A DNA stretch of 64,000 nucleotides from NCBI GenBank assembly GCA_017396225.1, contig JAFQMP010000073.1, positions 1,897-65,896 on the forward strand, read 5' to 3'. This document shows, piece by piece, positions 1 through 64,000 of the stretch. Numbering within the stretch: the stretch's first letter is position 1; each line of letters begins with the position of its first letter. This stretch comes from Clostridia bacterium. Lineage in GTDB: Bacteria; Bacillota; Clostridia; Oscillospirales; CAG-272. Both the position numbers and the translations under genes were made by a program. Below the pieces are notes generated by a model. The model saw nothing but the letters and a program-made list of their open reading frames with translations. It did not search any database and was not told the DNA's origin.

Positions 1-1378
1 CTACCTCAAAGGTAGAAGCGGTTTCAATGCGCACCATAAATGCCTCGACCAGACGTGCGGCCGCCTTGGTGGCCTTCCAGCCAACGGTTGCACGCTGATT
101 GAGAGGGTCTGCCGTGCCCGCGGAGCCCAGCTGCTTAACAATGTGCTCAAGGCCGCCGCCTGCAAGCTCGGTTGTGCCGTAGGCGTTATCACCGAGCACC
201 AGAGTTGCGTAGACATCTCTACCCGCAAGACCTGCCTCACCGGGATAGAGCATATCCTGTGCGGTCGTGGTGATATCGGTGCTGCCGATACCGCCTGCCA
301 CAAGCTGTCTGTCAAAGAACAGATAGTTTTCGCCGCCCTCGCTGTACACACCGCCCGTAATCTCGGCATACTGCCAAGAGGACTCAGAGGCATCGTATAT
401 CAGCACGCTGCGACCAATCATATCGGGGCTGACGCGGAAGCCGTTACCCAGCTGCAAGCGGTACTTGGAGCCGGTGCCGAAGCCCTCGCTTGCCACGCCT
501 GCGTTAGAGAGCGTGGTGTAGGCATCGGAAACACAGGGAATGGTACGCGAGGTGGGGGTGAGGTCGGGTGCATGGAAGACCTTTGCCTCCGTGCTCTCGA
601 CAAAGCGCACGCCCTCAATCATACCGATTTCACCCTCGTAAAGCTCCTTGGTGTCGCAATACTGGTGGGGGTACTTCCAGTTGGCATCGCTCGTCAGGTC
701 GTACGCACAGTCGGGGTGAATGATGCAGGCGTAAGCGCCGTTAATCTTCTCCGCGTTCTGGTTCTTCAGGAAGCGCACAGCGCGCTTGATGCAATCCACG
801 CTCATGTAGTGGTTGCCGCTTTCCTGACCGCCGCAGAGCAGGTAACGAGCCGTTACAGCGTCCTCGCCGTACTGCACATTCGTGCCGCCGCACAGCACCT
901 CACGGGTAATGGTATCCAGCGTTCTGCCTGCCTGAGAGCCAAGCAGCTTGGTTGCCATAACCAGATTGTTGTCAATCGCGGCAAGCAGCAGAAGGTCGGA
1001 AAGCTCGACATAGCCGCCGTACTGACGGACGGTTGCCTCAACCGCACCCATATTAAGGGACTGACCCGTGGGGGTCACACCCTCGGAAAGTGCTGCGGTC
1101 AGCTTGGGCAGCGGATCATACTTACGGAAGCGAATCGACTTGCCACCATTTTTGGGAATGGCGTGCTTCTGTGCAAACTGGTCGTGAATCAGGTTGGGCT
1201 CCGCATTGTCGATAAGATAATCGGCGTAATAGGTACGCATCTCATCGGAGAGACCTGCACCCTCCAGATAGGCGGTTACAGTACCGCCCTCCGCATCGGT
1301 GTAGCCAACGGTGGTGTTGACGTTTTTGCCTGCGCCAAAGCGCTGCAGGTCAAAATACTTGTTTTCCTTGTTCATCAT
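1..1378 (-). CDS. phage major capsid protein (3' end runs off the window)
   Basis: Not in the supplied ORF track. Hand translation of the reverse strand from the ATG at 1378 (RBS AAGAAAGGAA upstream) stays open to position 1: MMNKENKYFDLQRFGAGKNVNTTVGYTDAEGG...ATVGWKATKAAARLVEAFMVRIETASTFEV. Normal amino-acid composition. Lies directly after the scaffold gene in canonical head-module order. Confidence 0.7.
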   Translation of the reverse strand, partial: MMNKENKYFDLQRFGAGKNVNTTVGYTDAEGGTVTAYLEGAGLSDEMRTYYADYLIDNAEPNLIHDQFAQKHAIPKNGGKSIRFRKYDPLPKLTAALSEGVTPTGQSLNMGAVEATVRQYGGYVELSDLLLLAAIDNNLVMATKLLGSQAGRTLDTITREVLCGGTNVQYGEDAVTARYLLCGGQESGNHYMSVDCIKRAVRFLKNQNAEKINGAYACIIHPDCAYDLTSDANWKYPHQYCDTKELYEGEIGMIEGVRFVESTEAKVFHAPDLTPTSRTIPCVSDAYTTLSNAGVASEGFGTGSKYRLQLGNGFRVSPDMIGRSVLIYDASESSWQYAEITGGVYSEGGENYLFFDRQLVAGGIGSTDITTTAQDMLYPGEAGLAGRDVYATLVLGDNAYGTTELAGGGLEHIVKQLGSAGTADPLNQRATVGWKATKAAARLVEAFMVRIETASTFEV

Positions 1379-1413
1379 AATTCCTTTCTTGTTCAGATGC
1401 GGGTCTGACGGAA

Positions 1414-2076
1414 TTAAAACTCAATGCGCTCACCGCGCAAGGAGCGCCTTGCCATTTCAGCGCGGTCGTGACGGGTGAGGTGTGCTGCGCCGTTGCCCTG
1501 ATATGCACCGACACCGGGAATCAATGCACTCTCCACAGGGCGCAGACCGCGTGCGCGAATGCTATCAAGCACCGCACGCTCTGTTTCCTCTCTCGTCCGT
1601 TCCACCGCCTCTCTGACAGCAGCGGCTATCACATCTGCCTGCGCCTCCGCCGCATCTGCGGCGGGCACATCGGCTGCGGGGGGCTCTGTCGCCGTCTCTG
1701 TCGACGCATCTTTTCCTGTTTCCGCCCGTAAGGCGGCACACAGCTCCCTTTCGTCCCGCGAGCCAAAGCGCTCTGCCGCCGCATCAATCACGGTACGGGC
1801 ACGCGCAAGCTCCTCCATCATTCCCTTTTGTTCCTTGAAGCGACGGTTGAAGGTTTCCTGGAAATATGCGGTAAAGAGGTCCTTGTATTCCCCCTCTATC
1901 AAATCCCTGAACGCCTTTTCACGTCCCTTCTCCTCCTCTTGCTCCCCGGCGACAGGAGCGTGCGCTACGGTTTCGCCCGATTCTTCGGCTGCCTGAAGGG
2001 TGAGCTCAGGCGTATCCTTTCCACCCACATCGGTCCCCTCAAAAAGAGTCAGACCGCACCAAATACCATGTGTCAT
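1414..2076 (-). CDS. phage scaffolding protein (putative)
   Basis: 220-aa acidic, Ala/Glu-rich product (EEEKGREKAFRDLIEGEYKDLFTAYFQETFNRRFKEQ) between the protease and capsid genes. RBS GGTGAGG lies upstream of the ATG at 2076. Confidence 0.6.
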   Translation of the reverse strand: MTHGIWCGLTLFEGTDVGGKDTPELTLQAAEESGETVAHAPVAGEQEEEKGREKAFRDLIEGEYKDLFTAYFQETFNRRFKEQKGMMEELARARTVIDAAAERFGSRDERELCAALRAETGKDASTETATEPPAADVPAADAAEAQADVIAAAVREAVERTREETERAVLDSIRARGLRPVESALIPGVGAYQGNGAAHLTRHDRAEMARRSLRGERIEF

Positions 2077-2084
2077 TTTTTACC

Positions 2085-2462
2085 TCACCTTTCGTGATGG
2101 GCGGAGACGGCGCTTGCCTTCTCTCGTTCCCCACTATACCACCTGACCGTACCGTCGACAAGCGCGGTACGGTGCAGGGCATGAAAATATAAGGGATATG
2201 CAGCTGCCAGCGCCGCAAGCGCCTGCACGGTCATATCAAATGCACCGCGCAAGCCACCCACACAGGAAAGAAAAACCTCTCCCTCACGCATCACAAGCCG
2301 CTTATTGCGGCAGCGCGGCTCCTGCTCCGCAAAGGAGAGGAGCGCGCCCGTGAGCGCTGACACCGCTGCACAAACAAGCGGCGCCTCACTGCCCTCCCCT
2401 GCGTGTCCCTGTACAAGAAGACGGTATTTCGCCCCCCGTCTGTCGGCATAAACCGTAATCAC
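2085..2462 (-). CDS. Prp/YsxB-like cysteine protease (phage-encoded)
   Basis: 125 aa with the His/Cys dyad context of the L27-processing protease family (LVQGHAG ... PLVCAAVSALTGALL). The GTG start overlaps the portal stop (GTGA). Confidence 0.65.
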   Translation of the reverse strand: MITVYADRRGAKYRLLVQGHAGEGSEAPLVCAAVSALTGALLSFAEQEPRCRNKRLVMREGEVFLSCVGGLRGAFDMTVQALAALAAAYPLYFHALHRTALVDGTVRWYSGEREKASAVSAHHER

Positions 2463-4180
2463 AGCGCAGCCTCCGCCACCGCCGTATCACGCACACGTAC
2501 CGCCCCTGCCTCGGCACGTGCAAGCGCCTGCTCACGAAAATCCGATGTTATGGGCGTCCTCCCGTGCTTTTGCGATTGCGCGCCCACCGTTTCACCTGCG
2601 TGCGCCGCAACACGGGCACGTACACGCTCCACACCAGGAAAATCCATTGCATCAAGCAAAATGGTGGCAGCGGCTGCATTTTCGGGTGCAAATACACCCA
2701 TTGAAAAGAGCTGCTTCAACATCTCGTTGTAGGAATAACGCGTATACGGGTTGCTTTTCTCGGCACGCACCTCAATATCAAACACCGGACGACGGGTGAG
2801 CAATGTGCCACCCTCCAGTACGCCGAGTGTCTGCTCCTTGATGCCGCTGTTCGACCAGTGCAGATAACGGTTGCCACCCGCACTGCCGAGAATACGGAAG
2901 CAGCGCTGCTCATCGTAAAACTGGCGCACGCACTCAACCATCAGCTCGGCAACCGCAACAAAGGCGCGGTAGGAGGCGGCAACCATATCACGCATCGTTT
3001 TGTTGCCCGATTCCTGCAACGCGGCAATCGCTGCGGCAGCAGTCACACCCGTATCGGGCGAGCCCTGCAGCACGTCGCGGTTGGCGGTAGTTTCCTTCAG
3101 CTCGCGAATTTTATCAGACTTGAGCTCCCGCCAGATGGTATCAAGGGGTGCGACCTCAATCTGGCGCAGGCGCTCCTCGTCGGGGTCACCCTCCACCGAA
3201 ACAATGCGGCGGGAAAGGTCGCAAAATTCCTCCTCATTCACGCCTGTGCTGCGCTTACAGAAATAGCGCACCCTGGTTGCCCAATCCATATATTCGAGCA
3301 GATTGCGGTCAATGCGGTCAATGTAGGTTTGGGGGTCACGCCCCACGGCAATCACGCCGAAGCCCAAGGCACTCCCTGCAATTGGGTAGAGCACATCAAG
3401 CACAAAGGGGAAACGACCGTGATGATACCAGCCATTCTCGTAAAGCGGGTCATTTTCACTCGCGAAAAGCACGGTTTCACCTGTAAACTTGCAATAGTGC
3501 AGGACGGTGCGCCCATCGGCAGTGCGCTTTTTGTAATACCAGTCAACCACCAACGCGGTGTTCTCGCCGTCTGCGCCAAAGAGGCCGTCCAGCGCATCAC
3601 CTGTGACACTGCCGTCATAACGCGGAAAGCGTGCTCGCAGCAGGGCGCGGTCAACCTGCTCCACGTAATAAACCGAGCAGGAATCCTGAATGTTTTTCAC
3701 ACCGGGCTGCCAGTAAAGCTGCGCGAGGTCAACGGCACGCACGTCCACATCGCCGAGGCCGTTTTCAAGCTCGGCATTAAAGAAAACGCCCCAGGCGCAG
3801 ACACCGTGCTTAAGCTTGTACCACATATTATCCGAGTACGCACCCGCAAAGCCCGAGCGCGAGAGAATGACAGGGAGAATAGCGGAAAGTGCCTCGGCAT
3901 CAGCCTCATCACTCTCCTCACGCGGCAGACAGACCGCCGTTGGGATATTCTCCATAAGGTCGGCATGCTTTTGCATCAGCGCATTGAAAAGCCAGGCGGA
4001 GGTGGGCGCGGTGCGCTCCCCCTCGCTGTTCTGGCGCGCCTGAGGCGCCATACGCAGGCGATACCAGTTTTCCTCCTCACGGATACGAGTGGCAAGTCCC
4101 TCGCGCTCACGGCGCCAGACAAGCAGCTCCTCTGCAGCAGCCTTGATTTCAGGCTTGCCAATGATAGTTTTTTTCTTCAT
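2459..4180 (-). CDS. phage portal protein (putative)
   Basis: 573-aa ORF between the large terminase and the protease/scaffold/capsid genes. Start chosen at MKKKTIIGKPEIK (ATG 4180) with RBS GAAAGGA. The track ORF extends upstream to 4294 without an RBS. Confidence 0.65.
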   Translation of the reverse strand: MKKKTIIGKPEIKAAAEELLVWRREREGLATRIREEENWYRLRMAPQARQNSEGERTAPTSAWLFNALMQKHADLMENIPTAVCLPREESDEADAEALSAILPVILSRSGFAGAYSDNMWYKLKHGVCAWGVFFNAELENGLGDVDVRAVDLAQLYWQPGVKNIQDSCSVYYVEQVDRALLRARFPRYDGSVTGDALDGLFGADGENTALVVDWYYKKRTADGRTVLHYCKFTGETVLFASENDPLYENGWYHHGRFPFVLDVLYPIAGSALGFGVIAVGRDPQTYIDRIDRNLLEYMDWATRVRYFCKRSTGVNEEEFCDLSRRIVSVEGDPDEERLRQIEVAPLDTIWRELKSDKIRELKETTANRDVLQGSPDTGVTAAAAIAALQESGNKTMRDMVAASYRAFVAVAELMVECVRQFYDEQRCFRILGSAGGNRYLHWSNSGIKEQTLGVLEGGTLLTRRPVFDIEVRAEKSNPYTRYSYNEMLKQLFSMGVFAPENAAAATILLDAMDFPGVERVRARVAAHAGETVGAQSQKHGRTPITSDFREQALARAEAGAVRVRDTAVAEAAL

Positions 4181-4199
4181 AACAATCCTTTCTGCGCAC

Positions 4200-5606
4200 T
4201 CAGCGCAATTCATTTCTGTGTGCATAAACCGTGATTTCACGGTCAAGCGGGTCAAGCATACGTATCGGACGCGGCACGCGCTGCTCCTCGGCACGCATCG
4301 GCACCATCATACAAAGATACCGTGTTTCATCTGCAATATGGTCCTCCATATCGCTATCCACGTCCTCCACTGCCGTGCGGCTGTATTGCAGGGTCGGCAC
4401 CGTGCGCAAAAACTCGCGGCAGGTGTTGAATACATAGAGCATCGGTACGCCGTTTTTATCAAAGGCAAGACGGCTGTGCAGTTGCATCCAGCCCGCCACA
4501 CGACGGTTGTCGCCACGCTCAAAATACACCCCATAGCGTTCTGCGGTTTCGGCAATTGCCTCCCCTCTGGAGGCGTCCCATATCGCGGGGTCCGCGACCC
4601 CCGTGACCGTTCTGCCCGAGAGCCAGGGGTGCTCCCGCTCCACGCGGGCAATCTCCCTGAAAATCTCCTCGGGTGTCAGACGGACGCCGACATTTGCCTC
4701 GCCCTGCGCGCAGCCGTAAAATTCCATCAGACGGTAAAGCCTACCGTCCCCGTCCTTTCCCCACCAGCCAACCGAAAAGGGCTTGGCATAACCAAAGTCA
4801 AAGGAGCGATAAATGCGCCAGCTCGCAGGCGGCTCAAAGGGTGCTATCACGTGTGTATACAGACGGTCTGCATAATGCGTGGGGTCATCGCGAAACTCCT
4901 CAAAGACCTGTCCCTCATACACATTCCAATCCCCCTCCAAATGCGCCCTTCTCTTATGGGCCGGCAGCGCCTCCAGGCGGCGCACATAATCGGGGTCTGC
5001 CGACATCAGCACGCGGTTATCATAAACCACGGCGGGGATAAAGGCGTAGTCCTCAGGATTTTCAAGCCCCTCAAAGCGACGGTCAATAAAAAGCCTTTTG
5101 ATATACGCGTGTCCAACCCCGCCCGGGTTGCAGGTGTAATAGACACGAGTGCGGAAATACGACTTGGTGGTACGGAGTGCCGTACAAATAAAGACAATCC
5201 ATTCCTCCTTGAAATGAGTCGCCTCCTCAAAGCCGATGACATCATATTCCGCGCCCTGATATTGCAGCACGTCACCGTCGCTGTCACAATATCCGAGAGT
5301 CAGGCGGGAGCCGTTTGGAAAGAGGAAGGCACGCTCGTCCTTTTTATAGGTCGCAAAGCCCAGAAGCTCACTTTGCAGGGGGAGAATATGATTTTCGCGA
5401 AGCTCCTGCAGACTGCGGCGCAGGAGGAGCAAGCGGAGTGCGGGGTAACGCATCGCCAGCATCACCATTTTACGGCGCATCGCCCAGGATTTCCCACCGC
5501 CGCGTGCACCGCCGTATGCCACGTGCTTTGCCTCACTTAAAAAGAACTCCTGTTGTCTTGCATTGGGCACCTCGTGCCTCAGCTTGTCAAAAATCAGCGG
5601 CTCCAT
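4200..5606 (-). CDS. terL: phage terminase large subunit
   Basis: 468 aa with a Walker A-like YGGARGGGKSW near the N-terminus, followed by a nuclease-type C-terminal half. RBS GGGGGAG. Position is upstream of the portal gene. Confidence 0.85.
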   Translation of the reverse strand: MEPLIFDKLRHEVPNARQQEFFLSEAKHVAYGGARGGGKSWAMRRKMVMLAMRYPALRLLLLRRSLQELRENHILPLQSELLGFATYKKDERAFLFPNGSRLTLGYCDSDGDVLQYQGAEYDVIGFEEATHFKEEWIVFICTALRTTKSYFRTRVYYTCNPGGVGHAYIKRLFIDRRFEGLENPEDYAFIPAVVYDNRVLMSADPDYVRRLEALPAHKRRAHLEGDWNVYEGQVFEEFRDDPTHYADRLYTHVIAPFEPPASWRIYRSFDFGYAKPFSVGWWGKDGDGRLYRLMEFYGCAQGEANVGVRLTPEEIFREIARVEREHPWLSGRTVTGVADPAIWDASRGEAIAETAERYGVYFERGDNRRVAGWMQLHSRLAFDKNGVPMLYVFNTCREFLRTVPTLQYSRTAVEDVDSDMEDHIADETRYLCMMVPMRAEEQRVPRPIRMLDPLDREITVYAHRNELR

Positions 5607-5836
5607 GACTCAAGCTCCCCCTCAAAGCGAATCACGCCACTCCCCTCACCGCCGTCAAAGAGCGACCCGCCCGACTTGCCGCAGGCGCGGTCCAGAATAC
5701 TCTCGGCAGCCTTCAGGCGCAGCTCGGGCTTGTTTTCGGTATCGTTCATCAGAGAAACGATAACCGCCACCGCAGCAGCACCCGCATCGCGTAGGAGCAG
5801 CCTCGGGTCAAGTGGCAGTGCGGGCTTATCGGTCAT
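5594..5836 (-). CDS. small terminase-like protein (putative, short)
   Basis: 80 aa from the ATG at 5836 (the track starts at TTG 5839), with RBS GGGAGGTGG. Overlaps the terL start by 13 nt. Carries a C-terminal LRLKAAESILDRACGK motif resembling small-terminase tails. No obvious HTH. Confidence 0.35.
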   Translation of the reverse strand: MTDKPALPLDPRLLLRDAGAAAVAVIVSLMNDTENKPELRLKAAESILDRACGKSGGSLFDGGEGSGVIRFEGELESWSR

Positions 5837-5851
5837 CAAGCACCACCTCCC

Positions 5852-6190
5852 TTACGCCTCGGGCGTCACCCTCTCAAAGGCAAGGCGGTAATCACCCTCT
5901 GTACTGACAGCCTTCAGACACCAGGCATCAAGCACAGCAGTCAGCGCAGACTTCTCAATACTGATACCAAGCACATCGGTGCTGCCAATAACACGCACCG
6001 CCTCATTTGCGGCGCCGTCACGTGCTGCGGCAAGTGCCAGCAGGGGCAGAAAGCCAACAAGCAGGCGATTAATTTCAGCCTCACCCGCCAAGTCCTCCTG
6101 CAACGCCTTAATTTGCTTGGCACGCGAGGAAAGCAGGTGCTTTGCTGCCTCAAGCTCCCTTTCAAGGCTCTCTTTTGTCTTCTCTTCCAT
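5852..6190 (-). CDS. hypothetical phage protein
   Basis: 112 aa with a coiled-coil-like N-terminus (EEKTKESLERELEAAKHLLSSRAKQIKALQEDL). Tightly packed in the operon. Confidence 0.5.
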   Translation of the reverse strand: MEEKTKESLERELEAAKHLLSSRAKQIKALQEDLAGEAEINRLLVGFLPLLALAAARDGAANEAVRVIGSTDVLGISIEKSALTAVLDAWCLKAVSTEGDYRLAFERVTPEA

Positions 6191-6387
6191 TACTGATATC
6201 TCCTTTCATAATACCCGTCAAGCGCAAGCTTGAAGGGACATTTCAGATACGCGCTCGGGTGAGCGCAGTAACCATAGACAATGTCGCGGCGCGACGTGCG
6301 GTCAGGGAAACGCAATTCCCCGCACTCACAATAGGTCACGCCATGCTTTTCATAGCGGTAATACGGACACATTCCTGCAACCGGCAT
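6190..6387 (-). CDS. small Cys-rich phage protein
   Basis: 65 aa with five Cys (CPYY..CEC..C..C). RBS AGAGAGG. First gene downstream of the switch region. Its stop overlaps the next start at 6190. Confidence 0.5.
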   Translation of the reverse strand: MPVAGMCPYYRYEKHGVTYCECGELRFPDRTSRRDIVYGYCAHPSAYLKCPFKLALDGYYERRYQ

Positions 6388-6408
6388 TTGTATACCTCTC
6401 TTTCGTTT

Positions 6409-6426
6409 TGTTTCGTTTTTGGAACG
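6409..6426. promoter_or_regulatory. operator-like imperfect palindrome O1 (TGTTTC-GTTTTT-GGAACG)
   Basis: 16/18 identical to the copy at 6644-6661. Lies in the 5' leader just upstream of the RBS of the first late gene. Confidence 0.45.
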
Positions 6427-6586
6427 GTTGGTGCGTGGCGCTCGCCGTCACAAAATCGGCACACACTCGCGCAACGCCATTCGTCCTTTTTTTAGGACGC
6501 TCATCTGAAAAAATCATTGTAAACGCGTGCTTTTTCCCTGAAATTCACAGTTTTATGCAAGCGCGTTTCATTTTTAGGACGATTAC

Positions 6587-6615
6587 AGCATACACCAATG
6601 CCGCCAATTTGTCAA
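6587..6615 (-). promoter_or_regulatory. sigma-A type promoter for the packaging/head operon
   Basis: Minus strand reads TTGACA (6610-6615), 17-nt spacer, TATGCT (6587-6592). Confidence 0.5.
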
Positions 6616-6643
6616 GAACAAAAACATGAACAAATTGTAAATT

Positions 6644-6661
6644 CGTTTCGTTTTTGAAACG
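6644..6661. promoter_or_regulatory. operator-like perfect-arm palindrome O2 (CGTTTC-GTTTTT-GAAACG)
   Basis: 6-bp perfect inverted arms with a 6-nt spacer. Sits between the two divergent -35 boxes. Confidence 0.5.
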
Positions 6662-6666
6662 GCCGC

Positions 6667-6695
6667 TTGACAGATATTTTGGCGTTTGATACAAT
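6667..6695 (+). promoter_or_regulatory. sigma-A type promoter for the XRE/ImmA genes
   Basis: TTGACA (6667-6672), 17-nt spacer, TACAAT (6690-6695), about 70 nt upstream of the XRE ATG. Confidence 0.6.
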
Positions 6696-6766
6696 AAAAA
6701 TAGTAGCAAGCTCCTGCTTGTTTCACTTCTAAAACGCCCTTTGGGCAAAAAAGAAAGGCAACGACA

Positions 6767-7072
6767 ATGACTGTATCCGACCGTATTCGTGCACAGATGC
6801 AACTGCTAAATCTCTCTTACGGCGAGCTGGCAGCTGCCACAGGACTTACCAAATCCGCGGTACACCGCTACGCCACGGGACTGACTGATAAGGTGCCCAC
6901 AGAAGCGCTGGAAAAGCTGGCAAGGGCACTTGGTGTTACCCCTGCCTATCTCACGGGCTGGGAGCAGCCACACACGCTTGCCGCACATTTTGAGGGGGAG
7001 GAATTTTCCCCCGAGGAGCTGAAGGAGATTGAGGACTTTGTCCGCTTCGTCAAATCCAAGCGCACACAGTAA
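6767..7072 (+). CDS. XRE-family HTH transcriptional regulator (phage repressor-like)
   Basis: 101 aa. N-terminal HTH_3-type sequence VSDRIRAQMQLLNLSYGELAAATGLTKSAVHRYATG. Divergent from the phage late genes. Confidence 0.85.
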   Translation: MTVSDRIRAQMQLLNLSYGELAAATGLTKSAVHRYATGLTDKVPTEALEKLARALGVTPAYLTGWEQPHTLAAHFEGEEFSPEELKEIEDFVRFVKSKRTQ

Positions 7073-7086
7073 CGGAGGCGCCAGGC

Positions 7087-7602
7087 ATGTACGAACAGCT
7101 GCTTGACGAGGCCGTCGCACACGGTCTGACCGTCATTGAAAAATACCCCTTTCTCTCTCCGCGTATCCGCGGGCTTTGCTGCGATGACACGATTGCAATC
7201 AGCGCGCAGGTTGAAACCGAGGCGGAGCGCAAGGTTGTGCTCTGCGAGGAGCTTGCACACGCCCTGCATTCCTACGGCAATATCCTCTGTGACCCCCAAA
7301 TGGAGCGCCGTGTGCGCGACCGCATTTTTGACCGCCTGATTGGTCTTGAGGGATTACTTGACGCCTTTCTTGCAGGCTGTCGCGAGCCCTGGGAGTTTGC
7401 AGAGCATTTTGATGTCCCCGAGGAATTTCTGCTTGAGGCTGTCGCCTCCTACCGCGCACGCTTTGGCACGATGACAAAATTATCCTGCGAAGCGGGCGAA
7501 TTTGCCATTTCCTTCGAGCCCACGCTGCGTTTGCGCCGCCTATGCAGAACGCGCAGTGGAAAGCGTGCCGTCGGTCGGCGCGCAGACTCCGAAACTGCCT
7601 GA
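7087..7602 (+). CDS. ImmA/IrrE-like metallopeptidase-domain protein (variant motif)
   Basis: 171 aa immediately after the XRE gene, with RBS GGAGG. Core ...DDTIAISAQVETEAERKVVLCEELAHALH resembles the ImmA HEXXH region, but the first His is Glu. Confidence 0.5.
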   Translation: MYEQLLDEAVAHGLTVIEKYPFLSPRIRGLCCDDTIAISAQVETEAERKVVLCEELAHALHSYGNILCDPQMERRVRDRIFDRLIGLEGLLDAFLAGCREPWEFAEHFDVPEEFLLEAVASYRARFGTMTKLSCEAGEFAISFEPTLRLRRLCRTRSGKRAVGRRADSETA

Positions 7603-7615
7603 AAGGAGTTTTTAT

Positions 7616-9109
7616 ATGAAAAAATATCTGCTTTCCCTCGACCAGGGTACAACCAGCTCACGCGCCATTGTGTTTGACCTTGCAGGCAATCCTGTGGCGA
7701 AGGCCTCGCGTGAATTTACGCAATATTTTCCCCGCGAGGGTTGGGTAGAGCATGATGCCGAGGAAATTTTTGAAAGCCAACTTGCCACCGCACGCGAGGC
7801 ACTGGAGACGGCAGGACTTTCCGCCAACGATATCGCGGCAATCGGCATCACCAACCAGCGTGAAACAACCGTTGTCTGGGACAAGGAAACCGGCAAACCG
7901 ATTGCCCCTGCCATTGTTTGGCAGTGCCGCCGCACCGCAGAGCACTGTGCCAACCTGAAGGCGCGCGGTCTTGCCCCTCTGATACGCCAAAAAACAGGCC
8001 TTGCGCCTGACCCCTACTTCTCGGCGACCAAGATTGCGTGGCTGCTTGAAAACACCGCCGGAGCCGCCCAAAAAGCCCGCGAGGGCAAGCTGCTCTTTGG
8101 CACCATTGATACATGGCTCATCTGGAATCTGACCGCAGGGCGTGTACACGCAACAGACCCCTCCAACGCCTCGCGCACTATGCTTTTCAACATTCACAAA
8201 ATGACCTGGGACGAGGAGCTGCTCGTACTCTTCGGCATACCGCGCTGTATGCTCCCTGAGGTCAGGGACACCGCCTCTCTCTTTGGCGAAGCCGACCCCT
8301 CTCACCTCGGTGCCGCAATCCCGATTGCAGGTGTGGCGGGCGACCAGCAGGCAGCGCTCTTCGGTCAGTCCTGCTTCGAGACAGGTGATGTCAAGAACAC
8401 CTATGGCACAGGTGGCTTTCTCCTGATGAACACAGGCGATACGCCCATTCCCTCCAAAAACGGTCTGCTCACCACAGTGGGCTGGCGCATTGCCGGCAAA
8501 ACCACCTATGTCTTGGAGGGCTCGGTATTTATCGCAGGCGCTGCCATTCAATGGCTGCGTGACGGACTTGGGCTGCTTGCCACGGCAAGAGAAAGCGAAG
8601 CAATTGCCGCCTCGGTTCCCGACAGCGGCGGGGTTTATTTCCTGCCCGCCTTCGTCGGTCTTGGTACCCCTCACTGGGAAGCTGATGTGCGCGGCACCAT
8701 CTGCGGCATCACACGCGGCACCACGCGCGCGCATCTGGTACGTGCAACACTCGATGCGATTGCCCTGCAAACCGTCGATGTGCTTGATGCGATGCAGAGC
8801 GATACGGGGCTAAAAATTCCCTGCCTGCGCGTGGACGGCGGCGCTGCAGCCAACAACCTACTGGTGCAGCTGCAAAGCGACTACGCAAATCTACCGATTG
8901 CTCGTCCGCAATCGGTAGAAAGCACCGCCTGGGGCGCTGCCGCCCTGGCCGGACTTACTGTAGGGCTCTTTGATAGCACCTCGACGCTTGCAGGTCTTTC
9001 TGCTAAGGCAGAAACCTTCCACCCACACATGACCGCAGAAGCACGCGGGGGCGTGCGCGACGGTTGGAAGCGCGCCATTGAAAGTGCGCGCACCTTTGCA
9101 AAGAAATAA
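7616..9109 (+). CDS. glpK: glycerol kinase
   Basis: 497 aa starting MKKYLLSLDQGTTSSRAIVFD after RBS GAAAGGAG. FGGY-kinase motifs are present throughout. The track ORF start at 7502 is an upstream in-frame extension. Confidence 0.95.
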   Translation: MKKYLLSLDQGTTSSRAIVFDLAGNPVAKASREFTQYFPREGWVEHDAEEIFESQLATAREALETAGLSANDIAAIGITNQRETTVVWDKETGKPIAPAIVWQCRRTAEHCANLKARGLAPLIRQKTGLAPDPYFSATKIAWLLENTAGAAQKAREGKLLFGTIDTWLIWNLTAGRVHATDPSNASRTMLFNIHKMTWDEELLVLFGIPRCMLPEVRDTASLFGEADPSHLGAAIPIAGVAGDQQAALFGQSCFETGDVKNTYGTGGFLLMNTGDTPIPSKNGLLTTVGWRIAGKTTYVLEGSVFIAGAAIQWLRDGLGLLATARESEAIAASVPDSGGVYFLPAFVGLGTPHWEADVRGTICGITRGTTRAHLVRATLDAIALQTVDVLDAMQSDTGLKIPCLRVDGGAAANNLLVQLQSDYANLPIARPQSVESTAWGAAALAGLTVGLFDSTSTLAGLSAKAETFHPHMTAEARGGVRDGWKRAIESARTFAKK

Positions 9110-9120
9110 CTTATCTACTA

Positions 9121-9160
9121 TAAAAATCCCCATTGACGTTATGTCAATGGGGATTTTTAT
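9121..9160. terminator. bidirectional rho-independent terminator
   Basis: 12-bp stem ATCCCCATTGAC/GTCAATGGGGAT flanked by an A-run and a T-run, between convergent glpK and the ABC operon. Confidence 0.85.
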
Positions 9161-9173
9161 CATAAATTGCGGA

Positions 9174-10298
9174 TTAACCGACGATGCCGGAGCGCTCGAT
9201 ACCCTGTACCAGATATTTCTGGCAGAAGAGGTAAAGAACAATCAGCGGTGCGCTGGCCATCAGGCCGCAAGCGTAGGTAATCGCCTGCCTATACGATGCC
9301 GAGGGCGACTGTGCGGTTGCCTCCTTGAAGATAGAAACAAGAGAAGCGGGAATATTCTGCGATGCCTGAGGCAGATAGGTCATCAGCGCAGGTCTATCAG
9401 CCATGAAGAAAAGCGGAATATAGAAGTCGTCCGTCCACTGCCAGCAGAATGCAAACAGGAACACGGTAATCAGCATCGGAATCGACAGGGGCAGAATGAC
9501 CTGCACGAAGGTGCGCAGTGTATTTGCACCGTCGAGGTATGCAGATTCCTCAAGCTCATCAGGTACGCCACGGAAGAACTGACGCAGCATGAAAACATAC
9601 AAGCCGTTCTTGAAGGCCAGACCGGTCATCGACAGAAGGAAGAGCGGAATCACGCTCTTAATCGTGCTGATGCCGCCAACAAAGTTGTCGGGCAGAATGT
9701 GAATCTTCGAGAGAACCGCGTCAATACCCTCAATACCCGTACGGGCACCGCCAGCAAGGAAATTAAAGATACCGAAGATATCCAGATGCTGGAAGCGATA
9801 GAAGATTGCAGACTGCATCGTACCGTGCGGAATTGCAAGCGACAGAACCACCATAAGGAATACAAGCTTTGCACCCTTGAACTTAAACTTTGCAACACCG
9901 TAGCCGATGAGTGCACAGGAAAGCGTCTGCAGCAATGCACAACCAAGCGAAAGAGCCAGGGTAAGGAAGAAGGTCTTGAAATACCCAATGTCTACAATGA
10001 TTGATTTATAAATTGCTGCCGAAAGCCCACGAGGTACGTTTACAACGGTTGTATCCATGAAATCGGCAGGCGCCATAAAGGAACGGATAACAATCGTATA
10101 GAAGGGCTTCAGAATCACGAATGCGATACCAATCAGCAGAAGCAAGCGGAAGATATACCACAGCACGTTCTTCGCAAAGTTCACAGAAAGGTACTTGACC
10201 TTCATACGCTCTTTGAGACTGGTGCGCTCAAAGTCAACGCGAATTTTGTTTTTGGTTTCGCGCATAACCTGGGGCTTTGAATCCATATTATGTGTCAT
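9174..10298 (-). CDS. carbohydrate ABC transporter permease (MalG-like, enlarged)
   Basis: 374 aa, multi-TM, EAA loop ESAYLDGANTLRTFVQVILPLSIP. RBS GGAGG. Confidence 0.85.
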   Translation of the reverse strand: MTHNMDSKPQVMRETKNKIRVDFERTSLKERMKVKYLSVNFAKNVLWYIFRLLLLIGIAFVILKPFYTIVIRSFMAPADFMDTTVVNVPRGLSAAIYKSIIVDIGYFKTFFLTLALSLGCALLQTLSCALIGYGVAKFKFKGAKLVFLMVVLSLAIPHGTMQSAIFYRFQHLDIFGIFNFLAGGARTGIEGIDAVLSKIHILPDNFVGGISTIKSVIPLFLLSMTGLAFKNGLYVFMLRQFFRGVPDELEESAYLDGANTLRTFVQVILPLSIPMLITVFLFAFCWQWTDDFYIPLFFMADRPALMTYLPQASQNIPASLVSIFKEATAQSPSASYRQAITYACGLMASAPLIVLYLFCQKYLVQGIERSGIVG

Positions 10299-10316
10299 TG
10301 TTATATCCTCCTTTCC

Positions 10317-11285
10317 TTAGTCTCTGCGCTGATAGAAGACATATGCGGAGAAGATACCCGCTACAATGCCAACTATCACAAGTACAACGAGGAAGTACAT
10401 CCAACCCATTGCGGCACTGATGTGCTGCGAGTGTTCAACCGTACTGACGTACGTGGAGTTGATGATGCCCATAACGGTATTGGTATCGGTGGTAAAGGAG
10501 TCGATAATGGTGTAGATTGCATTTACCAGAATCATCGGGCTCACCATCGGGAAGGTAATCTTCCAGAAGGTTTCCCAAGAGGTTGCACCGTCAATCTGGC
10601 AGGACTCGTAAATTGCAGGAGAAATCGACTGCAGCGAGGCCAGGAAAATCAAAATCTGTACACCCGAGCGATTGATAATACCCGATATACTTGACACCGC
10701 CGAGGAAATGTATGTGACAAGTCCTGTACCGACACCCAAGCTGCTGAAGATTTTTGCAAGCAGGCCCTCCAGCGCCATGGTAGATGCCAGTTTGTCAGTG
10801 GCACTCTCCTCCATACCAAGGTCCATACCGTTACCCGATGCGCCATAAGAGGTTGCCATGATAGACTCCATAATACCCGTAGATACAATAACGGGCAGGA
10901 AGAAAATCGCACGGAATGCAGCGCGGCCGATCATCTTCTGGTTCAGAATAACAGCAACAAAGAGTGAGAAAATCAGGATAGCGGGAATATTAAATGCCAT
11001 TTCCTTCAAGCCGACCAGCAGAGACTGGGCGAAGTCCGCATCACCGAAGAGTGCTGTGGAATAATGCTTGAAGCCGACAAATTCCTTGGTCGTAATACCG
11101 TTATCGGTTGTGTAGTTGAAGAAGCTGAAAGAAATCGCTTCCCAGAGAATCGGCAGATAGATGAATACCAGACCGATGACAAAAGGAAGAACAAAGAGCC
11201 AACCGGCACGTGCCTTTCTTTTGTCAAGGGAGGCAATCTTTTTCTTTTTTACGGGCGCTTCAGGCGCCATTACTTCTTTAGTCAT
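10317..11285 (-). CDS. carbohydrate ABC transporter permease (MalF-like)
   Basis: 322 aa, multi-TM, EAA loop ESCQIDGATSWETFWKITFPMVSP. RBS GGGAGG. Confidence 0.85.
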   Translation of the reverse strand: MTKEVMAPEAPVKKKKIASLDKRKARAGWLFVLPFVIGLVFIYLPILWEAISFSFFNYTTDNGITTKEFVGFKHYSTALFGDADFAQSLLVGLKEMAFNIPAILIFSLFVAVILNQKMIGRAAFRAIFFLPVIVSTGIMESIMATSYGASGNGMDLGMEESATDKLASTMALEGLLAKIFSSLGVGTGLVTYISSAVSSISGIINRSGVQILIFLASLQSISPAIYESCQIDGATSWETFWKITFPMVSPMILVNAIYTIIDSFTTDTNTVMGIINSTYVSTVEHSQHISAAMGWMYFLVVLVIVGIVAGIFSAYVFYQRRD

Positions 11286-11306
11286 AAGTATTTACCTCCC
11301 TTTCTG

Positions 11307-14300
11307 TTATTTCGTGGGGTAAGTGATGACAGCGTAGCCGTATGCCTCGATATTGTAAACGATAAGCTCACCATTAACCTCAACCGTGGTGGTGATAGCG
11401 TAATCGTTAAAGTTCAGAATCAGAGACTTCACTGCGTAAGCGTCGCCATTTTCATCATAATCACCGTAGGTGACCTTGACAACATCACTGTCAACAACGT
11501 ACTTGTAGTTGTTGCTTTCCTCGGCCTCAACAGTGGTATCAGCCTTGGGAAGAACAAGCGTTGCAGTCAGTGCATTGATTGTTTCCTCAAGCTTCACATT
11601 GATGCCGTCGGTGTTAAGCGTGTACATAAAGAGCGTCAGCAGGGTTTCTACCGCAACGTTGTCGTAGCGAATATCCACATACTGCTCGTTATCACCATAC
11701 TCTCTGTAAGCAATACGGTAGAGGAACGCCTCGCGGTCTGCCACGCGGTCATACGCGATGTTGGTGTAGCCGGAGAGCACCTCATTGACAGCCTCGGGAG
11801 CGCCGTATTCCAGTGCGAGGTCGGTTGCAAGAACCTTATCTACGCTATTGATAAAGACGTCCTTGTTGGCAGCGGTCAGTGTAACCGTCTGTACACCGAT
11901 GTAGCGCGCGCGGATTGCCACGTAAATGTCAATCACCTTGGAAAGCTCAACCTTTGCAGCCTCGCAAATCGCAAGGTCCGCGCCGGTGTTGCGGAGGTAA
12001 TCATACTGTGCCTTGGTCTGCTCGAGCAGGGTGTCAATGTTCTTGTTGATAGCAGTCAGCTCAGCAACAGGACGTGCAACATAAGTCGTCAGGGCAAGGT
12101 TGAATGCCTTCTCAAGCTCCTTATTGCTCTTGTCTGCAAGATAAGCGTTCCAAGCGCTCATCAAAGCGCTGTTTTTGCTACGCTGTGCCTGAACAAGTGC
12201 ATACTGCACGTCAAATGCATCGGCATATGCCTGCATCTTTGCCTCAGCCTGGGCCATGAATGCCTCGGCTGCCTTAGTCTTTTCAATCTTCTCCTGCAGT
12301 GCAGCTGCCTGTCTTTCAGCCTCAGCAAGTGCGTCCTGCCAAAGTTCTTCTTCGTCAGGAACACGGGACGTGTTGGTGGCATCATCTCTGTTCAGGAACT
12401 CGTGGTCAATAATCAGTCTATCCTGTACATCGTGGAGCACCTCATTGAGCTCATTGTAAATCTCAACCAGACGTGCACGCCAGATGTCATAACGCACCGA
12501 GTAGTTCTGAGAAAGGAGTTCGTCCTCCTTCAAAAGCTCGGTATTGGCGTAGGAAAGAATGAAGTAAACGCCTGCACCGCTCTCCATTGCCTTCAGCATC
12601 GCGTAGGTCAGGTTGCCCTCCATATTAAGGGGCGAGCCTGCAAACTGCACGTAGCCGTGCAGAACCACGCCGACAAAGGGTACAGCGGACAGCTCCCTGA
12701 TATAGCGGTTGGAATCAAGCGGTACGTCAAGGATATAATCGGCATAGGCCCAAGTATACGCGTTGCCGCCGTCGACCATAATGTCGTAATTCTTCTCAGA
12801 GAAGTAATTCAGCGCCTCAATCGTGTAGTTCTTGGAATCCTCACGGAGCGAAACGTCCTCCTCGTCATAACTCGAGTTCAGGTCGCTGCCCATCGTGGAG
12901 AGGGAGATTGACAGATTGCCATACTTTGCATATCTCTTTTCCAGCTTTTCGTAGAAGTGGCTGAAGGTTGCGGGAGAGCGCACCATCTCAAAGTAGCTGA
13001 CAAAATCCTGTCTGGTTACCGAGTAGGTACGCTTAGTGGTATAGCGGTTATCCACCGTACGCGCACCATACTTCTTCATATTGACAGAAGATTCGGAATT
13101 CTTGGTATAAAGGAAGTCAAAATCAGGGAAAAGACCCATTTCAGGGTGCTCGACTGCATATTCAACAAGTGCCTCAAAGCCGGCCTTGCCGCCTGCAGCC
13201 TTTTCCCACTTGAGCTTATAGGGAACCTCTGAGTAAAGACCGCCGTTTGCATAACCGGTCATCTTAAACTGAACGTTGCTGATTTTCTCGCCAAGCAGAT
13301 ACTCATACATGGTCTCAATATCCTCGAAGGAGGTGAGTGCCACGGAAACGGTTACGGGAACCGACATAATCTTCTTGACGGTATCGGTACAACCAAAGGT
13401 CTCAATGTAAAGCGGGATAGACTCCTGTACATCATCTTTTGTGAGACGCTCGAAGCCCTCCTGCGTTGCGCTCAGATAATCACGGTAAGCGCAGGCCATA
13501 CCCAACCAGGAGCACTCGTAGTAGCGAGAGAGATCCGCTTGCTCAGCCTTGTTCTCATCGGAAAGAATAATGTAGCGGATTCTGTAGTCGTCGGTGTAAC
13601 GACGGCTTGCATATACGTCCCAGCCAGACTTGGAATGGTCCATCGGACGCGTGATGAAGGAGGGGATAACCGAGGTGTAGTACTTTTCGGTGTGATTGAG
13701 TGTGAGAGATGCCATTGCATCGCCCTGCTCAATGATTGCGAAATAGCCATACTGCTCTACGGTTTCACCCTTGGCGTCCTTGACGGTGGTTGCCTGGCCA
13801 AAGACAGGCATACGCATCGGCGTGGTAGCCTTTCCGGAAAGACCGGAAATCGCCGCATAGTCCGCACCGTACAGGGTCATCGTGGTCGGGTTCAGCGTGC
13901 TCAGGCTATACAGTGCGCCGGAGCCGTCAGGGAGGAAGGAATAGCCGTCATAGGTCAAACCGCCGTCAACGGGGTTACCCTCTGCGTCCTTGTTCTCGCT
14001 ACCCTTGTAGGAAGCACCCATATAGGGCAGAATCTGCAGATTGGTAATGCGGTAAAGAGTCTCATCGTAGCGCAGGCCGTTTGCGGGCAGGCTTACGGAA
14101 AGACCTGCATCACTGATCGTGTACTCAAGCGCCATACGGAATACAGGCGGCGAAATAGAATCCTCTTCATATTCAACCAGCTCGTAGTCCGCCTCCATCT
14201 GTGCGAAGGAGTACTCAGGGCAGTACTGCAGAATGTAGGACTCCAGCCTTCTCAACAGAGCGGGAGACTTGTTGGAGTCGTTATAAACGTAAAGATTGAT

Positions 14301-14996
14301 GTTCTTCTTTTCAGTTACCGGATAACCCTCAGCAACACCGGGGCCACCCTGCTCCTTCTTGGCGAAATACACCATAAAACGAGAAAGCTCATCAGAGGTA
14401 ATCTTCTTATCCTTGACGGCCTGCTCAAGCGGCGTCTTGATGTAGGTAATGAAGCTCTGCTCCTCAATTCTCATAGGCAGCAGGTAGCGAGAGGAAAGTT
14501 CACCGATAGAGTATTCCACGCGCACGCCGTTTCGAATCGGCAGCACATTAATCTGATTCTTCATCACGGCGCTGGAAAAGCTGTTCAGCGTATTGCCACT
14601 CGGCTCAGCAGCGCTCTTGTAGGAAACGATGATTTGCGACATCATCTCATCGTACTGCGCAGGCAGTGCCGTTTCCTTCTGAGAAAGGTCCCAGGGGTTC
14701 GTAAAGAGAATCTCGTCAGTCGCCTTCTTCTGATATGCAACTACTGCGGTAACAGGGTCGCAATACAGGGCATACTCTGCAGTCTCGTAGAAGAGCTCCA
14801 TTGCGTCAAGGCGGTCCTTGGCGGTTTCATAGGTCATCTGCTGGCAGTAGTATTTTGTCCACGTCTCAAGCGAGTCGGATTTCTTCGGGGGCTGAAGCTC
14901 CTCGTCGGCTGCGGAAACAACCAACACGGGGAGCATACAGGCGAGCATAACCACCGACAAAAGCGCGGACAGAAATCTTACTAAAAACTTTTTCAT
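11307..14996 (-). CDS. large secreted protein of unknown function (possibly DUF5696-type) with C-terminal coiled coil
   Basis: 1229 aa with an N-terminal signal peptide (MKKFLVRFLSALLSVVMLACMLPVLVVSAADE). Central region contains TGYANGGLYSEVPYKLKWEKAAGGKAGFEAL...GLFPDFDF. Ala/Glu/Gln-rich helical stretch encoded around 11950-12360. The family name is from memory of similar loci, not from a search. Confidence 0.6.
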   Translation of the reverse strand: MKKFLVRFLSALLSVVMLACMLPVLVVSAADEELQPPKKSDSLETWTKYYCQQMTYETAKDRLDAMELFYETAEYALYCDPVTAVVAYQKKATDEILFTNPWDLSQKETALPAQYDEMMSQIIVSYKSAAEPSGNTLNSFSSAVMKNQINVLPIRNGVRVEYSIGELSSRYLLPMRIEEQSFITYIKTPLEQAVKDKKITSDELSRFMVYFAKKEQGGPGVAEGYPVTEKKNINLYVYNDSNKSPALLRRLESYILQYCPEYSFAQMEADYELVEYEEDSISPPVFRMALEYTISDAGLSVSLPANGLRYDETLYRITNLQILPYMGASYKGSENKDAEGNPVDGGLTYDGYSFLPDGSGALYSLSTLNPTTMTLYGADYAAISGLSGKATTPMRMPVFGQATTVKDAKGETVEQYGYFAIIEQGDAMASLTLNHTEKYYTSVIPSFITRPMDHSKSGWDVYASRRYTDDYRIRYIILSDENKAEQADLSRYYECSWLGMACAYRDYLSATQEGFERLTKDDVQESIPLYIETFGCTDTVKKIMSVPVTVSVALTSFEDIETMYEYLLGEKISNVQFKMTGYANGGLYSEVPYKLKWEKAAGGKAGFEALVEYAVEHPEMGLFPDFDFLYTKNSESSVNMKKYGARTVDNRYTTKRTYSVTRQDFVSYFEMVRSPATFSHFYEKLEKRYAKYGNLSISLSTMGSDLNSSYDEEDVSLREDSKNYTIEALNYFSEKNYDIMVDGGNAYTWAYADYILDVPLDSNRYIRELSAVPFVGVVLHGYVQFAGSPLNMEGNLTYAMLKAMESGAGVYFILSYANTELLKEDELLSQNYSVRYDIWRARLVEIYNELNEVLHDVQDRLIIDHEFLNRDDATNTSRVPDEEELWQDALAEAERQAAALQEKIEKTKAAEAFMAQAEAKMQAYADAFDVQYALVQAQRSKNSALMSAWNAYLADKSNKELEKAFNLALTTYVARPVAELTAINKNIDTLLEQTKAQYDYLRNTGADLAICEAAKVELSKVIDIYVAIRARYIGVQTVTLTAANKDVFINSVDKVLATDLALEYGAPEAVNEVLSGYTNIAYDRVADREAFLYRIAYREYGDNEQYVDIRYDNVAVETLLTLFMYTLNTDGINVKLEETINALTATLVLPKADTTVEAEESNNYKYVVDSDVVKVTYGDYDENGDAYAVKSLILNFNDYAITTTVEVNGELIVYNIEAYGYAVITYPTK

Positions 14997-15019
14997 ATTC
15001 AGTTTTCTCCTTTCCGCAC

Positions 15020-17191
15020 TTACAGTCGATAGTTGATTTCAGATACGATGTTGGAAATAAAGCCAACCATGTCCATAACCAGAGAGGTAAAGAGAATACC
15101 CAGGAACATGATAAATGCCATACCGACAATCGTACAGAGAATAATCACAAGGTTCTTACCCATGGTATAGTCGTGCGTAACCATGGTACCGAAGAAGAGA
15201 AGGAAGCCCGCCCAGATAAAGCCAAGTGCAATCACCAGCTTCAGAATATCAAGCTCCTCAACCACAACGAAGTTCGAGAACAGCGTTGCGGGAACGGTGG
15301 TCAGGGTAATCGGCAGAACCGAGTAACCAACCGCCACGAAAATATCCCTGAATTTACCTTCGCCGTCAAACAGGGTGGTAAGACACCAGTTTGCAATAAC
15401 GAAGAGCAGAACGGGAACGAAGACCACGAGAACCTGCATCAGGATATTTGCCTGACCCTTGCTCTGCGGGTCCATAACATAACCGGTACCGACCGCACGG
15501 TAGAAGAGCGACAGTATCGTAATGCCCATAAAGACGAGGGCTGCGCGTACAGAGCCGCGTTTCTCGTGCTTCAAATCCCAGAAACCGTCCACAGGGTGGA
15601 AGATAACGTGGAATACATAGTAAAGCTCTTCCTTGAAGGTGCGTTTTGTCTTGGAGACCGCCACGCGCTTGTTGATCTTGCCGGCGTGCTGCAGGAATTT
15701 CACAATCACCACGCAAACAATAACAATAACAACAGGAATGAGCAGGAAGAAGCGGGACATCCACTCCTTACGCATCTCCTTATAAGCGACCGAGTAGTTC
15801 TCGGTATCGTAAGCAGCCTTGTAGTATTCAAGAGCCTCCTCGTATTTACCGCTGCGGGAGAGCGACTGACCGATACCGATGTAAGCGGCATCGTAGTTCG
15901 AGTTGCGCATCAGGATTTCCTTCCAGTCATCGATTGCAAGGTCGTACTGGCGGTCATTCTGGTGTTGCAGCGCACGAATCAGCGTATCGCCGTACTCGGT
16001 GCGCTTGAATACTGTGACGTTACCGTTGGTATCAAGCACCAGGAACACGTCCCCCTGGTAGCAAATCGCCTTCATCGTATTGAGGTCAATGTTACCAAGC
16101 TGCTGACCCTTGTCGCAAAAGGCGAAAAGCAGGTTGCCGTCGTAATCATAGGTAAAGATTTTGCTGCGTTCAACGTCGAAAATCGTCCAGGTTCCCTCAG
16201 GGCCGCACGCAACGTCCTCTACACGGGAAATGTCACTTGCCGTATCGGCTGCTTTACCACCCGTGTAATCAATTTCGCCTGCAGGCGGCCAGAAGCCGTT
16301 GCGGCGCATGATTTCGTCACCTGCGGGGTTCAGAAGCTTACAAGGGGCGTAGACGCCGGTCTTGACCTTGGTCTTGATAGCGCTTTCCATCTGCGCCTCA
16401 AGCTCGGGCGCGTAAATGGTTGCATAGATAAAACCGTTTTCGTTGATATCAATATTATTATAAGGATAGGAAACAATCTTTTCGGACTTTCTGCGCTGCT
16501 CCGCAGTCTGGAAGCGACGCCAAATCTGATCCCAGACCGACATAACGGCCTGCTGTGCACCGATGAAGGTGGTAAACTCACCCTTATCGGTCATAACAAT
16601 GATACCCTCACTGGTCTGCTTCGATACGACATAAAGTCTCTCGTACGCGTCAACAGCAAGTGCAATAGGCTCATAAATTGCATTCTCGGAGAAAAGCTCA
16701 GATTCAGGCTCTTCAATCACGGAATCAAAGCTGCCGTCGTGGTTAAAGGTAACAATACGAGCGTTTGCGGTATCGCATACAAAGATGCGACCCTTCTTAT
16801 CCTCACCGCCGACCGTACGGTCCTCGGTGACGAATACACCTTTCGGCTGCTTAAAGCTGTCAAGCAAGCCCTGGTCGTTTTCGAATGTCGAAATAACCTT
16901 TTTCACATGATAATACTTATCAAGGATAAGAATGCGATTATTATCGGTATCGGCAATGTAAACATTACCTGCCGCATCAACGACCATATCGCTTGCATTC
17001 TTCAGCGCCGTATCCAATCCCATTGAGCTTGCGTTAAGAACCTTCTCAGGCGTATATGCATCAGGAGAAAGCAGCGGCTTACCGTCAATGGAATAGGTGT
17101 AGGTCTGATATGCTTGTGCAGCTGTCGCCGGAATGGCAAAGACCATCAGGAGGGCAAACAGCACACACACGATAGATATGATTTTTTTCAT
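15020..17191 (-). CDS. NHL-repeat / TPR-like / Yip1-domain membrane protein
   Basis: 723 aa. Signal peptide, then NHL-like beta-propeller repeats (AAGNVYIADTDNNRILILD, GRIFVCDTANARIVTFN). A TPR-like segment follows (GKYEEALEYYKAAYD). C-terminal part is a multi-TM Yip1-like domain. Confidence 0.65.
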   Translation of the reverse strand: MKKIISIVCVLFALLMVFAIPATAAQAYQTYTYSIDGKPLLSPDAYTPEKVLNASSMGLDTALKNASDMVVDAAGNVYIADTDNNRILILDKYYHVKKVISTFENDQGLLDSFKQPKGVFVTEDRTVGGEDKKGRIFVCDTANARIVTFNHDGSFDSVIEEPESELFSENAIYEPIALAVDAYERLYVVSKQTSEGIIVMTDKGEFTTFIGAQQAVMSVWDQIWRRFQTAEQRRKSEKIVSYPYNNIDINENGFIYATIYAPELEAQMESAIKTKVKTGVYAPCKLLNPAGDEIMRRNGFWPPAGEIDYTGGKAADTASDISRVEDVACGPEGTWTIFDVERSKIFTYDYDGNLLFAFCDKGQQLGNIDLNTMKAICYQGDVFLVLDTNGNVTVFKRTEYGDTLIRALQHQNDRQYDLAIDDWKEILMRNSNYDAAYIGIGQSLSRSGKYEEALEYYKAAYDTENYSVAYKEMRKEWMSRFFLLIPVVIVIVCVVIVKFLQHAGKINKRVAVSKTKRTFKEELYYVFHVIFHPVDGFWDLKHEKRGSVRAALVFMGITILSLFYRAVGTGYVMDPQSKGQANILMQVLVVFVPVLLFVIANWCLTTLFDGEGKFRDIFVAVGYSVLPITLTTVPATLFSNFVVVEELDILKLVIALGFIWAGFLLFFGTMVTHDYTMGKNLVIILCTIVGMAFIMFLGILFTSLVMDMVGFISNIVSEINYRL

Positions 17192-17206
17192 GTTGTCCTC
17201 CTTTGA

Positions 17207-18082
17207 TTAGTCTTTCATACCGGACGAGCCCATTGTCTCAATGATATTGGACTGGGAGATAACGAAGACGAGAATGGGCACCAGCATCATAATAACCATC
17301 GATGCTGCGTGTGCACCCGCACGCTTGATACCGCCCGCCATAATCTGACCGATAGCGTAGTTGAAGGATTTGAGCTGCTCGGAGTGAATGTAAATCGAGC
17401 TGCCCTTGTTCCAGAGGTCCTGGAAGGAATAGATAATAAGCGTCAGCCATGCGGGCTTAACCATCGGCATCGCAATGACCCAGAAGGTTCTGAGCTCCGA
17501 TGCACCGTCCAGACGTGCCGATTCAAGAACGGCGTCCGAAACGTTGGTCTCCATGAACTGCTTCATCAGGTAAAGGCCCAGCGAGGTTGCCCATGCAGGC
17601 ACGATGATTGCCCAATAGGTATCAATCCAGTTCAAGGCGCTCATTATAATAAAGGAAGTAACTGCCGTAACCGTGGAGTGGAACATCAGCGAGGTTCTGA
17701 CCGTACGGAACATCAGCTGACCGCCGGGGAACTTGATCTTTGCCATTGCGTAAGCCGCAAGAGAGGAGAAGAACAGGTTACCGACCGTACCGACAACCGA
17801 GGTAAAAACGGTGTTGAAGATGTAACGGGAGAACGGCACCCACGAGGTGTTCATCAGCATGAACAAATCGCGGTAGTTTTTGAATGTTGGGTTGCGCACG
17901 AAGAAGCGCGGGGGGAACATCCACAGCTCGTCAAGGGGCTTCAGGGACTGCATGACAACATAGATCATGGGCAGGAACATGAAGGCACCCAGGAGAGCAA
18001 GAACAATCGTGATACCTGCATCACCGCCGGCCGAACGGTTGAGGACCACCTTATGCTTTCTGGTACGAAGTTTCTTTGCCAT
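17207..18082 (-). CDS. carbohydrate ABC transporter permease (MalG-like)
   Basis: Start chosen at MAKKLRTRKHK (ATG 18082), immediately after the stop of the upstream permease. EAA loop ESARLDGASELRTFWVIAMPMVKP. Confidence 0.85.
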   Translation of the reverse strand: MAKKLRTRKHKVVLNRSAGGDAGITIVLALLGAFMFLPMIYVVMQSLKPLDELWMFPPRFFVRNPTFKNYRDLFMLMNTSWVPFSRYIFNTVFTSVVGTVGNLFFSSLAAYAMAKIKFPGGQLMFRTVRTSLMFHSTVTAVTSFIIMSALNWIDTYWAIIVPAWATSLGLYLMKQFMETNVSDAVLESARLDGASELRTFWVIAMPMVKPAWLTLIIYSFQDLWNKGSSIYIHSEQLKSFNYAIGQIMAGGIKRAGAHAASMVIMMLVPILVFVISQSNIIETMGSSGMKD

Positions 18083-18083
18083 A

Positions 18084-19019
18084 TTACTGACCCACCTTTG
18101 ACAAGACTTTCTTGACCAGCATGTTCGCACCGATCATAATCGCAAAGAGCACAACCGCGATAGACGAGGAATAGCCAACCTCAAAGCGCATACCGCCGTA
18201 GTCATCAAGATGGTGCATGATGGTATGTGCCGCATAATCGACGGAGGGGAAGCCACACAGAGCCGTAACAACGCCACCAAAGCCAAAGGCAGAGGTGATT
18301 GCCATAACGGCACCGAACATCAGCTGGGGCTTCATCGAGGGCAATGTAATAAACCAAAGCTCCTGCCAACGGTTGCGTACGCCGTCCACGGCGCCCGCCT
18401 CGTACATCGAGCGGTCAATGCCCTGCAAGCCTGCGATAAAGGACAGAAAGGAGGTACCAAGCGAGGTCCAGAGTGCAACCACGATACAAAGAGGCATAAC
18501 GTACTTTGCGTCCTGGAAGAACTGAATCTCCGAGGTGATGATGCCGAGGTCAAGGAGGATACCGTTGACCCAGCCGTAAGAGTCGCCCGAGAACAGGGTA
18601 CCCCAGATGAGGTACACCTGACCGGAAATAGAGGGTGCATAGAAGATGAGCGTAACCACCGCACGAATCTTGGGGGGCAGCTCGTTAATGAACCATGCTA
18701 CCATCAGGGACATCAGGTAGGAAACGGGACCTACGATGATAGCAAAGATCAAGGTGTTTTTACAGGCGATAATGAAAATATCGTCATCGAGGAAGAGACG
18801 GATATAGTTATCAAGGAAAACAAAATCCGGCACCTCGAGCAGGTTAAAGTTTGTTAAACTGATCACCATCGAAAGCAGCACGGGCACAACCGTGAACAGA
18901 GTGAAAATCAGCATATAGGGTGCTACCATTGCATAGGCAACCTTGTGCTTTTTCATCTCATTCCATGTCCATTGTGCGCGTGACATATCCGATCGGATCA
19001 CCGCTTTTTTCTTTGACAT
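18084..19019 (-). CDS. carbohydrate ABC transporter permease (MalF-like)
   Basis: 311 aa, multi-TM, EAA loop EAGAVDGVRNRWQELWFITLPSMKP. Confidence 0.85.
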   Translation of the reverse strand: MSKKKAVIRSDMSRAQWTWNEMKKHKVAYAMVAPYMLIFTLFTVVPVLLSMVISLTNFNLLEVPDFVFLDNYIRLFLDDDIFIIACKNTLIFAIIVGPVSYLMSLMVAWFINELPPKIRAVVTLIFYAPSISGQVYLIWGTLFSGDSYGWVNGILLDLGIITSEIQFFQDAKYVMPLCIVVALWTSLGTSFLSFIAGLQGIDRSMYEAGAVDGVRNRWQELWFITLPSMKPQLMFGAVMAITSAFGFGGVVTALCGFPSVDYAAHTIMHHLDDYGGMRFEVGYSSSIAVVLFAIMIGANMLVKKVLSKVGQ

Positions 19020-19059
19020 GTTGTTTCTCCTTACAGCGCTAAATTATAATGTAACCGAA

Positions 19060-22000
19060 TTACGACTTCACATTAAGCGCAGCAATTGCATTGTTAATCG
19101 CCTGAACCGTGCCCTTGTAAGCATCGGTATCCAGAGCAAGCAATCTGTCGCGCACGTTGGTCAGGGTGTGCTCTTCAACCAGGTCATAGTCACCGCGCTT
19201 GATATCAGCAATGATATCAGACATAATGTACTCTGCCTGCTTGTCAACGTTGCCGCCCGAGCCGACCTTTTCAACATCGGCGTTCCAGGCTGCAAGCAGC
19301 TGGTCAAGGCGCTTACTCTTCAGCGTCTGGCCAATCTCGAGGGTTTCAAGACCGAACTCCTCACGCTTACGGGTAATTTCCTTGTTAATAATTGTAATGT
19401 AGCTCTGCAGCTCCTCAGTAGGATCTGCGTTATCGTTGTACGCAGCAAGGAATGCGAAGCTGGTGTAACGGCCAATAATATAGCTGCCAGGATAGTTGGG
19501 GATAGACGCGAGTTTTTCGAACTGAGCGTTCAGCTGCTTCAGTTCCTCAGAGGTCCAGGGCATCTCGGAAAGCGCCTGAATATTCGCGGTCGCGTGCTTT
19601 GCGGAGGGGCCGATGATAGCAACCATCTCATTCGAGTAAACGACCTGGCAATCCTTACCGGAGTGCCAAACCATGAACTGCCATGCACGGGATTTCTCCA
19701 TCATTCCCTCTTCACCGCCTGCGGCGCCACAGCCGTTCAGCATAACGATAGCCGAGGTCGTCGCAACGCTGCAGTTGTTGATGATGGGGTCACCATTCTC
19801 ATCAACCTCACCGGTATCAATGCCGGGCATGGGATAGAATGCCCACAGACCCTTGATTTCGGTTGCAAATACCGTCAGCTGGTTGTAGGTGCCGTTGTAG
19901 GAAGCAAAGCCAATCGGCATCTCACCGGTACGGAAGCGGTTCGCAAAGTCATATTTATAAGGGAAGGAGTACATGGTGAAGAAGCTGCACATCTTATCAA
20001 AGGACTCAAGACCCACGTTAGAGTCAAGGTTGATGCGCATACCGCCATCTGCAAAGAGCGTACCGCCCATCTGGTAGAGGAAGACCTTATAGTCGGTGTG
20101 CATGCCAATCTGCATGTTATTCGCCTGCAGCGTGGGAATTGCAGCCAGCACATCGTCCCAGGTCTTGGGAATCTTGATGTCCAGGTCTGCGAGAATGTCC
20201 TTGCGGACAAACATCATGGTAAAGTTCTGCGTCTCGGGCAAGCCGTAGCAGTGCTTAACGCCCTCGGCGTCCTCAATCTGAAGAACCGCCATTGCAGCAT
20301 CATTGAAGTTCTCCTTCACTGTCTGCTCAAAGTTGGGCATATTTTCAATCGGCAGCAGTGCGCCGCGGATTGCATAGTTGATAACATCGTCCTCACCGAT
20401 ACCGATGTAAACGTCGGGACCCATACCTGCCAGTACCGAGGGCAGCAGCGTGCCGCCTGCAACCAGCTTGAGGTTGACGGGAACATCATATTTGGGAGTA
20501 AAGTCGTTGTTAATCAGGTTACGGATAACCTGTGCCTGGTCACGACCGTAAGCAAGCCATACGTCAATGGTGTTTTCGCCGGAGGTTTCCTCTGCGGTTG
20601 CACCCATACGGTCATAGTTACGGAAGAAGGACATGATAAAGCTTGAAAGCTCGTGAATCAGCGCCTTGAAGAAGCCTGCCTTTGCCTGAGGTGCATCACC
20701 GCCCGTAGGCTGAATGATGATGTAGTCAAGCTGGAGGGGCTGGGTCTTGGCGTCGGAGAGCCAGGTACCGAGAGAGCCGATATAAGACTTGAGCTGGTCA
20801 AGATATTTTGCAATCTCGTCCTCGTTACTGCCCATACGGTCAAGCAGCCAGGCAACCTTCTCAAGCGTTGCAACGTTCGAGCTCTTCTCACCCGTGATGT
20901 CAGCAAGCAGCTTTGCAATATCGTAAAGCTCCTGAGACTGAATCTTCATATCAATCATGACATCGGGCATAACACGTGCAAAGCCGTAGTCACGCAGCTC
21001 ATCAGGGTCAGCACCCGTCAGCTTCATGATGGCAAGATAGTCAGCGTTGATAGCGGTCAGGGCTGCATCTACACGACGGACAATGTCGCCGGTCGAGCCG
21101 AGCGCAACCTCCATGGTAATGGTGTAGACAACGTCCTTCTCAAAGTAGAACTGATAATCTACGCCGTTGCCGCTGTTAAAGAGCGTGGACTGCCAAGCAG
21201 AGTTGTAATTGAAGCGCAGGCGGGTTGCCTCAACAAAGGGCACCGAGCCGTCATACTTACCGTCACTGCTCTCAATGCGCAGGGTACGGCAGGTATACAT
21301 ACCGTCCAGCACGTTCTGGCGGTAGCGCGCTGCAATATTGTACATACCGCTGGTGGATACCGCAAAGCTGTAACGCACCCACTGACCTGCGGTCTGCCAC
21401 TTCTCACCACCCAGGGTGTTGAGCATCGTGCAGCCGGTGTCTGCGGGCATCGTTGCCGCATCGGTACGGTCCTCTACAGGGTAAATGGTCTGCGAGGAGG
21501 TTGCACCAGGGTACTCAGCCTGAATGACAATCTTGTCCTGACCGGAGGGCATACCCTTGTACTGTGCGAGGTACTGCTCATAGGTCGGCAGCGAAATATG
21601 CTTAACGAGGCGGATTTCCTTAATGGTAATGGGCTCGTTGACAGCCTCAAGAGAAATCTTATGCGTGCCCGCCGTGAAAGCAAACTCAAAGCTCTCTGCA
21701 TAGAAGCCATCGGCATCGCGCAGCTCGTAGCTGCGGAGCTCGGGCGCCTGGTCCATCGAAGGACGCAGCTCGTTGTTATCAATATCACTGGTGAAGAAAC
21801 GCACCGTATACTCGTTGACAAACGCTGCCTGCGATTGCGTCCACACCTCAGGGAAGGTCAATGCAACATAAGCCTCGCCGTTCTTGGCGCGCACATCTGC
21901 GTCGGCAAAGCCTGCCTTGACAGCCGCCTCATAAATCTCGGTAACCGAAGCGTCCTTGGTGGCATAGACCTCTGCGATGACATAGGTGTTCTTCCAGACC

Positions 22001-22476
22001 TTGGGCAAGGACAGGAAGCGCGCCTCGGCAAAGGGAATCTTGCCGTCAATCATCAGGACTCGCTCAATCGACGCGGATTTCGCGTCGTCGGGCCAGTACT
22101 CAATGACGATACTGTACTTTGCGTCACTGGGAATGTTAACCTCCCAAGTAACAACACCGTTGTTCGGTGTAAACAGGCCAACCGTGCCGTCCTCAAGCAG
22201 CACCTTTCTGACGTCTTCCGCCGTCAGGCCTTTGCCAAGCTCCACGTAATCAACACCCTTGATAGGGGGAAGATCCACAGTGGCTCCGGGAACCCCTGCG
22301 TGCTCAGCCTTGTATTCCTCATAGGTCTGGGCATTCAGCTGTTCCTTGAACTGTTGCAGGTCATCGTCGTCGCCGCCGCCCGGTTCGTTCGATGCGCTGA
22401 CAGTCATCGCACCGCCGAACAGGAAGCATACAGCCAAGACGAAAGCCAAGAGTCTTTGGAGCATCTTCTTTTTCAT
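19060..22476 (-). CDS. giant extracellular solute-binding protein with N-terminal CBM-like modules
   Basis: 1138 aa from MKKKMLQRLLAFVLAVCFLFGG (ATG 22476, RBS GAGGAGGA). The N-terminal half has two beta-sandwich-like segments (KYSIVIEYWPDD..., GMYNIAARYRQN...). The C-terminal half resembles type-1 sugar SBPs (VWLAYGRDQAQVIRNLINNDFTPKYDVPVNLKLV...). Confidence 0.7.
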   Translation of the reverse strand: MKKKMLQRLLAFVLAVCFLFGGAMTVSASNEPGGGDDDDLQQFKEQLNAQTYEEYKAEHAGVPGATVDLPPIKGVDYVELGKGLTAEDVRKVLLEDGTVGLFTPNNGVVTWEVNIPSDAKYSIVIEYWPDDAKSASIERVLMIDGKIPFAEARFLSLPKVWKNTYVIAEVYATKDASVTEIYEAAVKAGFADADVRAKNGEAYVALTFPEVWTQSQAAFVNEYTVRFFTSDIDNNELRPSMDQAPELRSYELRDADGFYAESFEFAFTAGTHKISLEAVNEPITIKEIRLVKHISLPTYEQYLAQYKGMPSGQDKIVIQAEYPGATSSQTIYPVEDRTDAATMPADTGCTMLNTLGGEKWQTAGQWVRYSFAVSTSGMYNIAARYRQNVLDGMYTCRTLRIESSDGKYDGSVPFVEATRLRFNYNSAWQSTLFNSGNGVDYQFYFEKDVVYTITMEVALGSTGDIVRRVDAALTAINADYLAIMKLTGADPDELRDYGFARVMPDVMIDMKIQSQELYDIAKLLADITGEKSSNVATLEKVAWLLDRMGSNEDEIAKYLDQLKSYIGSLGTWLSDAKTQPLQLDYIIIQPTGGDAPQAKAGFFKALIHELSSFIMSFFRNYDRMGATAEETSGENTIDVWLAYGRDQAQVIRNLINNDFTPKYDVPVNLKLVAGGTLLPSVLAGMGPDVYIGIGEDDVINYAIRGALLPIENMPNFEQTVKENFNDAAMAVLQIEDAEGVKHCYGLPETQNFTMMFVRKDILADLDIKIPKTWDDVLAAIPTLQANNMQIGMHTDYKVFLYQMGGTLFADGGMRINLDSNVGLESFDKMCSFFTMYSFPYKYDFANRFRTGEMPIGFASYNGTYNQLTVFATEIKGLWAFYPMPGIDTGEVDENGDPIINNCSVATTSAIVMLNGCGAAGGEEGMMEKSRAWQFMVWHSGKDCQVVYSNEMVAIIGPSAKHATANIQALSEMPWTSEELKQLNAQFEKLASIPNYPGSYIIGRYTSFAFLAAYNDNADPTEELQSYITIINKEITRKREEFGLETLEIGQTLKSKRLDQLLAAWNADVEKVGSGGNVDKQAEYIMSDIIADIKRGDYDLVEEHTLTNVRDRLLALDTDAYKGTVQAINNAIAALNVKS

Positions 22477-23247
22477 ATTTTCCTCCTCTTTACTGCACTT
22501 GCAGTTTGGTATGTTTGCGCGGTTTGACGCGCGGCGCATGCCCTGCGCACGCGTGAGAACAAATAAAGAACGGCGAGCCGTTCTCGTTTGCCGTCAAGCG
22601 AGGCAGAGCCTGCAAGCCCACTGGGGGCTTTGATGTATGGCAATATTTTAGCACAGAAAGCCGACAAAAGTCAAGTGAAAATTTCTCGCGCATTATGCGT
22701 ATATGCGCGAGGCAAGCAGGTCAGGGCACCCGCGCAAGCACCCCTGTGAAAAGCCCCTTTTATGCAAAATTTCGTCAATTTTTCGCAAAAGCGATTTTAA
22801 TTGTTAAATAAAATTTACCTAAACCCGCAGTGAGAGGAGATGCAGCCGTCCCCAACTGGTCTTTTTTCGTCATCTTTTCCCAAAACAACTTTTTTGTAGC
22901 CCACAAAAGTAAATTTAATTTAACGTGTAACCGCAAAAGGATTTTTGAGAGCCTCCCTCGCCGCCTTTTTTCAGGGGAGCCGTTTTTTGTGCAGGTTAGA
23001 CAAAAAGGAAAGCCCATTTTCTACGCCGCGTACCGCGCGCACAAAGCGGCACTTTTCCGCCTTTTTACAAAAAATTCACATTTGCATCTCCTTTTTACGT
23101 GCTCAGGCGCTTGCGCGCACATAAATGCGTGGCTTTCCGCTTTTGCGTTTTTTTGCCGCCGCCAAACATAAGCACCGAAATTCGGGAAACACTAACACCA
23201 AGCAAGCGCAGTTTCGCTGCGCAAAATTATGCGATAAGGCGGTTTTT

Positions 23248-24318
23248 ATGATGAAACGTTTCACTTTATTGTTACTTGCTCTCCTGCTGATTGCCCTGCC
23301 CCTTGGCGGCTGTCGTCGGGACAAGGGCGGCACAGATGTTCACGTTTTTTACTACACCTACAGCGACCCTTATATTTCCTCGGTGCGCGCAGCGCTTGAC
23401 CGCGAGCTGAGCGGTGCCGGGCTCTCCTACCAGGATTATGACGGCAACGGCAACCAGACCACCCAGACCGAGCAAATCCGCACGGCGGTAACAAAGGGTG
23501 CCAAGGCTCTGCTTGTCAACATCGTCAACACAGGCTCTGACGATGCTGCACGCGAAATTACCGAGCTTGCAAAGAACGCGGGTATTCCGCTGATTTTCTT
23601 TAACCGCGAGGTAAGTGACACCGTTGTCAAGAGCTACAACAACTGCGCCTTTGTCGGCACACGTGCCGAGGAGGCTGGCATACTGCAGGGCGAGATGATC
23701 GGTGAATACCTGCTTAAAAACTATGAAAAGTGCGATTTGAACGGCGACGGTGTGATTTCGTATATTCTCTTCAAGGGTGAGGAGGGCAACAATGAGGCAA
23801 TTTTCCGCACCAAGTACAGTGTGGAGGAGGCGAACAAGAAATTAACCGATGCGGGCAAGCCCGCCCTGCGCTTCTACGATGCCTCAAACAAGGACGGCTA
23901 TCTGGTAGATAAAAACGGCCAATGGTCGGCTACCGCCGCAAACGAATATATGACCACCGCGCTGACTGCCTACAACACCGCAGCGGGCAATATGATTGAG
24001 CTTGTCATCTGCAACAATGACGGCATGGCAGAGGGTGCCATTTCTGCGCTCAATGCAGCAGGCTACAACAAGGGCGGTGAAAGCAAGGCCATTCCCGTCT
24101 TCGGCGTAGATGCAACGGACGCCGCCAAAACCCTGATTAAAAACGGCCAGATGGCGGGCACTGTCAGACAGGACGCGGCAGGTATGGCTAAGGCGCTGCT
24201 GCACCTGGCAAAGAACGCCACCACAGACGGGCGTGAGCTGATGGCAGACACCACCGACTTTACGGTAGACGATGCGGTACAGAAAATCCGCATTCATTAC
24301 GAGAAATATGTCGGCTAA
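23248..24318 (+). CDS. mglB: galactose/glucose ABC transporter substrate-binding lipoprotein
   Basis: Start at MMKRFTLLLLALLLIALPLGGC (lipobox). Type I periplasmic-binding fold sequence. First gene of an mglBAC-like operon. Confidence 0.85.
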   Translation: MMKRFTLLLLALLLIALPLGGCRRDKGGTDVHVFYYTYSDPYISSVRAALDRELSGAGLSYQDYDGNGNQTTQTEQIRTAVTKGAKALLVNIVNTGSDDAAREITELAKNAGIPLIFFNREVSDTVVKSYNNCAFVGTRAEEAGILQGEMIGEYLLKNYEKCDLNGDGVISYILFKGEEGNNEAIFRTKYSVEEANKKLTDAGKPALRFYDASNKDGYLVDKNGQWSATAANEYMTTALTAYNTAAGNMIELVICNNDGMAEGAISALNAAGYNKGGESKAIPVFGVDATDAAKTLIKNGQMAGTVRQDAAGMAKALLHLAKNATTDGRELMADTTDFTVDDAVQKIRIHYEKYVG

Positions 24319-25825
24319 CGGGGAGAAAAACGCCCCGTTTCTGCTGGAAATGCAGAACTTTTCAAAAAGCTTTCCCGGTGTCAAGGCACTGCAAAATGTT
24401 TCGCTTGCCGTAAGACCGGGAACAGTGCACGCGCTGATGGGGGAAAACGGGGCAGGAAAATCCACGCTGATGAAATGCCTGTTCGGCATCTACAGCGCCG
24501 ATGAGGGCACGCTGCTGCTGGACGGCAGCAGCGTGCAATTCGCGAACCCGCGCGAGGCACTGGAAAACGGCGTTGCAATGGTACACCAGGAGTTGAACCA
24601 AGCGCTTGGCCGCAGCGTGATGGATAACATCTGGCTGGGGCGGTATCCCACCAGGCTCGGCTTCTATGTATCAGCACGCGAAATGTACAAAAAGACGCAG
24701 GACGTGCTTGAAAATCTGGGGCTCTCCATTGACCCCGCACGCATCATGTCCACCATGCCTGTGGCAGAGCGACAAATGGTGGAAATTGCAAAAGCGGTGT
24801 CCTATGATGCGCGCGTGATTGTGCTTGATGAGCCAACCTCCTCTCTTACGGAAAGTGAGGTAGAGCGCCTTTTTTCCATTATTGATATGCTCAAAAAGCG
24901 GGGCTGCGGCATCATTTATATCTCGCACAAAATGGAGGAAATCCTACGCATCAGCGACGATATTACCGTCATGCGTGACGGCAAAAATGTGGCAAGCGCA
25001 CCCGCTGCGGAAATGTCTATGGAGAAAATTATACGCCTGATGGTGGGGCGTGAATTATCCAGCCGCTTTCCGCCAAAATCATCAACCCCCGGCGAGGTCG
25101 TTTTCCGCGCAGAGGGCATCTCGTCGCGCTACCAGCGCGTGCGTGGTGTCACCCTGTCGGTCAGGCGCGGTGAAATTGTCGGGCTTGCAGGGCTCGCAGG
25201 GGCGGGACGTAGCGAGTTTTTTGAAAACATTTTCGGCATTTCAACACGTTCCGAGGGCAAGCTTTATCTGAATGGAAAAGAGATTGGCAACCGCACCGCG
25301 CGTGAAGCCAAGCAAAACGGCTTTGCGTTTGTCACAGAGGAGCGCCGTTCAACCGGAATTTTTGGTATTCTGAATATTACCGAAAACGCCACCATATCCG
25401 CGCTTCCGCGCTTTTTGCGAGGAAAAATATTGATAAATGACCGCAAACGTGCTGAGAAAACGAAGGAAATCATTAAAAAGCTTTCTGTCAAGACCGCCTC
25501 GCAAAAAGCGCAAATACGCACCCTGTCGGGCGGCAATCAGCAAAAGGTTATCTTTGGGCGGTGGCTCCTGACAGACCCCGAAATCTTGCTGCTTGACGAA
25601 CCGACACGCGGTATTGACGTTGGCGCAAAATATGAAATTTATCAGCTTATGGAGGACCTTGCCGCGCGCGGAAAATCCATTCTGGTTATCTCAAGTGAGC
25701 TGCCTGAGCTGCTTGGCGTCTGCCACCGCATCTATGTTATGTCGGGCGGCGAGGTCACGGGCGAGGTGGAGGCAAAAACGGCAACGCAAGAGGAAATTAT
25801 GGCGCTTGCTGCCAAAAATGTGTGA
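24308..25825 (+). CDS. mglA: galactose/methyl-galactoside ABC transporter ATP-binding protein (duplicated ABC domains)
   Basis: 505 aa. Close by eye to E. coli MglA (GENGAGKSTLMKCLFGIY, MVHQELNQALGRSVMDNIWLGRYPT, ERRSTGIF, LSGGNQQKV). The start overlaps the mglB stop. Confidence 0.95.
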   Translation: MSANGEKNAPFLLEMQNFSKSFPGVKALQNVSLAVRPGTVHALMGENGAGKSTLMKCLFGIYSADEGTLLLDGSSVQFANPREALENGVAMVHQELNQALGRSVMDNIWLGRYPTRLGFYVSAREMYKKTQDVLENLGLSIDPARIMSTMPVAERQMVEIAKAVSYDARVIVLDEPTSSLTESEVERLFSIIDMLKKRGCGIIYISHKMEEILRISDDITVMRDGKNVASAPAAEMSMEKIIRLMVGRELSSRFPPKSSTPGEVVFRAEGISSRYQRVRGVTLSVRRGEIVGLAGLAGAGRSEFFENIFGISTRSEGKLYLNGKEIGNRTAREAKQNGFAFVTEERRSTGIFGILNITENATISALPRFLRGKILINDRKRAEKTKEIIKKLSVKTASQKAQIRTLSGGNQQKVIFGRWLLTDPEILLLDEPTRGIDVGAKYEIYQLMEDLAARGKSILVISSELPELLGVCHRIYVMSGGEVTGEVEAKTATQEEIMALAAKNV

Positions 25826-25839
25826 GGAAAGGCAACGGT

Positions 25840-26895
25840 ATGAAGATAAACTGTATTGAAAAAATCAAATCTATGAGCAAGGGTGAGCGGCGCGCCTATT
25901 TCGGAGAATTGCTCATCAACAATTCGCTCTATATTTTTCTGTTGGCTGCTATCATTCTCATCGCGTGCCTGAATCCGCGCTTTCTTTCCTGGTCCTCGGT
26001 GGTAAATATCATTTCGCTTTCCGCCGCCAACCTGCCGTTGGCGCTCGGCATTGCTGGCGCCATTATTCTGACAGGCACCGACCTCTCGGCCGGCCGTATT
26101 GTCGGTCTGGTTGCCTGTGTATCGGCTGCGCTCTTGCAGACAACAGGCTATGCGGGCAAGGTCTTCCCTGCCCTTGAAACGCTACCCATTCCCGTAGTAT
26201 TTCTGATTATTATTGCCATTGGCGCACTGGTTGGCTTTATCAACGGCTACTGCACGGCTACCTTCCACCTTCACCCCTTCATCGTCACGCTTTCCACCCA
26301 GATGATTGTGTACGGCGCCCTGCTTTTGTTTTTGATGATTGGCAACAATAACGGTCAATCCATCTCAGGGCTGGCACCCGCCTATACAAACTTTATCAAG
26401 GGCAGCATTATCTCCTTTGGCGGCACGCCAATTCCCAATTACGTGTGGTATGTGCTGCTGATTACCGCCCTGATGTGGTTTGTATGGAACAAAACCACCT
26501 TTGGCAAAAACATGTTTGCTGTCGGCTCAAATCCCGAGGCCGCAAACGTATCGGGCGTAAACGTCAAGCGTGTGATTATTCTGGTCTTTATGCTTGCGGG
26601 CGTGCTTTACGGTGTCACGGGCTTTATTGAGGCCGCACGTATCGGCTCCAACAGCGCCGCAACCGGTCTGAACTATGAGCTTGATGCGATTGCCGCCTGC
26701 GTCATTGGCGGTGTTTCCTTCGTTGGCGGTACGGGCCGTATCGGCGGCGTGATACTCGGCGTAGTGCTCTTGCGCCTGATTTTTGTCGGTCTGACCTTCC
26801 TTGGCATTGATGCCAATATGCAATATATCATCAAGGGTCTGATTATTCTCATCGCTTGCGCCATTGATATGCGCAAATATTTGGTTCGCAGATGA
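25840..26895 (+). CDS. mglC: galactoside ABC transporter permease
   Basis: 351 aa from the ATG at 25840 (RBS GAGGAAAGG). Similar to MglC (GTDLSAGR, NKTTFGKNMFAVGSNPEAANVSGVNV, YELDAIAACVIGGVSF). Confidence 0.9.
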   Translation: MKINCIEKIKSMSKGERRAYFGELLINNSLYIFLLAAIILIACLNPRFLSWSSVVNIISLSAANLPLALGIAGAIILTGTDLSAGRIVGLVACVSAALLQTTGYAGKVFPALETLPIPVVFLIIIAIGALVGFINGYCTATFHLHPFIVTLSTQMIVYGALLLFLMIGNNNGQSISGLAPAYTNFIKGSIISFGGTPIPNYVWYVLLITALMWFVWNKTTFGKNMFAVGSNPEAANVSGVNVKRVIILVFMLAGVLYGVTGFIEAARIGSNSAATGLNYELDAIAACVIGGVSFVGGTGRIGGVILGVVLLRLIFVGLTFLGIDANMQYIIKGLIILIACAIDMRKYLVRR

Positions 26896-26968
26896 GCGAG
26901 AAAACACGGCACAGCTTGGCTTCTTTCAGGAAACAGGCTGTGCCTTACATATTTATTTCATATCGGGA

Positions 26969-26997
26969 TTGCATTTTCTTCAATTTGGTGTTATAAT
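26969..26997 (+). promoter_or_regulatory. sigma-A type promoter for nadE
   Basis: TTGCAT, 17-nt spacer, TATAAT. Confidence 0.6.
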
Positions 26998-27034
26998 GGA
27001 AAATGAAGAATTATGTAAACTGCGGAGGTTTATC

Positions 27035-28957
27035 ATGAAGGATATTTTGCGTGCAGGTCTTGCAGTACCTGCCCTTACTCCCGCTGACGTCACGAGCAAC
27101 GCCGAGAAAATTGCGGCAAGCATCAAATCTGCCGCAGGAGAGGGTGCGACCGTGCTCCTTTTCCCCGAGCTCTCTCTCTCCGGCTACACCTGCGGCGAGC
27201 TTTTCCACAGTGACCTGCTCCTTTCCCGCATAGAGGACGCACTCTGCCTGCTGGCAGGTGCCACACCTGACGGTATGCTGGTGGCTGTCGGTGCACCGCT
27301 TTCCATCGGTGGGCAGATTTACAACACGGCAGTGCTGCTTTCGGGTGGCAAAATTGTCGGTGCTGTGCCCAAGCTGCTCCCCTATGGCGGTATGCGCGAT
27401 GAGCACCGCTATTTCAACCCCGGTACCGCGTTGGACGACACTGTACTCCACACCCTCGGCTGCTTCACCTTTCCCGTATCCACCTCTCTATTGCTGCGCG
27501 CCGCTGATGGCGTAACGCTTGGCGTGGTACTCGGCGAGGACGCCACCTTCCCCCTGCCCGCCGCCTCTCTGCTCACACTTGGCGGTGCAGAGATTATTCT
27601 GAACCTTTCGGCTGCCCCCGCTTTGGTGGGTGGCTACGAAAAACGCCGCCGCTCACTGCTTGCACAGGCAAGTGCCACTCACACTGCCTATCTTTACGCC
27701 GCTGCAGGCGTGGGAGAATCGGTAGCAGACCAACTCTACTGCGGTCAAGGCCTGATTGCACTTGGTGGCAAGGCTATTCTCGAAAACGGCAAAATTGCCG
27801 ACGGTGATTATCTCCTGACTGCCGACCTTGACCTTGGCAAAATCCGCTACGACCGCCGTCACGACCGTCGCTTTGCAAATACCGCAAGCTGCTATGGTAC
27901 AGGCGACCTTGAGGAAGCCTGCCTTCCCTGTGCACTTGCCACCTCAGACGGCGCAAAGCTTTCGATATCCAGACTGCCCTTCGTTCCCGACAACAAGCCC
28001 ACGCGCGATGCCCATTGCCTTGAAATTTTTGAAATTCAGGCAACCGCGCTTGCCAGACGCCTCTCGGTGGTTGGCGGCAAGCTGACAATCGGTATTTCGG
28101 GCGGTCTTGACTCAACCCTTGCCCTCCTTGTCGCCGTTGCGGCGATGGACAAGCTGAACTTGCCCCACACCAACATCACAGCCGTCACAATGCCCTGCTT
28201 TGGCACCTCGGACGACACGCTGAAAAATGCCCTTGAATTAATGGAGCGCCTCGGTGTCACCGCTATGACCATTCCGATTGGTGATGCAGTGCTGCAGCAT
28301 TTCAAGGATATCGGTCACGACAAGGACGACTACTCGGTCACCTACGAAAACAGCCAGGCACGCGAGCGCACCCAGGTGCTCATGGACCTCACCAACAAGC
28401 AGGGCGGCATTGTACTGGGCACGGGCGACCTTTCCGAAATGGCGCTCGGCTGGTGCACCTATAACGGCGACCACATGAGCATGTACGGCGTAAACTGCGA
28501 CGTACCAAAAACCCTCATTCGCTTTATCATCGAGGCTGTCATTGACAAAGCACTGCTCCCCGATGCGGCAGACGTTCTCTACCGCATTATTGATACGCCT
28601 ATCAGCCCCGAGCTTTTGCCCCCCGATGCGGTCGGCAAAATTGCGCAAAAAACCGAGGATATTGTCGGTCCTTACGCCCTGCACGATTTCTTCCTTTATT
28701 ATACCGTTCGCTACGGTTATCGCCCCGCCAAGCTCTATGCGCTGGCATCAATTGCCTTTACAGGCATTTTTGACGGTAACACCATCAAGAAATGGCTGAC
28801 AGTCTTTACCAAACGTTTCTTTACACAGCAATTCAAGCGCAACTGCGTGCCCGACGGCATCAAGGTTGGCGCGGTGGCACTCTCGCCCCGCGGCGACTAC
28901 ACCATGCCCTCTGATGCAGCTGCGGCAGACTGGCTCGCTGAAATTGCCGAGCTTTAA
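27035..28957 (+). CDS. nadE: glutamine-dependent NAD+ synthetase
   Basis: 640 aa from MKDILRAG (RBS GGAGG). N-terminal CN-hydrolase domain (LLFPELSLSGYTCGELF). C-terminal PP-loop (IGISGGLDSTLALLV). Confidence 0.9.
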   Translation: MKDILRAGLAVPALTPADVTSNAEKIAASIKSAAGEGATVLLFPELSLSGYTCGELFHSDLLLSRIEDALCLLAGATPDGMLVAVGAPLSIGGQIYNTAVLLSGGKIVGAVPKLLPYGGMRDEHRYFNPGTALDDTVLHTLGCFTFPVSTSLLLRAADGVTLGVVLGEDATFPLPAASLLTLGGAEIILNLSAAPALVGGYEKRRRSLLAQASATHTAYLYAAAGVGESVADQLYCGQGLIALGGKAILENGKIADGDYLLTADLDLGKIRYDRRHDRRFANTASCYGTGDLEEACLPCALATSDGAKLSISRLPFVPDNKPTRDAHCLEIFEIQATALARRLSVVGGKLTIGISGGLDSTLALLVAVAAMDKLNLPHTNITAVTMPCFGTSDDTLKNALELMERLGVTAMTIPIGDAVLQHFKDIGHDKDDYSVTYENSQARERTQVLMDLTNKQGGIVLGTGDLSEMALGWCTYNGDHMSMYGVNCDVPKTLIRFIIEAVIDKALLPDAADVLYRIIDTPISPELLPPDAVGKIAQKTEDIVGPYALHDFFLYYTVRYGYRPAKLYALASIAFTGIFDGNTIKKWLTVFTKRFFTQQFKRNCVPDGIKVGAVALSPRGDYTMPSDAAAADWLAEIAEL

Positions 28958-28968
28958 GAAAAACAAAA

Positions 28969-29001
28969 AGAACACCGCCCCGTGGGGCGGTGTTCTTTTT
29001 G
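28969..29001. terminator. bidirectional rho-independent terminator
   Basis: GAACACCGCCCC/GGGGCGGTGTTC stem with flanking A- and T-runs, between convergent nadE and the giant gene. Confidence 0.85.
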
Positions 29002-29005
29002 TTAT

Positions 29006-29040
29006 CCCCCCTGCCGCAGCGCGCTGCGGCAGGGGGTTTT
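29006..29040 (+). terminator. second hairpin terminator
   Basis: CCCCTGCCGCAGC/GCTGCGGCAGGGG stem followed by TTTT. Confidence 0.6.
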
Positions 29041-29063
29041 GCTTGCGTATTGCAAGCAAATTA

Positions 29064-32000
29064 TCAGGAAATCGGCTTCTTGCCGGGGTCCAGGTACTGA
29101 CGCAGCGAATCCTGCAGCACGGAAGCGTATCTGCTGTAGCTATTATTCTTCATAATAGATACATAGCAGTAGTTACGGCCATTCTTGACAATCGGTACAT
29201 CGTTGACATCATTGATGGCGTATTCCGCAACACTGCGCATCGTAGTGCTGACAGCTGCAGAGGTATGCGTTGCCCAGTAGTAGGTTTCCGTACCATCAGC
29301 ATCGGTCACCTTTGCATATGCAATACCGGTGTAGCTCTTGGTATGGTTTGCAGCCTTGATATTGGTAATCGAAGCACGGAAGACGATAGAGCCGTCGGCA
29401 TTGGTAATCAAGCCGTTCTTTGCCTCAACCATCACATACTTCGCACCTACATTATCAAGCTCTTCCTTGAAATCAATGCCATTCTGCCAAGTGCCGAGCG
29501 AATCGGTCTTGAAGATAAGCGTACCGTAGGATACGGTGCCGTATTCTTTCAATGCAGCGATAGCCTCTGCCGTCATGCTGGCAGTGAAGGTGATACCCTC
29601 AGCGCCCAGCACGGGACGAATAACAGGCGTGCCAACCATGACAGGTGCACAGCCGGACGGGTCATAGAAGCCAAAGCAGATGTAGAAGGGCTCGCCGTTG
29701 TAGTCACCGAGCGAGGACTTATCCATCGGGACAGAATTGGAAGGCGTTACAGTATCTCTCAGGAAGTAAGGCTTCTTCTCCTGCGTGTAAAGCTTAAAGT
29801 CACCCTCGAAGCGGAAGTCCGCATTCGCATTCATCTTCATGAAGGACTGGTTACTGCCGGTACGGTAATCAAAGAACTCACCACCACTCACAAGCAGAGA
29901 GGAAACGCCCTTGCCCGCAGAGTAAATGATAGCGTCATCAGTGGTTCGACCGGTTCTGTCCTCAAAGGTAAAGATACCACCCTTGATAACCATAGGCTTG
30001 GAGTTCTGGCCCAGGTCGAACATATTGGGAGCAGTGGAGGTAAAGACACCGCCCTCAATCACCACATTGGTACGTGTACCTCTGGTACCGCTACCGTGAA
30101 CTGTGAAGTAGAAGGTACGTGCGCCCTCAGAACGGAAGTTGCCGCCCTTGATGATGAAGCTGTATTCCTCAACCTCACACATGATGTTAAACATCGTGGA
30201 TCTGTCAAGCGCCTCAAAGTTACCACCCTCAATGATGACATTACTGTGGTAAATCTCAAGGCCACCGGAGATTGCACCGCTATGCGACGTGACGTAGTAG
30301 AACATATTCGCAACATCGTGGGAGGTGTAAATGCCGTCCTTAATCAGAAGCTGCGCACGGAAGGCATTGGTAATCTGGAACATACGGCAATATACATCGA
30401 CACGAATATCCCCTGCATCTGCAGGTGCAAAGGTGATAGTACCACCCTCGAGAACCATTGCACCGGTTGCTGCGCTGCTCGCATCAAGCACCATATCAAG
30501 ATACGAGATATCCAACGTACCGCCGGTGAAGTTATTGTGGATATAGAAGCCGTAAACGGTATCGGAGGTCTTGGCGGACAGGTCACGGAAGGTCGGGTCC
30601 TGCAGGTCGTAACCCGCAAATTCGGGATTGCCAATCAGCGGGTTCTTGCCAATCTTAATGGCACCGGGCTGGTTGACGTAGAGCCACTTATTGCCACCCA
30701 TAAAGTAGCCACCCAGAATATTCAACTGCATCTTACCGCCCGTTGCGGTGTTCATGCAAAGAATCGAGTAGGTGTACTCGTTACCAACAAAGGTACCGCC
30801 GTAGATATTGAAGATTGCATCATCATAAGCGATGTTAATCATCTTCGCATCGCCCGGCACCTTCGTGGCTATCAGGTTAGAAATAAACTCACCGCCGTAA
30901 ATGTTAAGCGTGCCGCCTGCATAACGGTAGAAGATAATACGTGCTGCAATAAAGGTGCCGCCGTGGATATCCATATCGGTCGTACCCAGAATACTGCCGC
31001 TGTTATCGGTACGGAAGATAACGCCGTACGGCACGCGGTTTGCATTGGCGATTTCGGTATCCAGTGTAATGGAAAACTCGCCGCCGTAAATCTTCATATC
31101 GGTGGGACCCTGGAAGTTCCACATATTACGGCCGTACAAATCCTTCATCGTAAAGGTGCCTGCGCGAACAATAACCTGCGTGGGACCTGCACCGGGATTT
31201 TCCTTAGCAACGTCACCGGAGCGAGAAAGGTTGAAGCCGTGGTCGGTGAAGGAATCAAGCCCCTCAAACGTGGGTGAAACGGTCGCCTTAACCATTTTAG
31301 GCGTGCCATCGGGATTGAAGACGGGCAAACCGGTATCGGGGTTAATTTCCTGCACCATAGTCTCATGGCTACCGAAAATCACCTCAATGACACGGTTACT
31401 CCAGAACCAGTAATAGCCACCGGTAACGTAGCCGCCATAGAATTCAAACACTGCGCCGTCACCGCCGTTGGAGGTGAAAACCGAGTGACCGTACTTGCCG
31501 TCAAAGTGACCGCCGTAGATAATTAACTTGGAGTCATAGCCACGGACGTTCAGCAGGTATGCGTTATCGCGGACGGCATGGTTAACAGGGTCAAATACGA
31601 AGGGGTTCTCCTCACTTGCAGCGTCCTTTGCCGCGTAGTAGGAATTGGTAAACTCAGCCTCGGTCATCTTCTCCTCAACCATGTTACTGAGGAAGGTGCC
31701 GCCATAAATGGTGGTGGTAACCTTGCCGTAATAATCCATCAGGATACGTGCTGCCTCAAAGTAGCCGCCGTAGATGGTCAAGGTAGATGCTTTTTTAGTG
31801 TCTGAGCCAACACTTGCATAGTAGAAGAGAGGGCCATGGTAATTTTCACGGTCAACCTTTTCCTTAACGAAGTGACCGCTGTAAATCACGGTAGTGGTAG
31901 CAACGCCTGCGACCTGCAGCGCGTTGCCGCCCTTGCCTACGGTAACCTTAAGACAATCACATACACCGTGCTCGTCGGGTGTGCAGGCATCACCCTCCTT

Positions 32001-35000
32001 ACCAAAGGTAATCGAGGAGCCGCTTGCGCTGCTGACATAAATCATATCACCGCCCGTTACGTTGAAGGTACCACCGGTAATGGTCAGGTCTGCGCCACCG
32101 TATACATAGAAGAGCGTATCGGCTGCAAAGTTCCAATCACCGCCATGAATTCTGGCATCGGTTGCGCCATAGAAGGACAGACCATAGGTGCTGGGAATAC
32201 AGATAGGATTGTCATCCAAATCCAGAACAGGCTCGCCGTCAAGCATCAACGGCAGGTCTACAAAGGTAATGTAAGGAATATAACGCTTCATCAAATTCTT
32301 GACATCAGTCATCGAATTGATGTTGATTATGTCGAGCGCCTGATACGCATCAAAGCGTGCATTGCCCTTCACGGTAATACGTGCGTTTTCAAGTATTTTT
32401 GTTACCATATTATCGGCAGCATAAGTCTTGAGGATAAACGCATAGTCTTCCACAACAAACTTAACGGTATCAGTCAGCTTGAAGTGCGTGGTGTTGGTAC
32501 CGTTGCCAAGGTACAGAAGCGTTGCCTTATCACCTGTTACAAGGTAGGTGCCGCCCGAAACACTCACACGGGAATCGGTCGTCACATAGAAGGCACTGCC
32601 GATCAGGTTGCAGTCAGAAACGGTCAATTGACCTTTCGCGGTATAGAAGATATACTTACTGGGTATGCTGGCGGTAAATTCGCCGCCCGATACGGTCATC
32701 ACAGCATCAACGTGGTTCAGGTAGAAGAAACCGCTTTCAAGCACATAGCCGTCCGTATCGGTAAAGGTGCCGCCTGTAATATTCAGGGTAGTTGCACCGT
32801 TGGTCATATACCAGGCGGAGCCACCGTTGAAGGTACCGCCGTTAATGGTCGTGACAGCACCTGCCTCGCCGCCGTTGGCAGCAATCATATAGCGTCCCTG
32901 CTTATTATCAAAGCTACCGCCATTAATGGTGAGCGTGGTGCTCGGGCCGCGGGGGGACATAAAGTGCTCGTTATTGTTGGCAGAGCTGCGTACAGTAACA
33001 GGGCCCTGCGGCTTGACAACAAAGTTGCTGACAAAGGTACCGTCGTTGATAATGGCTGCAGACTCGGAATAGTACAGAAGAAGCAGTCTGGTTGCCTCAA
33101 AGTAACCGCCGTTAATCGTCAGCGTAGCACCCGTGCTCAGGTCAAGCTCTGTTCTGCTGCTGGTATCATAAACGAAGAGTGCGTCCTTCTGATTGCCCGA
33201 AATATCGGGGGTCAGCTCTACAAAGCGACCGCCCGAGATAACAACCTCGGAGTTAGCAGCGCCGTAAGCATAAATCACAGCGCCAAGAACATTAACGGTA
33301 ATCTCGCTGCCCTCAGCAGGTGCAAAGTAAACCTTGCCTGCGCCAAGCAGGTGGATAAGGTCGCCGCCCAGTGCATTGAAGGTACCGCCTGTGATATTCA
33401 GCGTACCCTGGGTAACCTTGAAGAGGAAGGAGCCCTCACTGGTGAACTTGCCACCCGTGATATTGACAATTGCATCGGGGTGATTCACGTGAATCGGTAC
33501 CCAGGAGGTAACGCCAAGCTCATACTCCTCTGCAATCGCAGCAATAGCACCAATCAGACCCTCGATGTAGGACTGAATGGTATCAGCAGAAACGTCATAC
33601 GTGCCTGCCTGGTCAAAGGTCATCTCGGAAAGGCCGTAGACAGTCAGTTTCTTGAGAGATACCGCATAACCGGTGTCAATCGGCAGCTTACCAAGTGCGC
33701 CAACCGTCAGGGTGATGCCGTCAATGGCAACATTGGTGGTATCCACACCGCCGGCAACTGCGATAAGGTCTGCGCCCGCACCTGCAAGATAATAGGTGCC
33801 GTCCTGCAGCGTGACAGCTGCAGTACTCTGCATGTCAATCAGCTTGCCATCTACGGTGATGCTGTAATTACCGCCCTTAAGGAGCACCGTACCTGCAACA
33901 ACACGTACGCCGTAGCCCTCACTAAGTGCAAGGGAGAGGTTCTCCAGATGCAGAATAGCATCTGCGTGATTCAGGGTCATCTGCAGCCAGGGCAGCTCTA
34001 CACCCTCTGCAATCGTAATTGATGTAAAGAAGGTTTCAAGCAGCGCGCGCTGGTCTGCAAGAGAGGTGATGAGATAAGGGATATTTTCATAAATGGGATT
34101 TTGGGAATCGTCAAGCACAGGATTGCCTTCGGGGTCAAATTTTTGCACTATATTGGGACGTGCAATGACAAAGTTCTGTACGGGACCGTTGACGGTCAGG
34201 CTCATCGCCGAGGTATCAAAGTTCAGGTACATCGGCAACAGCGTGTATGCCTCCAAGGTAACGTGACCGCCGGTGACGGTAACACCCGTCTTGTCAAGCA
34301 CTGCGGGCAGCAGACCTGCGCCCTCGCCAATCACGTGGAAATCACCGCCGTTAATGGCAAGCGTGTTAACCGATGTGGCGTTGCCAAGCTCAAAGAGTAC
34401 GTTATCCTTGTGCGTAGCATTGAAGGTACCGCCGTTGATGGTGACAATTGCACCCTTGCTGCTCTCAATTCGCATGAAACGACCGTACTGCTTGAGGTTA
34501 ATAGTGGGACCGTAGGCTACATCTTCCTCAATCTTACCGATGTTCAGTTCAACAGCAGTGGCGTTAAGGTGCACAAACAGATTATAGCTGTCTCCCTTAC
34601 CTTGAGCACCCTGTGTGAAGGTGCCGCCGGTAATAGTAATCGTACCCTTGTTATTGACAAAAATAGCACGGCTGAAGTTGTTGAAGTTACCGCCCGAAAT
34701 ATTCAGGGTTGCACCAACCGACTCCAAGTCAATCAGAATATTGTTTGTCTGCACGTATCCGCTTGCTTCATCAAAGAATCTATTAAAGCTACCACCGGAA
34801 ATATTAACCGTAACCGTACCGTATGTACGGATATTACGGTAACCGCGGAATTCACCGCCCGAAACATTCAATGTACCGCTGTAAATATCAACAACAGACA
34901 CGCTGCGGCAGCCGATGAACAGACCGCCGGTGATGTCAACAGTCGCAGTGCCCTTCTGATAAAGGACATAGCAGTAGAGATCACTGGTATCAAATCTCGT

Positions 35001-36923
35001 GTTGCCAAAGGAGCCCGCAGAAACAGTCAGCGCCGCGCTCTCACCCACATTGGCAGCATTTGCGGTCAACTCAAAGACAACAGCGCCGTTACTTGAAAGG
35101 GCCTCAATCTCAATCTTGGGGTTATACGCAGCACCTGCTGCATTTTCCTGCACCACGACAGTGGCAGCACCGTCAATGATGATACCTCTCTGGTCCACAG
35201 GAACCAGAATGTAACCACCCGACATCGTGAAGGCACCTGCCTGCACACGCACGGCAACATTCGCACCCTTGTAGGTGCCGCCCGAGATGTTCAGAGCAGC
35301 ATCTGCGTGATTGACCACGAAATAGGTTGCAGTACCACTTTCGGAGAAGCGGGTAAAGGTACCGTTCGCAATATTCAGGGTTGCAGCGCCATCAAGCGTT
35401 GCAAAGGTGGTAATCGCGTAAGTGCCGTCAAGGACGTTGACAATACCACCGTTGACATCAACCACAGTCTGCATCGTGTAGCTGCCGCCCATGATATTCA
35501 ATGTACCACCCTCCATAAGAAGGAGCGCGTTCTCGCTTCGATAAGTGCCGCCGACTACGGTGACGGTACCTGCCATCACCTTGACAAGGTAATTATTGCC
35601 CGTAAAGTTGTAATCACAGCCAACGGTAACAACAGCCTCTGCGTGATTGACAACAATCGGAATCCAGCCGGAGATGTCTACCTGACCGAGCGGGAAACGG
35701 ACTTTATCAATGTTCAGCATCGCCTCGATAGCAGCCTTCGCAATGGCGTGGTTCTTCTCAATGCTGGACATATCGTAAACGCCGCCCGCGGTAATCTCGT
35801 AAGCACCCTCAAAGCCCGCGATAATCATGCCGATGTTCGTCCAGTCAAAAACACTGTCAAGCGACTCGTCGGGCGTGCTTGCACCGTTTTCAAGATATAC
35901 GGCGCCTTTGGTTGAGGTAACGGTGCCTATCAGTTTGGCAGCGTCACCCGCCAGTTTTGCAGTGCCGCCCACCAGGTGAACATCACCGCCGTTCCAGGTG
36001 ACGGCTGCAGGGTTTGCATTGGCAGTTGCAAAAACAGCTGCGTCCTGTGCAGTCACAGAGGCCCCCTCATTCATGGTAATGTTGGTTGCAGATCTGATAT
36101 CAAACACCGCACCTGCAGTTGCCCTGATGTCTGCGCCCTCATTCAGTGTAATCGACGAGGTGGTGCCCGACTTACCTAAGGTAAAGTAGAAGACACCGGC
36201 GCTGCCGCCGTTCACGGTTGCCGCGCCCACGGTAACATCAAGGTTACCCTTGGTCATATACACCACGTTGGCATCGGCAGAAATCGTACCGCCGCGCAGG
36301 TCCAGCGTACAGTCAACCGAACCGGTTGCACTGAACTCAAACGCGTATTTGGAGCCTGCGCCGAGTTCGGAGTTGCCACTCACAGTCACGTCGGCCTGCT
36401 TATAGGCATAGACCGCAGAGTTCGTCGTTGCACCCTCCAGCTTGGTATCCTTCAGCGTCAGGTCAATTCCCGAGTTGTGAAGCAGAATAAAATACTTTGC
36501 CGTCGTGGCAGAGGTGGTCTTCAGCGTCAGGTTTTCAAAAGTAACCTGACCGTTTTTGACACCCACGTACACGTTGTGCTTTGTCGACAGGGAGATTTTA
36601 TAGCTTAGGACACCGGCAAAGGTAATGGTCTTGCCCGTATCACCACCGGTAATGGTGTAGGCAAAGTCTTTATCCAGCGTCACGCCCTTTGCCTCGGTCA
36701 CGTCCTTGAGCACGACAATTTTATAATTGTCGGCTGTGACGCCCGCCAGGGCCTCGGTCAGTGTGGCATAATACCCTACGTGCGCACCCGTGACATCAAC
36801 GACCTGATAGTTATCAGCGTCCGTCGGTACGGGCACGTCACTTGCAGATGCCAGGAAGACCATCGTCATCAGCATGACGAGGACCAGCGCTGCAAAGAGT
36901 ACCAAACGCAGTTGTTTCTTCAT
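29064..36923 (-). CDS. giant secreted beta-helix-repeat protein (2619 aa), function unknown
   Basis: Start at MKKQLRLVLFAALVLVMLMTMVFLASASDVP (ATG 36923, RBS AAAGGAGAG). The body is built from dozens of ~20-25-aa units centred on GGxF/GGxY (INGGTFNAT, ISGGNFNNF, ITGGTFTQG, VSGGEFRGY, IYGGEFISN). Non-repetitive C-terminal ~190 aa. No LPXTG seen. Confidence 0.85.
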   Translation of the reverse strand: MKKQLRLVLFAALVLVMLMTMVFLASASDVPVPTDADNYQVVDVTGAHVGYYATLTEALAGVTADNYKIVVLKDVTEAKGVTLDKDFAYTITGGDTGKTITFAGVLSYKISLSTKHNVYVGVKNGQVTFENLTLKTTSATTAKYFILLHNSGIDLTLKDTKLEGATTNSAVYAYKQADVTVSGNSELGAGSKYAFEFSATGSVDCTLDLRGGTISADANVVYMTKGNLDVTVGAATVNGGSAGVFYFTLGKSGTTSSITLNEGADIRATAGAVFDIRSATNITMNEGASVTAQDAAVFATANANPAAVTWNGGDVHLVGGTAKLAGDAAKLIGTVTSTKGAVYLENGASTPDESLDSVFDWTNIGMIIAGFEGAYEITAGGVYDMSSIEKNHAIAKAAIEAMLNIDKVRFPLGQVDISGWIPIVVNHAEAVVTVGCDYNFTGNNYLVKVMAGTVTVVGGTYRSENALLLMEGGTLNIMGGSYTMQTVVDVNGGIVNVLDGTYAITTFATLDGAATLNIANGTFTRFSESGTATYFVVNHADAALNISGGTYKGANVAVRVQAGAFTMSGGYILVPVDQRGIIIDGAATVVVQENAAGAAYNPKIEIEALSSNGAVVFELTANAANVGESAALTVSAGSFGNTRFDTSDLYCYVLYQKGTATVDITGGLFIGCRSVSVVDIYSGTLNVSGGEFRGYRNIRTYGTVTVNISGGSFNRFFDEASGYVQTNNILIDLESVGATLNISGGNFNNFSRAIFVNNKGTITITGGTFTQGAQGKGDSYNLFVHLNATAVELNIGKIEEDVAYGPTINLKQYGRFMRIESSKGAIVTINGGTFNATHKDNVLFELGNATSVNTLAINGGDFHVIGEGAGLLPAVLDKTGVTVTGGHVTLEAYTLLPMYLNFDTSAMSLTVNGPVQNFVIARPNIVQKFDPEGNPVLDDSQNPIYENIPYLITSLADQRALLETFFTSITIAEGVELPWLQMTLNHADAILHLENLSLALSEGYGVRVVAGTVLLKGGNYSITVDGKLIDMQSTAAVTLQDGTYYLAGAGADLIAVAGGVDTTNVAIDGITLTVGALGKLPIDTGYAVSLKKLTVYGLSEMTFDQAGTYDVSADTIQSYIEGLIGAIAAIAEEYELGVTSWVPIHVNHPDAIVNITGGKFTSEGSFLFKVTQGTLNITGGTFNALGGDLIHLLGAGKVYFAPAEGSEITVNVLGAVIYAYGAANSEVVISGGRFVELTPDISGNQKDALFVYDTSSRTELDLSTGATLTINGGYFEATRLLLLYYSESAAIINDGTFVSNFVVKPQGPVTVRSSANNNEHFMSPRGPSTTLTINGGSFDNKQGRYMIAANGGEAGAVTTINGGTFNGGSAWYMTNGATTLNITGGTFTDTDGYVLESGFFYLNHVDAVMTVSGGEFTASIPSKYIFYTAKGQLTVSDCNLIGSAFYVTTDSRVSVSGGTYLVTGDKATLLYLGNGTNTTHFKLTDTVKFVVEDYAFILKTYAADNMVTKILENARITVKGNARFDAYQALDIININSMTDVKNLMKRYIPYITFVDLPLMLDGEPVLDLDDNPICIPSTYGLSFYGATDARIHGGDWNFAADTLFYVYGGADLTITGGTFNVTGGDMIYVSSASGSSITFGKEGDACTPDEHGVCDCLKVTVGKGGNALQVAGVATTTVIYSGHFVKEKVDRENYHGPLFYYASVGSDTKKASTLTIYGGYFEAARILMDYYGKVTTTIYGGTFLSNMVEEKMTEAEFTNSYYAAKDAASEENPFVFDPVNHAVRDNAYLLNVRGYDSKLIIYGGHFDGKYGHSVFTSNGGDGAVFEFYGGYVTGGYYWFWSNRVIEVIFGSHETMVQEINPDTGLPVFNPDGTPKMVKATVSPTFEGLDSFTDHGFNLSRSGDVAKENPGAGPTQVIVRAGTFTMKDLYGRNMWNFQGPTDMKIYGGEFSITLDTEIANANRVPYGVIFRTDNSGSILGTTDMDIHGGTFIAARIIFYRYAGGTLNIYGGEFISNLIATKVPGDAKMINIAYDDAIFNIYGGTFVGNEYTYSILCMNTATGGKMQLNILGGYFMGGNKWLYVNQPGAIKIGKNPLIGNPEFAGYDLQDPTFRDLSAKTSDTVYGFYIHNNFTGGTLDISYLDMVLDASSAATGAMVLEGGTITFAPADAGDIRVDVYCRMFQITNAFRAQLLIKDGIYTSHDVANMFYYVTSHSGAISGGLEIYHSNVIIEGGNFEALDRSTMFNIMCEVEEYSFIIKGGNFRSEGARTFYFTVHGSGTRGTRTNVVIEGGVFTSTAPNMFDLGQNSKPMVIKGGIFTFEDRTGRTTDDAIIYSAGKGVSSLLVSGGEFFDYRTGSNQSFMKMNANADFRFEGDFKLYTQEKKPYFLRDTVTPSNSVPMDKSSLGDYNGEPFYICFGFYDPSGCAPVMVGTPVIRPVLGAEGITFTASMTAEAIAALKEYGTVSYGTLIFKTDSLGTWQNGIDFKEELDNVGAKYVMVEAKNGLITNADGSIVFRASITNIKAANHTKSYTGIAYAKVTDADGTETYYWATHTSAAVSTTMRSVAEYAINDVNDVPIVKNGRNYCYVSIMKNNSYSRYASVLQDSLRQYLDPGKKPIS

Positions 36924-36968
36924 AGGAACACTCTCCTTTTCTTGTATTGCGACAATGTCGCGTGTGTA

Positions 36969-36986
36969 CGCGACCGCGCGGTCGCG
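36969..36986. promoter_or_regulatory. perfect 18-nt GC-rich palindrome CGCGACCGCGCGGTCGCG in the 5' UTR of the giant gene
   Basis: Verified self-complementary by hand. Lies 46-63 nt upstream of the ATG. An adjacent hairpin GCGAC-AAT-GTCGC sits at 36950-36962. Confidence 0.5.
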
Positions 36987-37002
36987 ACAAATATACAATC
37001 AT

Positions 37003-37031
37003 ATTATATATGATTTGCAAATTTCAGTCAA
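37003..37031 (-). promoter_or_regulatory. near-consensus sigma-A promoter of the giant gene
   Basis: Minus strand reads TTGACT (37026-37031), 17-nt spacer, TATAAT (37003-37008). Confidence 0.7.
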
Positions 37032-37142
37032 TGGCTTTTGTCTATTTTCGCGATTTTCACCAAAAAAAAGGCCCCTAAATCGTACAGTTTGCCGTGGCTT
37101 TTTGAGATTGAAAAAGTCTTTCCTGCAAAGCCTGCCAAAAGC

Positions 37143-37168
37143 AAAAAAAGAACCGCCGAAAGCGGTTC
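37143..37168 (-). terminator. rho-independent terminator of the CNNM/rnhA operon
   Basis: GAACCGC-TTTCG-GCGGTTC hairpin followed by a T-run on the minus strand, directly after the rnhA stop. Confidence 0.8.
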
Positions 37169-37171
37169 TTT

Positions 37172-37672
37172 TCAAAGAGTTATCTGACCGTCGTCATTGT
37201 CCCACGGCGGTGTATCCTCCGCCACAGGGTCAAGCATGGGAAAGCTGTCTGCAAACGCAGTAGCAAGCTTGTCACAGCGTTCATTATAGGGGTGTCCCGC
37301 GTGCCCGCGCACCCACTTAAAGGTAACCTTATGCTTTTTGAGAAGCCCCAGTAGCTGCTCCCAGAGGTCGACGTTCAGCGCAGGGCTTTTATCTGCCTTA
37401 CGCCAGCCACGTGCGCGCCAGTTCTCAGCCCAACCGTTGTTCACGGCCTCCACCACGTAGCGGGAGTCCGAGGTCAGGGTAACCTCACAGGGCTCACGGA
37501 GTGCGGCAAGCGCGGCAATCACACCCGACAGCTCCATACGGTTATTGGTGGTGTGCGGCTCTCCGCCCGACAGCTCCTTTTCATGCCCGCCATACACGAG
37601 AATGGCGCCCCAACCGCCGCGACCGGGATTGCCGCGACAGGCACCGTCGGTATACACCTCTACGTGCTTCAT
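37172..37672 (-). CDS. rnhA: ribonuclease HI
   Basis: 166 aa from MKHVEVYTDGACRGNPGRGGWGAIL...NNRMEL...VRGHAGHPYNERCD. The ATG overlaps the stop of the upstream regulator (ATGA). Confidence 0.9.
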   Translation of the reverse strand: MKHVEVYTDGACRGNPGRGGWGAILVYGGHEKELSGGEPHTTNNRMELSGVIAALAALREPCEVTLTSDSRYVVEAVNNGWAENWRARGWRKADKSPALNVDLWEQLLGLLKKHKVTFKWVRGHAGHPYNERCDKLATAFADSFPMLDPVAEDTPPWDNDDGQITL

Positions 37673-38046
37673 ACGTCCTCCCTCATCTTCGTGAGAAACG
37701 CCTGCAAGCAGGCAACCGTTTCCTCGCTCAAATCGTGCTCGATTTTGCAAGCATCTTCGAGCGCCACCTCGCGGGAAACACCAAGTGCCATCAGCACCTC
37801 GGAAACCAGGCAGTGCCTTTCGTACATACGGTTTGCCACGGCAAGTCCCGCCGCCGTGAGGGCAATGCCTCCCACCGGAGAAATGGCAACAAAGCCGTTC
37901 TCGGCAAGCTCGCGCAGCATGACGCTGACAGTAGGGCGAGAAAAGCCCAGTGCCTGAGAAAGGTCCACTGCACGCACCTTGTCCTTGGTTTTGGACAGCA
38001 TCAGAATCTGCTCAAGATAGTTTTCGCCCGATTCATGAATTGCCAC
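37669..38046 (-). CDS. DtxR/MntR-family metal-dependent transcriptional regulator
   Basis: 125 aa: ENYLEQILMLSKTKDKVRAVDLSQALGFSRPTVSVMLRELAENGFV plus a dimerisation helix region. Confidence 0.8.
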   Translation of the reverse strand: MAIHESGENYLEQILMLSKTKDKVRAVDLSQALGFSRPTVSVMLRELAENGFVAISPVGGIALTAAGLAVANRMYERHCLVSEVLMALGVSREVALEDACKIEHDLSEETVACLQAFLTKMREDV

Positions 38047-38066
38047 TTTTCTCGCCCCCTTTCAGG

Positions 38067-39395
38067 TTATTCTTCCTCCTCGTCCGCAGGAGCAGGCTTT
38101 TGGAACACAGTCAGCTTCGTCACACATTCCTCGTCCATCTCCGATACGATAACGAAAAGGTTTTCATAGGTAAAGCTATCACCCACGTGGGGATTCGCCT
38201 CCAGCATTTCAACTGCCCAGCCACCCATCGTGGTATATTCACAGGCAAAGTCCTTCGGCTGATGGAACCCGATTTCCTCAAAGCAGTCCTCGATGTTCAT
38301 CTCACCCGAAACGTCCCAGGTATTCTCACCCGTAGGCGCACATTCCAACACAATCACGTCGGTATCGTCCCAGATATCGCCAACCAGCTCCTCAAGGATA
38401 TCCTCCATCGTGACAAGACCCAGCGTGCCGCCAAACTCGTCAATCACAATCGCCAGGTGCACCTGCGCATCGCGGATACGGGCAAGCGCTGCGGGCAGCT
38501 TCATCGTCTTATGAAGCTTACAGGGTTTCATCAGAAGCGCGCGGATATCGGGGCTTTCCTCGTCAATTGCCGCCTTATAATAGCGGTTCAGGGAAAGCAC
38601 GCCGATGATGTTATCAATGCTATCCTCGTATACAGGGATACGGGAGAACTGTGCGGCATCGGAAAGAAGCGCACGGACGGTTTCCTCATCGTCATCAATA
38701 TCAAGCGCCGTCATATTGATACGGGGCGTCATAATTTCCTCGACGGTAATGTCGTGGAATTCCAATGCGGATTGCAGAAGCTCACCCTGCTCCTCGTCAA
38801 TCACGCCCTCCTCCTCAATTGTTTCAATCACGGAGGAAAGCTCCTCCTCGGTAAGCGTGGGGGCATCTTCGTCACGGTCCTTACCCCAAATTTTACGGAG
38901 CACAAAGAGCAAGCCCATGACAACAAGCACAATGGGGCTGACGAGCACGGTAAGAATACGAGTAGGGAGCGCGACAAAGCGCGACACCGCATCGGCGTGC
39001 TGCTTGGAAAGCACCTTGGGGACAATTTCGCCAAAAATCAGAATGACGACCGTCACCAGAACAGTTGCGATAAAGGACGCCACGCCTGCCATTTCGGGGG
39101 CGAAAATGTCCATAATAATCAGGGTTGAGCAGGTAGAAACCGCAATATTTGCAAGGTTATTGCCCACGAGAATGGTTGAGAGGGACATGGTAAAGTTTTC
39201 GGCAATGTTATATGCCATTCTGGCAGTGCGGGAGCCCTCGTCAGCGGCACGGCGCAAGCGCATACGATTGGCAGAGTTAAAGGCAATCTCCGATGCCGAG
39301 AAATATGCCGACAGGCAGACCATCACAACGATGACAAGATACGCCCACCACATACCGCGGAAATGCTCGGCAAATCTGAAATTTTCAGCAAACAT
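38067..39395 (-). CDS. CNNM/CorC-family protein (DUF21-CBS pair-CorC_HlyC), copy 2
   Basis: 442 aa with an N-terminal 4-TM DUF21, a CBS pair and a C-terminal CorC domain. The start overlaps the stop of copy 1 (TAATG). Confidence 0.85.
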   Translation of the reverse strand: MFAENFRFAEHFRGMWWAYLVIVVMVCLSAYFSASEIAFNSANRMRLRRAADEGSRTARMAYNIAENFTMSLSTILVGNNLANIAVSTCSTLIIMDIFAPEMAGVASFIATVLVTVVILIFGEIVPKVLSKQHADAVSRFVALPTRILTVLVSPIVLVVMGLLFVLRKIWGKDRDEDAPTLTEEELSSVIETIEEEGVIDEEQGELLQSALEFHDITVEEIMTPRINMTALDIDDDEETVRALLSDAAQFSRIPVYEDSIDNIIGVLSLNRYYKAAIDEESPDIRALLMKPCKLHKTMKLPAALARIRDAQVHLAIVIDEFGGTLGLVTMEDILEELVGDIWDDTDVIVLECAPTGENTWDVSGEMNIEDCFEEIGFHQPKDFACEYTTMGGWAVEMLEANPHVGDSFTYENLFVIVSEMDEECVTKLTVFQKPAPADEEEE

Positions 39396-40723
39396 TACTC
39401 AGTCACCTCCTCTGCAGCTGCTGCCGCACGGGCGGCCAGCTCCTCCTCATCAAGGAAGTGCACAAATGTACGGACGGGGCGGGAATTTTCGACCGTTTCC
39501 ACGGTAAATTCAAGCTCGTCAATAAGAAAAGTCTCCTCAACCTCAGGCAATCTGCCGAGGGCTTCCAGAATCCAGGAAAGCAGGGGCTTGCCTGCAATCT
39601 GTGCAGGCGCCTCAGAAAGGCCGGCACGCGCATACAGATTGCCAACTGTCATATGCGTGCTGACAAGATAGCGGTTGCCGCCAAGCGTCTGGAAATCCGC
39701 GTCAACAACGTCCTCCTCGTCGAAGATTTCGCCGACCAGCTCCTCCAGAATATCTTCAATGGTAACCAGGCCTACAACCTGTTTTTTCTCATCACGTACA
39801 AGGGCCATATGATGCTTGTGCTGACGCATATCGGTCAGCAGGTCGTCAATTTTGGCGTCCTCGGTCACAAAGTAGGGGGCAGAAATCAGGCTGCGCACCT
39901 TGACCTTTGAATTTTTACGGTATTCCGTCAGGAATGTGCGTATACGAAGCGTGCCGATAATGCGGCTCGGCGTGCCCGCGTATACGGGAATGCGTGAGTG
40001 ATTGGTCTCACGGATAACGGCAAGAACCTCCTCGGTGGTGGCAGCTGCATTCAGTGCCTCCATATCACGGGCCATTGTCATAATATCGGATACAACCGTA
40101 TCACCAAATTCAAGCGCGGATTTGAGCATATCACCCTGCTCCTCGTCCACAACGCCCTCCTCCTCGACCGTATCGAGAATCTCAAGCAGCTCATCTTCCG
40201 TAATAGAGGGCTCTGCCTCCTTCGGGGCAAACATCTTGGAGGCTGCAGTAGAAATCAGCCCGAAGAAGCCCGCAATGGGGGAAAGCAAGCGCATCAGGAA
40301 GCGCAGCGAGGATTGGAAAAAGAGCGAAACACTTTCACTGCGGTCATTGGCGAAGGACTTCGGAATCATTTCGCTGAATAAAAAGACCACCGCGGTCGAT
40401 ACCGCCGAAACAAAGATGGAAAAGCCAAACGAGTTAATAAATGCGCTGTCCTTACCCATCTCAGTCGCAATGTTGGTTGCAATCAGTGTTGCCACCGATG
40501 CCGCTGCAATTTTGGTGATGTTGTTGCCGACCAGCAGTGTTGTCAACGCCTTATCAAAGCGATTCAACACACGCAGTACGCCGCGCGCACGGCGATTGCC
40601 GTCATCAGCAAGGGTTTTAATCTTGATTTTGTTGACCGCCGAAAACGAGCTTTCGGTTGCCGCAAAATAAGCGCCACCCACAATACAAAGTGCAAACACA
40701 ATCCATAAAGGTATACTGTCCAT
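39395..40723 (-). CDS. CNNM/CorC-family protein (DUF21-CBS pair-CorC_HlyC), copy 1
   Basis: 442 aa with the same architecture as its tandem paralogue. Confidence 0.85.
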   Translation of the reverse strand: MDSIPLWIVFALCIVGGAYFAATESSFSAVNKIKIKTLADDGNRRARGVLRVLNRFDKALTTLLVGNNITKIAAASVATLIATNIATEMGKDSAFINSFGFSIFVSAVSTAVVFLFSEMIPKSFANDRSESVSLFFQSSLRFLMRLLSPIAGFFGLISTAASKMFAPKEAEPSITEDELLEILDTVEEEGVVDEEQGDMLKSALEFGDTVVSDIMTMARDMEALNAAATTEEVLAVIRETNHSRIPVYAGTPSRIIGTLRIRTFLTEYRKNSKVKVRSLISAPYFVTEDAKIDDLLTDMRQHKHHMALVRDEKKQVVGLVTIEDILEELVGEIFDEEDVVDADFQTLGGNRYLVSTHMTVGNLYARAGLSEAPAQIAGKPLLSWILEALGRLPEVEETFLIDELEFTVETVENSRPVRTFVHFLDEEELAARAAAAAEEVTE

Positions 40724-40774
40724 GAGAGAAAAACCAACTCCTTTTGATTTGAAATTTTGGCGTGTTTAACATTT

Positions 40775-40803
40775 ATTATAACATTTATATAATAAAATGT
40801 CAA
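40775..40803 (-). promoter_or_regulatory. sigma-A promoter of the CNNM operon
   Basis: Minus strand reads TTGACA (40798-40803), 17-nt spacer, TATAAT (40775-40780). Short leader with no riboswitch-sized 5' UTR. Confidence 0.65.
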
Positions 40804-40921
40804 GATGCATTCGGAAAAGCTGCAGAATAGCAGGAAATTCCAATCCGTATGGTGGATATTTTGGCAAGCACTTACAAACAATACTAATGCGACAACCGAA
40901 AACAGTCATAAGGAGAATACT

Positions 40922-41491
40922 ATGAAACCAACCGGAACGGTCAGACGCTCCTCCGGCATCACCAGAAGACTTGATGAGCTGGGGCGCGTTACGGTACCGA
41001 AATCTATCAGACGAAGCCTGCGCATTCGCGATGGCGATGCACTCGAAATATTTACCGGGCATGACGGTGAGATTATTTTCAAAAAATACTCCCCGATCGG
41101 CGAGCTCACCAGCTTTGCCGAGGAATATGCCGAAACACTCTATAAAACCTGCGGTCTTTCTGTCCTCATCTGCGACCGCGACGGCGTGATTGCGGCGGCA
41201 GGCGTTTCCCCGCGCAAGGAATATCTTGACCGCTCTCTTACCGAGGAGCTTGAGACGCTAATGGAAAAGCGCAGCCTCTATATCCTGCGTGACGGTAGCG
41301 AAAAAGTGATTGCCGTGCAGGGCACAACCGCACACGTCAGCTGTGCAATGCCGATTCTTGCCGAAGGCGATATTGTGGGTGCCGTGGTATCGCTGACAGG
41401 TGAAAAGGCCGACAGGCCGCTTTCGGGTGATACCGAAAGCAAGCTGATTCAGACCGCAGCGGCATTCCTTGGAAAAAATCTCGAATCTTAA
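40922..41491 (+). CDS. spoVT: stage V sporulation protein T (AbrB-family regulator)
   Basis: 189 aa from MKPTGTVRR... (RBS AAGGAGAA). AbrB/SpoVT swapped-hairpin motif LGRVTVPKSIRRSLRIRDGDALEIF plus a GAF-like C-terminus. Confidence 0.85.
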   Translation: MKPTGTVRRSSGITRRLDELGRVTVPKSIRRSLRIRDGDALEIFTGHDGEIIFKKYSPIGELTSFAEEYAETLYKTCGLSVLICDRDGVIAAAGVSPRKEYLDRSLTEELETLMEKRSLYILRDGSEKVIAVQGTTAHVSCAMPILAEGDIVGAVVSLTGEKADRPLSGDTESKLIQTAAAFLGKNLES

Positions 41492-42903
41492 AGAAAAGCC
41501 GATTGGTCGTACTGCGACTCAATCGGCTTTTTTGTGTTTTTGCGGGACTTCAGCCACGCTGCAAATCTCAACGGCAATCGCGATTTCGAAGGCAGATTTC
41601 CCATTTCCGTCAACGCGCTTTCTATCGCGACAAAAAAATATACGGCAAGAAAAGCATAGGGAACCGGGCAAAATTCTCCGGGATTTACCAGGGACATGAG
41701 AAACAGTCCAAGATAACAGAGTGCAAAACCGAAGCTGCGGTCACGCCACGCAAGCAGCGACACGCGCATACGCATACAGGATTGCCAGCACCAGGCGAGA
41801 ATACCCACCGCACCGAGGCCGCCGACAATCTGCGCCACCGAGGAATGATACCAGTTAATCGTCCCCTCCTTACCGCTGTACAAATCGGCATTGCCACGAT
41901 AGCCCAGGCCCGAGCCAAAAACAGGATTTTGACGAAAATCCGCAAAGCCGCGCTCAAGCAGCGACCAGCGCGCCTCAGTAGGATCGAGAAAGCCCAACGC
42001 ATACAAATTTCTCGACACAAAAAAGATAAGATACCCCATCGTCATCAGAGAAAGCAAAAAGAAGGTTCGACTCCAAAGGCGTCTGAGATAATCCTTCTCG
42101 GTGCGCCAGCCCCAAAAACAACAGAGCAAAAATTCGATAGGCGTAAAAAGCTGTGCACCGCGCGAGCCCGAAAGCACCGCCGCCACCAGCATAATAAACG
42201 CCAAGCCGTAATGGTAGAGTCTGCGATTTTTCACTGCCAATGCGGCGGGCAACGCCATCATCAGCATCGTGCCGATGTTATTCCCCCACTGCGCACCTTG
42301 AAACATAGAAATACCGTTTTTCAGCAAAAGCGGCAAATTGTAAAAGAAAACAATCGCTGATGCGGTCAGCCCCCAGCGGAGCAAATCCTCCGCAAGCATA
42401 TCGCGTGCGCTCGCGTCGCGCACGGTATTTTTGAGTAACAAGTAGCAAATCACCAGCACGGGCCCAAGTCCCGCCATAAAGCCAAGTGCGGCGGGACGGA
42501 AATAATCCGTCGCAGAAATCATACCGATGCCACCAAGCACTGTGGCGAGCGCCACCGCAATCAGAGGGAACAGCGTAGGACCCGTGAACAGACGCGGCTT
42601 CAAGCGTATCACATGCCAGATGAGGGCGGCAATCGGTATCGGCATCAGCCAAACATAGCGGATAAATACCGAAAAGGAATCATAACAAAAAATAAAGAGC
42701 AGGCAGAGGAGTAAAAAGGGCAACGTAAGATATTTTGTGTCACGCAGCAAAACAAGCCCTGCCGAAATCAGGAGCAACATAGCAATAGCAAAGGGGGCAA
42801 TCCCTGCGGTTTTGCCCCCCGTGAGCACCGCAATCAAAAATACGGCAACACAAAGAAAATCGCGCGCGATTTCTATACCGTATTTTCTGATTACAGTTTT
42901 CAT
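41488..42903 (-). CDS. O-antigen ligase/polymerase-like (Wzy_C family) membrane protein
   Basis: 471 aa with at least 10 predicted TM segments and a large loop region. Last gene of the polysaccharide cluster. Confidence 0.6.
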   Translation of the reverse strand: MKTVIRKYGIEIARDFLCVAVFLIAVLTGGKTAGIAPFAIAMLLLISAGLVLLRDTKYLTLPFLLLCLLFIFCYDSFSVFIRYVWLMPIPIAALIWHVIRLKPRLFTGPTLFPLIAVALATVLGGIGMISATDYFRPAALGFMAGLGPVLVICYLLLKNTVRDASARDMLAEDLLRWGLTASAIVFFYNLPLLLKNGISMFQGAQWGNNIGTMLMMALPAALAVKNRRLYHYGLAFIMLVAAVLSGSRGAQLFTPIEFLLCCFWGWRTEKDYLRRLWSRTFFLLSLMTMGYLIFFVSRNLYALGFLDPTEARWSLLERGFADFRQNPVFGSGLGYRGNADLYSGKEGTINWYHSSVAQIVGGLGAVGILAWCWQSCMRMRVSLLAWRDRSFGFALCYLGLFLMSLVNPGEFCPVPYAFLAVYFFVAIESALTEMGNLPSKSRLPLRFAAWLKSRKNTKKPIESQYDQSAFL

Positions 42904-42911
42904 ATTAACGA

Positions 42912-44450
42912 TTATCCTTCCTCAGCGGGCAGCTCAGCCTGCGCCTCGACGGGTCTGGGGCCCTCAATGCGTGCATATCTGCTGTAACGCTGATACTTGC
43001 TGTAATGCGAATAATAGCCGTAGTTGCCACCGCGTACACTGACATCGTTAAGAACAAAGCCTGCGAGATTTGCATGCATGCTCTGCATCACGTCAATAAC
43101 CTCATAAACCGTGTCAATCTTGGAGTAGCCTGCACGTGCAACGAGAACATAGGCGGTAACATGCTGCGTCAGTACGCCTGCATCTGCGGTTTCCAGAATG
43201 GGCGGCAGGTCGATAAAGATATAGTCATACTGCTCGCGGCAGAGGTCAAGGAGCGATTTCATGCGCTCAGATGCCAACAGCTCGGAGGGGTTCGGCGGGA
43301 TATGACCGCAGGTCATCAAATCAAGTCCATCATATACGGTATTGCATACTGCATTGTTCAGGGGATTTTCCACGATTCCCGCAAGCACCTCGGAAAGACC
43401 GTTTGCAGAATCAACGCCGAAAATCTTATGCTGTGCGGGGCAGCGCATATCGCCGTCAATCAGCAGCACGCGCTTACCAAGCTGTGCAAAGCTGATGGCT
43501 GCATTGGCAATCACAACGCTCTTGCCGGCACCCGCATAGCCGGAGGTGACACCGAACACAGGTGCGCCGTCCTCGTGCGGTACATAGGTCAGATTGGTAC
43601 GCAGTGCCTTGAAGGACTCCACAACCGAGAAAGGCGTCTTATCGCTCAGCAAGCGCTCCTCGTAGTCGCGCTGAATCGAGCCCGTACGTTTTTCGGGAGA
43701 ATCAATGTTGGCATCACGCACACGTTTTTTGCTCAATTCCCCTCTCTTCAGCCACTGCGGAATCTGACCCACAATGGGAAGCGAGGTAATTGCCTTCAAT
43801 CCCTCCTCGTTATAAATGGTCTTATCAAGGAAAGCAACAAGGAAGAAGGAAACGTATGCAACCACCACGGCAATCGCACCGCCGACAACCGCATTCAGCA
43901 CCGCGTTGGGCGAATCGGGCGAGGTGGCGAGATGACCGAAGTCAACAAGCTTGATGCTGATGTAGAGCTTGGTGCTTTCATTGAGCAGAAGAACAGGTGC
44001 CTTCTCCTCGATAATCTGCAACACATCAAAAGCCGCCTGACGGTCGGCAGAGGAAACCGTAACATGGAAGAAGGGCAGCTCCTCCTCGGTGGATACCGAT
44101 ACCATTCCGGAGAGGGTGCCCAGCTTCATCTCCTCGCCGTGACGGAGGTTGTACTCACGGAGCACTTCGCCAAGGAAGACGTTACCGGTAATTTCGGTTG
44201 CATAGCTTTCCGCAAGCAGCGCAGCACCGCTTTGGTAGGTATTACCACCCATGCTGGGGGATTCATAGATATTGTCCACGCGGAACTCTGCACGGGAGGA
44301 ATAGATAGGGTCAACCATGACCTTGGTGTAAGCAAAAACCGCGCCTGCACCGACGACGAGAGCCAGAATCAGCCACAGAAGGCGGCGCTTCACAACCGCC
44401 CACAAAAAGCCAATCGTAATCTCATTATTTTTGACCTGTTCGCTCTTCAT
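42912..44450 (-). CDS. fused chain-length-determinant (Wzz) / BY-tyrosine kinase
   Basis: 512 aa. N-terminal Wzz-like domain with 2 TM. C-terminal kinase has Walker A GYAGAGKS, A' LLIDGDMR and B YIFIDLPP. Tyr-rich tail NYGYYSHYSKYQRYSRY. Confidence 0.85.
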   Translation of the reverse strand: MKSEQVKNNEITIGFLWAVVKRRLLWLILALVVGAGAVFAYTKVMVDPIYSSRAEFRVDNIYESPSMGGNTYQSGAALLAESYATEITGNVFLGEVLREYNLRHGEEMKLGTLSGMVSVSTEEELPFFHVTVSSADRQAAFDVLQIIEEKAPVLLLNESTKLYISIKLVDFGHLATSPDSPNAVLNAVVGGAIAVVVAYVSFFLVAFLDKTIYNEEGLKAITSLPIVGQIPQWLKRGELSKKRVRDANIDSPEKRTGSIQRDYEERLLSDKTPFSVVESFKALRTNLTYVPHEDGAPVFGVTSGYAGAGKSVVIANAAISFAQLGKRVLLIDGDMRCPAQHKIFGVDSANGLSEVLAGIVENPLNNAVCNTVYDGLDLMTCGHIPPNPSELLASERMKSLLDLCREQYDYIFIDLPPILETADAGVLTQHVTAYVLVARAGYSKIDTVYEVIDVMQSMHANLAGFVLNDVSVRGGNYGYYSHYSKYQRYSRYARIEGPRPVEAQAELPAEEG

Positions 44451-46330
44451 TACTGCTTATCTCCTTCACTTTTGGAAATTTTAACGCTGTGACAATCATC
44501 AATATGATAAGTCGGGACAAGCGTTTTAATCATCGAAAGCAGCGCGGGATTATCCTCGCGAGCCGCCTCGCGCATTTCGTCAAGCGTGTCGAGCAGCACA
44601 GCCTCATCAAAATGAATCGGCTTGCCGATGTAAATCATCTTGTTGGGCGTGGTTCGCATGCCCTCCTCGTTCATCAAAAGCTCCTCAAACAGCTTTTCAC
44701 CGGGACGAAGACCGGTAAACTGAATATCAATATCCTGATAAGGGCGGTAACCCGACAGCCTGATGAGGTTTTCTGCCAAGGTCACAATTTTTACGGGCTC
44801 TCCCATATCAAGCACGAAAATTTCACCACCCGTTGCATAGGCGCCCGCCTGCAAGACAAGCGAAACTGCCTCGGGAATTGTCATAAAATAACGGATAATA
44901 TCCTTATGGGTCACGGTCACGGGACCGCCGGCAGCAATCTGCTTTTTGAAAAGCGGAATAACCGAGCCGTTGCTGCCCAGCACGTTACCAAAGCGCACCG
45001 CCACATAGTCGGTTTTCTCGGAGCGTGTGGCAAAATACTGCACAATCATCTCACAAATGCGTTTCGTTGCGCCCATGACGTTGGTGGGATTGACCGCCTT
45101 GTCGGTCGAAATCATGACAAAGCGCTCCACGCCAAACGCATCTGCCGCGCGCGCAACGTTATACGTACCGAACACATTGTTTTTCACAGCCTCGGCAGGG
45201 CTTGTTTCCATAAGAGGCACATGCTTATGTGCCGCAGCGTGAAAGACAATATCGGGGCGCACTGCCTCAAAGACCTGCGACACGCGCACCTCATCACGTA
45301 CACTGCCGATAAGCACACGGAGCGAAAGCTGCGGATATTTGCGGCGCAGTTCCATTTCAATATCGTAGGCGTTATTCTCGTAGATATCAAAAATTGTCAG
45401 GCAAGCAGGATTGTGTGCGGCAATCTGTCGGCAGAGCTCGCTGCCGATTGAGCCGCCACCGCCCGTTACCAGAATACTCTTGCCCTCGATATAGGCGAAC
45501 ACATCACGGTTATTGATGCGAATGGGGTCACGTCCCAACAGGTCATTGATGTCAATGTCGCGCATATGACCAATGGTTGCCTGCCCCTCAAGCACCTCAT
45601 AGATGCCGGGAAGGACACGCACCTTGCGACCCGTGCGGGCACAAATCTCGCAAATTTCACCGATGTCCTTGCCGCGTGCCGTGGGAATTGCCACAAAAAT
45701 CTGCTCAATTTCATATTTTTCCACCATTGCCTCAATGGCGCCGCGCGCACCGACAACCGGTACGCCGCAAACGGTGGTACCCTTCTTCTGCGGGTCATCG
45801 TCAATCACGCAAAGCGGCAGATATTTTACCTTATCGGATTGCTGCATCTCGCGAATCATCATCGCGCCCGCATCGCCGCCGCCAATCACCATGACGGCAA
45901 TCTTGCCCTGACGTCCCGAAAAGCGGTAACGCAAGGCACCAAGGAAGCGGAAGGAAAAGCGGGAAAGCGCGGTCAGATTGAAGAATATGCCGAAAATAAC
46001 AATCACCTGCGGAACCGTCATCTGCCCTGTCAGGGCACCGACAATCATCGAAGGAATCAGCGCCGAAAGGATTGCCGCAAGCAGATGCAGCATTTCGTGA
46101 AAGCCTGCATTGTGCAGGGGCAGGCGGTAAAGTCCCCAGAAAATAAAGCTGAGCGCAGCAGCAGCAACGACAAACGCGATACCCAGAGGCTTGTCAAGCA
46201 GTGTAGCAAAGGATCCACCCGTCGCAGCATGTGCAAAAAGCCACGCCAAGAACAAGGAAAACAGGTCGACCAAGGAAAGCGCCAAGCATTTTTTTAATTT
46301 TCGCATTTTTTTCGATTTCATCTCAGTCAC
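44450..46330 (-). CDS. CapD/WbpM-like membrane-anchored NDP-sugar 4,6-dehydratase/epimerase
   Basis: 626 aa with an N-terminal multi-TM region. Rossmann motifs VMVIGGGDAG and VTGGGGSIGSELCRQI. Confidence 0.85.
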   Translation of the reverse strand: MTEMKSKKMRKLKKCLALSLVDLFSLFLAWLFAHAATGGSFATLLDKPLGIAFVVAAAALSFIFWGLYRLPLHNAGFHEMLHLLAAILSALIPSMIVGALTGQMTVPQVIVIFGIFFNLTALSRFSFRFLGALRYRFSGRQGKIAVMVIGGGDAGAMMIREMQQSDKVKYLPLCVIDDDPQKKGTTVCGVPVVGARGAIEAMVEKYEIEQIFVAIPTARGKDIGEICEICARTGRKVRVLPGIYEVLEGQATIGHMRDIDINDLLGRDPIRINNRDVFAYIEGKSILVTGGGGSIGSELCRQIAAHNPACLTIFDIYENNAYDIEMELRRKYPQLSLRVLIGSVRDEVRVSQVFEAVRPDIVFHAAAHKHVPLMETSPAEAVKNNVFGTYNVARAADAFGVERFVMISTDKAVNPTNVMGATKRICEMIVQYFATRSEKTDYVAVRFGNVLGSNGSVIPLFKKQIAAGGPVTVTHKDIIRYFMTIPEAVSLVLQAGAYATGGEIFVLDMGEPVKIVTLAENLIRLSGYRPYQDIDIQFTGLRPGEKLFEELLMNEEGMRTTPNKMIYIGKPIHFDEAVLLDTLDEMREAAREDNPALLSMIKTLVPTYHIDDCHSVKISKSEGDKQ

Positions 46331-46515
46331 CTCGTCATACTGTTAGTCGTTATGATAGAATCAAAAACTTTCAAGAAGGTACTATCCTTCTTATTTTAAT
46401 ATATTTCAATGCATTTGTCAAGACAATAGGGCAAAAAAGCGTGAGACGCGTGCACGCACGCGCCATTCTTTGTCTTTCACGGCAATATCCCCCAAAACGG
46501 TACGAAAAAGAAGGC

Positions 46516-46561
46516 AAAATAAAAAGAGAGAGCGCGGCAAAAACGCCGTTTTCCTCTCTCT
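46516..46561 (-). terminator. rho-independent terminator after nrdG
   Basis: AGAGAGAG...CTCTCTCT stem with an inner CGGC/GCCG hairpin, followed by TTTTATTTT on the minus strand. Confidence 0.6.
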
Positions 46562-46572
46562 TTTTTCAAATA

Positions 46573-47103
46573 TTAATCTCTTGTATGGTCGTCCCACAGG
46601 ACAATTTCGCCCTTTTCGCGCGTGCGGTCCAAATCAATCAGGCGCTGATTTGAGGAGCCGCGGAAGCGCAGACGGATATCATAAAGCTCTTCTACGAACT
46701 CACCGTCCACCAGCACGTTGATATAAGACAGCAGCTCATCGGTCACCTCGCAGTGCGCGGCGCCGCCCGCCGCAAGCGCATCAAGCGTATAGCCCGAATA
46801 GCACCAAACGGTTTTAGTGGGGTAACGGGTACGGATTTTCCGCAATAAGGAAAGTAATGCACGCTGGTTACAGGGCTCCATCGGCTCACCACCGAGGAGG
46901 GTCAGTCCCGCGATAAAATCGGGGGCCAACAATTCCAAAATCTCCTGCTCGGTTTCGGTTGTAAAGGGCGTGCCGTAATCAAAATCCCAAGTGTCGGGAT
47001 TAAAGCAGCCCTTACAATGGTGCGTACAGCCCGACACAAAAAGCGACACCCGTACCCCCGGTCCGTCGGCAATATCCCTTTTTTTAATGACACCGTAATT
47101 CAT
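46573..47103 (-). CDS. nrdG: anaerobic ribonucleotide reductase activating protein
   Basis: 176 aa with the radical-SAM cluster motif CTHHCKGCFN. Confidence 0.9.
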   Translation of the reverse strand: MNYGVIKKRDIADGPGVRVSLFVSGCTHHCKGCFNPDTWDFDYGTPFTTETEQEILELLAPDFIAGLTLLGGEPMEPCNQRALLSLLRKIRTRYPTKTVWCYSGYTLDALAAGGAAHCEVTDELLSYINVLVDGEFVEELYDIRLRFRGSSNQRLIDLDRTREKGEIVLWDDHTRD

Positions 47104-47105
47104 AA

Positions 47106-49289
47106 TTAAAGGTGGAGAACGCGCTCCTGAATCTCCTTGGTTCTGCCCTGATTCCAGTACTGCGTACCAATATAGCCACAGGTACGGCGGGCAACGTTCA
47201 TCTTGTTCTGGTCACGATTATGGCAGTGCGGGCACTCCCATACAAGCTTACCATCGTCCTCTACAATCTGGATTTCTCCGTCGTAGCCGCAGACCTGGCA
47301 ATAATCGCTCTTGGTATTCAGCTCGGCATACATGATATTATTGTAAATGAACTTCATCACCTCAAGCACGGCAGGCAGATTATCCTGCATATTGGGCACC
47401 TCAACGTAGCTGATAGCACCGCCGGGCGAAAGCTCCTGGAACTTGGACTCAAACGCCAGCTTATCGAATGCATCAATCTCCTCGGTAACGTGAATGTGAT
47501 AGGAGTTGGTGATGTAGCTGCGGTCAGTCACACCGGGAATCTTACCAAAGCGCTTCTGCAGGCACTTGGCAAACTTGTAGGTGGTGGACTCCAGAGGCGT
47601 GCCGTAGAGCGAGTAGTGAATGTTCTCGGCATCTCTCCAGCGCTTGCAGGCATCATTCAGATACCGCATAACCTCAAGACCGAATTTCTCGCCCTCAGGG
47701 TCGGTCAGCTTCTTGCCCGTTACGGCATAAACACACTCCCAAAGACCTGCGTAGCCAAGCGAAATGGTGGAGTAACCGCCATGAAGCAGCTTGGTAATGG
47801 GCTCGCCCTTCTTCAAGCGGGCAAGTGCGCCGTACTGCCAGAGAATGGGGGCAGCATCGGAAAGGGTGCCCTCCAGGCGCTCGTGACGGCACTGCAGTGC
47901 GCGGTGGCAGAGCTCAAGACGCTCATCAAGCACCTCCCAGAATCTTGCAACATCGCGACCCTCCAGGGTGGCAGTGCAGGCGGCGTCAACAAGGTTAATG
48001 GTTACAACGCCCTGGTTGAAACGGCCATAGTACTTCGCCTTGCCGTTTTCATCAACCCAAGTGGTCAAAAAGCTACGGCAGCCCATGCAGGTGTAGCATT
48101 GACCGTCGCCGTTGTCGTCGACCTTCAGCTGCTTCATCACCTTCTCGGAGATATAGTCGGGCACCATACGCTTTGCGGTGCACTTTGCAGCAAGCTGCGT
48201 AAGCTCCCAATAGGGAGAATCCTCGTGAATATTATCCTCCTCAAGCACATAAATGAGCTTGGGGAATGCAGGGGTTACATAAACGCCCGCCTCATTCTTG
48301 ACGCCGCGAATACGCTGGTTCAACACCTCGCGGATAATCAGGGCGAGGTCTCTCTTGGTCTGAGGGTCCTGCACCTCACCCAGGTACATAAATACCGTGA
48401 CGAAGGGTGCCTGACCGTTGGTGGTCAGCAGGGTGACAACCTGATACTGAATGGTCTGTACACCGCGGCTGATTTCCTTGAGCAGACGCTGCTCCACAAT
48501 CTCGGCAAGCTTGTCCGCAGAGGGCGCAACACCAAGGCTTTCCATTTCGGCAGCAACCTCGCGTCTGATTTTCTCGCGCGAAACCTGCACGAAGGGTGCA
48601 AGGTGAGAAAGTGAAATGCTCTGGCCGCCGTACTGGTTGGAGGCAACCTGTGCGATAATCTGCGTTGCGATGTTGCAGGCGGTGGAAAAGCTGTGAGGCT
48701 TTTCAATCAGCGTGCCGCTGATAACGGTGCCGTTTTGCAGCATATCCTCAAGGTTGACAAGGTCGCAGTTGTGCATATGCTGTGCAAAGTAGTCGGCATC
48801 ATGGAAGTGGATAATCCCCTCCTCGTGTGCGCGGACGATATCCTCGGGCAGGAGAATACGGCGCGTCAAGTCCTTGGAAACCTCGCCTGCCATATAGTCA
48901 CGCTGTACGCTGTTGACGGTAGGATTTTTGTTGGAGTTTTCCTGCTTCACCTCTTCGTTGTTGCACTCGATGAGGGAAAGGATATGCTCGTCGGTGGTAT
49001 TGGCGCGGCGTGCCAGGTTACGGGTAAAGCGGTAGCGAATATAGCGCTTTGCGGTTTCGGGGGCGTTCTGCTGAATAATCAGGGTTTCGACCAGCTCCTG
49101 AATCTCCTCAACCGAGAGGGCGCGGCCAACATCATTGCAGTAATCCTCAATGACGAAGGAGATATAGTCAATCTGTCGCTTGGTCAGCTCAGGCTTGCCC
49201 TCGCCGCTTTCGTTTGCGCGCTCGATTGCACGTACGATTTTCTCGCGGTCAAAGGTCACCTCAGCACCGTTTCTCTTAATGATTTTCAT
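47106..49289 (-). CDS. nrdD: anaerobic ribonucleoside-triphosphate reductase
   Basis: 727 aa. N-terminal ATP-cone, C-terminal Zn ribbon (CQVCGY...CPHC) and glycyl-radical motif RRTCGYIG. Confidence 0.95.
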   Translation of the reverse strand: MKIIKRNGAEVTFDREKIVRAIERANESGEGKPELTKRQIDYISFVIEDYCNDVGRALSVEEIQELVETLIIQQNAPETAKRYIRYRFTRNLARRANTTDEHILSLIECNNEEVKQENSNKNPTVNSVQRDYMAGEVSKDLTRRILLPEDIVRAHEEGIIHFHDADYFAQHMHNCDLVNLEDMLQNGTVISGTLIEKPHSFSTACNIATQIIAQVASNQYGGQSISLSHLAPFVQVSREKIRREVAAEMESLGVAPSADKLAEIVEQRLLKEISRGVQTIQYQVVTLLTTNGQAPFVTVFMYLGEVQDPQTKRDLALIIREVLNQRIRGVKNEAGVYVTPAFPKLIYVLEEDNIHEDSPYWELTQLAAKCTAKRMVPDYISEKVMKQLKVDDNGDGQCYTCMGCRSFLTTWVDENGKAKYYGRFNQGVVTINLVDAACTATLEGRDVARFWEVLDERLELCHRALQCRHERLEGTLSDAAPILWQYGALARLKKGEPITKLLHGGYSTISLGYAGLWECVYAVTGKKLTDPEGEKFGLEVMRYLNDACKRWRDAENIHYSLYGTPLESTTYKFAKCLQKRFGKIPGVTDRSYITNSYHIHVTEEIDAFDKLAFESKFQELSPGGAISYVEVPNMQDNLPAVLEVMKFIYNNIMYAELNTKSDYCQVCGYDGEIQIVEDDGKLVWECPHCHNRDQNKMNVARRTCGYIGTQYWNQGRTKEIQERVLHL

Positions 49290-49352
49290 ATTTTCCCTTT
49301 CCCTTCCGGCGCCACGTGCGCCTCAACATTTAGGTACATCTCTCAACAGCAA

Positions 49353-49367
49353 ACACAATATCTTGTG
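49353..49367. promoter_or_regulatory. candidate NrdR box
   Basis: ACACAATATCTTGTG imperfect palindrome about 65 nt upstream of the nrdD start. Only one box was recognised. Confidence 0.4.
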
Positions 49368-49617
49368 CCGCAGCAAAAATTAGTATACCACGGAGCAGGC
49401 AAAAAGGCAAGCATTTTTTCGATAAAATAATACACAAAAATAAGGCCTCTGTTTTGGTGCTTTTTTTCTCTTTTCGCGACAAGATAAATTACCGCCGTGA
49501 CAGTCTTAAAAAAGGCTCCTTTTCGCGCGCGCACAAAGCGCGCACGCATATTTATATATGGTAGCACGCAAAAGCCCGCCCCTTTGGTGATTCCCGCAAA
49601 AAATATTCCGAACCCCC

Positions 49618-49646
49618 TTGCATTGTGAAAGGAAATAAGGTAAAAT
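49618..49646 (+). promoter_or_regulatory. sigma-A promoter of prfC
   Basis: TTGCAT, 17-nt spacer, TAAAAT. Confidence 0.55.
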
Positions 49647-49679
49647 ATAGAGCGATATTTATTTTTTAAGGATAAGAGC

Positions 49680-51272
49680 ATGGACGAAAGAACAAAAAAA
49701 GAAATTGAGCGAAGAAGAACCTTCGCCATTATCTCTCACCCCGACGCAGGTAAAACCACCCTGACCGAAAAGCTGCTTTTATACGGCGGCGCCATTCAAT
49801 CAGCCGGCTCGGTCAAGGGCAAACAGAGCGACCGCCATGCGGTTTCTGACTGGATGGAGCTTGAAAAGCAGCGCGGCATCTCGGTCACCTCTTCGGTTTT
49901 ACAGTTTGAATATAACGGCTACTGCATCAACATTCTCGATACCCCCGGTCACCAGGACTTCTCGGAGGACACCTACCGCACGCTCATGGCAGCGGACAGT
50001 GCCGTTATGGTGATTGATGCTGCCAAGGGCATTGAGCCGCAGACCAGAAAGCTTTTCCACGTCTGTGCCAAGCGCGGCATTCCGATTTTCACCTTTATCA
50101 ACAAGCTCGACCACGAGGCACGTGACCCCTTTGACCTGCTTGATGAGCTGGAGCGTGAATTTGGCATCGGTACCTATCCCATGAACTGGCCGATTAGCTG
50201 CGGCGTAACCTTCAAGGGCGTTTATGACCGCCGCGAGCACGCCATTCACACCTTTGACAACGCACACGGCGGACGTAATCGCCTTGCCTCGATTGCCTGC
50301 GATATCGGCGATACCGCAACACTGGATTCGCTGATTGGCGAAAATTTACGCTGCGAGCTTTGCGAGCAGGTAGAGCTTTTGGACGGTGCCTCCTTTGACT
50401 TTGACCTTGAGGCAATCGCCAAGGGCAAGCTCTCCCCCGTTTTCTTCGGCTCGGCACTCAACAACTTTGGTGTAGAGGACTTTTTGCGCTATTTCCTGCA
50501 ATTAACCCCCACGCCCCTGCCCCGCGAAGCCGATACGGGCACGGTTGATCCCTTTGACGACGGCTTCTCTGCCTTCGTCTTTAAGATTCAGGCAAACATG
50601 AACAAGGCACACCGCGACCGCATTGCCTTTATGCGTATCTGCTCGGGCAAATTTGAGCGCGGCAAGGAATATTTCCACATGCAGGCAGGTCGCCCCGTTA
50701 AGCTCTCTCAGCCTCAGCAGATGATGGCAGAGGAGAGAGAGGGCATCGAGGAAGCCTATGCCGGCGATATCATCGGCGTGTTTGACCCCGGCATTTTCTC
50801 CATCGGTGACACCGTCTGCGCCAAGGACAAAAAGGTTATCTTTGAAGGTATCCCCACCTTTGCCCCCGAGCATTTTGCCATGGTGGAGCAGATTGACTCG
50901 ATGAAGCGCAAGCAATTTGCCAAGGGCATGAACCAGATTGCCCAGGAGGGTGCAATCCGCATCTTCTTTGAGCCTGATGCAGGCTACGAGCGCGTCTTTG
51001 TCGGCGTCATCGGCGTGCTGCAATATGACGTGCTGAAATTCCGTATGAAATCGGAATACGGCGTCGATTATATCAAGCGCGAGCTCCCCTTCCAGTTTAT
51101 CAAGCGCATCAAGTCCTATGACGGCGACCTTGCAAGGCTGAGCCTCGCCTCCGATACCAGACGCGTGGTTGACGTACGCGAAAAGCAGTACCTGCTTTTC
51201 ACCGGTCAGTGGAGCATCAAGTGGGCACTTGACAACAATCCCTCCCTCGTGCTTGAGGACTTCGACCAATAA
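49680..51272 (+). CDS. prfC: peptide chain release factor 3
   Basis: 530 aa. GTPase motifs AIISHPDAGKTTLTEKLL, DTPGHQDF, NKLD. Confidence 0.95.
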   Translation: MDERTKKEIERRRTFAIISHPDAGKTTLTEKLLLYGGAIQSAGSVKGKQSDRHAVSDWMELEKQRGISVTSSVLQFEYNGYCINILDTPGHQDFSEDTYRTLMAADSAVMVIDAAKGIEPQTRKLFHVCAKRGIPIFTFINKLDHEARDPFDLLDELEREFGIGTYPMNWPISCGVTFKGVYDRREHAIHTFDNAHGGRNRLASIACDIGDTATLDSLIGENLRCELCEQVELLDGASFDFDLEAIAKGKLSPVFFGSALNNFGVEDFLRYFLQLTPTPLPREADTGTVDPFDDGFSAFVFKIQANMNKAHRDRIAFMRICSGKFERGKEYFHMQAGRPVKLSQPQQMMAEEREGIEEAYAGDIIGVFDPGIFSIGDTVCAKDKKVIFEGIPTFAPEHFAMVEQIDSMKRKQFAKGMNQIAQEGAIRIFFEPDAGYERVFVGVIGVLQYDVLKFRMKSEYGVDYIKRELPFQFIKRIKSYDGDLARLSLASDTRRVVDVREKQYLLFTGQWSIKWALDNNPSLVLEDFDQ

Positions 51273-51309
51273 TATTTCCAAATTCAAAAATAAATTTTCC
51301 AATTCCAAA

Positions 51310-51357
51310 GCAAAAGCATCGCGGCATTTTCCAAAATCGTGGTGCTTTTGCTGTTTT
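51310..51357 (+). terminator. rho-independent terminator after prfC
   Basis: GCAAAAGCATCGCG...CGTGGTGCTTTTGC stem followed by TGTTTTT. Confidence 0.75.
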
Positions 51358-51420
51358 TACATCATTTTGATCCGTTTTTTTCGCACCGAAAATTCTCTGC
51401 TACAATCGGCGCGCGCCGCA

Positions 51421-51449
51421 TTGACTTTTCCCTGCATTTATGTTATACT
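51421..51449 (+). promoter_or_regulatory. sigma-A promoter of the DUF1292 gene
   Basis: TTGACT, 17-nt spacer, TATACT. Confidence 0.6.
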
Positions 51450-51519
51450 GAACTTGGCAAGATGCCATGCAATTTCCCCACCCGACGGGGCATACTATAA
51501 AGGAACGAGGTACTAAGAT

Positions 51520-51825
51520 ATGAGCGAATTGAAAAGACCCGAAGCAGAAGAGGTTGACATCTACATTCTGCAGGACGAAGAAGGCAACGAGCACGAGTTT
51601 GAGCTGATTGGCACCTGCGAGAAAAACGGCGTAAAATACTACGCAATGATTGCAGTGGAAGATGCCGACAAGGAAGACGAGGTTTGCGAATACACCATTC
51701 TCAAAACCGTCATCGAAAACGGCGAGGAAACCCTTGTCACCATTGAGGACGATGACGAATTTGACGATGTTGCCGATTACTTTGACGATTTCTTCTCCTC
51801 CGAAATCGACTACGACCAGCAGTAA
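51520..51825 (+). CDS. DUF1292-family small acidic protein
   Basis: 101 aa: ILQDEEGNEHEFELIGTCEKNGVKYYAMIAVED...TIEDDDEFDDVADYFDD. Confidence 0.8.
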   Translation: MSELKRPEAEEVDIYILQDEEGNEHEFELIGTCEKNGVKYYAMIAVEDADKEDEVCEYTILKTVIENGEETLVTIEDDDEFDDVADYFDDFFSSEIDYDQQ

Positions 51826-52088
51826 GAATTCCCAAAATAAACCTCCTGCCTTTCTCGTGATATCCGAATTGCGGAGCCGACACACTTGATATGGAGCCCG
51901 GATAGAGTCCTGCTACGGTTTGCAGACCTCCCTCCCCCTTGCCAATTGACTTGTCTTGCCGAGGGTGCGAGGACGTTGGGAGCAGTAAAATAGCAGACAG
52001 GGCACCCCCTTGATAAATAGGGTTCTCTATACTCGGGTACACGGCTGGGTGGGTTTTCTCTAATGCACCCGACAGTCGGGCAACCAAT

Positions 52089-52116
52089 AAAAAAGCACCC
52101 CTCGGGGTGCTTTTTT
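52089..52116 (+). terminator. rho-independent terminator (A-run/T-run flanked)
   Basis: GCACCCC-TC-GGGGTGC stem followed by TTTTTT. Closes the ~290-nt non-coding stretch after the DUF1292 gene. Confidence 0.85.
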
Positions 52117-52140
52117 ATATTCGCTTGAAATAAATTATCT

Positions 52141-52563
52141 TTGCACACGACCGAAGCCGTCGCCACCACATACAATTTTAGAGGTATCTACACCGAAATA
52201 GCGCAGCGAAGCAACCGTCGCCTACCGATTGCCTCGGTGAGGCAGAGCTCGCCGCCACCAAAGATGCGCACCATCAAAAAGGAATGGCAGGGCGGCTCTG
52301 CAGACGCAATGTGTATGGCAAAAACACACCTTAACCGCGCCCTGATTATACTGGCAAGAAACGCACTGGCAAACACAGAGCACACACCCGCGAAATACAT
52401 CACCGTCAGACGCATTGAACGCGCCGTGGGGCTCTTAAAAACCACCGATAAAAGCGTGCTGGAAATCGCCACCGAATGCGGCTTCAACAATACCGCAAAC
52501 TTCAATAAGCTATTCAAGAATCATACGGGAACCGTCCCAAAAGCCATTCGCGCCGCGCGCTGA
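52141..52563 (+). pseudogene. AraC-family regulator remnant (C-terminal HTH domain only)
   Basis: Only the last ~75 aa look AraC-like (TPAKYITVRRIERAVGLLKTTDKSVLEIATECGFNNTANFNKLFKNHTGTVPKAIR). No sensor domain, no convincing RBS, and a non-protein-like N-terminal 40 aa. Confidence 0.4.
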
Positions 52564-52711
52564 CCCCCACGCCTTGCACGCAAGCACGAAACGGATTAAT
52601 TTTTTCAATTTTTACTGAAGGGTACGGTTGCATTTTTTATACATATATGCTATAATAATTGTCGTAAACCCCCCTGCTTTTCCAAATACACTTTACAAGG
52701 AGAACTTAATT

Positions 52712-53431
52712 ATGAACATTATTGTTTGCAAAAATTACGACGAAATGTCCCTGCGCTCCGCAGAAATTATGGCTGAGGTCATCAAGGGAAAGCCCGCTTG
52801 CGTGCTTGGCATGGCAACCGGTTCGACCCCGATTGGTCTTTACCGGAACCTCATTCGCATGAACAAGGCGGGCGAAATTTCCTTCAAGGACGTGACCACC
52901 GTCAACCTTGACGAATATTATCCCATCGCGCCCACCAATGACCAGAGCTACCGCTACTTTATGAACGAGCAGCTCTTTGACCACGTTGACATTGACAAAG
53001 CAAAGACCAGCGTGCCCGACGGCACCGCTGCAGACCCTGAGGCTGAATGCCGCCGCTATGAGGAAATGATTTCCCTGCTTGGTGGTATTGACGTGCAGAT
53101 TCTCGGTATCGGCCGCAACGGCCACATCGGCTTCAACGAACCCGATGCAAAGCTGATTCTTGACACCCACGTCACCGACCTCACTGCCTCCACCATCGAG
53201 GCAAACTCCCGCTTCTTCGCCTCCGAGGCTGATGTGCCGCGCCGCGCACTGACCATGGGCATCGGCTCTATCTTCAAGGCAAGGAAGATTATCCTGATGG
53301 TTTCGGGCGCCGAAAAGAAGGCTGCCGTTTCCGCACTGCTTTCCCGCACACTTGACACCAATTTCCCTCTCACTATGCTGAATCTCCACCCCGATGTCAC
53401 CCTCGTTTGCACCGCAGACGTGCTTGACTGA
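52712..53431 (+). CDS. nagB: glucosamine-6-phosphate deaminase
   Basis: 239 aa from MNIIVCKNYDEMS (RBS AAGGAGAA). Motifs GMATGSTPIGLY and GIGRNGHIGFNEP. Confidence 0.9.
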   Translation: MNIIVCKNYDEMSLRSAEIMAEVIKGKPACVLGMATGSTPIGLYRNLIRMNKAGEISFKDVTTVNLDEYYPIAPTNDQSYRYFMNEQLFDHVDIDKAKTSVPDGTAADPEAECRRYEEMISLLGGIDVQILGIGRNGHIGFNEPDAKLILDTHVTDLTASTIEANSRFFASEADVPRRALTMGIGSIFKARKIILMVSGAEKKAAVSALLSRTLDTNFPLTMLNLHPDVTLVCTADVLD

Positions 53432-53457
53432 TTTTCCACAAGAAAGGGACTGTTAAA

Positions 53458-54873
53458 ATGATTCAATTCGGCACAGGCGGCTGGCGCGCCATCATCGGCG
53501 ATGACTTTATCCGCGAAAATATTGTAAAGGTTGCAACAGGTCTTGCCAAGCTTGCGGGGGAAGAAGGAAAGACCGACAAGCCGATTCCGATTGGGTACGA
53601 CCGCCGCTTCCTTTCCGACAAGGCAGCAAAATGGGTGGCAGAGGTGCTTGCCGCAAACGGCATCAAGGTATGGTTTATGAAGCGCTCTGCGCCCACGCCC
53701 CTTGTGATGTTCACAGGCAAGCACAACAACCTGCACTACGGTGTGGAAATCACCGCCTCCCATAACCCCGCCGAGTACAACGGCATCAAAATCTTCATTC
53801 ATGACGGACGTGATGCGGACGTTGCCACCACCGCGCGATTAGAGGCGCTCATCAATGCCACAGGCAACGATGAAATCAAGGCAATGCCCTTTGATAAGGC
53901 AGTCACCGCAGGTATGATTGAATTCCCCGATTTTCTCTTCAACGATTTCATTGATTCTATCATTTCCCGCCTGGATATAAACGCTATCCGCAAGAAGGGT
54001 CCCCGTATTCTCTTCAACCCGATGCACGGCTCGGGCACTTATCCCTTAATGGTGCTGATGTACACCGCGCGCTGCACCGTCGACCTGATGAACGCCAACA
54101 AGGACGCCTTCTTTGGTGGCAGCCTGCCTGCACCCACCGCACACACCCTTTCCGACCTTGCACGTCGCGTGGTAGAGGAAAAGTACGACCTCGGCATTGC
54201 CGTGGACGGTGACGGTGACCGCCTTGGCATTATTGACAATGACGGTACATACATTGATGCAAACCAGATTCTCGCGATGCTCTACTACTATCTGCACGAG
54301 TACCGCGGCTGGAAGGGCCCCGTTGTACGCAACCTTGCCACCACACATATGCTTGATATGATAGCCAAGGACTTTGGCGAGGAGTGCTTTGAGGTGCCCG
54401 TCGGCTTCAAGTGGATCAGTGCAAAGCTTGACGAGAGCGACGCCGTTCTCGGCGGTGAATCCTCGGGCGGTCTCACGGTGCGCGGTCACATCTACGGCAA
54501 GGACTCGGTTTACGCGGCCATGCTGTTTGTGGAAATGATTTCCGCTATCGGCAAATCCCCCTCCGAATTTTGGCAGGAGCTGACCGAGAAATACGGCAGC
54601 TTTGAAATGGTTGAGGCAAATCTTCGTTTCCTCCCCGAGGATAAAGCACGCATCAACAACTTGTTGATGGTTGAAAAGAAGGTCCCTGACTTCGGCAAAG
54701 AAATCGCCAAGCTTTCCTATGAGGACGGTTTCAAGGTCACCTTTGCCGACAACTCCTTCGTTATCTGCCGTTTCTCGGGCACCGAGCCCCTGTTGCGCGT
54801 TTTCGCAGAGGGTGCTACCGCCGATGCGGCACGCGCATTGATTACCACAATGAAGGACTTTATCGGCATTTAA
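53458..54873 (+). CDS. phosphohexomutase-family enzyme (phosphoglucomutase/phosphomannomutase type)
   Basis: 471 aa. Active-site loop TASHNPAEYNGIK, metal loop AVDGDGDR, sugar loop GGESSGG. Confidence 0.85.
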   Translation: MIQFGTGGWRAIIGDDFIRENIVKVATGLAKLAGEEGKTDKPIPIGYDRRFLSDKAAKWVAEVLAANGIKVWFMKRSAPTPLVMFTGKHNNLHYGVEITASHNPAEYNGIKIFIHDGRDADVATTARLEALINATGNDEIKAMPFDKAVTAGMIEFPDFLFNDFIDSIISRLDINAIRKKGPRILFNPMHGSGTYPLMVLMYTARCTVDLMNANKDAFFGGSLPAPTAHTLSDLARRVVEEKYDLGIAVDGDGDRLGIIDNDGTYIDANQILAMLYYYLHEYRGWKGPVVRNLATTHMLDMIAKDFGEECFEVPVGFKWISAKLDESDAVLGGESSGGLTVRGHIYGKDSVYAAMLFVEMISAIGKSPSEFWQELTEKYGSFEMVEANLRFLPEDKARINNLLMVEKKVPDFGKEIAKLSYEDGFKVTFADNSFVICRFSGTEPLLRVFAEGATADAARALITTMKDFIGI

Positions 54874-54950
54874 CCGTACGCCCAACAAATCCAAGCAGGC
54901 AAGCGACCACAGTTGAGCACTATCATCAAATCCCTGCTCTGATCATCTGT

Positions 54951-54986
54951 CAGGAGGTGCTTTTCGCACCTCCTGATTTTATTTTT
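54951..54986 (+). terminator. rho-independent terminator after the mutase gene
   Basis: CAGGAGGTGC-TTTTC-GCACCTCCTG followed by a T-rich run. Confidence 0.85.
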
Positions 54987-54996
54987 CAAAAAGGGG

Positions 54997-55025
54997 TTTA
55001 CAAACGGTGCTTTCTTGTGTATAAT
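54997..55025 (+). promoter_or_regulatory. sigma-A promoter of the T-box/cysES unit
   Basis: TTTACA, 17-nt spacer, TATAAT. Confidence 0.65.
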
Positions 55026-55029
55026 AATA

Positions 55030-55277
55030 GAAAGAAAATCGATGAACGGGAAAAGGCTCCGAAAACCGTCACAGAGAGTGCCGCCACGGCTGTAAGCGGC
55101 GCACGGTAAAGGAGAGATGTGCACCCGGGAGATGCCTTGGTGAATTTTCAGCTGAGGTCGTGTGGCTCGCGTTAAGGGCAGCCGCTTTCAGGCGGCGTGA
55201 GGGGGCAACGCGCCCCGAAACAGAGTGGAACCGCGGTTAAACCGCCTCTGTACCTATGGTACAGGGGTGTTTTTTTA
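55030..55277 (+). promoter_or_regulatory. T-box riboswitch leader, Cys specifier (UGC)
   Basis: AGAGAG element at 55073. Specifier-loop context GAGAUG-UGC-A at 55120-55122. T-box sequence AGAGTGGAACCGCGG at 55221-55235. Terminator CCTCTGTACC/GGTACAGGGG plus T-run at 55245-55277. Downstream genes are cysE and cysS. Confidence 0.85.
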
Positions 55278-55315
55278 TCGCAATTTACGAAATTTACAGA
55301 GGGAGGTAGACCCCT

Positions 55316-56068
55316 ATGCATCTTGACTATGAAAATCTGGCAGAAAACGCCGTCCTGCTCGGCGATGCAGCATACAAGACCGCCAAGGATTTTTTGCGCG
55401 GCACACGCAAGTTTTTGAAAGAGGTGCAATATGACGTGGACGCCTTCCGTCAGCGTGACCCTGCCGCCAAGAGCGATGCGGAAATTCTGCTGCTCTATTC
55501 GGGTCTGCACGCACGCACCGCGCACCGCATCTCACACAAGCTCCACAAAAAAGGCTACACCTTTGCCGCACGCGCTGTCAGCCAATGCGCAAAGATGATT
55601 ACAGGCATTGAAATTCACCCGGGTGCCACCATCGGGCGCGGTCTGGTGATTGACCACGGCACAGGCGTTGTCATCGGCGAAACCGCCGAAATCGGCGACA
55701 ACTGCACCATTTATCAGGGTGTCACCCTGGGCGGCACAGGCAAGGACGTCGGCAAACGCCACCCCACGCTCGGCAACGGTGTGATGATTGGCGCAGGCGC
55801 TAAGGTGCTTGGCCCCCTGACCATTGGCGATAACGCGAAGATTGCCGCAGGCGCCGTTGCCTTGCACGATATTCCCGCAGGCAGCACCGCCGTGGGTATT
55901 CCCGCACGCGTTGTCAGCGTGGACGGTGTACGCGTCACAGAGGACCTCGACCAGATTCACATTCCCGACCCTGTCAAGGAGGAGCTTGCCTCGCTGGGTG
56001 AGGAAATCAAGGAGCTGCGCCTTGCGCTTGAAGCACTCAAAAAAACCGCCGACAAGGCTACCGAATAA
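55316..56068 (+). CDS. cysE: serine O-acetyltransferase
   Basis: 250 aa. SATase N-terminal helices plus hexapeptide repeats (GATIGRGLVIDHGTGVVIGETAEIGDNCTIYQGVTLGG). Confidence 0.9.
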   Translation: MHLDYENLAENAVLLGDAAYKTAKDFLRGTRKFLKEVQYDVDAFRQRDPAAKSDAEILLLYSGLHARTAHRISHKLHKKGYTFAARAVSQCAKMITGIEIHPGATIGRGLVIDHGTGVVIGETAEIGDNCTIYQGVTLGGTGKDVGKRHPTLGNGVMIGAGAKVLGPLTIGDNAKIAAGAVALHDIPAGSTAVGIPARVVSVDGVRVTEDLDQIHIPDPVKEELASLGEEIKELRLALEALKKTADKATE

Positions 56069-56080
56069 AGGAGTTTTCGT

Positions 56081-57532
56081 ATGATTCTTTACAACACTGC
56101 CACGCACAAGCGTGAGGAATTTGTCCCCAATGAGCCGGGAAAGGTCAGCATTTACACCTGTGGCCCTACCGTCTATCACTACGCACACATCGGCAACCTG
56201 CGTACCTATATTATGGAGGATATTCTTGACCGTTATATGCGCTATCAGGGCTACGAGGTCACCCGCGTGATGAACATCACCGACGTCGGTCACCTGTCGA
56301 GTGACGGCGACACGGGCGAGGACAAGATGCTCAAAGGTGCGAAGCGCGAGAAAAAGACCGTCATGGAAATCGCGCAATACTACACCGACTGCTTTTTTGC
56401 AGACTGCAAAAAGCTCAATATCCGCCGTCCCGACATCGTTGACCCCGCGACCGCCTGCATTGACGAGTTTATCAAGGTCATTCTCTCCCTGATTGAAAAG
56501 GGCTACGCGTACGAGGCGGGCGGCAACATCTACTTTGACACCTCCAAGCTCGCGCAGTACTACATCTTCAACGATTTCACCTCAGAGGACCTCGCCGTTG
56601 GCGTACGCGAGGGCGTTGAGGAGGACGGCAACAAGAAAAACAAGGCCGACTTCGTGCTCTGGTTCACCAAGTCCAAGTTTGATGACCAGGAATTGAAATG
56701 GGACAGCCCCTGGGGCATCGGCTACCCTGGTTGGCACATTGAGTGCTCCTGCATCGCGATGAAGCACCTTGGCGAGCGCCTTGACATTCACTGCGGCGGC
56801 ATTGACAATGCATTCCCCCACCACACCAACGAGATTGCACAAAGCGAGGCATACCTCGGCCACAAATGGTGCAACTACTGGATGCACGTGCTGCACCTGA
56901 ACACCGACAGCGGTAAGATGTCCAAATCCAAGGGAGAGTTCCTGACCGTTTCCCTGCTCGAAAGCAAGGGCTACTCCCCCCTTGCCTACCGCTTCTTCTG
57001 CCTTGGCTCCCACTATCGCCGTTCCCTTGTTTTCTCTTACGAAAACCTTGACAACGCCGTGGTATCCTTTGAAAAGCTGCTGGGGCGCATCGCACAGCTG
57101 CAGCCCGCCGCTGACGAGACCGTAGACAAGGCCGCCCTCGCCGAGCTGCAGGCAAAATTCCGCGCTGCGCTTGACAACGACCTCAACACCAGCCTTGCCA
57201 TTACCGCCCTTTACGATGTGCTGAAGGCAAAGACAAATGCAGCCACCAAGCGTGCAGCCATCGCAGATTTTGATACCGTTCTGGCGCTTAACCTGCTTGA
57301 AACCGCTGACAAGCTGGCAAAGGAAAAGGCTGCCGAGGCTGCCAAGGCGGCCGTACGCGTCTACTCCGACGACCCTGCCATTCGTGCCATTGAGGAGGCG
57401 ATTGACGCCCGCGCCGCAGCCAAGAAGGCCAAGAACTTTGCTGAGGCAGACCGTATTCGCGAGGAGCTGCTTGCACAGGGCATCGTGCTGACCGATACCC
57501 GTGAGGGCACTACCTGGTCGAAGAACTGCTAA
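56081..57532 (+). CDS. cysS: cysteine--tRNA ligase
   Basis: 483 aa. HIGH-type motif (YHYAHIGNLRTY) and KMSKS (GKMSKSKGE). Confidence 0.95.
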   Translation: MILYNTATHKREEFVPNEPGKVSIYTCGPTVYHYAHIGNLRTYIMEDILDRYMRYQGYEVTRVMNITDVGHLSSDGDTGEDKMLKGAKREKKTVMEIAQYYTDCFFADCKKLNIRRPDIVDPATACIDEFIKVILSLIEKGYAYEAGGNIYFDTSKLAQYYIFNDFTSEDLAVGVREGVEEDGNKKNKADFVLWFTKSKFDDQELKWDSPWGIGYPGWHIECSCIAMKHLGERLDIHCGGIDNAFPHHTNEIAQSEAYLGHKWCNYWMHVLHLNTDSGKMSKSKGEFLTVSLLESKGYSPLAYRFFCLGSHYRRSLVFSYENLDNAVVSFEKLLGRIAQLQPAADETVDKAALAELQAKFRAALDNDLNTSLAITALYDVLKAKTNAATKRAAIADFDTVLALNLLETADKLAKEKAAEAAKAAVRVYSDDPAIRAIEEAIDARAAAKKAKNFAEADRIREELLAQGIVLTDTREGTTWSKNC

Positions 57533-57648
57533 AATTGCGTCTGCTGTTTTTGGCAAATTTACACAAAAACGCAAAAAGTACTTGCTTTTTTCGGTAACAC
57601 ATGCTATACTACAATTACTTATATATTGCTTAACGGAGGACATCATTT

Positions 57649-58059
57649 ATGAAAGCCTTTGCCCGTGTTCTTTCTGTCGTTCTGATTCTGCTTATGCTTA
57701 CCCTGACGTTTGCGTCCTGTGGCGCCCGCGTGCCCAAGGGTCTTTATTTCCGTGGCTCCATGCTTGACGGTGTTTATGAGGGCTACACCTTCATGGGCAA
57801 GAAATTTTCCTTTGATGTTTACCGCGAGTTTGAGCGCGATGATGAACTCTGCTACTCGGGCACCTATAAGTTTGAAAAGGATAAGGAAAACTCCAACAAG
57901 GACGAGGGTCTCACGGTAGGCACCATTACCTTCACCTACATTGACACAAACGGCAATGAGGTTGTGGAGGAAATGGCTTATCGCTATGAGGAGGACGTCA
58001 AGGGCAAGACCGTTCTTCGCCTCGGTGACGATTTCTTCTATCTGTACGTTGAAAACTAA
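57649..58059 (+). CDS. small lipoprotein, unknown function
   Basis: 136 aa with lipobox LTFASC after a hydrophobic signal. RBS GGAGGA. Confidence 0.7.
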   Translation: MKAFARVLSVVLILLMLTLTFASCGARVPKGLYFRGSMLDGVYEGYTFMGKKFSFDVYREFERDDELCYSGTYKFEKDKENSNKDEGLTVGTITFTYIDTNGNEVVEEMAYRYEEDVKGKTVLRLGDDFFYLYVEN

Positions 58060-58072
58060 TTAAATACATAAA

Positions 58073-58105
58073 ATGCCGATGGCTTCCGAACCATCGGCAT
58101 TTTTT
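58073..58105. terminator. bidirectional rho-independent terminator
   Basis: ATGCCGATGG...CCATCGGCAT stem with A/T-run flanks between convergent genes. Confidence 0.85.
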
Positions 58106-58116
58106 ATTGTTCAAAT

Positions 58117-59517
58117 TTACAGGCCTGCACGCTCACGCAATTTCCAGACCGTGCTTTTCCCTGTTCCCTCGGCAATCACAATACCGTCACGCTGCATCTC
58201 GACAAGATACTGTCGCACGCGCGAGAGTGATATACCAAGCACTGCCGACATCTGCCCCGCACGCGCAAAAATAACTGCCGTAAGATATTCCACCAGCAGC
58301 TGCTTTGCCGCAAGCGGCGGCAATGAGCGACGTGCGGGCACCCGTTTCTCACGCAGTGAACCTGCGCGAAGCGGCAAGGTCAGAATCGTAGACTCAGGCT
58401 CAAAGCATTCGGAAAAATACGGCGTGGGGCGTCCACCGTCACGCCAGGCACGCAGCATACGCGGAATACCGCCCCCAATGCCCTCTCCCACGCCCATCAG
58501 TGCCAGCATATGAAAAACTGCGCGGTTTCTCGCATCGGATACACCACCCTGCTTTGCCTGCTGCGGGTTGATGCGGAAGCCACCGGGGTTTGAAAAGCGC
58601 AAAGCGACATCATTTTTCTCTACCGTTATGCCACCAATGCCGCGATAATCGGCATTAACAATACAGTTGCAAAGTGCCTCTGTTGCCGCCTCGCGCGCGG
58701 TTTTGCTACGCGGAAAGGCGTTTGCCAGTGCTGCCTCTGCCGTGTGATAAAACTCAAACAGATTCTGCTCAAGAACGGGCGCAGGGGTGCTTTCGTCCAG
58801 TCGTAGCGAGAGCGCATATTGAGGAAAGGCACGCAGAATTTCTTCATACCGTCCAAACATCAGAAGTCCCGCCGCGCTGGGGTGCAGCCCGCCGTCCTCG
58901 CCTGTGCCTGCGGCATTCAGCTGTATCAGGAGCTCGTGGTCACTGCAGCGCTCCAGGGCATGGCCGGGGCGCAGCGCATGTAAAATTGCACGGTAAGCAG
59001 CCAGACTTTCCTTTTTCAAGGCGTCCAGTTGCATCGTATGCAAAAGCTGCATATCCTGTGTACGTGTGGCAGAATCGCGACGCATCGCGGAAATCTCATC
59101 GGGGGTACAACGATAATCCCCCTCACCACCACGTCGATAAGTACCGCTCCACACATTGTTTTCTATGTATACCGGCTTATCGGCACGATGCGCACGGGGC
59201 ACCTCAACCACCACAATCTGCTTGCCCTGCACACGCGTCACATAAATGTTTTTCTTCGTCAGAATGTTCACGCTGACACGGCGCGGGTCATTCAGTCCGC
59301 GCCAGAGCTTTTCTATCAGTGCTTGCGGATTGGGCAGATCCACTGCATGAAAGGATTTATCCCGCAGCTCCTCCACGCCAAGCAGAATCACGCCGCCCAT
59401 TGTATTGGCAAAAGAAGAGTAGGTCTCCCAAACACTATAGGGCAGACCGCCCAGCGCACGCTTGGCCTCAATGCGATTATTTTCACGGTATTTCTCAATT
59501 CTCTGAAGGTCGATCAA
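58117..59517 (-). CDS. AlbA_2 (Schlafen-like) / HATPase_c_4 / wHTH protein (often annotated ATP-binding protein or RecG-like regulator)
   Basis: 466 aa. N-terminus IEKYRENNRIEAKRALGGLPYSVWETYSSFANTMGGVILLGVEE is typical of the AlbA_2 divergent AAA domain. C-terminal wHTH-like AAKQLLVEYL...ISLSRVRQYLVEMQRDGIVIAEGTGKSTVW. Confidence 0.65.
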   Translation of the reverse strand: MIDLQRIEKYRENNRIEAKRALGGLPYSVWETYSSFANTMGGVILLGVEELRDKSFHAVDLPNPQALIEKLWRGLNDPRRVSVNILTKKNIYVTRVQGKQIVVVEVPRAHRADKPVYIENNVWSGTYRRGGEGDYRCTPDEISAMRRDSATRTQDMQLLHTMQLDALKKESLAAYRAILHALRPGHALERCSDHELLIQLNAAGTGEDGGLHPSAAGLLMFGRYEEILRAFPQYALSLRLDESTPAPVLEQNLFEFYHTAEAALANAFPRSKTAREAATEALCNCIVNADYRGIGGITVEKNDVALRFSNPGGFRINPQQAKQGGVSDARNRAVFHMLALMGVGEGIGGGIPRMLRAWRDGGRPTPYFSECFEPESTILTLPLRAGSLREKRVPARRSLPPLAAKQLLVEYLTAVIFARAGQMSAVLGISLSRVRQYLVEMQRDGIVIAEGTGKSTVWKLRERAGL

Positions 59518-59651
59518 AATCTCACCCCCTCCATGATTATTTTAACATATTTTTTTCAAAAAGGCAAACAATTGCGAGAAAAGACTTGAAAAAGTCCGCC
59601 TTGCTGTGCTATAATGAACTCACCCCAAAAACTTTGACGGAGGATTTTATC

Positions 59652-60059
59652 ATGAAAAAGTTTGTACGCATTCTCACACTTGCCCTTGCTCTCCTGATGC
59701 TGCTGGCAACGCTGGCCGCTTGTGCCCCCGCAAAGGACCCCGATAAAGCAGTTGAGGCCCTGGAAAAGGCAGAATATCTCGTCAACAAGGACACCCGTAT
59801 TCAACCCGCCCTTTTTAAGGTTGCCGGTTATGACCTGACTGCCGTTGTTTCGGGCACTAAGCTGTCTGACAAAGAGGCTGTTGCCATTTACTACTTTGCA
59901 GATGCCGAAAACGCCAAGAAGGCGCTGGAAGAGGTCAAGAAATATGCTGATGAAGCTAAGGACGACGAAGAAGTTGATGAAAAGAACTGGATTGCTCCCA
60001 CACGCTCCGGTAAAATCATTTATTTCGGCACCAAGGGCGCTATCAAAGCTGCTCGATAA
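59652..60059 (+). CDS. small lipoprotein, unknown function
   Basis: 135 aa from MKKFVRILTLALALLMLLATLAAC (lipobox), RBS GGAGGA. The track ORF start at 59319 is an upstream extension. Confidence 0.7.
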   Translation: MKKFVRILTLALALLMLLATLAACAPAKDPDKAVEALEKAEYLVNKDTRIQPALFKVAGYDLTAVVSGTKLSDKEAVAIYYFADAENAKKALEEVKKYADEAKDDEEVDEKNWIAPTRSGKIIYFGTKGAIKAAR

Positions 60060-60075
60060 AATCTAACCACACCCA

Positions 60076-60106
60076 ACAAAGGCGCAAATGCGCCTTTGTT
60101 TTTTTG
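60076..60106 (+). terminator. rho-independent terminator
   Basis: ACAAAGGCGC-AAAT-GCGCCTTTGT followed by a T-run. Confidence 0.85.
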
Positions 60107-60115
60107 CAAACACTA

Positions 60116-60144
60116 TTGACCTTTTGTGATATATCTGCTATAAT
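60116..60144 (+). promoter_or_regulatory. sigma-A promoter
   Basis: TTGACC, 17-nt spacer, TATAAT. Confidence 0.65.
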
Positions 60145-60191
60145 AAATTTAAGTATAACTTATCAGAAGGTATTTGAAAGGAGGGCTTGAT

Positions 60192-61337
60192 ATGCGCAAA
60201 AGACTTTTAGCTATATTGCTGGCACTTTGCTTACTGGCGGCATTCGGCTGCAACAGGAAAAAGCCGCAAACCTCCATCACCTTCAGCGAAAACGGCGTGC
60301 TGACAGCCGAGATTCCCACCGCCAAGCGCGGCTCCGTCATACTCCCCACCCCCGCAGGCACGCACGCGGCGCACTGTATCGGTTGGTCGGCAACAACCAA
60401 CCAGGGTGCAATTTTCCTACCCATGGGAGCGGAGTTTTCCTACAACAGAGGCGACGACATTGATTTCAGCCCCGTCTATCTGCACCTGACAACCCTCTCT
60501 CAGGCAACCATTGACCTGACTGCTGCAAATGGCGGTATACAATACACCACCACAATCAACGCGGGGGAATGGGAGCAGCTCCTTGCCGTCAACGCCGCCC
60601 CTACATGCGGCACCCTGATTTTACCGCAATCCGACCGCGAAGCACTTTCCGCCTTCACACACGACAGCATCGCTGCCGCCGCCATTGCAACAGCAAGGGA
60701 CTATGCAGCAGACATCAATGCGGATAAGTGCGGCTTTCAGACGCTCTTTACAGAGATTTCAACAGGCAAGCGCCTGACGCCCTACACCGCAGTGGGCTAC
60801 GTCAAGCTGACCTACTCTAACGGCGACACCACCTGCATTTACGCCAATTATAAAACGGCAGTGGCACCCATCGCCTCGCTCCTTGGCCTCGCCAAAGCGG
60901 CAATGGAGGATTTGTCCGATGTGCAGACAGACCGTTACATCACGCCTGTCGGTGAAAAATTCTCCCCCTACACACCGGAGGAATACGCCAAGCTGAAGGA
61001 GTACTCTGCCCTGAAGCTCACTCTGATTATCAACCACGAAAACCGCGGCAATCGCGGCTTATCTGCCGACCTGCTCGATGCCTTTGACGAGCGCACCATT
61101 GAGCAAGGCGTTGCCACCTGTGCCGATGAATGGCGTATTCTGCGCGGCCTCATTACCGATATCAAGCAAAACGGCGCGTTGGTCATTACCGCCAAGGACG
61201 GCACCTATATCGAGCGTGAGAATATTTCCGAAATTGTTTTCCAAAATAAGCTGGGCAATATTATGACAATCAGCAACGCGGTATTTTACAACGGCTCCAT
61301 ATATGTGCCCTACACCACCTATTCCGGCAATTATTAA
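60192..61337 (+). CDS. lipoprotein, unknown function
   Basis: 381 aa from MRKRLLAILLALCLLAAFGC (lipobox), RBS GAAAGGAGGG. Confidence 0.7.
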   Translation: MRKRLLAILLALCLLAAFGCNRKKPQTSITFSENGVLTAEIPTAKRGSVILPTPAGTHAAHCIGWSATTNQGAIFLPMGAEFSYNRGDDIDFSPVYLHLTTLSQATIDLTAANGGIQYTTTINAGEWEQLLAVNAAPTCGTLILPQSDREALSAFTHDSIAAAAIATARDYAADINADKCGFQTLFTEISTGKRLTPYTAVGYVKLTYSNGDTTCIYANYKTAVAPIASLLGLAKAAMEDLSDVQTDRYITPVGEKFSPYTPEEYAKLKEYSALKLTLIINHENRGNRGLSADLLDAFDERTIEQGVATCADEWRILRGLITDIKQNGALVITAKDGTYIERENISEIVFQNKLGNIMTISNAVFYNGSIYVPYTTYSGNY

Positions 61338-61342
61338 AAGGC

Positions 61343-61370
61343 AAAAAGCCCTGCAATGCAGGGCTTTTTT
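61343..61370. terminator. bidirectional rho-independent terminator
   Basis: GCCCTGC/GCAGGGC stem with an A-run and a T-run between convergent genes. Confidence 0.8.
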
Positions 61371-62307
61371 AATATCCGAAATAGTTGCGCAGCTGCTGCA
61401 AGGAAAGCTCCTTGGCGCAAAGCGGCAACGACAGATGCCAAAGCGCGGACACGGTGGGGTCCTGATAGCATTGCCAGCTCATACCGCGCGGTGCAAGAGA
61501 TTGCAGCAGCGTGGAAAGGGCCGCCTGCGGCATCGGGCTGTCGCTGTAAAAGCGCACGTGCAGGCGAGGCTCTCCCAACCTGTCCCGCACAACTGCCACG
61601 TGCAGCGCACGTGATGTGGCAATCGGCGCCACAGTAAAGCAAAGCGCAGCCAGCATTGCCGCGAGCAACGCATCATCAGCACCCAGCACCGTACCATAGG
61701 AAAGCGTGCCTAAATCATACTGCACAAGGCACCCTGTAAAGCGCGCAAGCGCTGAAAGGCGTTGCTTTAACACCTCCGACAAATGAGGCGCCTGTTCCTC
61801 ACGCAGGACAGTGCCGCCTGTCGCAGATATCACAGTCCGCAGCCAATCTCTGATAGAAAGATAAGCATGCTCGTCGGGCAGTGCTGTCGCCGTAACCGAA
61901 AGAGGCGAAAAGGAAATGGGCACCCCAAGCGCCTCCTGATAAGCGGCGGGGCGACGTAAAATTTCCGCAATTTCTGCGGGCGGAATCACGGCAAGCAGCG
62001 TCAGGTTTCCACCATAAGGCAACCGTAAAATTACCACAGGCGTGCTTCCGCACTGCGCAAGATATGGCTCGCGCGCCCCGCGCAGCAAGGTCTTTTCAAG
62101 CACATCGCGCTCACCCTTTACAGTACCGAGTGCAGCAAAAAAGTCATCGCCTACCTTGGGTAATCCGTCTGCCGCATAGGCGTGCAACACCTTTCCTGCA
62201 TGCGACAGCAGAAAATATCCGCCGTCAGTTATCGGCGTACGCGCATCAAGCTCGCCGTCTGCCGACAGCATCACACCGTTTATCAAAAAATCATACACAC
62301 TTTTCAC
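61369..62307 (-). CDS. hypothetical protein (312 aa)
   Basis: Long ORF with ordinary composition and no motif I recognise. Confidence 0.55.
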   Translation of the reverse strand: MKSVYDFLINGVMLSADGELDARTPITDGGYFLLSHAGKVLHAYAADGLPKVGDDFFAALGTVKGERDVLEKTLLRGAREPYLAQCGSTPVVILRLPYGGNLTLLAVIPPAEIAEILRRPAAYQEALGVPISFSPLSVTATALPDEHAYLSIRDWLRTVISATGGTVLREEQAPHLSEVLKQRLSALARFTGCLVQYDLGTLSYGTVLGADDALLAAMLAALCFTVAPIATSRALHVAVVRDRLGEPRLHVRFYSDSPMPQAALSTLLQSLAPRGMSWQCYQDPTVSALWHLSLPLCAKELSLQQLRNYFGY

Positions 62308-62386
62308 CGTCCTTTTATTGAAAGCACTGTATAAGAGTCTCCCCTTGCGTCGAGAATAAGGCTACCGCAAGGAAAGGAGATTGATT

Positions 62387-62572
62387 ATGGCACAAATCAC
62401 CGAAAAGGAGCTTTCTGCTCTCGGCGACCTTTTGAGCATGGAGCAAAACCTGTGTGGGAAATGTCAGTTTCTCGCCAAAAACACCGCCGACCAGGCGCTT
62501 GCAGCCGAATATACGGCACTTGCAGCCAGCCACCAACAGCATTTTGACGAGCTGTTTGGGAAATTACAGTAA
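62387..62572 (+). CDS. small spore-coat-associated protein (putative, precedes CotF-like gene)
   Basis: 61 aa from the ATG at 62387, 6 nt after RBS GGAAAGGAGA (the track starts at TTG 62381). Helical, LSALGDLLSMEQNLCGKCQFLAKN. Confidence 0.5.
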   Translation: MAQITEKELSALGDLLSMEQNLCGKCQFLAKNTADQALAAEYTALAASHQQHFDELFGKLQ

Positions 62573-62583
62573 GGAGGCACCCG

Positions 62584-62856
62584 ATGAGTATTCCAACCGC
62601 TTTTACCGATAAGGAGCAAATTACCGACCTGCTGACTGCCGAAAAGCATCTGGCGAGCAGCTACAACGCATTCCTGCTTGAATCTGCCACACCTGAGGTC
62701 GTACACTGCCTGTCTGCACTGCTGCGTGACACCCACGATATGCAGCAGCAGATTTTCCACACCATGCAGGGCCGCAACTGGTATCAAACGCCCAAGGCGG
62801 AGGACACCAAGATTGCCGCCGCCAAGCAAAAATTTTCTGCTGCCGTCAAGCGCTAA
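62584..62856 (+). CDS. spore coat protein, CotF (Coat_F) family
   Basis: 90 aa: FTDKEQITDLLTAEKHLASSYNAFLLESATPEVVHCLSALLRDTHDMQQQIFHTMQGRNWY. Confidence 0.75.
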   Translation: MSIPTAFTDKEQITDLLTAEKHLASSYNAFLLESATPEVVHCLSALLRDTHDMQQQIFHTMQGRNWYQTPKAEDTKIAAAKQKFSAAVKR

Positions 62857-62857
62857 C

Positions 62858-62888
62858 AAAAAAAGCCGCGCCGTTGGCGCGGCTTTTT
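62858..62888. terminator. bidirectional rho-independent terminator
   Basis: AGCCGCGCC-GTT-GGCGCGGCT with A/T-run flanks. Confidence 0.85.
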
Positions 62889-62894
62889 CGTGTA

Positions 62895-63224
62895 TTATTC
62901 CTCGCCGTCTGTTTCCTCGCTGACAGCCTCTGCAGTTTCCTCCTCCGCCTCGGCTGAGCCGTTCTTTTTTTTGAGAATCAGCAGCTCGTCAAACAGTGCA
63001 TCAATAGCGGCAATCACCGCCAGCTTTTCGTCTTCCAGGCTTTCCTCTACGTGAAGGTCACGGTAAACAAGCTCGCCAAGCTTTTCATACTGCTCATCAA
63101 TGCGCGATTGCATCGCCTTCAGTTTCATCGCGTGAGAGGCCTCCGCAGCCAATGCACTTGCCTTGCTTGCCACCTTTTCGGCAGCGGTTTGCGTTTTTGC
63201 AAGAAAACGGCTCCAATTTGACAT
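62895..63224 (-). CDS. hypothetical coiled-coil protein with acidic tail
   Basis: 109 aa, helical, with C-terminal EAEEETAEAVSEETDGEE. Confidence 0.5.
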   Translation of the reverse strand: MSNWSRFLAKTQTAAEKVASKASALAAEASHAMKLKAMQSRIDEQYEKLGELVYRDLHVEESLEDEKLAVIAAIDALFDELLILKKKNGSAEAEEETAEAVSEETDGEE

Positions 63225-63370
63225 ATCGTAACACCTGCCCTTCGCAGAATTTATTCCGTACTATTAGTATAGCGCATTTCAAAAAAATTGTAAAGAACTT
63301 TTCTGCAATGTTTACGGTATAAAATTTTATTTTAACCAAAAAATAAGAAAAAAGGAAGGAGCGCACCTTT

Positions 63371-63820
63371 ATGAACATGGATAACAAAAGCTATGCGCGC
63401 TTTGTTCGTGCGCGCGCCCCACGCTCTCCGATTGCAAGAAACTGCCTGTGGGCATTTCTGGTCGGTGGCGGCATCTGCCTTTTGGGAGAGGGACTAAACC
63501 AAATTTTCACCCGCGCAGCAGGTATGACAACCGATACGGCGGGTACCGTCACCGCTATCATACTGATTTTCATTGCCGTCGCTCTCACAGGCATCGGGCT
63601 TTTTGACCGCATCGCACGCTTTGCGGGCGGGGGCACTCTTGTACCGATTACAGGCTTTGCCAATGCCGTTGCCTCCTCGGCAATTGACGCCCGTGCAGAG
63701 GGCTTTGTCCTCGGTGTCGGCGCAAAAATCTTCACCGTTGCAGGCCCCGTGCTGCTCTACGGAACTGCGGCAGGCGCACTCTATGGGCTCATCTATTGGC
63801 TGTCAGGAATTTTTATCTGA
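63371..63820 (+). CDS. spoVAC: stage V sporulation protein AC
   Basis: 149 aa, 4 TM: WAFLVGGGICLLGEG...GGGTLVPITGFANAV...GAKIFTVAGPVLLYG. Confidence 0.9.
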   Translation: MNMDNKSYARFVRARAPRSPIARNCLWAFLVGGGICLLGEGLNQIFTRAAGMTTDTAGTVTAIILIFIAVALTGIGLFDRIARFAGGGTLVPITGFANAVASSAIDARAEGFVLGVGAKIFTVAGPVLLYGTAAGALYGLIYWLSGIFI

Positions 63821-63880
63821 CGATTCCGCGAAAGGGGCGAATTTTCAGCCAAAAAGCCGCCAAAAAAGGAATGTTTTCTC

Positions 63881-63909
63881 TTGACAGTTCCCCGCTTTAA
63901 TGCTATAAT
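63881..63909 (+). promoter_or_regulatory. consensus sigma-A promoter of the tRNA gene
   Basis: TTGACA, 17-nt spacer, TATAAT. The tRNA starts about 20 nt downstream. Confidence 0.75.
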
Positions 63910-63928
63910 GTATGGCGTATCCAAATAA

Positions 63929-64000
63929 TGGGATGTCGCCAAGCGGTAAGGCACCAGACTTTGACTCTGGTATTCGTAGGTTCGAATCCTGCCATCCCAG
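63929..64000 (+). tRNA. tRNA-Gln (anticodon UUG), ends at the window edge
   Basis: Acceptor stem TGGGATG/CATCCCA. Anticodon stem-loop CCAGA-CTTTGAC-TCTGG. T-arm GGTTCGAATCC. Very similar to E. coli tRNA-Gln(UUG). The window ends at discriminator G. Confidence 0.9.

Follow-up and report, generated by a model that had tools for sequence, protein, structure and literature searches.

A conserved seven-gene module of Clostridia and Bacilli with a proposed role in extracellular glycan capture, trimming and uptake

The seven genes G1 to G7 (numbered in transcription order) that occupy positions 9174-22476 of the window, the entire 64-kb stretch of DNA analyzed here, are most plausibly one copy of a widespread and undescribed Bacillota module for extracellular capture, trimming and uptake of complex glycans. 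We give this reading a probability of about 0.6, there being no expression or biochemical data. The module was found unchanged in at least 90 loci from Clostridia and Bacilli, and can be read as a general-purpose chassis with which Gram-positive polysaccharide loci capture, process and import glycans, again without experimental data. Both ABC sugar importers and the polysaccharide loci of Gram-positive bacteria are familiar; the fixed seven-gene core was not described in the full-text literature searched, nor in one Paenibacillus paper on xanthan.

G1-G7 form a tight co-directional unit (Table 1), with intergenic gaps, from G1 to G7, of 40, 1, 15, 23, 21 and 18 nt. A preliminary description, made from sequence alone, had proposed seven minus-strand genes separated by 0-40 nt; its coordinates were confirmed for all seven ORFs, with gaps of 1-40 nt. 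Three further claims of that description also held. It saw no internal terminators, and the 20 terminator-like sites inside the region, none of them strong, are no excess over shuffled sequence (13.9 +/- 3.9). It gave the substrate-binding protein (SBP) G1 1138 aa, and the start at ATG 22476 has an RBS 5 nt upstream; the longer ORF from 22539 has none. It assigned EAA loops to all four permeases, making two translocator cores, and the four loops were located. The start of G3 is probably ATG 18082 rather than GTG 18130, following the gene calls in relatives L001-L004.

Table 1. Coordinates of cassette genes and leader features in the window
Feature	Position	Strand	Description
G1, SBP	19060..22476	-	1138 aa, extracytoplasmic; Pfam SBP_bac_8, E 1e-10
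G2, MalF/UgpA-like permease	18084..19019	-	311 aa, first pair; EAA loop YEAGAVDG, residues 216-223
G3, MalG/UgpE-like permease	17207..18082	-	291 aa, first pair; EAA loop LESARLDG
G4, membrane protein	15020..17191	-	723 aa; Pfam Yip1 63.3 bits, NHL 34 bits, TPR
G5, DUF5696 protein	11307..14996	-	1229 aa, secreted or N-terminally anchored; Pfam DUF5696, E 2e-119
G6, MalF/UgpA-like permease	10317..11285	-	322 aa, second pair; EAA loop YESCQIDG
G7, enlarged MalG-like permease	9174..10298	-	374 aa, second pair; EAA loop EESAYLDG
Promoter-like site	22645..22674	-	TTGACT-18-TAAAAT, extended -10 TG; sole 10/12 match upstream of G1
5' leader	22477..22644	-	~165 nt; two hairpins and RBS
Terminator-like hairpin in leader	22556-22585	-	GAGAACGG-CTCG-CCGTTCTT, then T-run
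Small RBS-proximal hairpin	~22492-22506	-	directly 5' of RBS GAGGAGG (22482-22488)

One promoter-like site precedes all seven genes, and relatives likewise show a -10-like TAAAAT followed by TTGCCATAC upstream of G1. In the leader, the hairpin next to the RBS forms in 93% of cells; five of its six pairs show compensatory changes (17 loci), with a covariation score that none of 500 shuffles reached; for the remainder, the leader alignment is too poor for a consensus structure. Rfam gave no match in leader or cassette. Terminator-like hairpins occur in 19 of 64 leaders against 5 of 420 coding control windows, and such a hairpin suggests that expression is regulated rather than constitutive.

Gene order is invariant across Clostridia and Bacilli. 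The related set comprises 84 MAG loci (80 GTDB species genomes and four metagenome loci); all 68 complete loci preserve the order G1-G7, and the 16 cut by contig ends are consistent with it. The module is also present in all eight distant loci examined, where DUF5696 identity is only 21-29%. Every gene has a position-specific orthologue, in the same order, in Butyrivibrio fibrisolvens pNP243 and on the chromid of Paenibacillus cellulosilyticus; for Cohnella luojiensis, Neobacillus kokaensis and four more loci, gene calls and Pfam domains show that order too. Relatives of G5 are encoded in 567 species genomes, and 3614 clusters at 50% identity match the core of DUF5696.

The surroundings of the module in other lineages include varied glycoside hydrolases (GHs), sugar regulators and, twice, an ATPase of MsmX/UgpC type. 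Classical GHs and sugar regulators surround it in Butyrivibrio (GH43, histidine kinase and response regulator), Cohnella luojiensis (LacI, GH26, GH113 and GH9), Neobacillus kokaensis (GH2 and GH38, with an MsmX-like ATPase) and three further loci, of which one carries LacI, GH30 and GH35 and another an AraC-type response regulator, GH95, GH10 and an esterase. The ATPase gene heads the module in Paenibacillus cellulosilyticus, where it is a UgpC ATPase, and in Neobacillus kokaensis (L086, L087). One or two extra SBPs of ordinary size (~450-540 aa) lie beside the module in five of the eight distant loci. Some Paenibacillus genomes have two paralogous DUF5696 genes (P0447/P0453, P0434/P0439), as expected for substrate-specific uptake systems.

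The neighbors of the cassette in the window's own clade are housekeeping genes (glpK, nadE, tRNA synthetases); a GH, regulator, second SBP or ATPase is absent nearby. Neither the 64-kb window nor any of the 84 related loci has an ATPase of MalK/MsmX type (ABC_tran plus TOBE/OB), and there is no regulator within ~15 kb of the cassette, the nearest being SpoVT at 40805-41491. Pfam detected no GH, PL or CE family in cassette or flanks, so the enzyme criterion for a Gram-positive polysaccharide utilisation locus (gpPUL) is not met. The only nearby ATPase is part of a divergent MglBAC-like CUT2 system, present in nine close loci; the neighboring FGGY kinase was identified as GlpK (687 bits, cut-off 590) and adjoins the cassette only in closer relatives (20 loci). 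A functional tie to either neighbor was considered and rejected as local synteny. The housekeeping setting and the strong conservation of the first permease pair are unlike an inducible nutrient locus.

The cassette encodes two distinct, anciently diverged MalFG-type translocator cores. Pfam BPD_transp_1 is found in all four permeases, with G3 and G7 above the gathering cut-off of 26.4 bits and G2 (20.6 bits) and G6 (24.5 bits) under it; the latter two match UgpA and MalF models. MalF/MalG-type subunits with EAA loops, a criterion for CUT1 importers, are thus present twice. G6 is only ~23% identical to G2, and is orthologous to the gene in the same position in Butyrivibrio (41%) and Paenibacillus (35%); G7, with additional loops around residues 160-225 and 285-340, has positional orthologues at 35% and 25%, respectively. 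Among related loci, identity to the window copy is 71-98% for G2 (median 78%, 66 loci) and 80% at the median for G3, whereas GlpK in the same loci is less conserved (47-75%).

G1 consists of a signal peptide, two CBM6/35-like beta-sandwiches, a helical bundle, an SBP_bac_8 fold and a helical tail. Its SBP_bac_8 score (42 bits, cut-off 27) meets the receptor-fold criterion (SBP_bac_1/8, cluster B-like) of CUT1 importers (TC 3.A.1.1), and searches of PDB sequences gave weak matches to sugar SBPs such as NagB2 and MBP1. Membership of CBM6 or CBM35 is not met by sequence, the Pfam CBM_35 match (17.3 bits, E 0.006) falling short of the cut-off of 28. At the level of fold, G1 does carry two CBM6/35-like modules, as predicted by an AF2 model of residues 29-680 (pLDDT 79.9) and without ligand-site or binding data. 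Foldseek matched the N-terminal region to isolated modules of CBM35, 2w1w (TMt 0.70-0.73), and of CBM6, 5fui/2cdo, the CBM35/CBM6 matches overall having TM 0.55-0.73 and E 3e-5 to 1e-3.

The predicted core of G5 folds like GH129 glycosidases. After an N-terminal signal or anchor, the protein has an N-domain, a beta-sandwich, a (beta/alpha)8 barrel, a coiled coil (~880-1030) and a C-terminal beta-sandwich; the coiled coil is an extension of ~150 residues found only in the window's clade when compared with Butyrivibrio and Paenibacillus. The AF2 model (pLDDT 81.5, pTM 0.73) retrieved with Foldseek 5opq of GH129 (E 6e-21) and 5wzn, NagBb (E 3e-17, TMt 0.69), followed by GH36, GH31 and GH97. Matches to GH129 structures had probability 1.0 and TM 0.59-0.71 on target, at 10-12% identity in the structural alignments, and the N-terminal beta-sandwich with (beta/alpha)8 barrel that marks the GH129 fold is present in the model. 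An enzyme candidate therefore exists in the cassette, though catalysis is not shown. By sequence, phmmer, two profile searches of PDB and Pfam at E <= 10 (41 members) linked G5 to no GH; they returned DUF5696 or chance matches (coiled coils, interferon-gamma). GH129 membership by sequence is likewise not met, no PDB sequence search having matched 5WZN or 5OPQ, and NCBIfam had nothing for G5 or G1. Neither of these two proteins has a lipobox, sortase motif or C-terminal anchor.

Residues conserved across DUF5696 (E291, D357, D379, E/D532, D709, R718, N745, H780, N791 and E805) sit in loops following barrel strands and in the beta-sandwich. Possible counterparts of the catalytic Asp nucleophile and Glu acid/base of GH129 are E532, D705/D709, D761 and E805, proposed from conservation and not placed on the GH129 site. 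At position 709, ~90% of the family has Asp, and the window copy and its nearest relatives have Ser; in 12 of 12 cases the change comes with an acidic residue at 705, all of them from one subclade. An earlier catalytic candidate, from a first alignment, was the beta4 'G[VI]DF' Asp of cultured homologues, which is Ser in the window's clade. It was rejected: the column is not conserved in Paenibacillus (Tyr, Leu), and an alignment of 103 sequences pointed to D709 in an LNSD motif. The same G5 and G4 recur beside quite different GH sets, so a general binding or mechanical function would explain G5 no less well than hydrolysis of a specific substrate.

G4 combines a signal peptide, an extracytoplasmic NHL beta-propeller (~30-400), TPR repeats (406-470), a TM helix (482-500) and a five-TM Yip1 domain (527-697). 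The Yip1 assignment rests on a full-length Pfam match well above the cut-off of 28.6 bits and on five hydrophobic segments by hydropathy, which together meet the five-TM criterion of that family. The best PDB sequence matches, to PknD-type sensor propellers and their 'Pizza' designs (E 9e-14 for this type) and to TRIM NHL domains, are binding modules. Separate NHL and Yip1 genes replace the fused G4 in Butyrivibrio, Cohnella and three other loci; occurrence either as a fusion or as adjacent genes implies that the two parts are functionally linked.

Measured against these results, the interpretation in the preliminary description is supported, and some of its statements need correcting or limiting. 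The absence of a MalK/MsmX-type ATPase and of a regulator was confirmed for the cassette and its surroundings. 'CBM-bearing' holds for G1 at the fold level only, being sub-threshold in Pfam, and the absence of a recognizable enzyme held for sequence searches and failed for structure. The idea that G5 might be the missing enzyme gained structural support alone. One SBP common to two translocators is correct for the window's clade and not for the distant loci with extra SBPs. An MsmK/MsmX-type ATPase encoded elsewhere is supported by the two genomes in which such a gene heads the module, and surface capture, processing and import of a polymer by the CBM6/35-like G1, the GH129-like G5 and the GH-rich distant loci, with nothing experimental. 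The survey of neighborhoods in Clostridia and Bacilli found the arrangement conserved in other genomes; no match to a characterized transporter or PUL was found, and none placed G5 in a CAZy family by sequence.

In the proposed mechanism, the CBM-like modules of G1 would bind a polymer or a large oligosaccharide, and G1 would pass products to the G2/G3 channel. At the surface, G5 would be an exo-acting glycosidase, or failing that a pseudo-glycosidase that still binds glycans, and would feed the G6/G7 channel, whose genes follow G5 as G2/G3 follow the SBP. G4 may be a membrane scaffold, its Yip1 domain contacting the permeases and its propeller and TPR holding G1 and G5, which lack lipobox, sortase motif and C-terminal anchor. 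Both channels would be powered by a common MsmX-type ATPase encoded elsewhere in the genome. No substrate can be assigned to the window copy; in its clade the module has no neighboring GHs.

The closest rival, and a possible one, makes G5 a non-catalytic pseudo-glycosidase, that is, a receptor or docking lid of G6/G7 serving as an unconventional binding protein, with depolymerization left to enzymes elsewhere. In its favor, G5 followed by two permeases mirrors the SBP followed by two permeases in every locus, the window's clade has no second SBP, G5 has no GH sequence signature and has lost the near-universal Asp709 to Ser in the window's subclade, and one G5 family accompanies unrelated GH sets. 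Against it, many polar and acidic residues of the post-strand loops are invariant, as in active TIM-barrel glycosidases; the extra SBPs of distant loci could serve G6/G7; and to our knowledge no TIM-barrel protein docks on a type I ABC importer. Less likely is a role, within the window's clade, in constitutive envelope maintenance, with the cassette salvaging or remodeling the cell's own wall or capsule glycans. The clade-wide housekeeping setting without regulator or GH, the very strong purifying selection on the first permease pair and a clade-specific coiled coil that could span the wall all speak for this; however, the orthologous modules of other Bacillota belong to loci of the classical plant- or host-glycan type that have LacI or AraC-type regulators, and the leader hairpin hints at regulated expression.

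Two other alternatives carry little weight. The propeller of G4 could be the enzyme (a lyase or lactonase), with G5 purely structural. Beta-propellers house several polysaccharide lyase and lactonase families, and relatives of G4 show weak or faint Pfam matches to SGL (SMP-30/gluconolactonase); but the best matches of G4 are binding-type propellers and neither Pfam nor further family models matched it to a lyase family, which leaves the idea very improbable. That the cassette is no single system, only an adjacency of two ABC transporters and two surface proteins with nothing in common, might be argued from the low identity between the permease pairs, but the order kept in all complete related and all distant loci, across two classes and at such low G5 identity, effectively refutes it, and the short gaps and lack of surplus terminators add to this.

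A bolder joint reading, which we consider less likely than not, extends the capture-and-import model to a stable super-complex in the membrane, equivalent in Gram-positive bacteria to the 'utilisome' of Bacteroidota. The CBM-bearing receptor and the DUF5696 enzyme would be held by a Yip1/NHL/TPR scaffold above two different ABC channels, so that two classes of product could be imported in direct coupling with cleavage, and Bacillota would plug this reusable chassis into many polysaccharide loci. Were it true, DUF5696 would found a new GH family distantly related to GH129/GH101, and type I ABC importers would gain, in Yip1, their first non-canonical subunit that is obligatory. More generally, many carriers are uncultured gut and rumen Clostridia whose carbohydrate niches are inferred from CAZyme annotation, to which the cassette is invisible. 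Characterization could yield a new glycosidase family and a role for bacterial Yip1 proteins, and could explain how large glycans are handled at a Firmicutes surface without an outer membrane. Cultured carriers with neighboring enzymes that hint at substrates include Cohnella luojiensis, Neobacillus kokaensis, Butyrivibrio fibrisolvens D1 and Paenibacillus species.

Among known systems, CUT1 sugar importers of Firmicutes share an orphan ATPase (MsmX in B. subtilis, MsmK in S. pneumoniae), and an operon without an ATPase gene is normal where MsmX is shared. The module resembles them in its SBP_bac_8-fold receptor, its MalF/MalG-type permeases with EAA loops and its lack of an operon ATPase; it differs in having two permease pairs, an SBP that has CBM-like modules and is 2.5 times as large as usual, and two obligatory genes between the pairs (NHL/TPR/Yip1 and DUF5696). 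gpPULs have been defined for Roseburia/Eubacterium, and like them the modules of other Bacillota lie with GHs and LacI, AraC-type or two-component regulators. The window copy, without a CAZy-classified enzyme and regulator, would not be called a gpPUL, and the described concept does not include a conserved seven-gene core.

The structural relatives of G5 are the NagBb alpha-N-acetylgalactosaminidase (5WZN) and the ZgGH129 3,6-anhydro-D-galactosidase (5OPQ); GH129 is related to GH101, with a GH13-like barrel (PMC8106489). G5 is predicted to share the core fold, and unlike these enzymes it also has an N-domain, a long coiled coil and a beta-sandwich at the C-terminus, and its gene always lies between those of ABC permeases. 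For G4, the precedent is YknW of Bacillus YknWXYZ, a Yip1-family membrane protein and ABC transporter accessory subunit (PMC4887032). In both cases a Yip1-domain protein is encoded with an ABC transporter and presumably works with it, but YknYZ is a MacB-type exporter for a peptide toxin, whereas the module has type I importer permeases and G4 bears a large NHL/TPR ectodomain; no MacB/FtsX or HlyD-type gene lies in the window, so a YknW-like exporter partnership is not met. Sus-like systems of Bacteroidota combine SusC/D with surface glycan-binding proteins and surface enzymes. The module follows a similar logic, in which binding and processing at the surface are combined with a conserved import chassis, recurring beside different GH sets and in several paralogous copies per genome, but it is built from unrelated proteins for a single-membrane envelope, with transport driven by ABC rather than TonB.

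The seven minus-strand genes at 9174-22476 (the cassette, G1 to G7) can be envisioned as a generic chassis that captures glycans, processes them at the cell surface and imports them, a reading that we favor with a probability of about 0.6 and that rests on structure prediction and comparative genomics, with no experiment behind it. The preliminary description had proposed a machine of this kind; those two lines of evidence support the interpretation, which remains experimentally untested. Its observation was confirmed, with seven open reading frames exactly where it had put them, separated from G1 to G7 by 40, 1, 15, 23, 21 and 18 nt. The window is a metagenome-assembled contig labelled 'Clostridia bacterium', with P0001 and P0121 as 100% matches.

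Conservation of the arrangement is one support for this reading. A scan at one genome per GTDB species found a relative of G5, the 1229-aa protein, in 567 species genomes, the best 80 of which all belong to uncultured Clostridia of gut or rumen. When the seven window proteins were compared by tblastn with the loci of those 80 genomes and four metagenome loci, the G1-G7 order was found in all 68 complete loci, and the 16 cut by contig ends were consistent with it. Flanks vary among these loci and consist mostly of housekeeping genes. Median identity to the window is highest for the first permease pair (G2, 78%; G3, 80%), followed by G6 (59%), the giant binding protein G1 (56%), the membrane protein G4 (55%), G7 (53%) and G5 (42%). 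By itself, the DUF5696 core of G5 hits 3614 clusters (50% identity) in a library of 1.84 billion proteins.

The seven-gene module also appears in all eight distant loci examined (L085-L092). It is unvaried on a 508-kb replicon of Paenibacillus cellulosilyticus, where a UgpC-type ATPase gene lies immediately upstream, in Neobacillus kokaensis (with an extra SBP, an MsmX-like ATPase, GH2 and GH38) and in L090, where neither a glycoside hydrolase nor a regulator or ATPase appears in the available flanks. NHL and Yip1 are encoded apart on plasmid pNP243 of Butyrivibrio fibrisolvens D1 (with GH43, a histidine kinase and response regulator, and two extra SBPs), in Cohnella luojiensis (LacI, an extra SBP, GH26, GH113 and GH9), in L089 (LacI, GH30 and GH35), in L091 (an extra SBP and a CBM65-like protein) and in L092 (an AraC-type response regulator, an extra SBP, GH95, GH10 and an esterase). 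In this scheme, various Bacillota would pair the chassis with differing regulators and with differing glycoside hydrolases, whether intracellular or secreted. For every window protein, the best match in the Butyrivibrio and Paenibacillus loci is the gene product at the corresponding position, with G5 identities of 26% and 21%, respectively; some Paenibacillus genomes carry two paralogous DUF5696 genes. The two permease pairs are only ~23% identical to one another, yet orthologues of each pair occur in different classes, which points to an ancient duplication with both copies retained. As a separate observation, two GFO/IDH/MocA oxidoreductases and an AP_endonuc_2 protein (a xylose-isomerase-like TIM barrel) adjoin the Neobacillus module at 14181-20832 of that locus, alongside GH2 and GH38. 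Such a gene set recalls oxidative (3-keto) glycoside cleavage pathways.

A candidate for the processing step is G5. Pfam assigns residues 277-870 to DUF5696 (E 2e-119), and neither a PDB sequence relative nor any other Pfam family was found, even with profiles and at E <= 10. An AlphaFold2 model built from 58 homologues (pLDDT 81.5, pTM 0.73) begins with an N-domain and a beta-sandwich, continues with a (beta/alpha)8 barrel and a long helical coiled coil, and ends in a C-terminal beta-sandwich. In a Foldseek search of the PDB, GH129 comes out at the top (ZgGH129, 5OPQ, E 6e-21; NagBb, 5WZN, E 3e-17, TM 0.69 on target), with GH36, GH31 and GH97 enzymes ranked below; GH129 has a GH13-like barrel and is kin to GH101 (PMC8106489). 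By this model and ranking, G5 is predicted to be a glycosidase-fold protein that sequence methods have missed.

Whether G5 is catalytic can be approached through residue conservation, drawn from a 103-sequence alignment spanning DUF5696 subfamilies. Near-universal residues include E291, D357 (PDGSG) and D379 (GxD) in the beta-sandwich and, in loops that follow barrel strands, E/D532, D709 (LNSD), R718, N745, H780, N791 and E805; D761, in another such loop, is moderately conserved. Active sites on the C-terminal face of a barrel typically show this pattern, with activity itself unshown here. In the window and its closest relatives, position 709 is Ser rather than the near-universal Asp, which could reflect loss of activity in this subclade. 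Asp or Glu occupies position 705, four residues earlier, in 12/12 Ser709 sequences versus 15/45 others, and this carboxylate might be a relocated active-site residue; the correlation is only weak evidence because all 12 Ser709 sequences belong to one subclade. A separate idea, loss of the Asp in a "G[VI]DF" motif, rested on few aligned sequences and did not survive the 103-sequence alignment. The rival view that G5 is a pseudo-enzyme or receptor is considered less likely and keeps some weight because the catalytic competence of G5 is unsettled.

For the favored chassis reading, capture and import would fall to the remaining products. In G1, Pfam locates SBP_bac_8 to the C-terminal half, and a model of residues 29-680 (pLDDT 79.9) contains a pair of beta-sandwich modules together with a helical bundle and the beginning of the SBP fold, with Foldseek matches that include isolated CBM35 and CBM6 modules (TM 0.55-0.73, E 3e-5 to 1e-3). 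The earlier label "CBM-bearing" thus held in part, backed at fold level and sub-threshold by Pfam alone. All four permeases (G2, G3, G6 and G7) have BPD_transp_1 and UgpA/UgpE/MalF/MalG-like matches (Pfam, NCBIfam) and an EAA coupling loop. G4 has NHL, TPR and Yip1 domains by Pfam, and hydropathy places the propeller and TPR region outside the cytoplasm, between a signal peptide and a single TM helix, with the five-TM Yip1 domain last; the sequences nearest its propeller are PknD-type sensor NHL propellers and designs derived from them. G1 and G5 each have a sole hydrophobic segment, at the N terminus, and both lack a lipobox, sortase motif and C-terminal anchor. A MalK/MsmX-type ATPase would energize the permeases, a proposal supported by the two loci in which a gene of this type stands at the front of the module. 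The preliminary description had placed the ATPase elsewhere in the genome, which fits: no MalK/MsmX-type ATPase gene, second SBP or regulator lies near the cassette in the window's clade.

Terminator-like matches within the cassette (20, versus 13.9 +/- 3.9 in shuffled sequence) are not enriched. G1 starts at ATG 22476 behind the RBS GAGGAGG, an in-frame upstream ATG at 22539 having no RBS, and G3 probably starts at ATG 18082, matching gene calls on related contigs. In the 5' leader, which has no Rfam match, the RBS-proximal hairpin shows compensatory changes at 5/6 pairs (17 loci) and 93% pairing (0/500 shuffles), and terminator-like hairpins occur in 19/64 leaders versus 5/420 coding windows. 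The leader may be a cis-regulatory attenuator replacing the absent regulator, which is no more than a possibility.

Coordinates of features in the window
Feature	Position	Strand	Remarks
P22-like portal	2459-4294		prophage remnant
Terminase large subunit	4200-5606		prophage remnant
M78/IrrE-like peptidase ORF	7087-7602		weak; relative in 15 related loci
GlpK glycerol kinase gene	7502-9109	plus	687 bits vs equivalog cut-off 590; converges on G7 end
G5 residues 705, 709	~12870-12884		proteins P0002-P0023 compared
Small hairpin directly 5' of RBS	~22492-22506	minus	cassette 5' leader
Terminator-like hairpin, then T-run	22556-22585	minus	cassette 5' leader
5' leader of cassette	22477-22644	minus	counterparts upstream in related loci L001, L005-L032 and others
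Promoter-like site TTGACT-18-TAAAAT	22674-22645	minus	precedes ~165-nt leader
MglBAC-like CUT2 galactose/glucose ABC transporter	23125-26895	plus	binding protein, ATPase, permease; divergent from cassette
2644-codon ORF without Pfam match	29064-36998	minus	rich in Gly, Thr, Ala, Val, Asn
Two CNNM/CorC-type transporters	38067-40723
SpoVT-like regulator	40805-41491		adjoins surface-polysaccharide gene set
Surface-polysaccharide gene set	41488-46330	minus	Wzy_C/O-antigen-ligase-like; Wzz + P-loop tyrosine-kinase-like; Polysacc_synt_2 dehydratase

Among the neighbors, the CUT2 transporter recurs in 9 closely related loci; its adjacency is likely local synteny, and a functional connection, for example in taking up released monosaccharide, is possible and not excluded. 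GlpK is found at this spot in 17 related loci and farther downstream in three more (L003, L035 and L041), and is less conserved (47-75%) than G2 and G3 within the same loci; its translation probably begins beyond TTG 7502, since the Pfam domain begins at ORF residue 42. Beyond it lie prophage remnants (2459-7602). On the other side, the 2644-codon ORF probably starts at the Met of codon 26, yielding the signal peptide MKKQLRLVLFAALVLVMLMTMVFLASA, and, given its composition, likely encodes a giant protein of unidentified family that is secreted or displayed at the surface; the 84 related loci yielded a single weak relative (L026, 29% over 291 aa).

A search of the full-text literature returned no account of the module, DUF5696 or PF18952. 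Large and conserved yet without a description, the module also escapes CAZyme-based annotation, and the existence of cultured carriers makes it testable. Among known systems, the gpPUL definition does not fit the cassette, for want of both a CAZy enzyme and a regulator; it has the receptor and permeases of CUT1 ABC importers and is missing the ATPase in cis. G5, by its model, meets GH129 in fold and fails to do so in sequence. G4 has only its Yip1 domain in common with YknW, the one bacterial Yip1 protein linked to an ABC transporter (PMC4887032).

Follow-up and report, generated by a model that had tools for sequence, protein, structure and literature searches.

A giant modular, predicted beta-solenoid protein with a conserved terminal beta-sandwich and a possible surface-fiber role in uncultured gut Clostridia

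Gene and expression signals

The window, by which we mean the whole stretch of 64,000 nucleotides analyzed here, contains a single intact open reading frame of 2619 codons plus stop at 29064..36923 (-), between an RNase H gene upstream and a convergent nadE gene. The original prediction of one 2619-aa gene over this interval is borne out. We assigned the start to ATG 36923 because the alternative TTG at 36998, which would open a longer mechanical open reading frame and was rejected, precedes the likely transcription start and because every one of the homologs (14/14) opens with MKKQL. Two opposite-strand open reading frames, 28866..31277 (+) and 31836..34022 (+), wholly overlap this homolog-supported gene and were taken as by-products of its repetitive coding strand.

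A sigma-70/SigA-type promoter (TTGACT-17 nt-TATAAT; 37003..37031, (-)) matches the consensus at 11 of 12 positions and is the best in the region, and its -35 and -10 hexamers hardly differ among the syntenic loci. An A-tract box, AAAATCGCGAAAAT (37044..37057, (-)), sits 12 nt upstream of the -35 hexamer and recurs, the same or nearly so, upstream of the ortholog in loci L001-L003, L006, L007, L009 and L010 and of the second paralog in L011; it may act in the manner of an UP element or as a site for a regulator. The transcript would open with a structured 5' leader (36924..36996, (-)), in which an outer stem UUGUA...UACAA encloses two hairpins and is followed by the Shine-Dalgarno sequence AAAGGAG. 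This strong ribosome-binding site (AAAGGAGAG, (-)) lies 8 nt before ATG 36923. The leader folds with a minimum free energy of -25.4 kcal/mol (z = -2.4), and a comparison of nine loci revealed both-sided, compensatory changes in 7 of 16 predicted pairs. Rfam returned no family at its threshold for the leader or the terminators, a result on which a c-di-GMP or other riboswitch in the leader was ruled out.

An intrinsic terminator with a 19-bp stem and a T-run follows the stop codon (28962..29003, (-)), a terminator-like hairpin closes the RNase H gene upstream (37145..37173, (-)), and nadE has its own convergent terminator (29007..29036, (+)). With its own promoter and terminators on both sides, the gene can therefore be read as a monocistronic unit, in line with the near-consensus promoter and flanking terminators first proposed. 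Its G+C content (0.51) and GC3 (0.59) fall within the values spanned by the window's remaining genes, as expected of a native gene. Codon bias is only average relative to the neighbors (Nc 44.2), and very high expression is thus not indicated. Metagenome records ENA ERZ28653841 and Logan SRR12529064 both contain the identical protein; the source is a ruminant-gut metagenome.

Protein architecture and predicted fold

Residues 1 to 27 (36843..36923, (-)) read as a Sec-type signal peptide, with MKKQLR, a hydrophobic core and A-S-A before S28. Alignment of 15 proteins shows no variation at M1, K2, K3, Q4 and L5 and very little at R6. Export, followed by cleavage after A-S-A according to the AXA rule, is probable, and the signal peptide supports the earlier view of a secreted protein. 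The mature chain is acidic (pI 4.78); the protein contains 15 Cys and has a mass of ∼272 kDa. Its N-x-S/T sequons are not enriched (25 versus 26 expected), and the idea of N-glycosylation was dropped on this count.

Behind the signal peptide lies a conserved module, residues 28 to 135 (YQVVD...YYATLTEALAGV...IVVLKDVTE...YTITGG; 36519..36842, (-)), with conservation of 0.64 to 0.68 compared to ∼0.45 in the region after it. An HMM of residues 30 to 135 matched 39 of 160 related proteins, in each case directly behind the signal peptide. Its sequence logic resembles that of caps found at the N termini of other beta-helix proteins, and the module may be such a cap.

The region from residue 136 to residue 2424 (29652..36518, (-)) is a predicted beta-solenoid of about 42 GG-x-F coils in at least five modules. 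The signature h-x-h-x-GG-x-[FYVILW] occurs 42 times versus 1.7 ± 1.3 (maximum 7) in 1000 shuffles, confirming the repeats noticed at first reading, and GG.F alone occurs 29 times versus 1.7 expected. The commonest spacing is 21 to 32 aa, the unit has the consensus G-(A/G)-T-L-(T/N)-I-x-G-G-T-F, and every part of the solenoid region is connected to the rest by internal similarity.

AlphaFold2 models cover residues 372 to 1200 and 2380 to 2619. The first tile (33324..35810, (-); model mb125e71d998b) was predicted with a pLDDT of 87.6 and a pTM of 0.80 and consists almost entirely of beta structure apart from three short helices; some of its strand runs cover a whole ∼19-aa coil, a pattern that fits a solenoid. 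A Foldseek search with this model returned only weak matches (best E of 0.1 in the PDB and 0.004 in BFVD; TM ≤0.41 in the PDB), almost wholly right-handed parallel beta-helix proteins, namely, adhesins, lyases and tailspikes, or phage fibers. The strand pattern and these weak matches suggest a beta-helix-like fold class, with handedness and straightness predicted at most, and they favor the beta-helical protein originally proposed.

The three helices of this model, assigned by DSSP, would act as connectors between modules. They span residues 388 to 403 (tile residues 17 to 32; 35715..35762, (-)), ahead of WIPIVVNHAEA with N426; residues 955 to 963 (tile residues 584 to 592; 34035..34061, (-)), ahead of MTLNHADA with N985; and residues 1113 to 1128 (tile residues 742 to 757; 33540..33587, (-)), ahead of WVPIHVNHPDA with N1147. 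The motif NHx[DE]A occurs five times (residues 426, 538, 985, 1147 and 1403; 0.03 expected) and had been described as a recurring capping element. That role is partly upheld: in the model the copies at 426, 985 and 1147 stand ∼20 to 30 residues past a predicted connector helix, at the opening of a new solenoid module, whereas the copy at 538 is inside a module and the one at 1403, outside the modeled tile, has no junction-like sequence nearby. In the homologs, the Asn of the motif alone is conserved and the His is not.

The most conserved segment of the solenoid is its last one, residues 2300 to 2424 (29652..30026, (-)), with conservation of 0.62 to 0.64 and full occupancy. Its conserved polar residues, D2329, K2338, D2352, R2354, Q2359, N2365, K2377, E2382 and K2384, make it a candidate functional site. 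It leads into the C-terminal domain, residues 2425 to 2619 (29067..29651, (-); alignment A2), which ends in the basic tail ...LRQYLDPGKKPIS. AlphaFold2 predicted this domain as a beta-sandwich with three main helices and a core pLDDT of 85 to 94, and the distinct nonrepetitive, beta-rich C-terminal domain of the original prediction thus corresponds to the last ∼195 aa. A fold search with it recovered generic Ig, FnIII and CBM21-like sandwiches alone (query TM ≤0.33).

We searched for a means of attachment to the cell. LPXTG is absent from the whole protein by regular expression, the sole sortase-like match being one NPDTG in the middle of the protein, and the C terminus reads ...QYLDPGKKPIS in place of the LPXTG, hydrophobic segment and basic tail that together mark a sortase substrate. 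Pfam found no SLH, choline-binding or any other family, whether the protein was scanned whole or as ten tiles, and no CWB2, LysM, lipobox or C-terminal transmembrane segment was found, in agreement with the first reading, which saw no LPXTG, SLH or choline-binding anchor. The C-terminal domain has a near-neutral pI of 6.9 (4.8 to 9.1 in the homologs), whereas many wall-binding domains are clearly basic. Lacking any recognized anchor, the protein might just be released.

A family of related proteins and its divergence

Searches of the whole protein with Pfam and NCBIfam (both at E ≤1) gave nothing or noise alone, and a Pfam scan of ten tiles, relaxed to E ≤10, added nothing beyond subthreshold Cthe_2159 matches and other noise. 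Across 15 family members Pfam found no family common to them. One homolog matches Pectate_lyase_5, an "adhesive domain" family, with an E value of 1.9e-4; with this exception, PF13229 Beta_helix, PF12708 and the PL/GH28 families were matched neither in the window protein nor in its 14 homologs. No catalytic family appeared in the scans of the whole protein (Pfam and NCBIfam), the ten tiles or the 15 family members (Pfam). We take the Cthe_2159 and Pectate_lyase_5 matches as weak pointers to binding domains. Profile searches of PDB sequences returned pertactin alone, at an E of 0.83, for the full-length protein and nothing at E ≤10 for the C-terminal domain. Because neither the repeat nor the C-terminal domain matches a Pfam, NCBIfam or PDB sequence family, the repeat class can be called undescribed, and the original claim is sustained in this sense. 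A cluster look-up gave a name to none of 10 proteins, and a literature search yielded no specific account of giant beta-helix proteins from Oscillospiraceae. This is a large protein family missing from the databases searched, a new family yet a familiar kind of system.

The size of the family became apparent with the C-terminal domain. Its profile, A2, scores the window protein at 353 bits and matches at least 1543 representative protein clusters (50% identity), whereas a word-indexed search with the C-terminal profile gave 5 fragments only. A search for homologs of this domain alone had been among the original suggestions, and the result is a widespread module that is not peculiar to the 2619-aa protein. 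The sandwich is nearly always preceded by GGxF-rich sequence, with a GGxF density in 160 related proteins of 11.3 per 1000 aa before it and 1.5 after it. Some relatives carry cargo after the sandwich, including SASA esterase, metallo-beta-lactamase, metallophosphatase plus LamG, and EEP domains. We propose a family of signal peptide, GG-x-F beta-solenoid and terminal beta-sandwich, in which the sandwich stands behind GGxF-rich sequence as found here.

Orthologs of the gene itself were present in 12 of 185,579 species genomes, all of uncultured Clostridia, and a scan of JGI metagenomes added one short locus. Wherever a locus includes enough flanking DNA, the gene directly follows RNase H, precedes convergent nadE, or both. 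The flanking genes are 64 to 93% identical compared to 27 to 48% for the orthologs of the 2619-aa protein, whose length at this same locus ranges from 832 to 3419 aa, so the length polymorphism that was to be looked for is present. One genome carries two short tandem versions of the gene. The frame stays open in all but one locus, which we count as selection on the open reading frame. In the protein alignment, conserved ends flank a variable middle, the C terminus is the most conserved part, and the invariant residues outside the termini are mostly Gly, with a few Phe.

Proposed role and comparison with known systems

Our preferred reading, to which we give a probability of roughly 0.55, is that the gene encodes a Sec-exported, nonenzymatic beta-solenoid of ∼272 kDa that serves as a modular, fast-evolving surface fiber, adhesin or display scaffold; its surface location, its binding function and the end that faces the cell are all inferred. 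The gene would be transcribed alone from the strong SigA-type promoter, through the structured leader. Outside the membrane, the mature chain would fold into an N-terminal cap (about residues 28 to 135) and five or more right-handed beta-solenoid modules joined by short helix-containing connectors. A coil would take ∼22 to 27 residues and carry one h-x-h-x-G-G-x-F element, presumably as its turn. The conserved last solenoid segment and the beta-sandwich (residues 2300 to 2619) would close the chain. The conserved ends probably do specific work, either attachment or ligand binding, while the central stalk would be a spacer whose length and surface change fast through module gain and loss. The likeliest product would be an extended appendage on the cell surface that binds polysaccharide, plant fiber, host material or other cells and, with its modules stacked end to end, would measure roughly 40 nm. 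In some relatives, this scaffold bears hydrolase domains past the sandwich.

A more tentative extension, which we consider possible though rather doubtful, is that signal peptide, solenoid and sandwich make up an undescribed and widespread surface-display scaffold of gut Clostridia, with the N-terminal end at the cell and the far end either a bare binding tip, as in the 2619-aa protein, or hydrolase cargo such as esterase, phosphoesterase or metallo-beta-lactamase domains. The copy between RNase H and nadE would then be the main variable surface antigen of the lineage, diversifying by module shuffling under phage or host pressure.

The best fold matches in the PDB, PL6 chondroitinase and alginate lyases, K1 capsule lyase and phage depolymerase tailspikes, would also suit a secreted lyase or glycosidase of the pectin-lyase fold, with the solenoid as substrate groove and the conserved C-terminal solenoid segment as active site. 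D2329, K2338, D2352, R2354, K2377, E2382 and K2384 cluster in this most conserved segment and could be catalytic, some relatives have SASA carbohydrate esterase domains, and the source is a ruminant gut metagenome. We still regard an enzyme as unlikely, since no PL, GH or CE family was found with Pfam or NCBIfam, tiles to E ≤10 included, the structural hits (E ≥0.1, TM ≤0.41) are weak and extend equally to nonenzymatic adhesins, and stalk length variation on a 2.3-kb scale, together with conservation mainly of Gly and a few aromatics, fits a scaffold better than a groove. The near-consensus promoter with its A-tract box, the leader with compensatory changes, the strong Shine-Dalgarno sequence and terminator, the low pI of the mature protein (4.78), the constant locus across all related genomes found and the fast, S-layer-like divergence could instead describe the major S-layer-like envelope array protein of the lineage, very abundant and self-assembling on the wall. 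This seems to us quite improbable given the merely average codon bias versus neighbors, the two short tandem versions in one genome and the lack of SLH, CWB2 or any other known S-layer anchor in Pfam; a rod-like solenoid of ∼272 kDa with 15 Cys is also unlike the known lattice-forming S-layer proteins.

Weak BFVD matches to phage fibers and tailspikes, and a prophage remnant with portal and terminase genes elsewhere in the window, raise the question of a prophage tailspike or fiber, or of a contact-dependent toxin-delivery filament. Either is very hard to credit. The prophage genes are >23 kb away, every related locus with enough flanking DNA has housekeeping neighbors (RNase H, CNNM and nadE), the base composition already given is that of the other window genes, and the C-terminal domain has no relative among 2.9 million viral contigs. 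Polymorphic toxins show the reverse of the conservation pattern seen here, in which the C terminus is the most conserved part, and the next feature is not a small immunity-like gene but a terminator and convergent nadE.

Giant surface proteins largely govern the attachment of gut anaerobes to plant fiber, mucus and each other and are common phage receptors. While no new biological principle is revealed, at least 1543 unannotated clusters now have a concrete definition, consisting of repeat signature, N-terminal cap, connectors, terminal domain and a rule for cargo position. This is enough for two new family models and for annotating many giant proteins now called "hypothetical" in Clostridia of the rumen and gut. 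The fixed locus, with 27 to 48% identity between conserved flanks, is also a convenient natural system for the study of repeat module turnover.

Among known systems, S-layer proteins share with the 2619-aa protein a dedicated strong promoter, a structured leader, a monocistronic gene, an acidic secreted product and rapid divergence; the solenoid rod, the average codon bias and the lack of an SLH or CWB2 anchor set it apart. Chlamydial Pmp repeats (PF02415/TIGR01376) are likewise short and Gly-Gly containing and thought to form a beta-helix. The likeness originally drawn to them did not survive, as GGA[ILV] is absent (0 copies versus 0.7 expected), FxxN is at chance (10 versus 8.4 ± 3.0 expected), and there is neither an autotransporter domain nor a match to the Pmp models (full-length Pfam scan at E ≤1, ten tiles at E ≤10; NCBIfam at E ≤1). 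The adhesin-like surface proteins of rumen and gut methanogens (Methanobrevibacter and Methanosphaera) are described as large, numerous and poorly annotated, with complex domain architecture and mention of beta-helices (PMC11532034). They share the gut setting but are archaeal and have different domains, and no relation to them in sequence emerged here.

Clostridia also provide the tapirins of Caldicellulosiruptor (PDB 4wa0 and 6n2b) and the Cthe_2159 family (PF14262) of Clostridium thermocellum, likewise secreted beta-helix proteins, which bind polysaccharide and do not cleave it. Tapirins are not known to have a classical wall anchor. They bind cellulose (bioRxiv 10.1101/359786). The window protein is about four times larger, multimodular and equipped with its own terminal beta-sandwich, and no sequence or profile match is significant: Cthe_2159 stayed below its cut-off of 25.8 bits on tiles 650-960 (15.0 bits, E = 0.016) and 1140-1480 (16.6 bits, E = 0.0049), with no match on the full-length protein. 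Tapirins are among the Foldseek matches, with an E of about 1 and TM ≤0.15 to 6n2b and 4wa0. No pilus gene, the tapirin context, was seen among the window genes scanned.

The Gram-negative beta-helix adhesins, that is, the autotransporter passengers pertactin, Ag43 and UpaB and the two-partner-secretion (TPS) filament EtpA, are likewise long secreted solenoids with coils of 20 to 25 aa. FHA and HMW1 are further two-partner-secretion beta-helix filaments. The window protein differs from them in its GG-x-F signature and beta-sandwich end, in lacking a beta-barrel translocator or TPS domain by Pfam, and in its neighbors, RNase H and nadE in place of a partner transporter. Its host is also of another kind, a presumably monoderm member of the spore-forming Clostridia type, going by SpoVT in the window and the MAG labels. 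The Foldseek matches include the four adhesins (2iou/1dab, 7koh/4kh3, 6bea and 8vbb), weakly, at E ≥0.1, and as in these proteins an adhesive or fiber role is plausible for the 2619-aa protein.

Repeat architecture and predicted fold

The giant gene (29064..36923, minus strand) is one uninterrupted ORF (2619 codons and a stop), and the original observation that its product is built of GG-x-F-type repeats is borne out. There are 42 copies of h-x-h-x-GG-x-[FYVILW] compared to 1.7 ± 1.3 (maximum 7) across 1000 shuffles, and GG.F by itself is found 29 times when 1.7 copies are expected. Repeats are most commonly spaced by 21 to 32 residues, with the unit consensus G-(A/G)-T-L-(T/N)-I-x-G-G-T-F. 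Tiled self-comparison linked regions from ~200 to 2370 with one another and showed larger internal repeats, for example pairing residues 306-498 with 1035-1213 and 1207-1375 with 1659-1843.

We ran AlphaFold2 on residues 372-1200, supplying 12 aligned family members, and obtained a confident model (mean pLDDT, 87.6; pTM, 0.80) that is beta nearly throughout. Some of its strand runs span ~19 residues, for example 1144-1162 (HVNHPDAIVNITGGKFTSE) and 1166-1184 (FKVTQGTLNITGGTFNALG), and can be read as whole coils. The model contains just three helices of at least 9 residues (388-403, 955-963, and 1113-1128), plus one four-residue turn, and the NHxDA motifs at 426, 985, and 1147 each lie 20 to 30 residues downstream of one of these helices. 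Judged from sequence, a fourth module junction would fall near residues 1530-1545 (SMTDVKNLMKRYIPYITF). The earlier proposal of NHxDA as a recurring capping element stands in part: NHx[DE]A is present in 5 copies versus 0.03 expected, but just three of the five mark module starts.

Foldseek searches of the PDB with this model gave no significant match (best E, 0.1; TM, ≤0.41). The matches obtained, all non-significant (E ≥ 0.1), are in nearly every case right-handed parallel beta-helices, including PL6 lyases, pertactin, Ag43, EtpA, UpaB, VacA p55, tapirins, the HK620 and CBA120 tailspikes, and a K1 capsule lyase. Against BFVD, phage fibres and tailspikes came up just as weakly. The strand pattern of the modeled tile fits the beta-helix first suggested; the matches are weak. 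From this model we conclude that the giant protein is probably a series of beta-solenoid modules chained by connectors that contain helices, and that it lacks a close structural relative; the solenoid outside 372-1200 is provisionally assigned the same fold through internal sequence similarity.

Conserved termini and the wider family

By sequence, residues 1-27 look like a Sec signal peptide, with K2, K3, and R6, a hydrophobic core, and A-S-A ahead of S28. They are followed by a conserved module at residues 28-135 (Y-x-V ... YY-x-TL-x-x-A ... I-x-V-L-x-D-V-T-E ... Y-T-I-T-G-G), whose logic we take to be like that of the caps found at the N-terminus in many beta-helix proteins. An alignment of 13 orthologues is best conserved at either end (0.64 to 0.68 at residues 1-100 and 0.62 to 0.77 at residues 2300-2619) and low in the middle (0.29 to 0.55), where insertions and deletions are numerous. 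Conserved charged residues concentrate at 2329-2384.

The last 195 residues are predicted to form a beta-sandwich with three main helices and a core pLDDT of 85 to 94, in keeping with the distinct beta-rich domain first proposed. No PDB sequence profile matches this sandwich, and fold searches returned generic Ig, FnIII, and CBM21-like matches and nothing else. The domain is a common module, however, and is not peculiar to this protein. With a profile built on the final 240 residues, an exhaustive search of 1.84 billion representative proteins gave 1543 hits at E ≤ 1e-3, 422 of them reaching E ≤ 1e-10.

We analyzed 160 related proteins, mostly best hits of this search. Most have a signal-peptide-like start, and 39 match an HMM of the N-terminal module immediately downstream of it. 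In 103 of the 160 the chain ends with the sandwich, and 49 carry more than 100 residues beyond it. GGxF density is 11.3 per 1000 residues before the sandwich versus 1.5 after, and the tails include a SASA carbohydrate esterase (P0061 and P0063), a metallo-beta-lactamase-fold domain (P0092 above the Pfam threshold; P0074 and P0075 just below), a metallophosphatase with LamG (P0054), and EEP (P0014), while most other sampled tails have no Pfam match. The solenoid and sandwich therefore make one unit that accepts appended enzymes.

A variable gene at a conserved locus

A word-indexed search of 5.8 billion proteins returned just 14 homologues of the giant protein (27 to 48% identity; 1549 to 3419 residues), none of them named and none with a Pfam domain except P0014 (EEP). 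A scan of 185,579 species, each represented by a single genome, identified 12 loci with orthologues (L001-L012), all in uncultured, metagenome-assembled genomes labeled Clostridia, Eubacteriales, Oscillospiraceae, or (one genome) Lachnospiraceae. For several of them the isolate name indicates a ruminant gut sample (sheep colon, roe deer caecum). The exact protein is present in two metagenome records, one being ENA ERZ28653841 (XIEF21), which we take to be a member of a ruminant gut metagenome series.

In all loci with adequate flank, the giant gene lies directly after RNase H and/or ahead of nadE, which is convergent to it, and a sugar ABC operon; the upstream flank is missing in L004 and the downstream flank in three loci, and L012 shows neither neighbor. 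Identity to the window copy is 82 to 91% for RNase H, 77 to 93% for the adjacent CNNM gene, 71 to 90% for the second CNNM gene (true orthologue hits), 64 to 71% for nadE, 82 to 89% for the ABC permease, and 27 to 45% for the giant gene. Length polymorphism is evident, from 832 and 923 residues in the L011 tandem copies through ~1549 and ~2000 to 3419. The homologue P0008 corresponds to window residues 1-570 fused to 1592-2619; the gene thus gains and loses entire modules. At L011 two short tandem paralogues (4770-7220 and 7847-10612), each preceded by a promoter-like region and leader, replace the single giant gene between RNase H and nadE. Every locus except L010 keeps an open frame, which argues for a functional gene; the L010 orthologue, the sole interrupted copy seen, is broken into ORFs of 937 (1716-4529) and 2055 residues (4592-10759) and may be frameshifted, a pseudogene, or misassembled.

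The mechanical ORF extends upstream as far as a TTG (36998). The top-scoring promoter-like site of the region, TTGACT-17-TATAAT (37031..37003, minus strand; 11/12 matches), would start transcription near 36996, downstream of this TTG, which was therefore rejected and the ATG at 36923 taken as the start. The ATG is preceded by AAAGGAGAG, and all 14 homologues begin with MKKQL. Terminator-like hairpins lie upstream, at the end of RNase H (37173..37145, minus strand), and after the stop codon (29003..28962, minus strand; 19-bp stem followed by a T-run), and nadE has its own terminator (29007..29036, plus strand). With its own promoter and flanking terminators, the gene is a monocistronic unit, as originally described. 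It looks native by composition (G+C, 0.51; GC3, 0.59; Nc, 44.2), all values being within those spanned by the remaining window genes.

Among syntenic loci the -35 and -10 hexamers are nearly identical and conserved together with a box, AAAATCGCGAAAAT (37044-37057, minus strand), 12 nucleotides upstream of the -35, which may act as an UP-like element or bind a regulator. The leader (36924-36996, minus strand) is predicted to fold as an outer stem UUGUA...UACAA around two hairpins (-25.4 kcal/mol; z = -2.4). The same architecture occurs at L001:5987-6070, L002:1501-1597, L003:2749-2845, L006:1890-1983, L007:2926-3025, L009:1550-1648, and L010:1620-1718, with varying hairpin sequences and compensatory changes at 7 of 16 predicted pairs. 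It has no match in Rfam and could stabilize the 5' end of the mRNA or act in regulation.

Antisense to the giant gene are ORFs of 803 (28866-31277, plus strand) and 728 residues (31836-34022, plus strand), with similar ORFs in related loci (e.g., L009 1769-10747, minus strand, 2992 residues); these are probably no genes but a side effect of a repetitive coding strand with few stops. A 125-residue DtxR-family (Fe_dep_repress) gene (37669-38046, minus strand) separates the CNNM pair from RNase H; since it overlaps the start of the mechanically listed RNase H ORF, RNase H probably begins at 37672. Some 4.5 kb upstream of the giant gene, on the same strand and beyond housekeeping genes and a divergent SpoVT, lie polysaccharide-synthesis genes (41488-46330, minus strand): Wzy_C ligase/polymerase-like, Wzz with tyrosine-kinase ATPase, and CapD-like Polysacc_synt_2. 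Two sugar ABC permease pairs (9174-22539, minus strand) come with unusually large secreted proteins, a 1229-residue DUF5696 protein, a 723-residue NHL/TPR/Yip1 protein, and a 1159-residue protein with a solute-binding domain and a signal-peptide-like MKKKMLQRLLA, the last found at the same position in related genomes with 66 to 75% identity. The left end of the window holds P22-like portal and large terminase subunit genes (2459-5606, minus strand; G+C, 0.57 to 0.58 versus ~0.52), which belong to a prophage, whole or remnant, and have no relation to the giant gene.

Possible roles and relation to known families

We favor, with a probability of about 0.55, an exported modular beta-solenoid fibre with conserved ends and a fast-varying stalk, serving as an adhesin, spacer, or display scaffold; the fibre originally proposed is a reasonable interpretation. 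The conserved ends would carry out specific work and the stalk would change rapidly. If its modules are coaxial, the solenoid would extend ~40 nm (~2200 residues; 22 to 27 residues and 0.48 nm per coil). Because the cargo enzymes of relatives sit on the C-terminal side, there are hints that the N-terminus is the cell-proximal end, although no anchor is evident.

An S-layer-like coat protein would suit the strong promoter and the conserved structured leader, yet no anchor is evident and codon bias is average, with no codon signature of extreme expression; we regard this role as improbable. A polysaccharide lyase or hydrolase is unlikely. A phage-derived or toxin-delivery filament we consider very improbable; no relatives were found in 2.9 million viral contigs.

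None of the known sequence families tested takes in the giant protein. Pfam and NCBIfam had nothing for the whole protein, in agreement with the lack of a recognizable catalytic or wall-anchoring domain noted originally, and LPXTG and SLH were absent as first noted, along with CWB2, dockerin, autotransporter, and TPS domains. Pfam searches of ten tiles at E ≤ 10 gave only sub-threshold matches to Cthe_2159, a carbohydrate-binding beta-helix family (15.0 and 16.6 bits versus a cut-off of 25.8), and one homologue matches Pectate_lyase_5 (E = 1.9e-4). The suggested resemblance to chlamydial Pmp repeats fails, with no copy of GGA[ILV] and FxxN at chance level. By sequence the giant protein represents a new family, though one familiar in kind, which merits new family models and would not surprise a specialist. 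With the beta-helix adhesins it probably has in common a fold class and a way of working.
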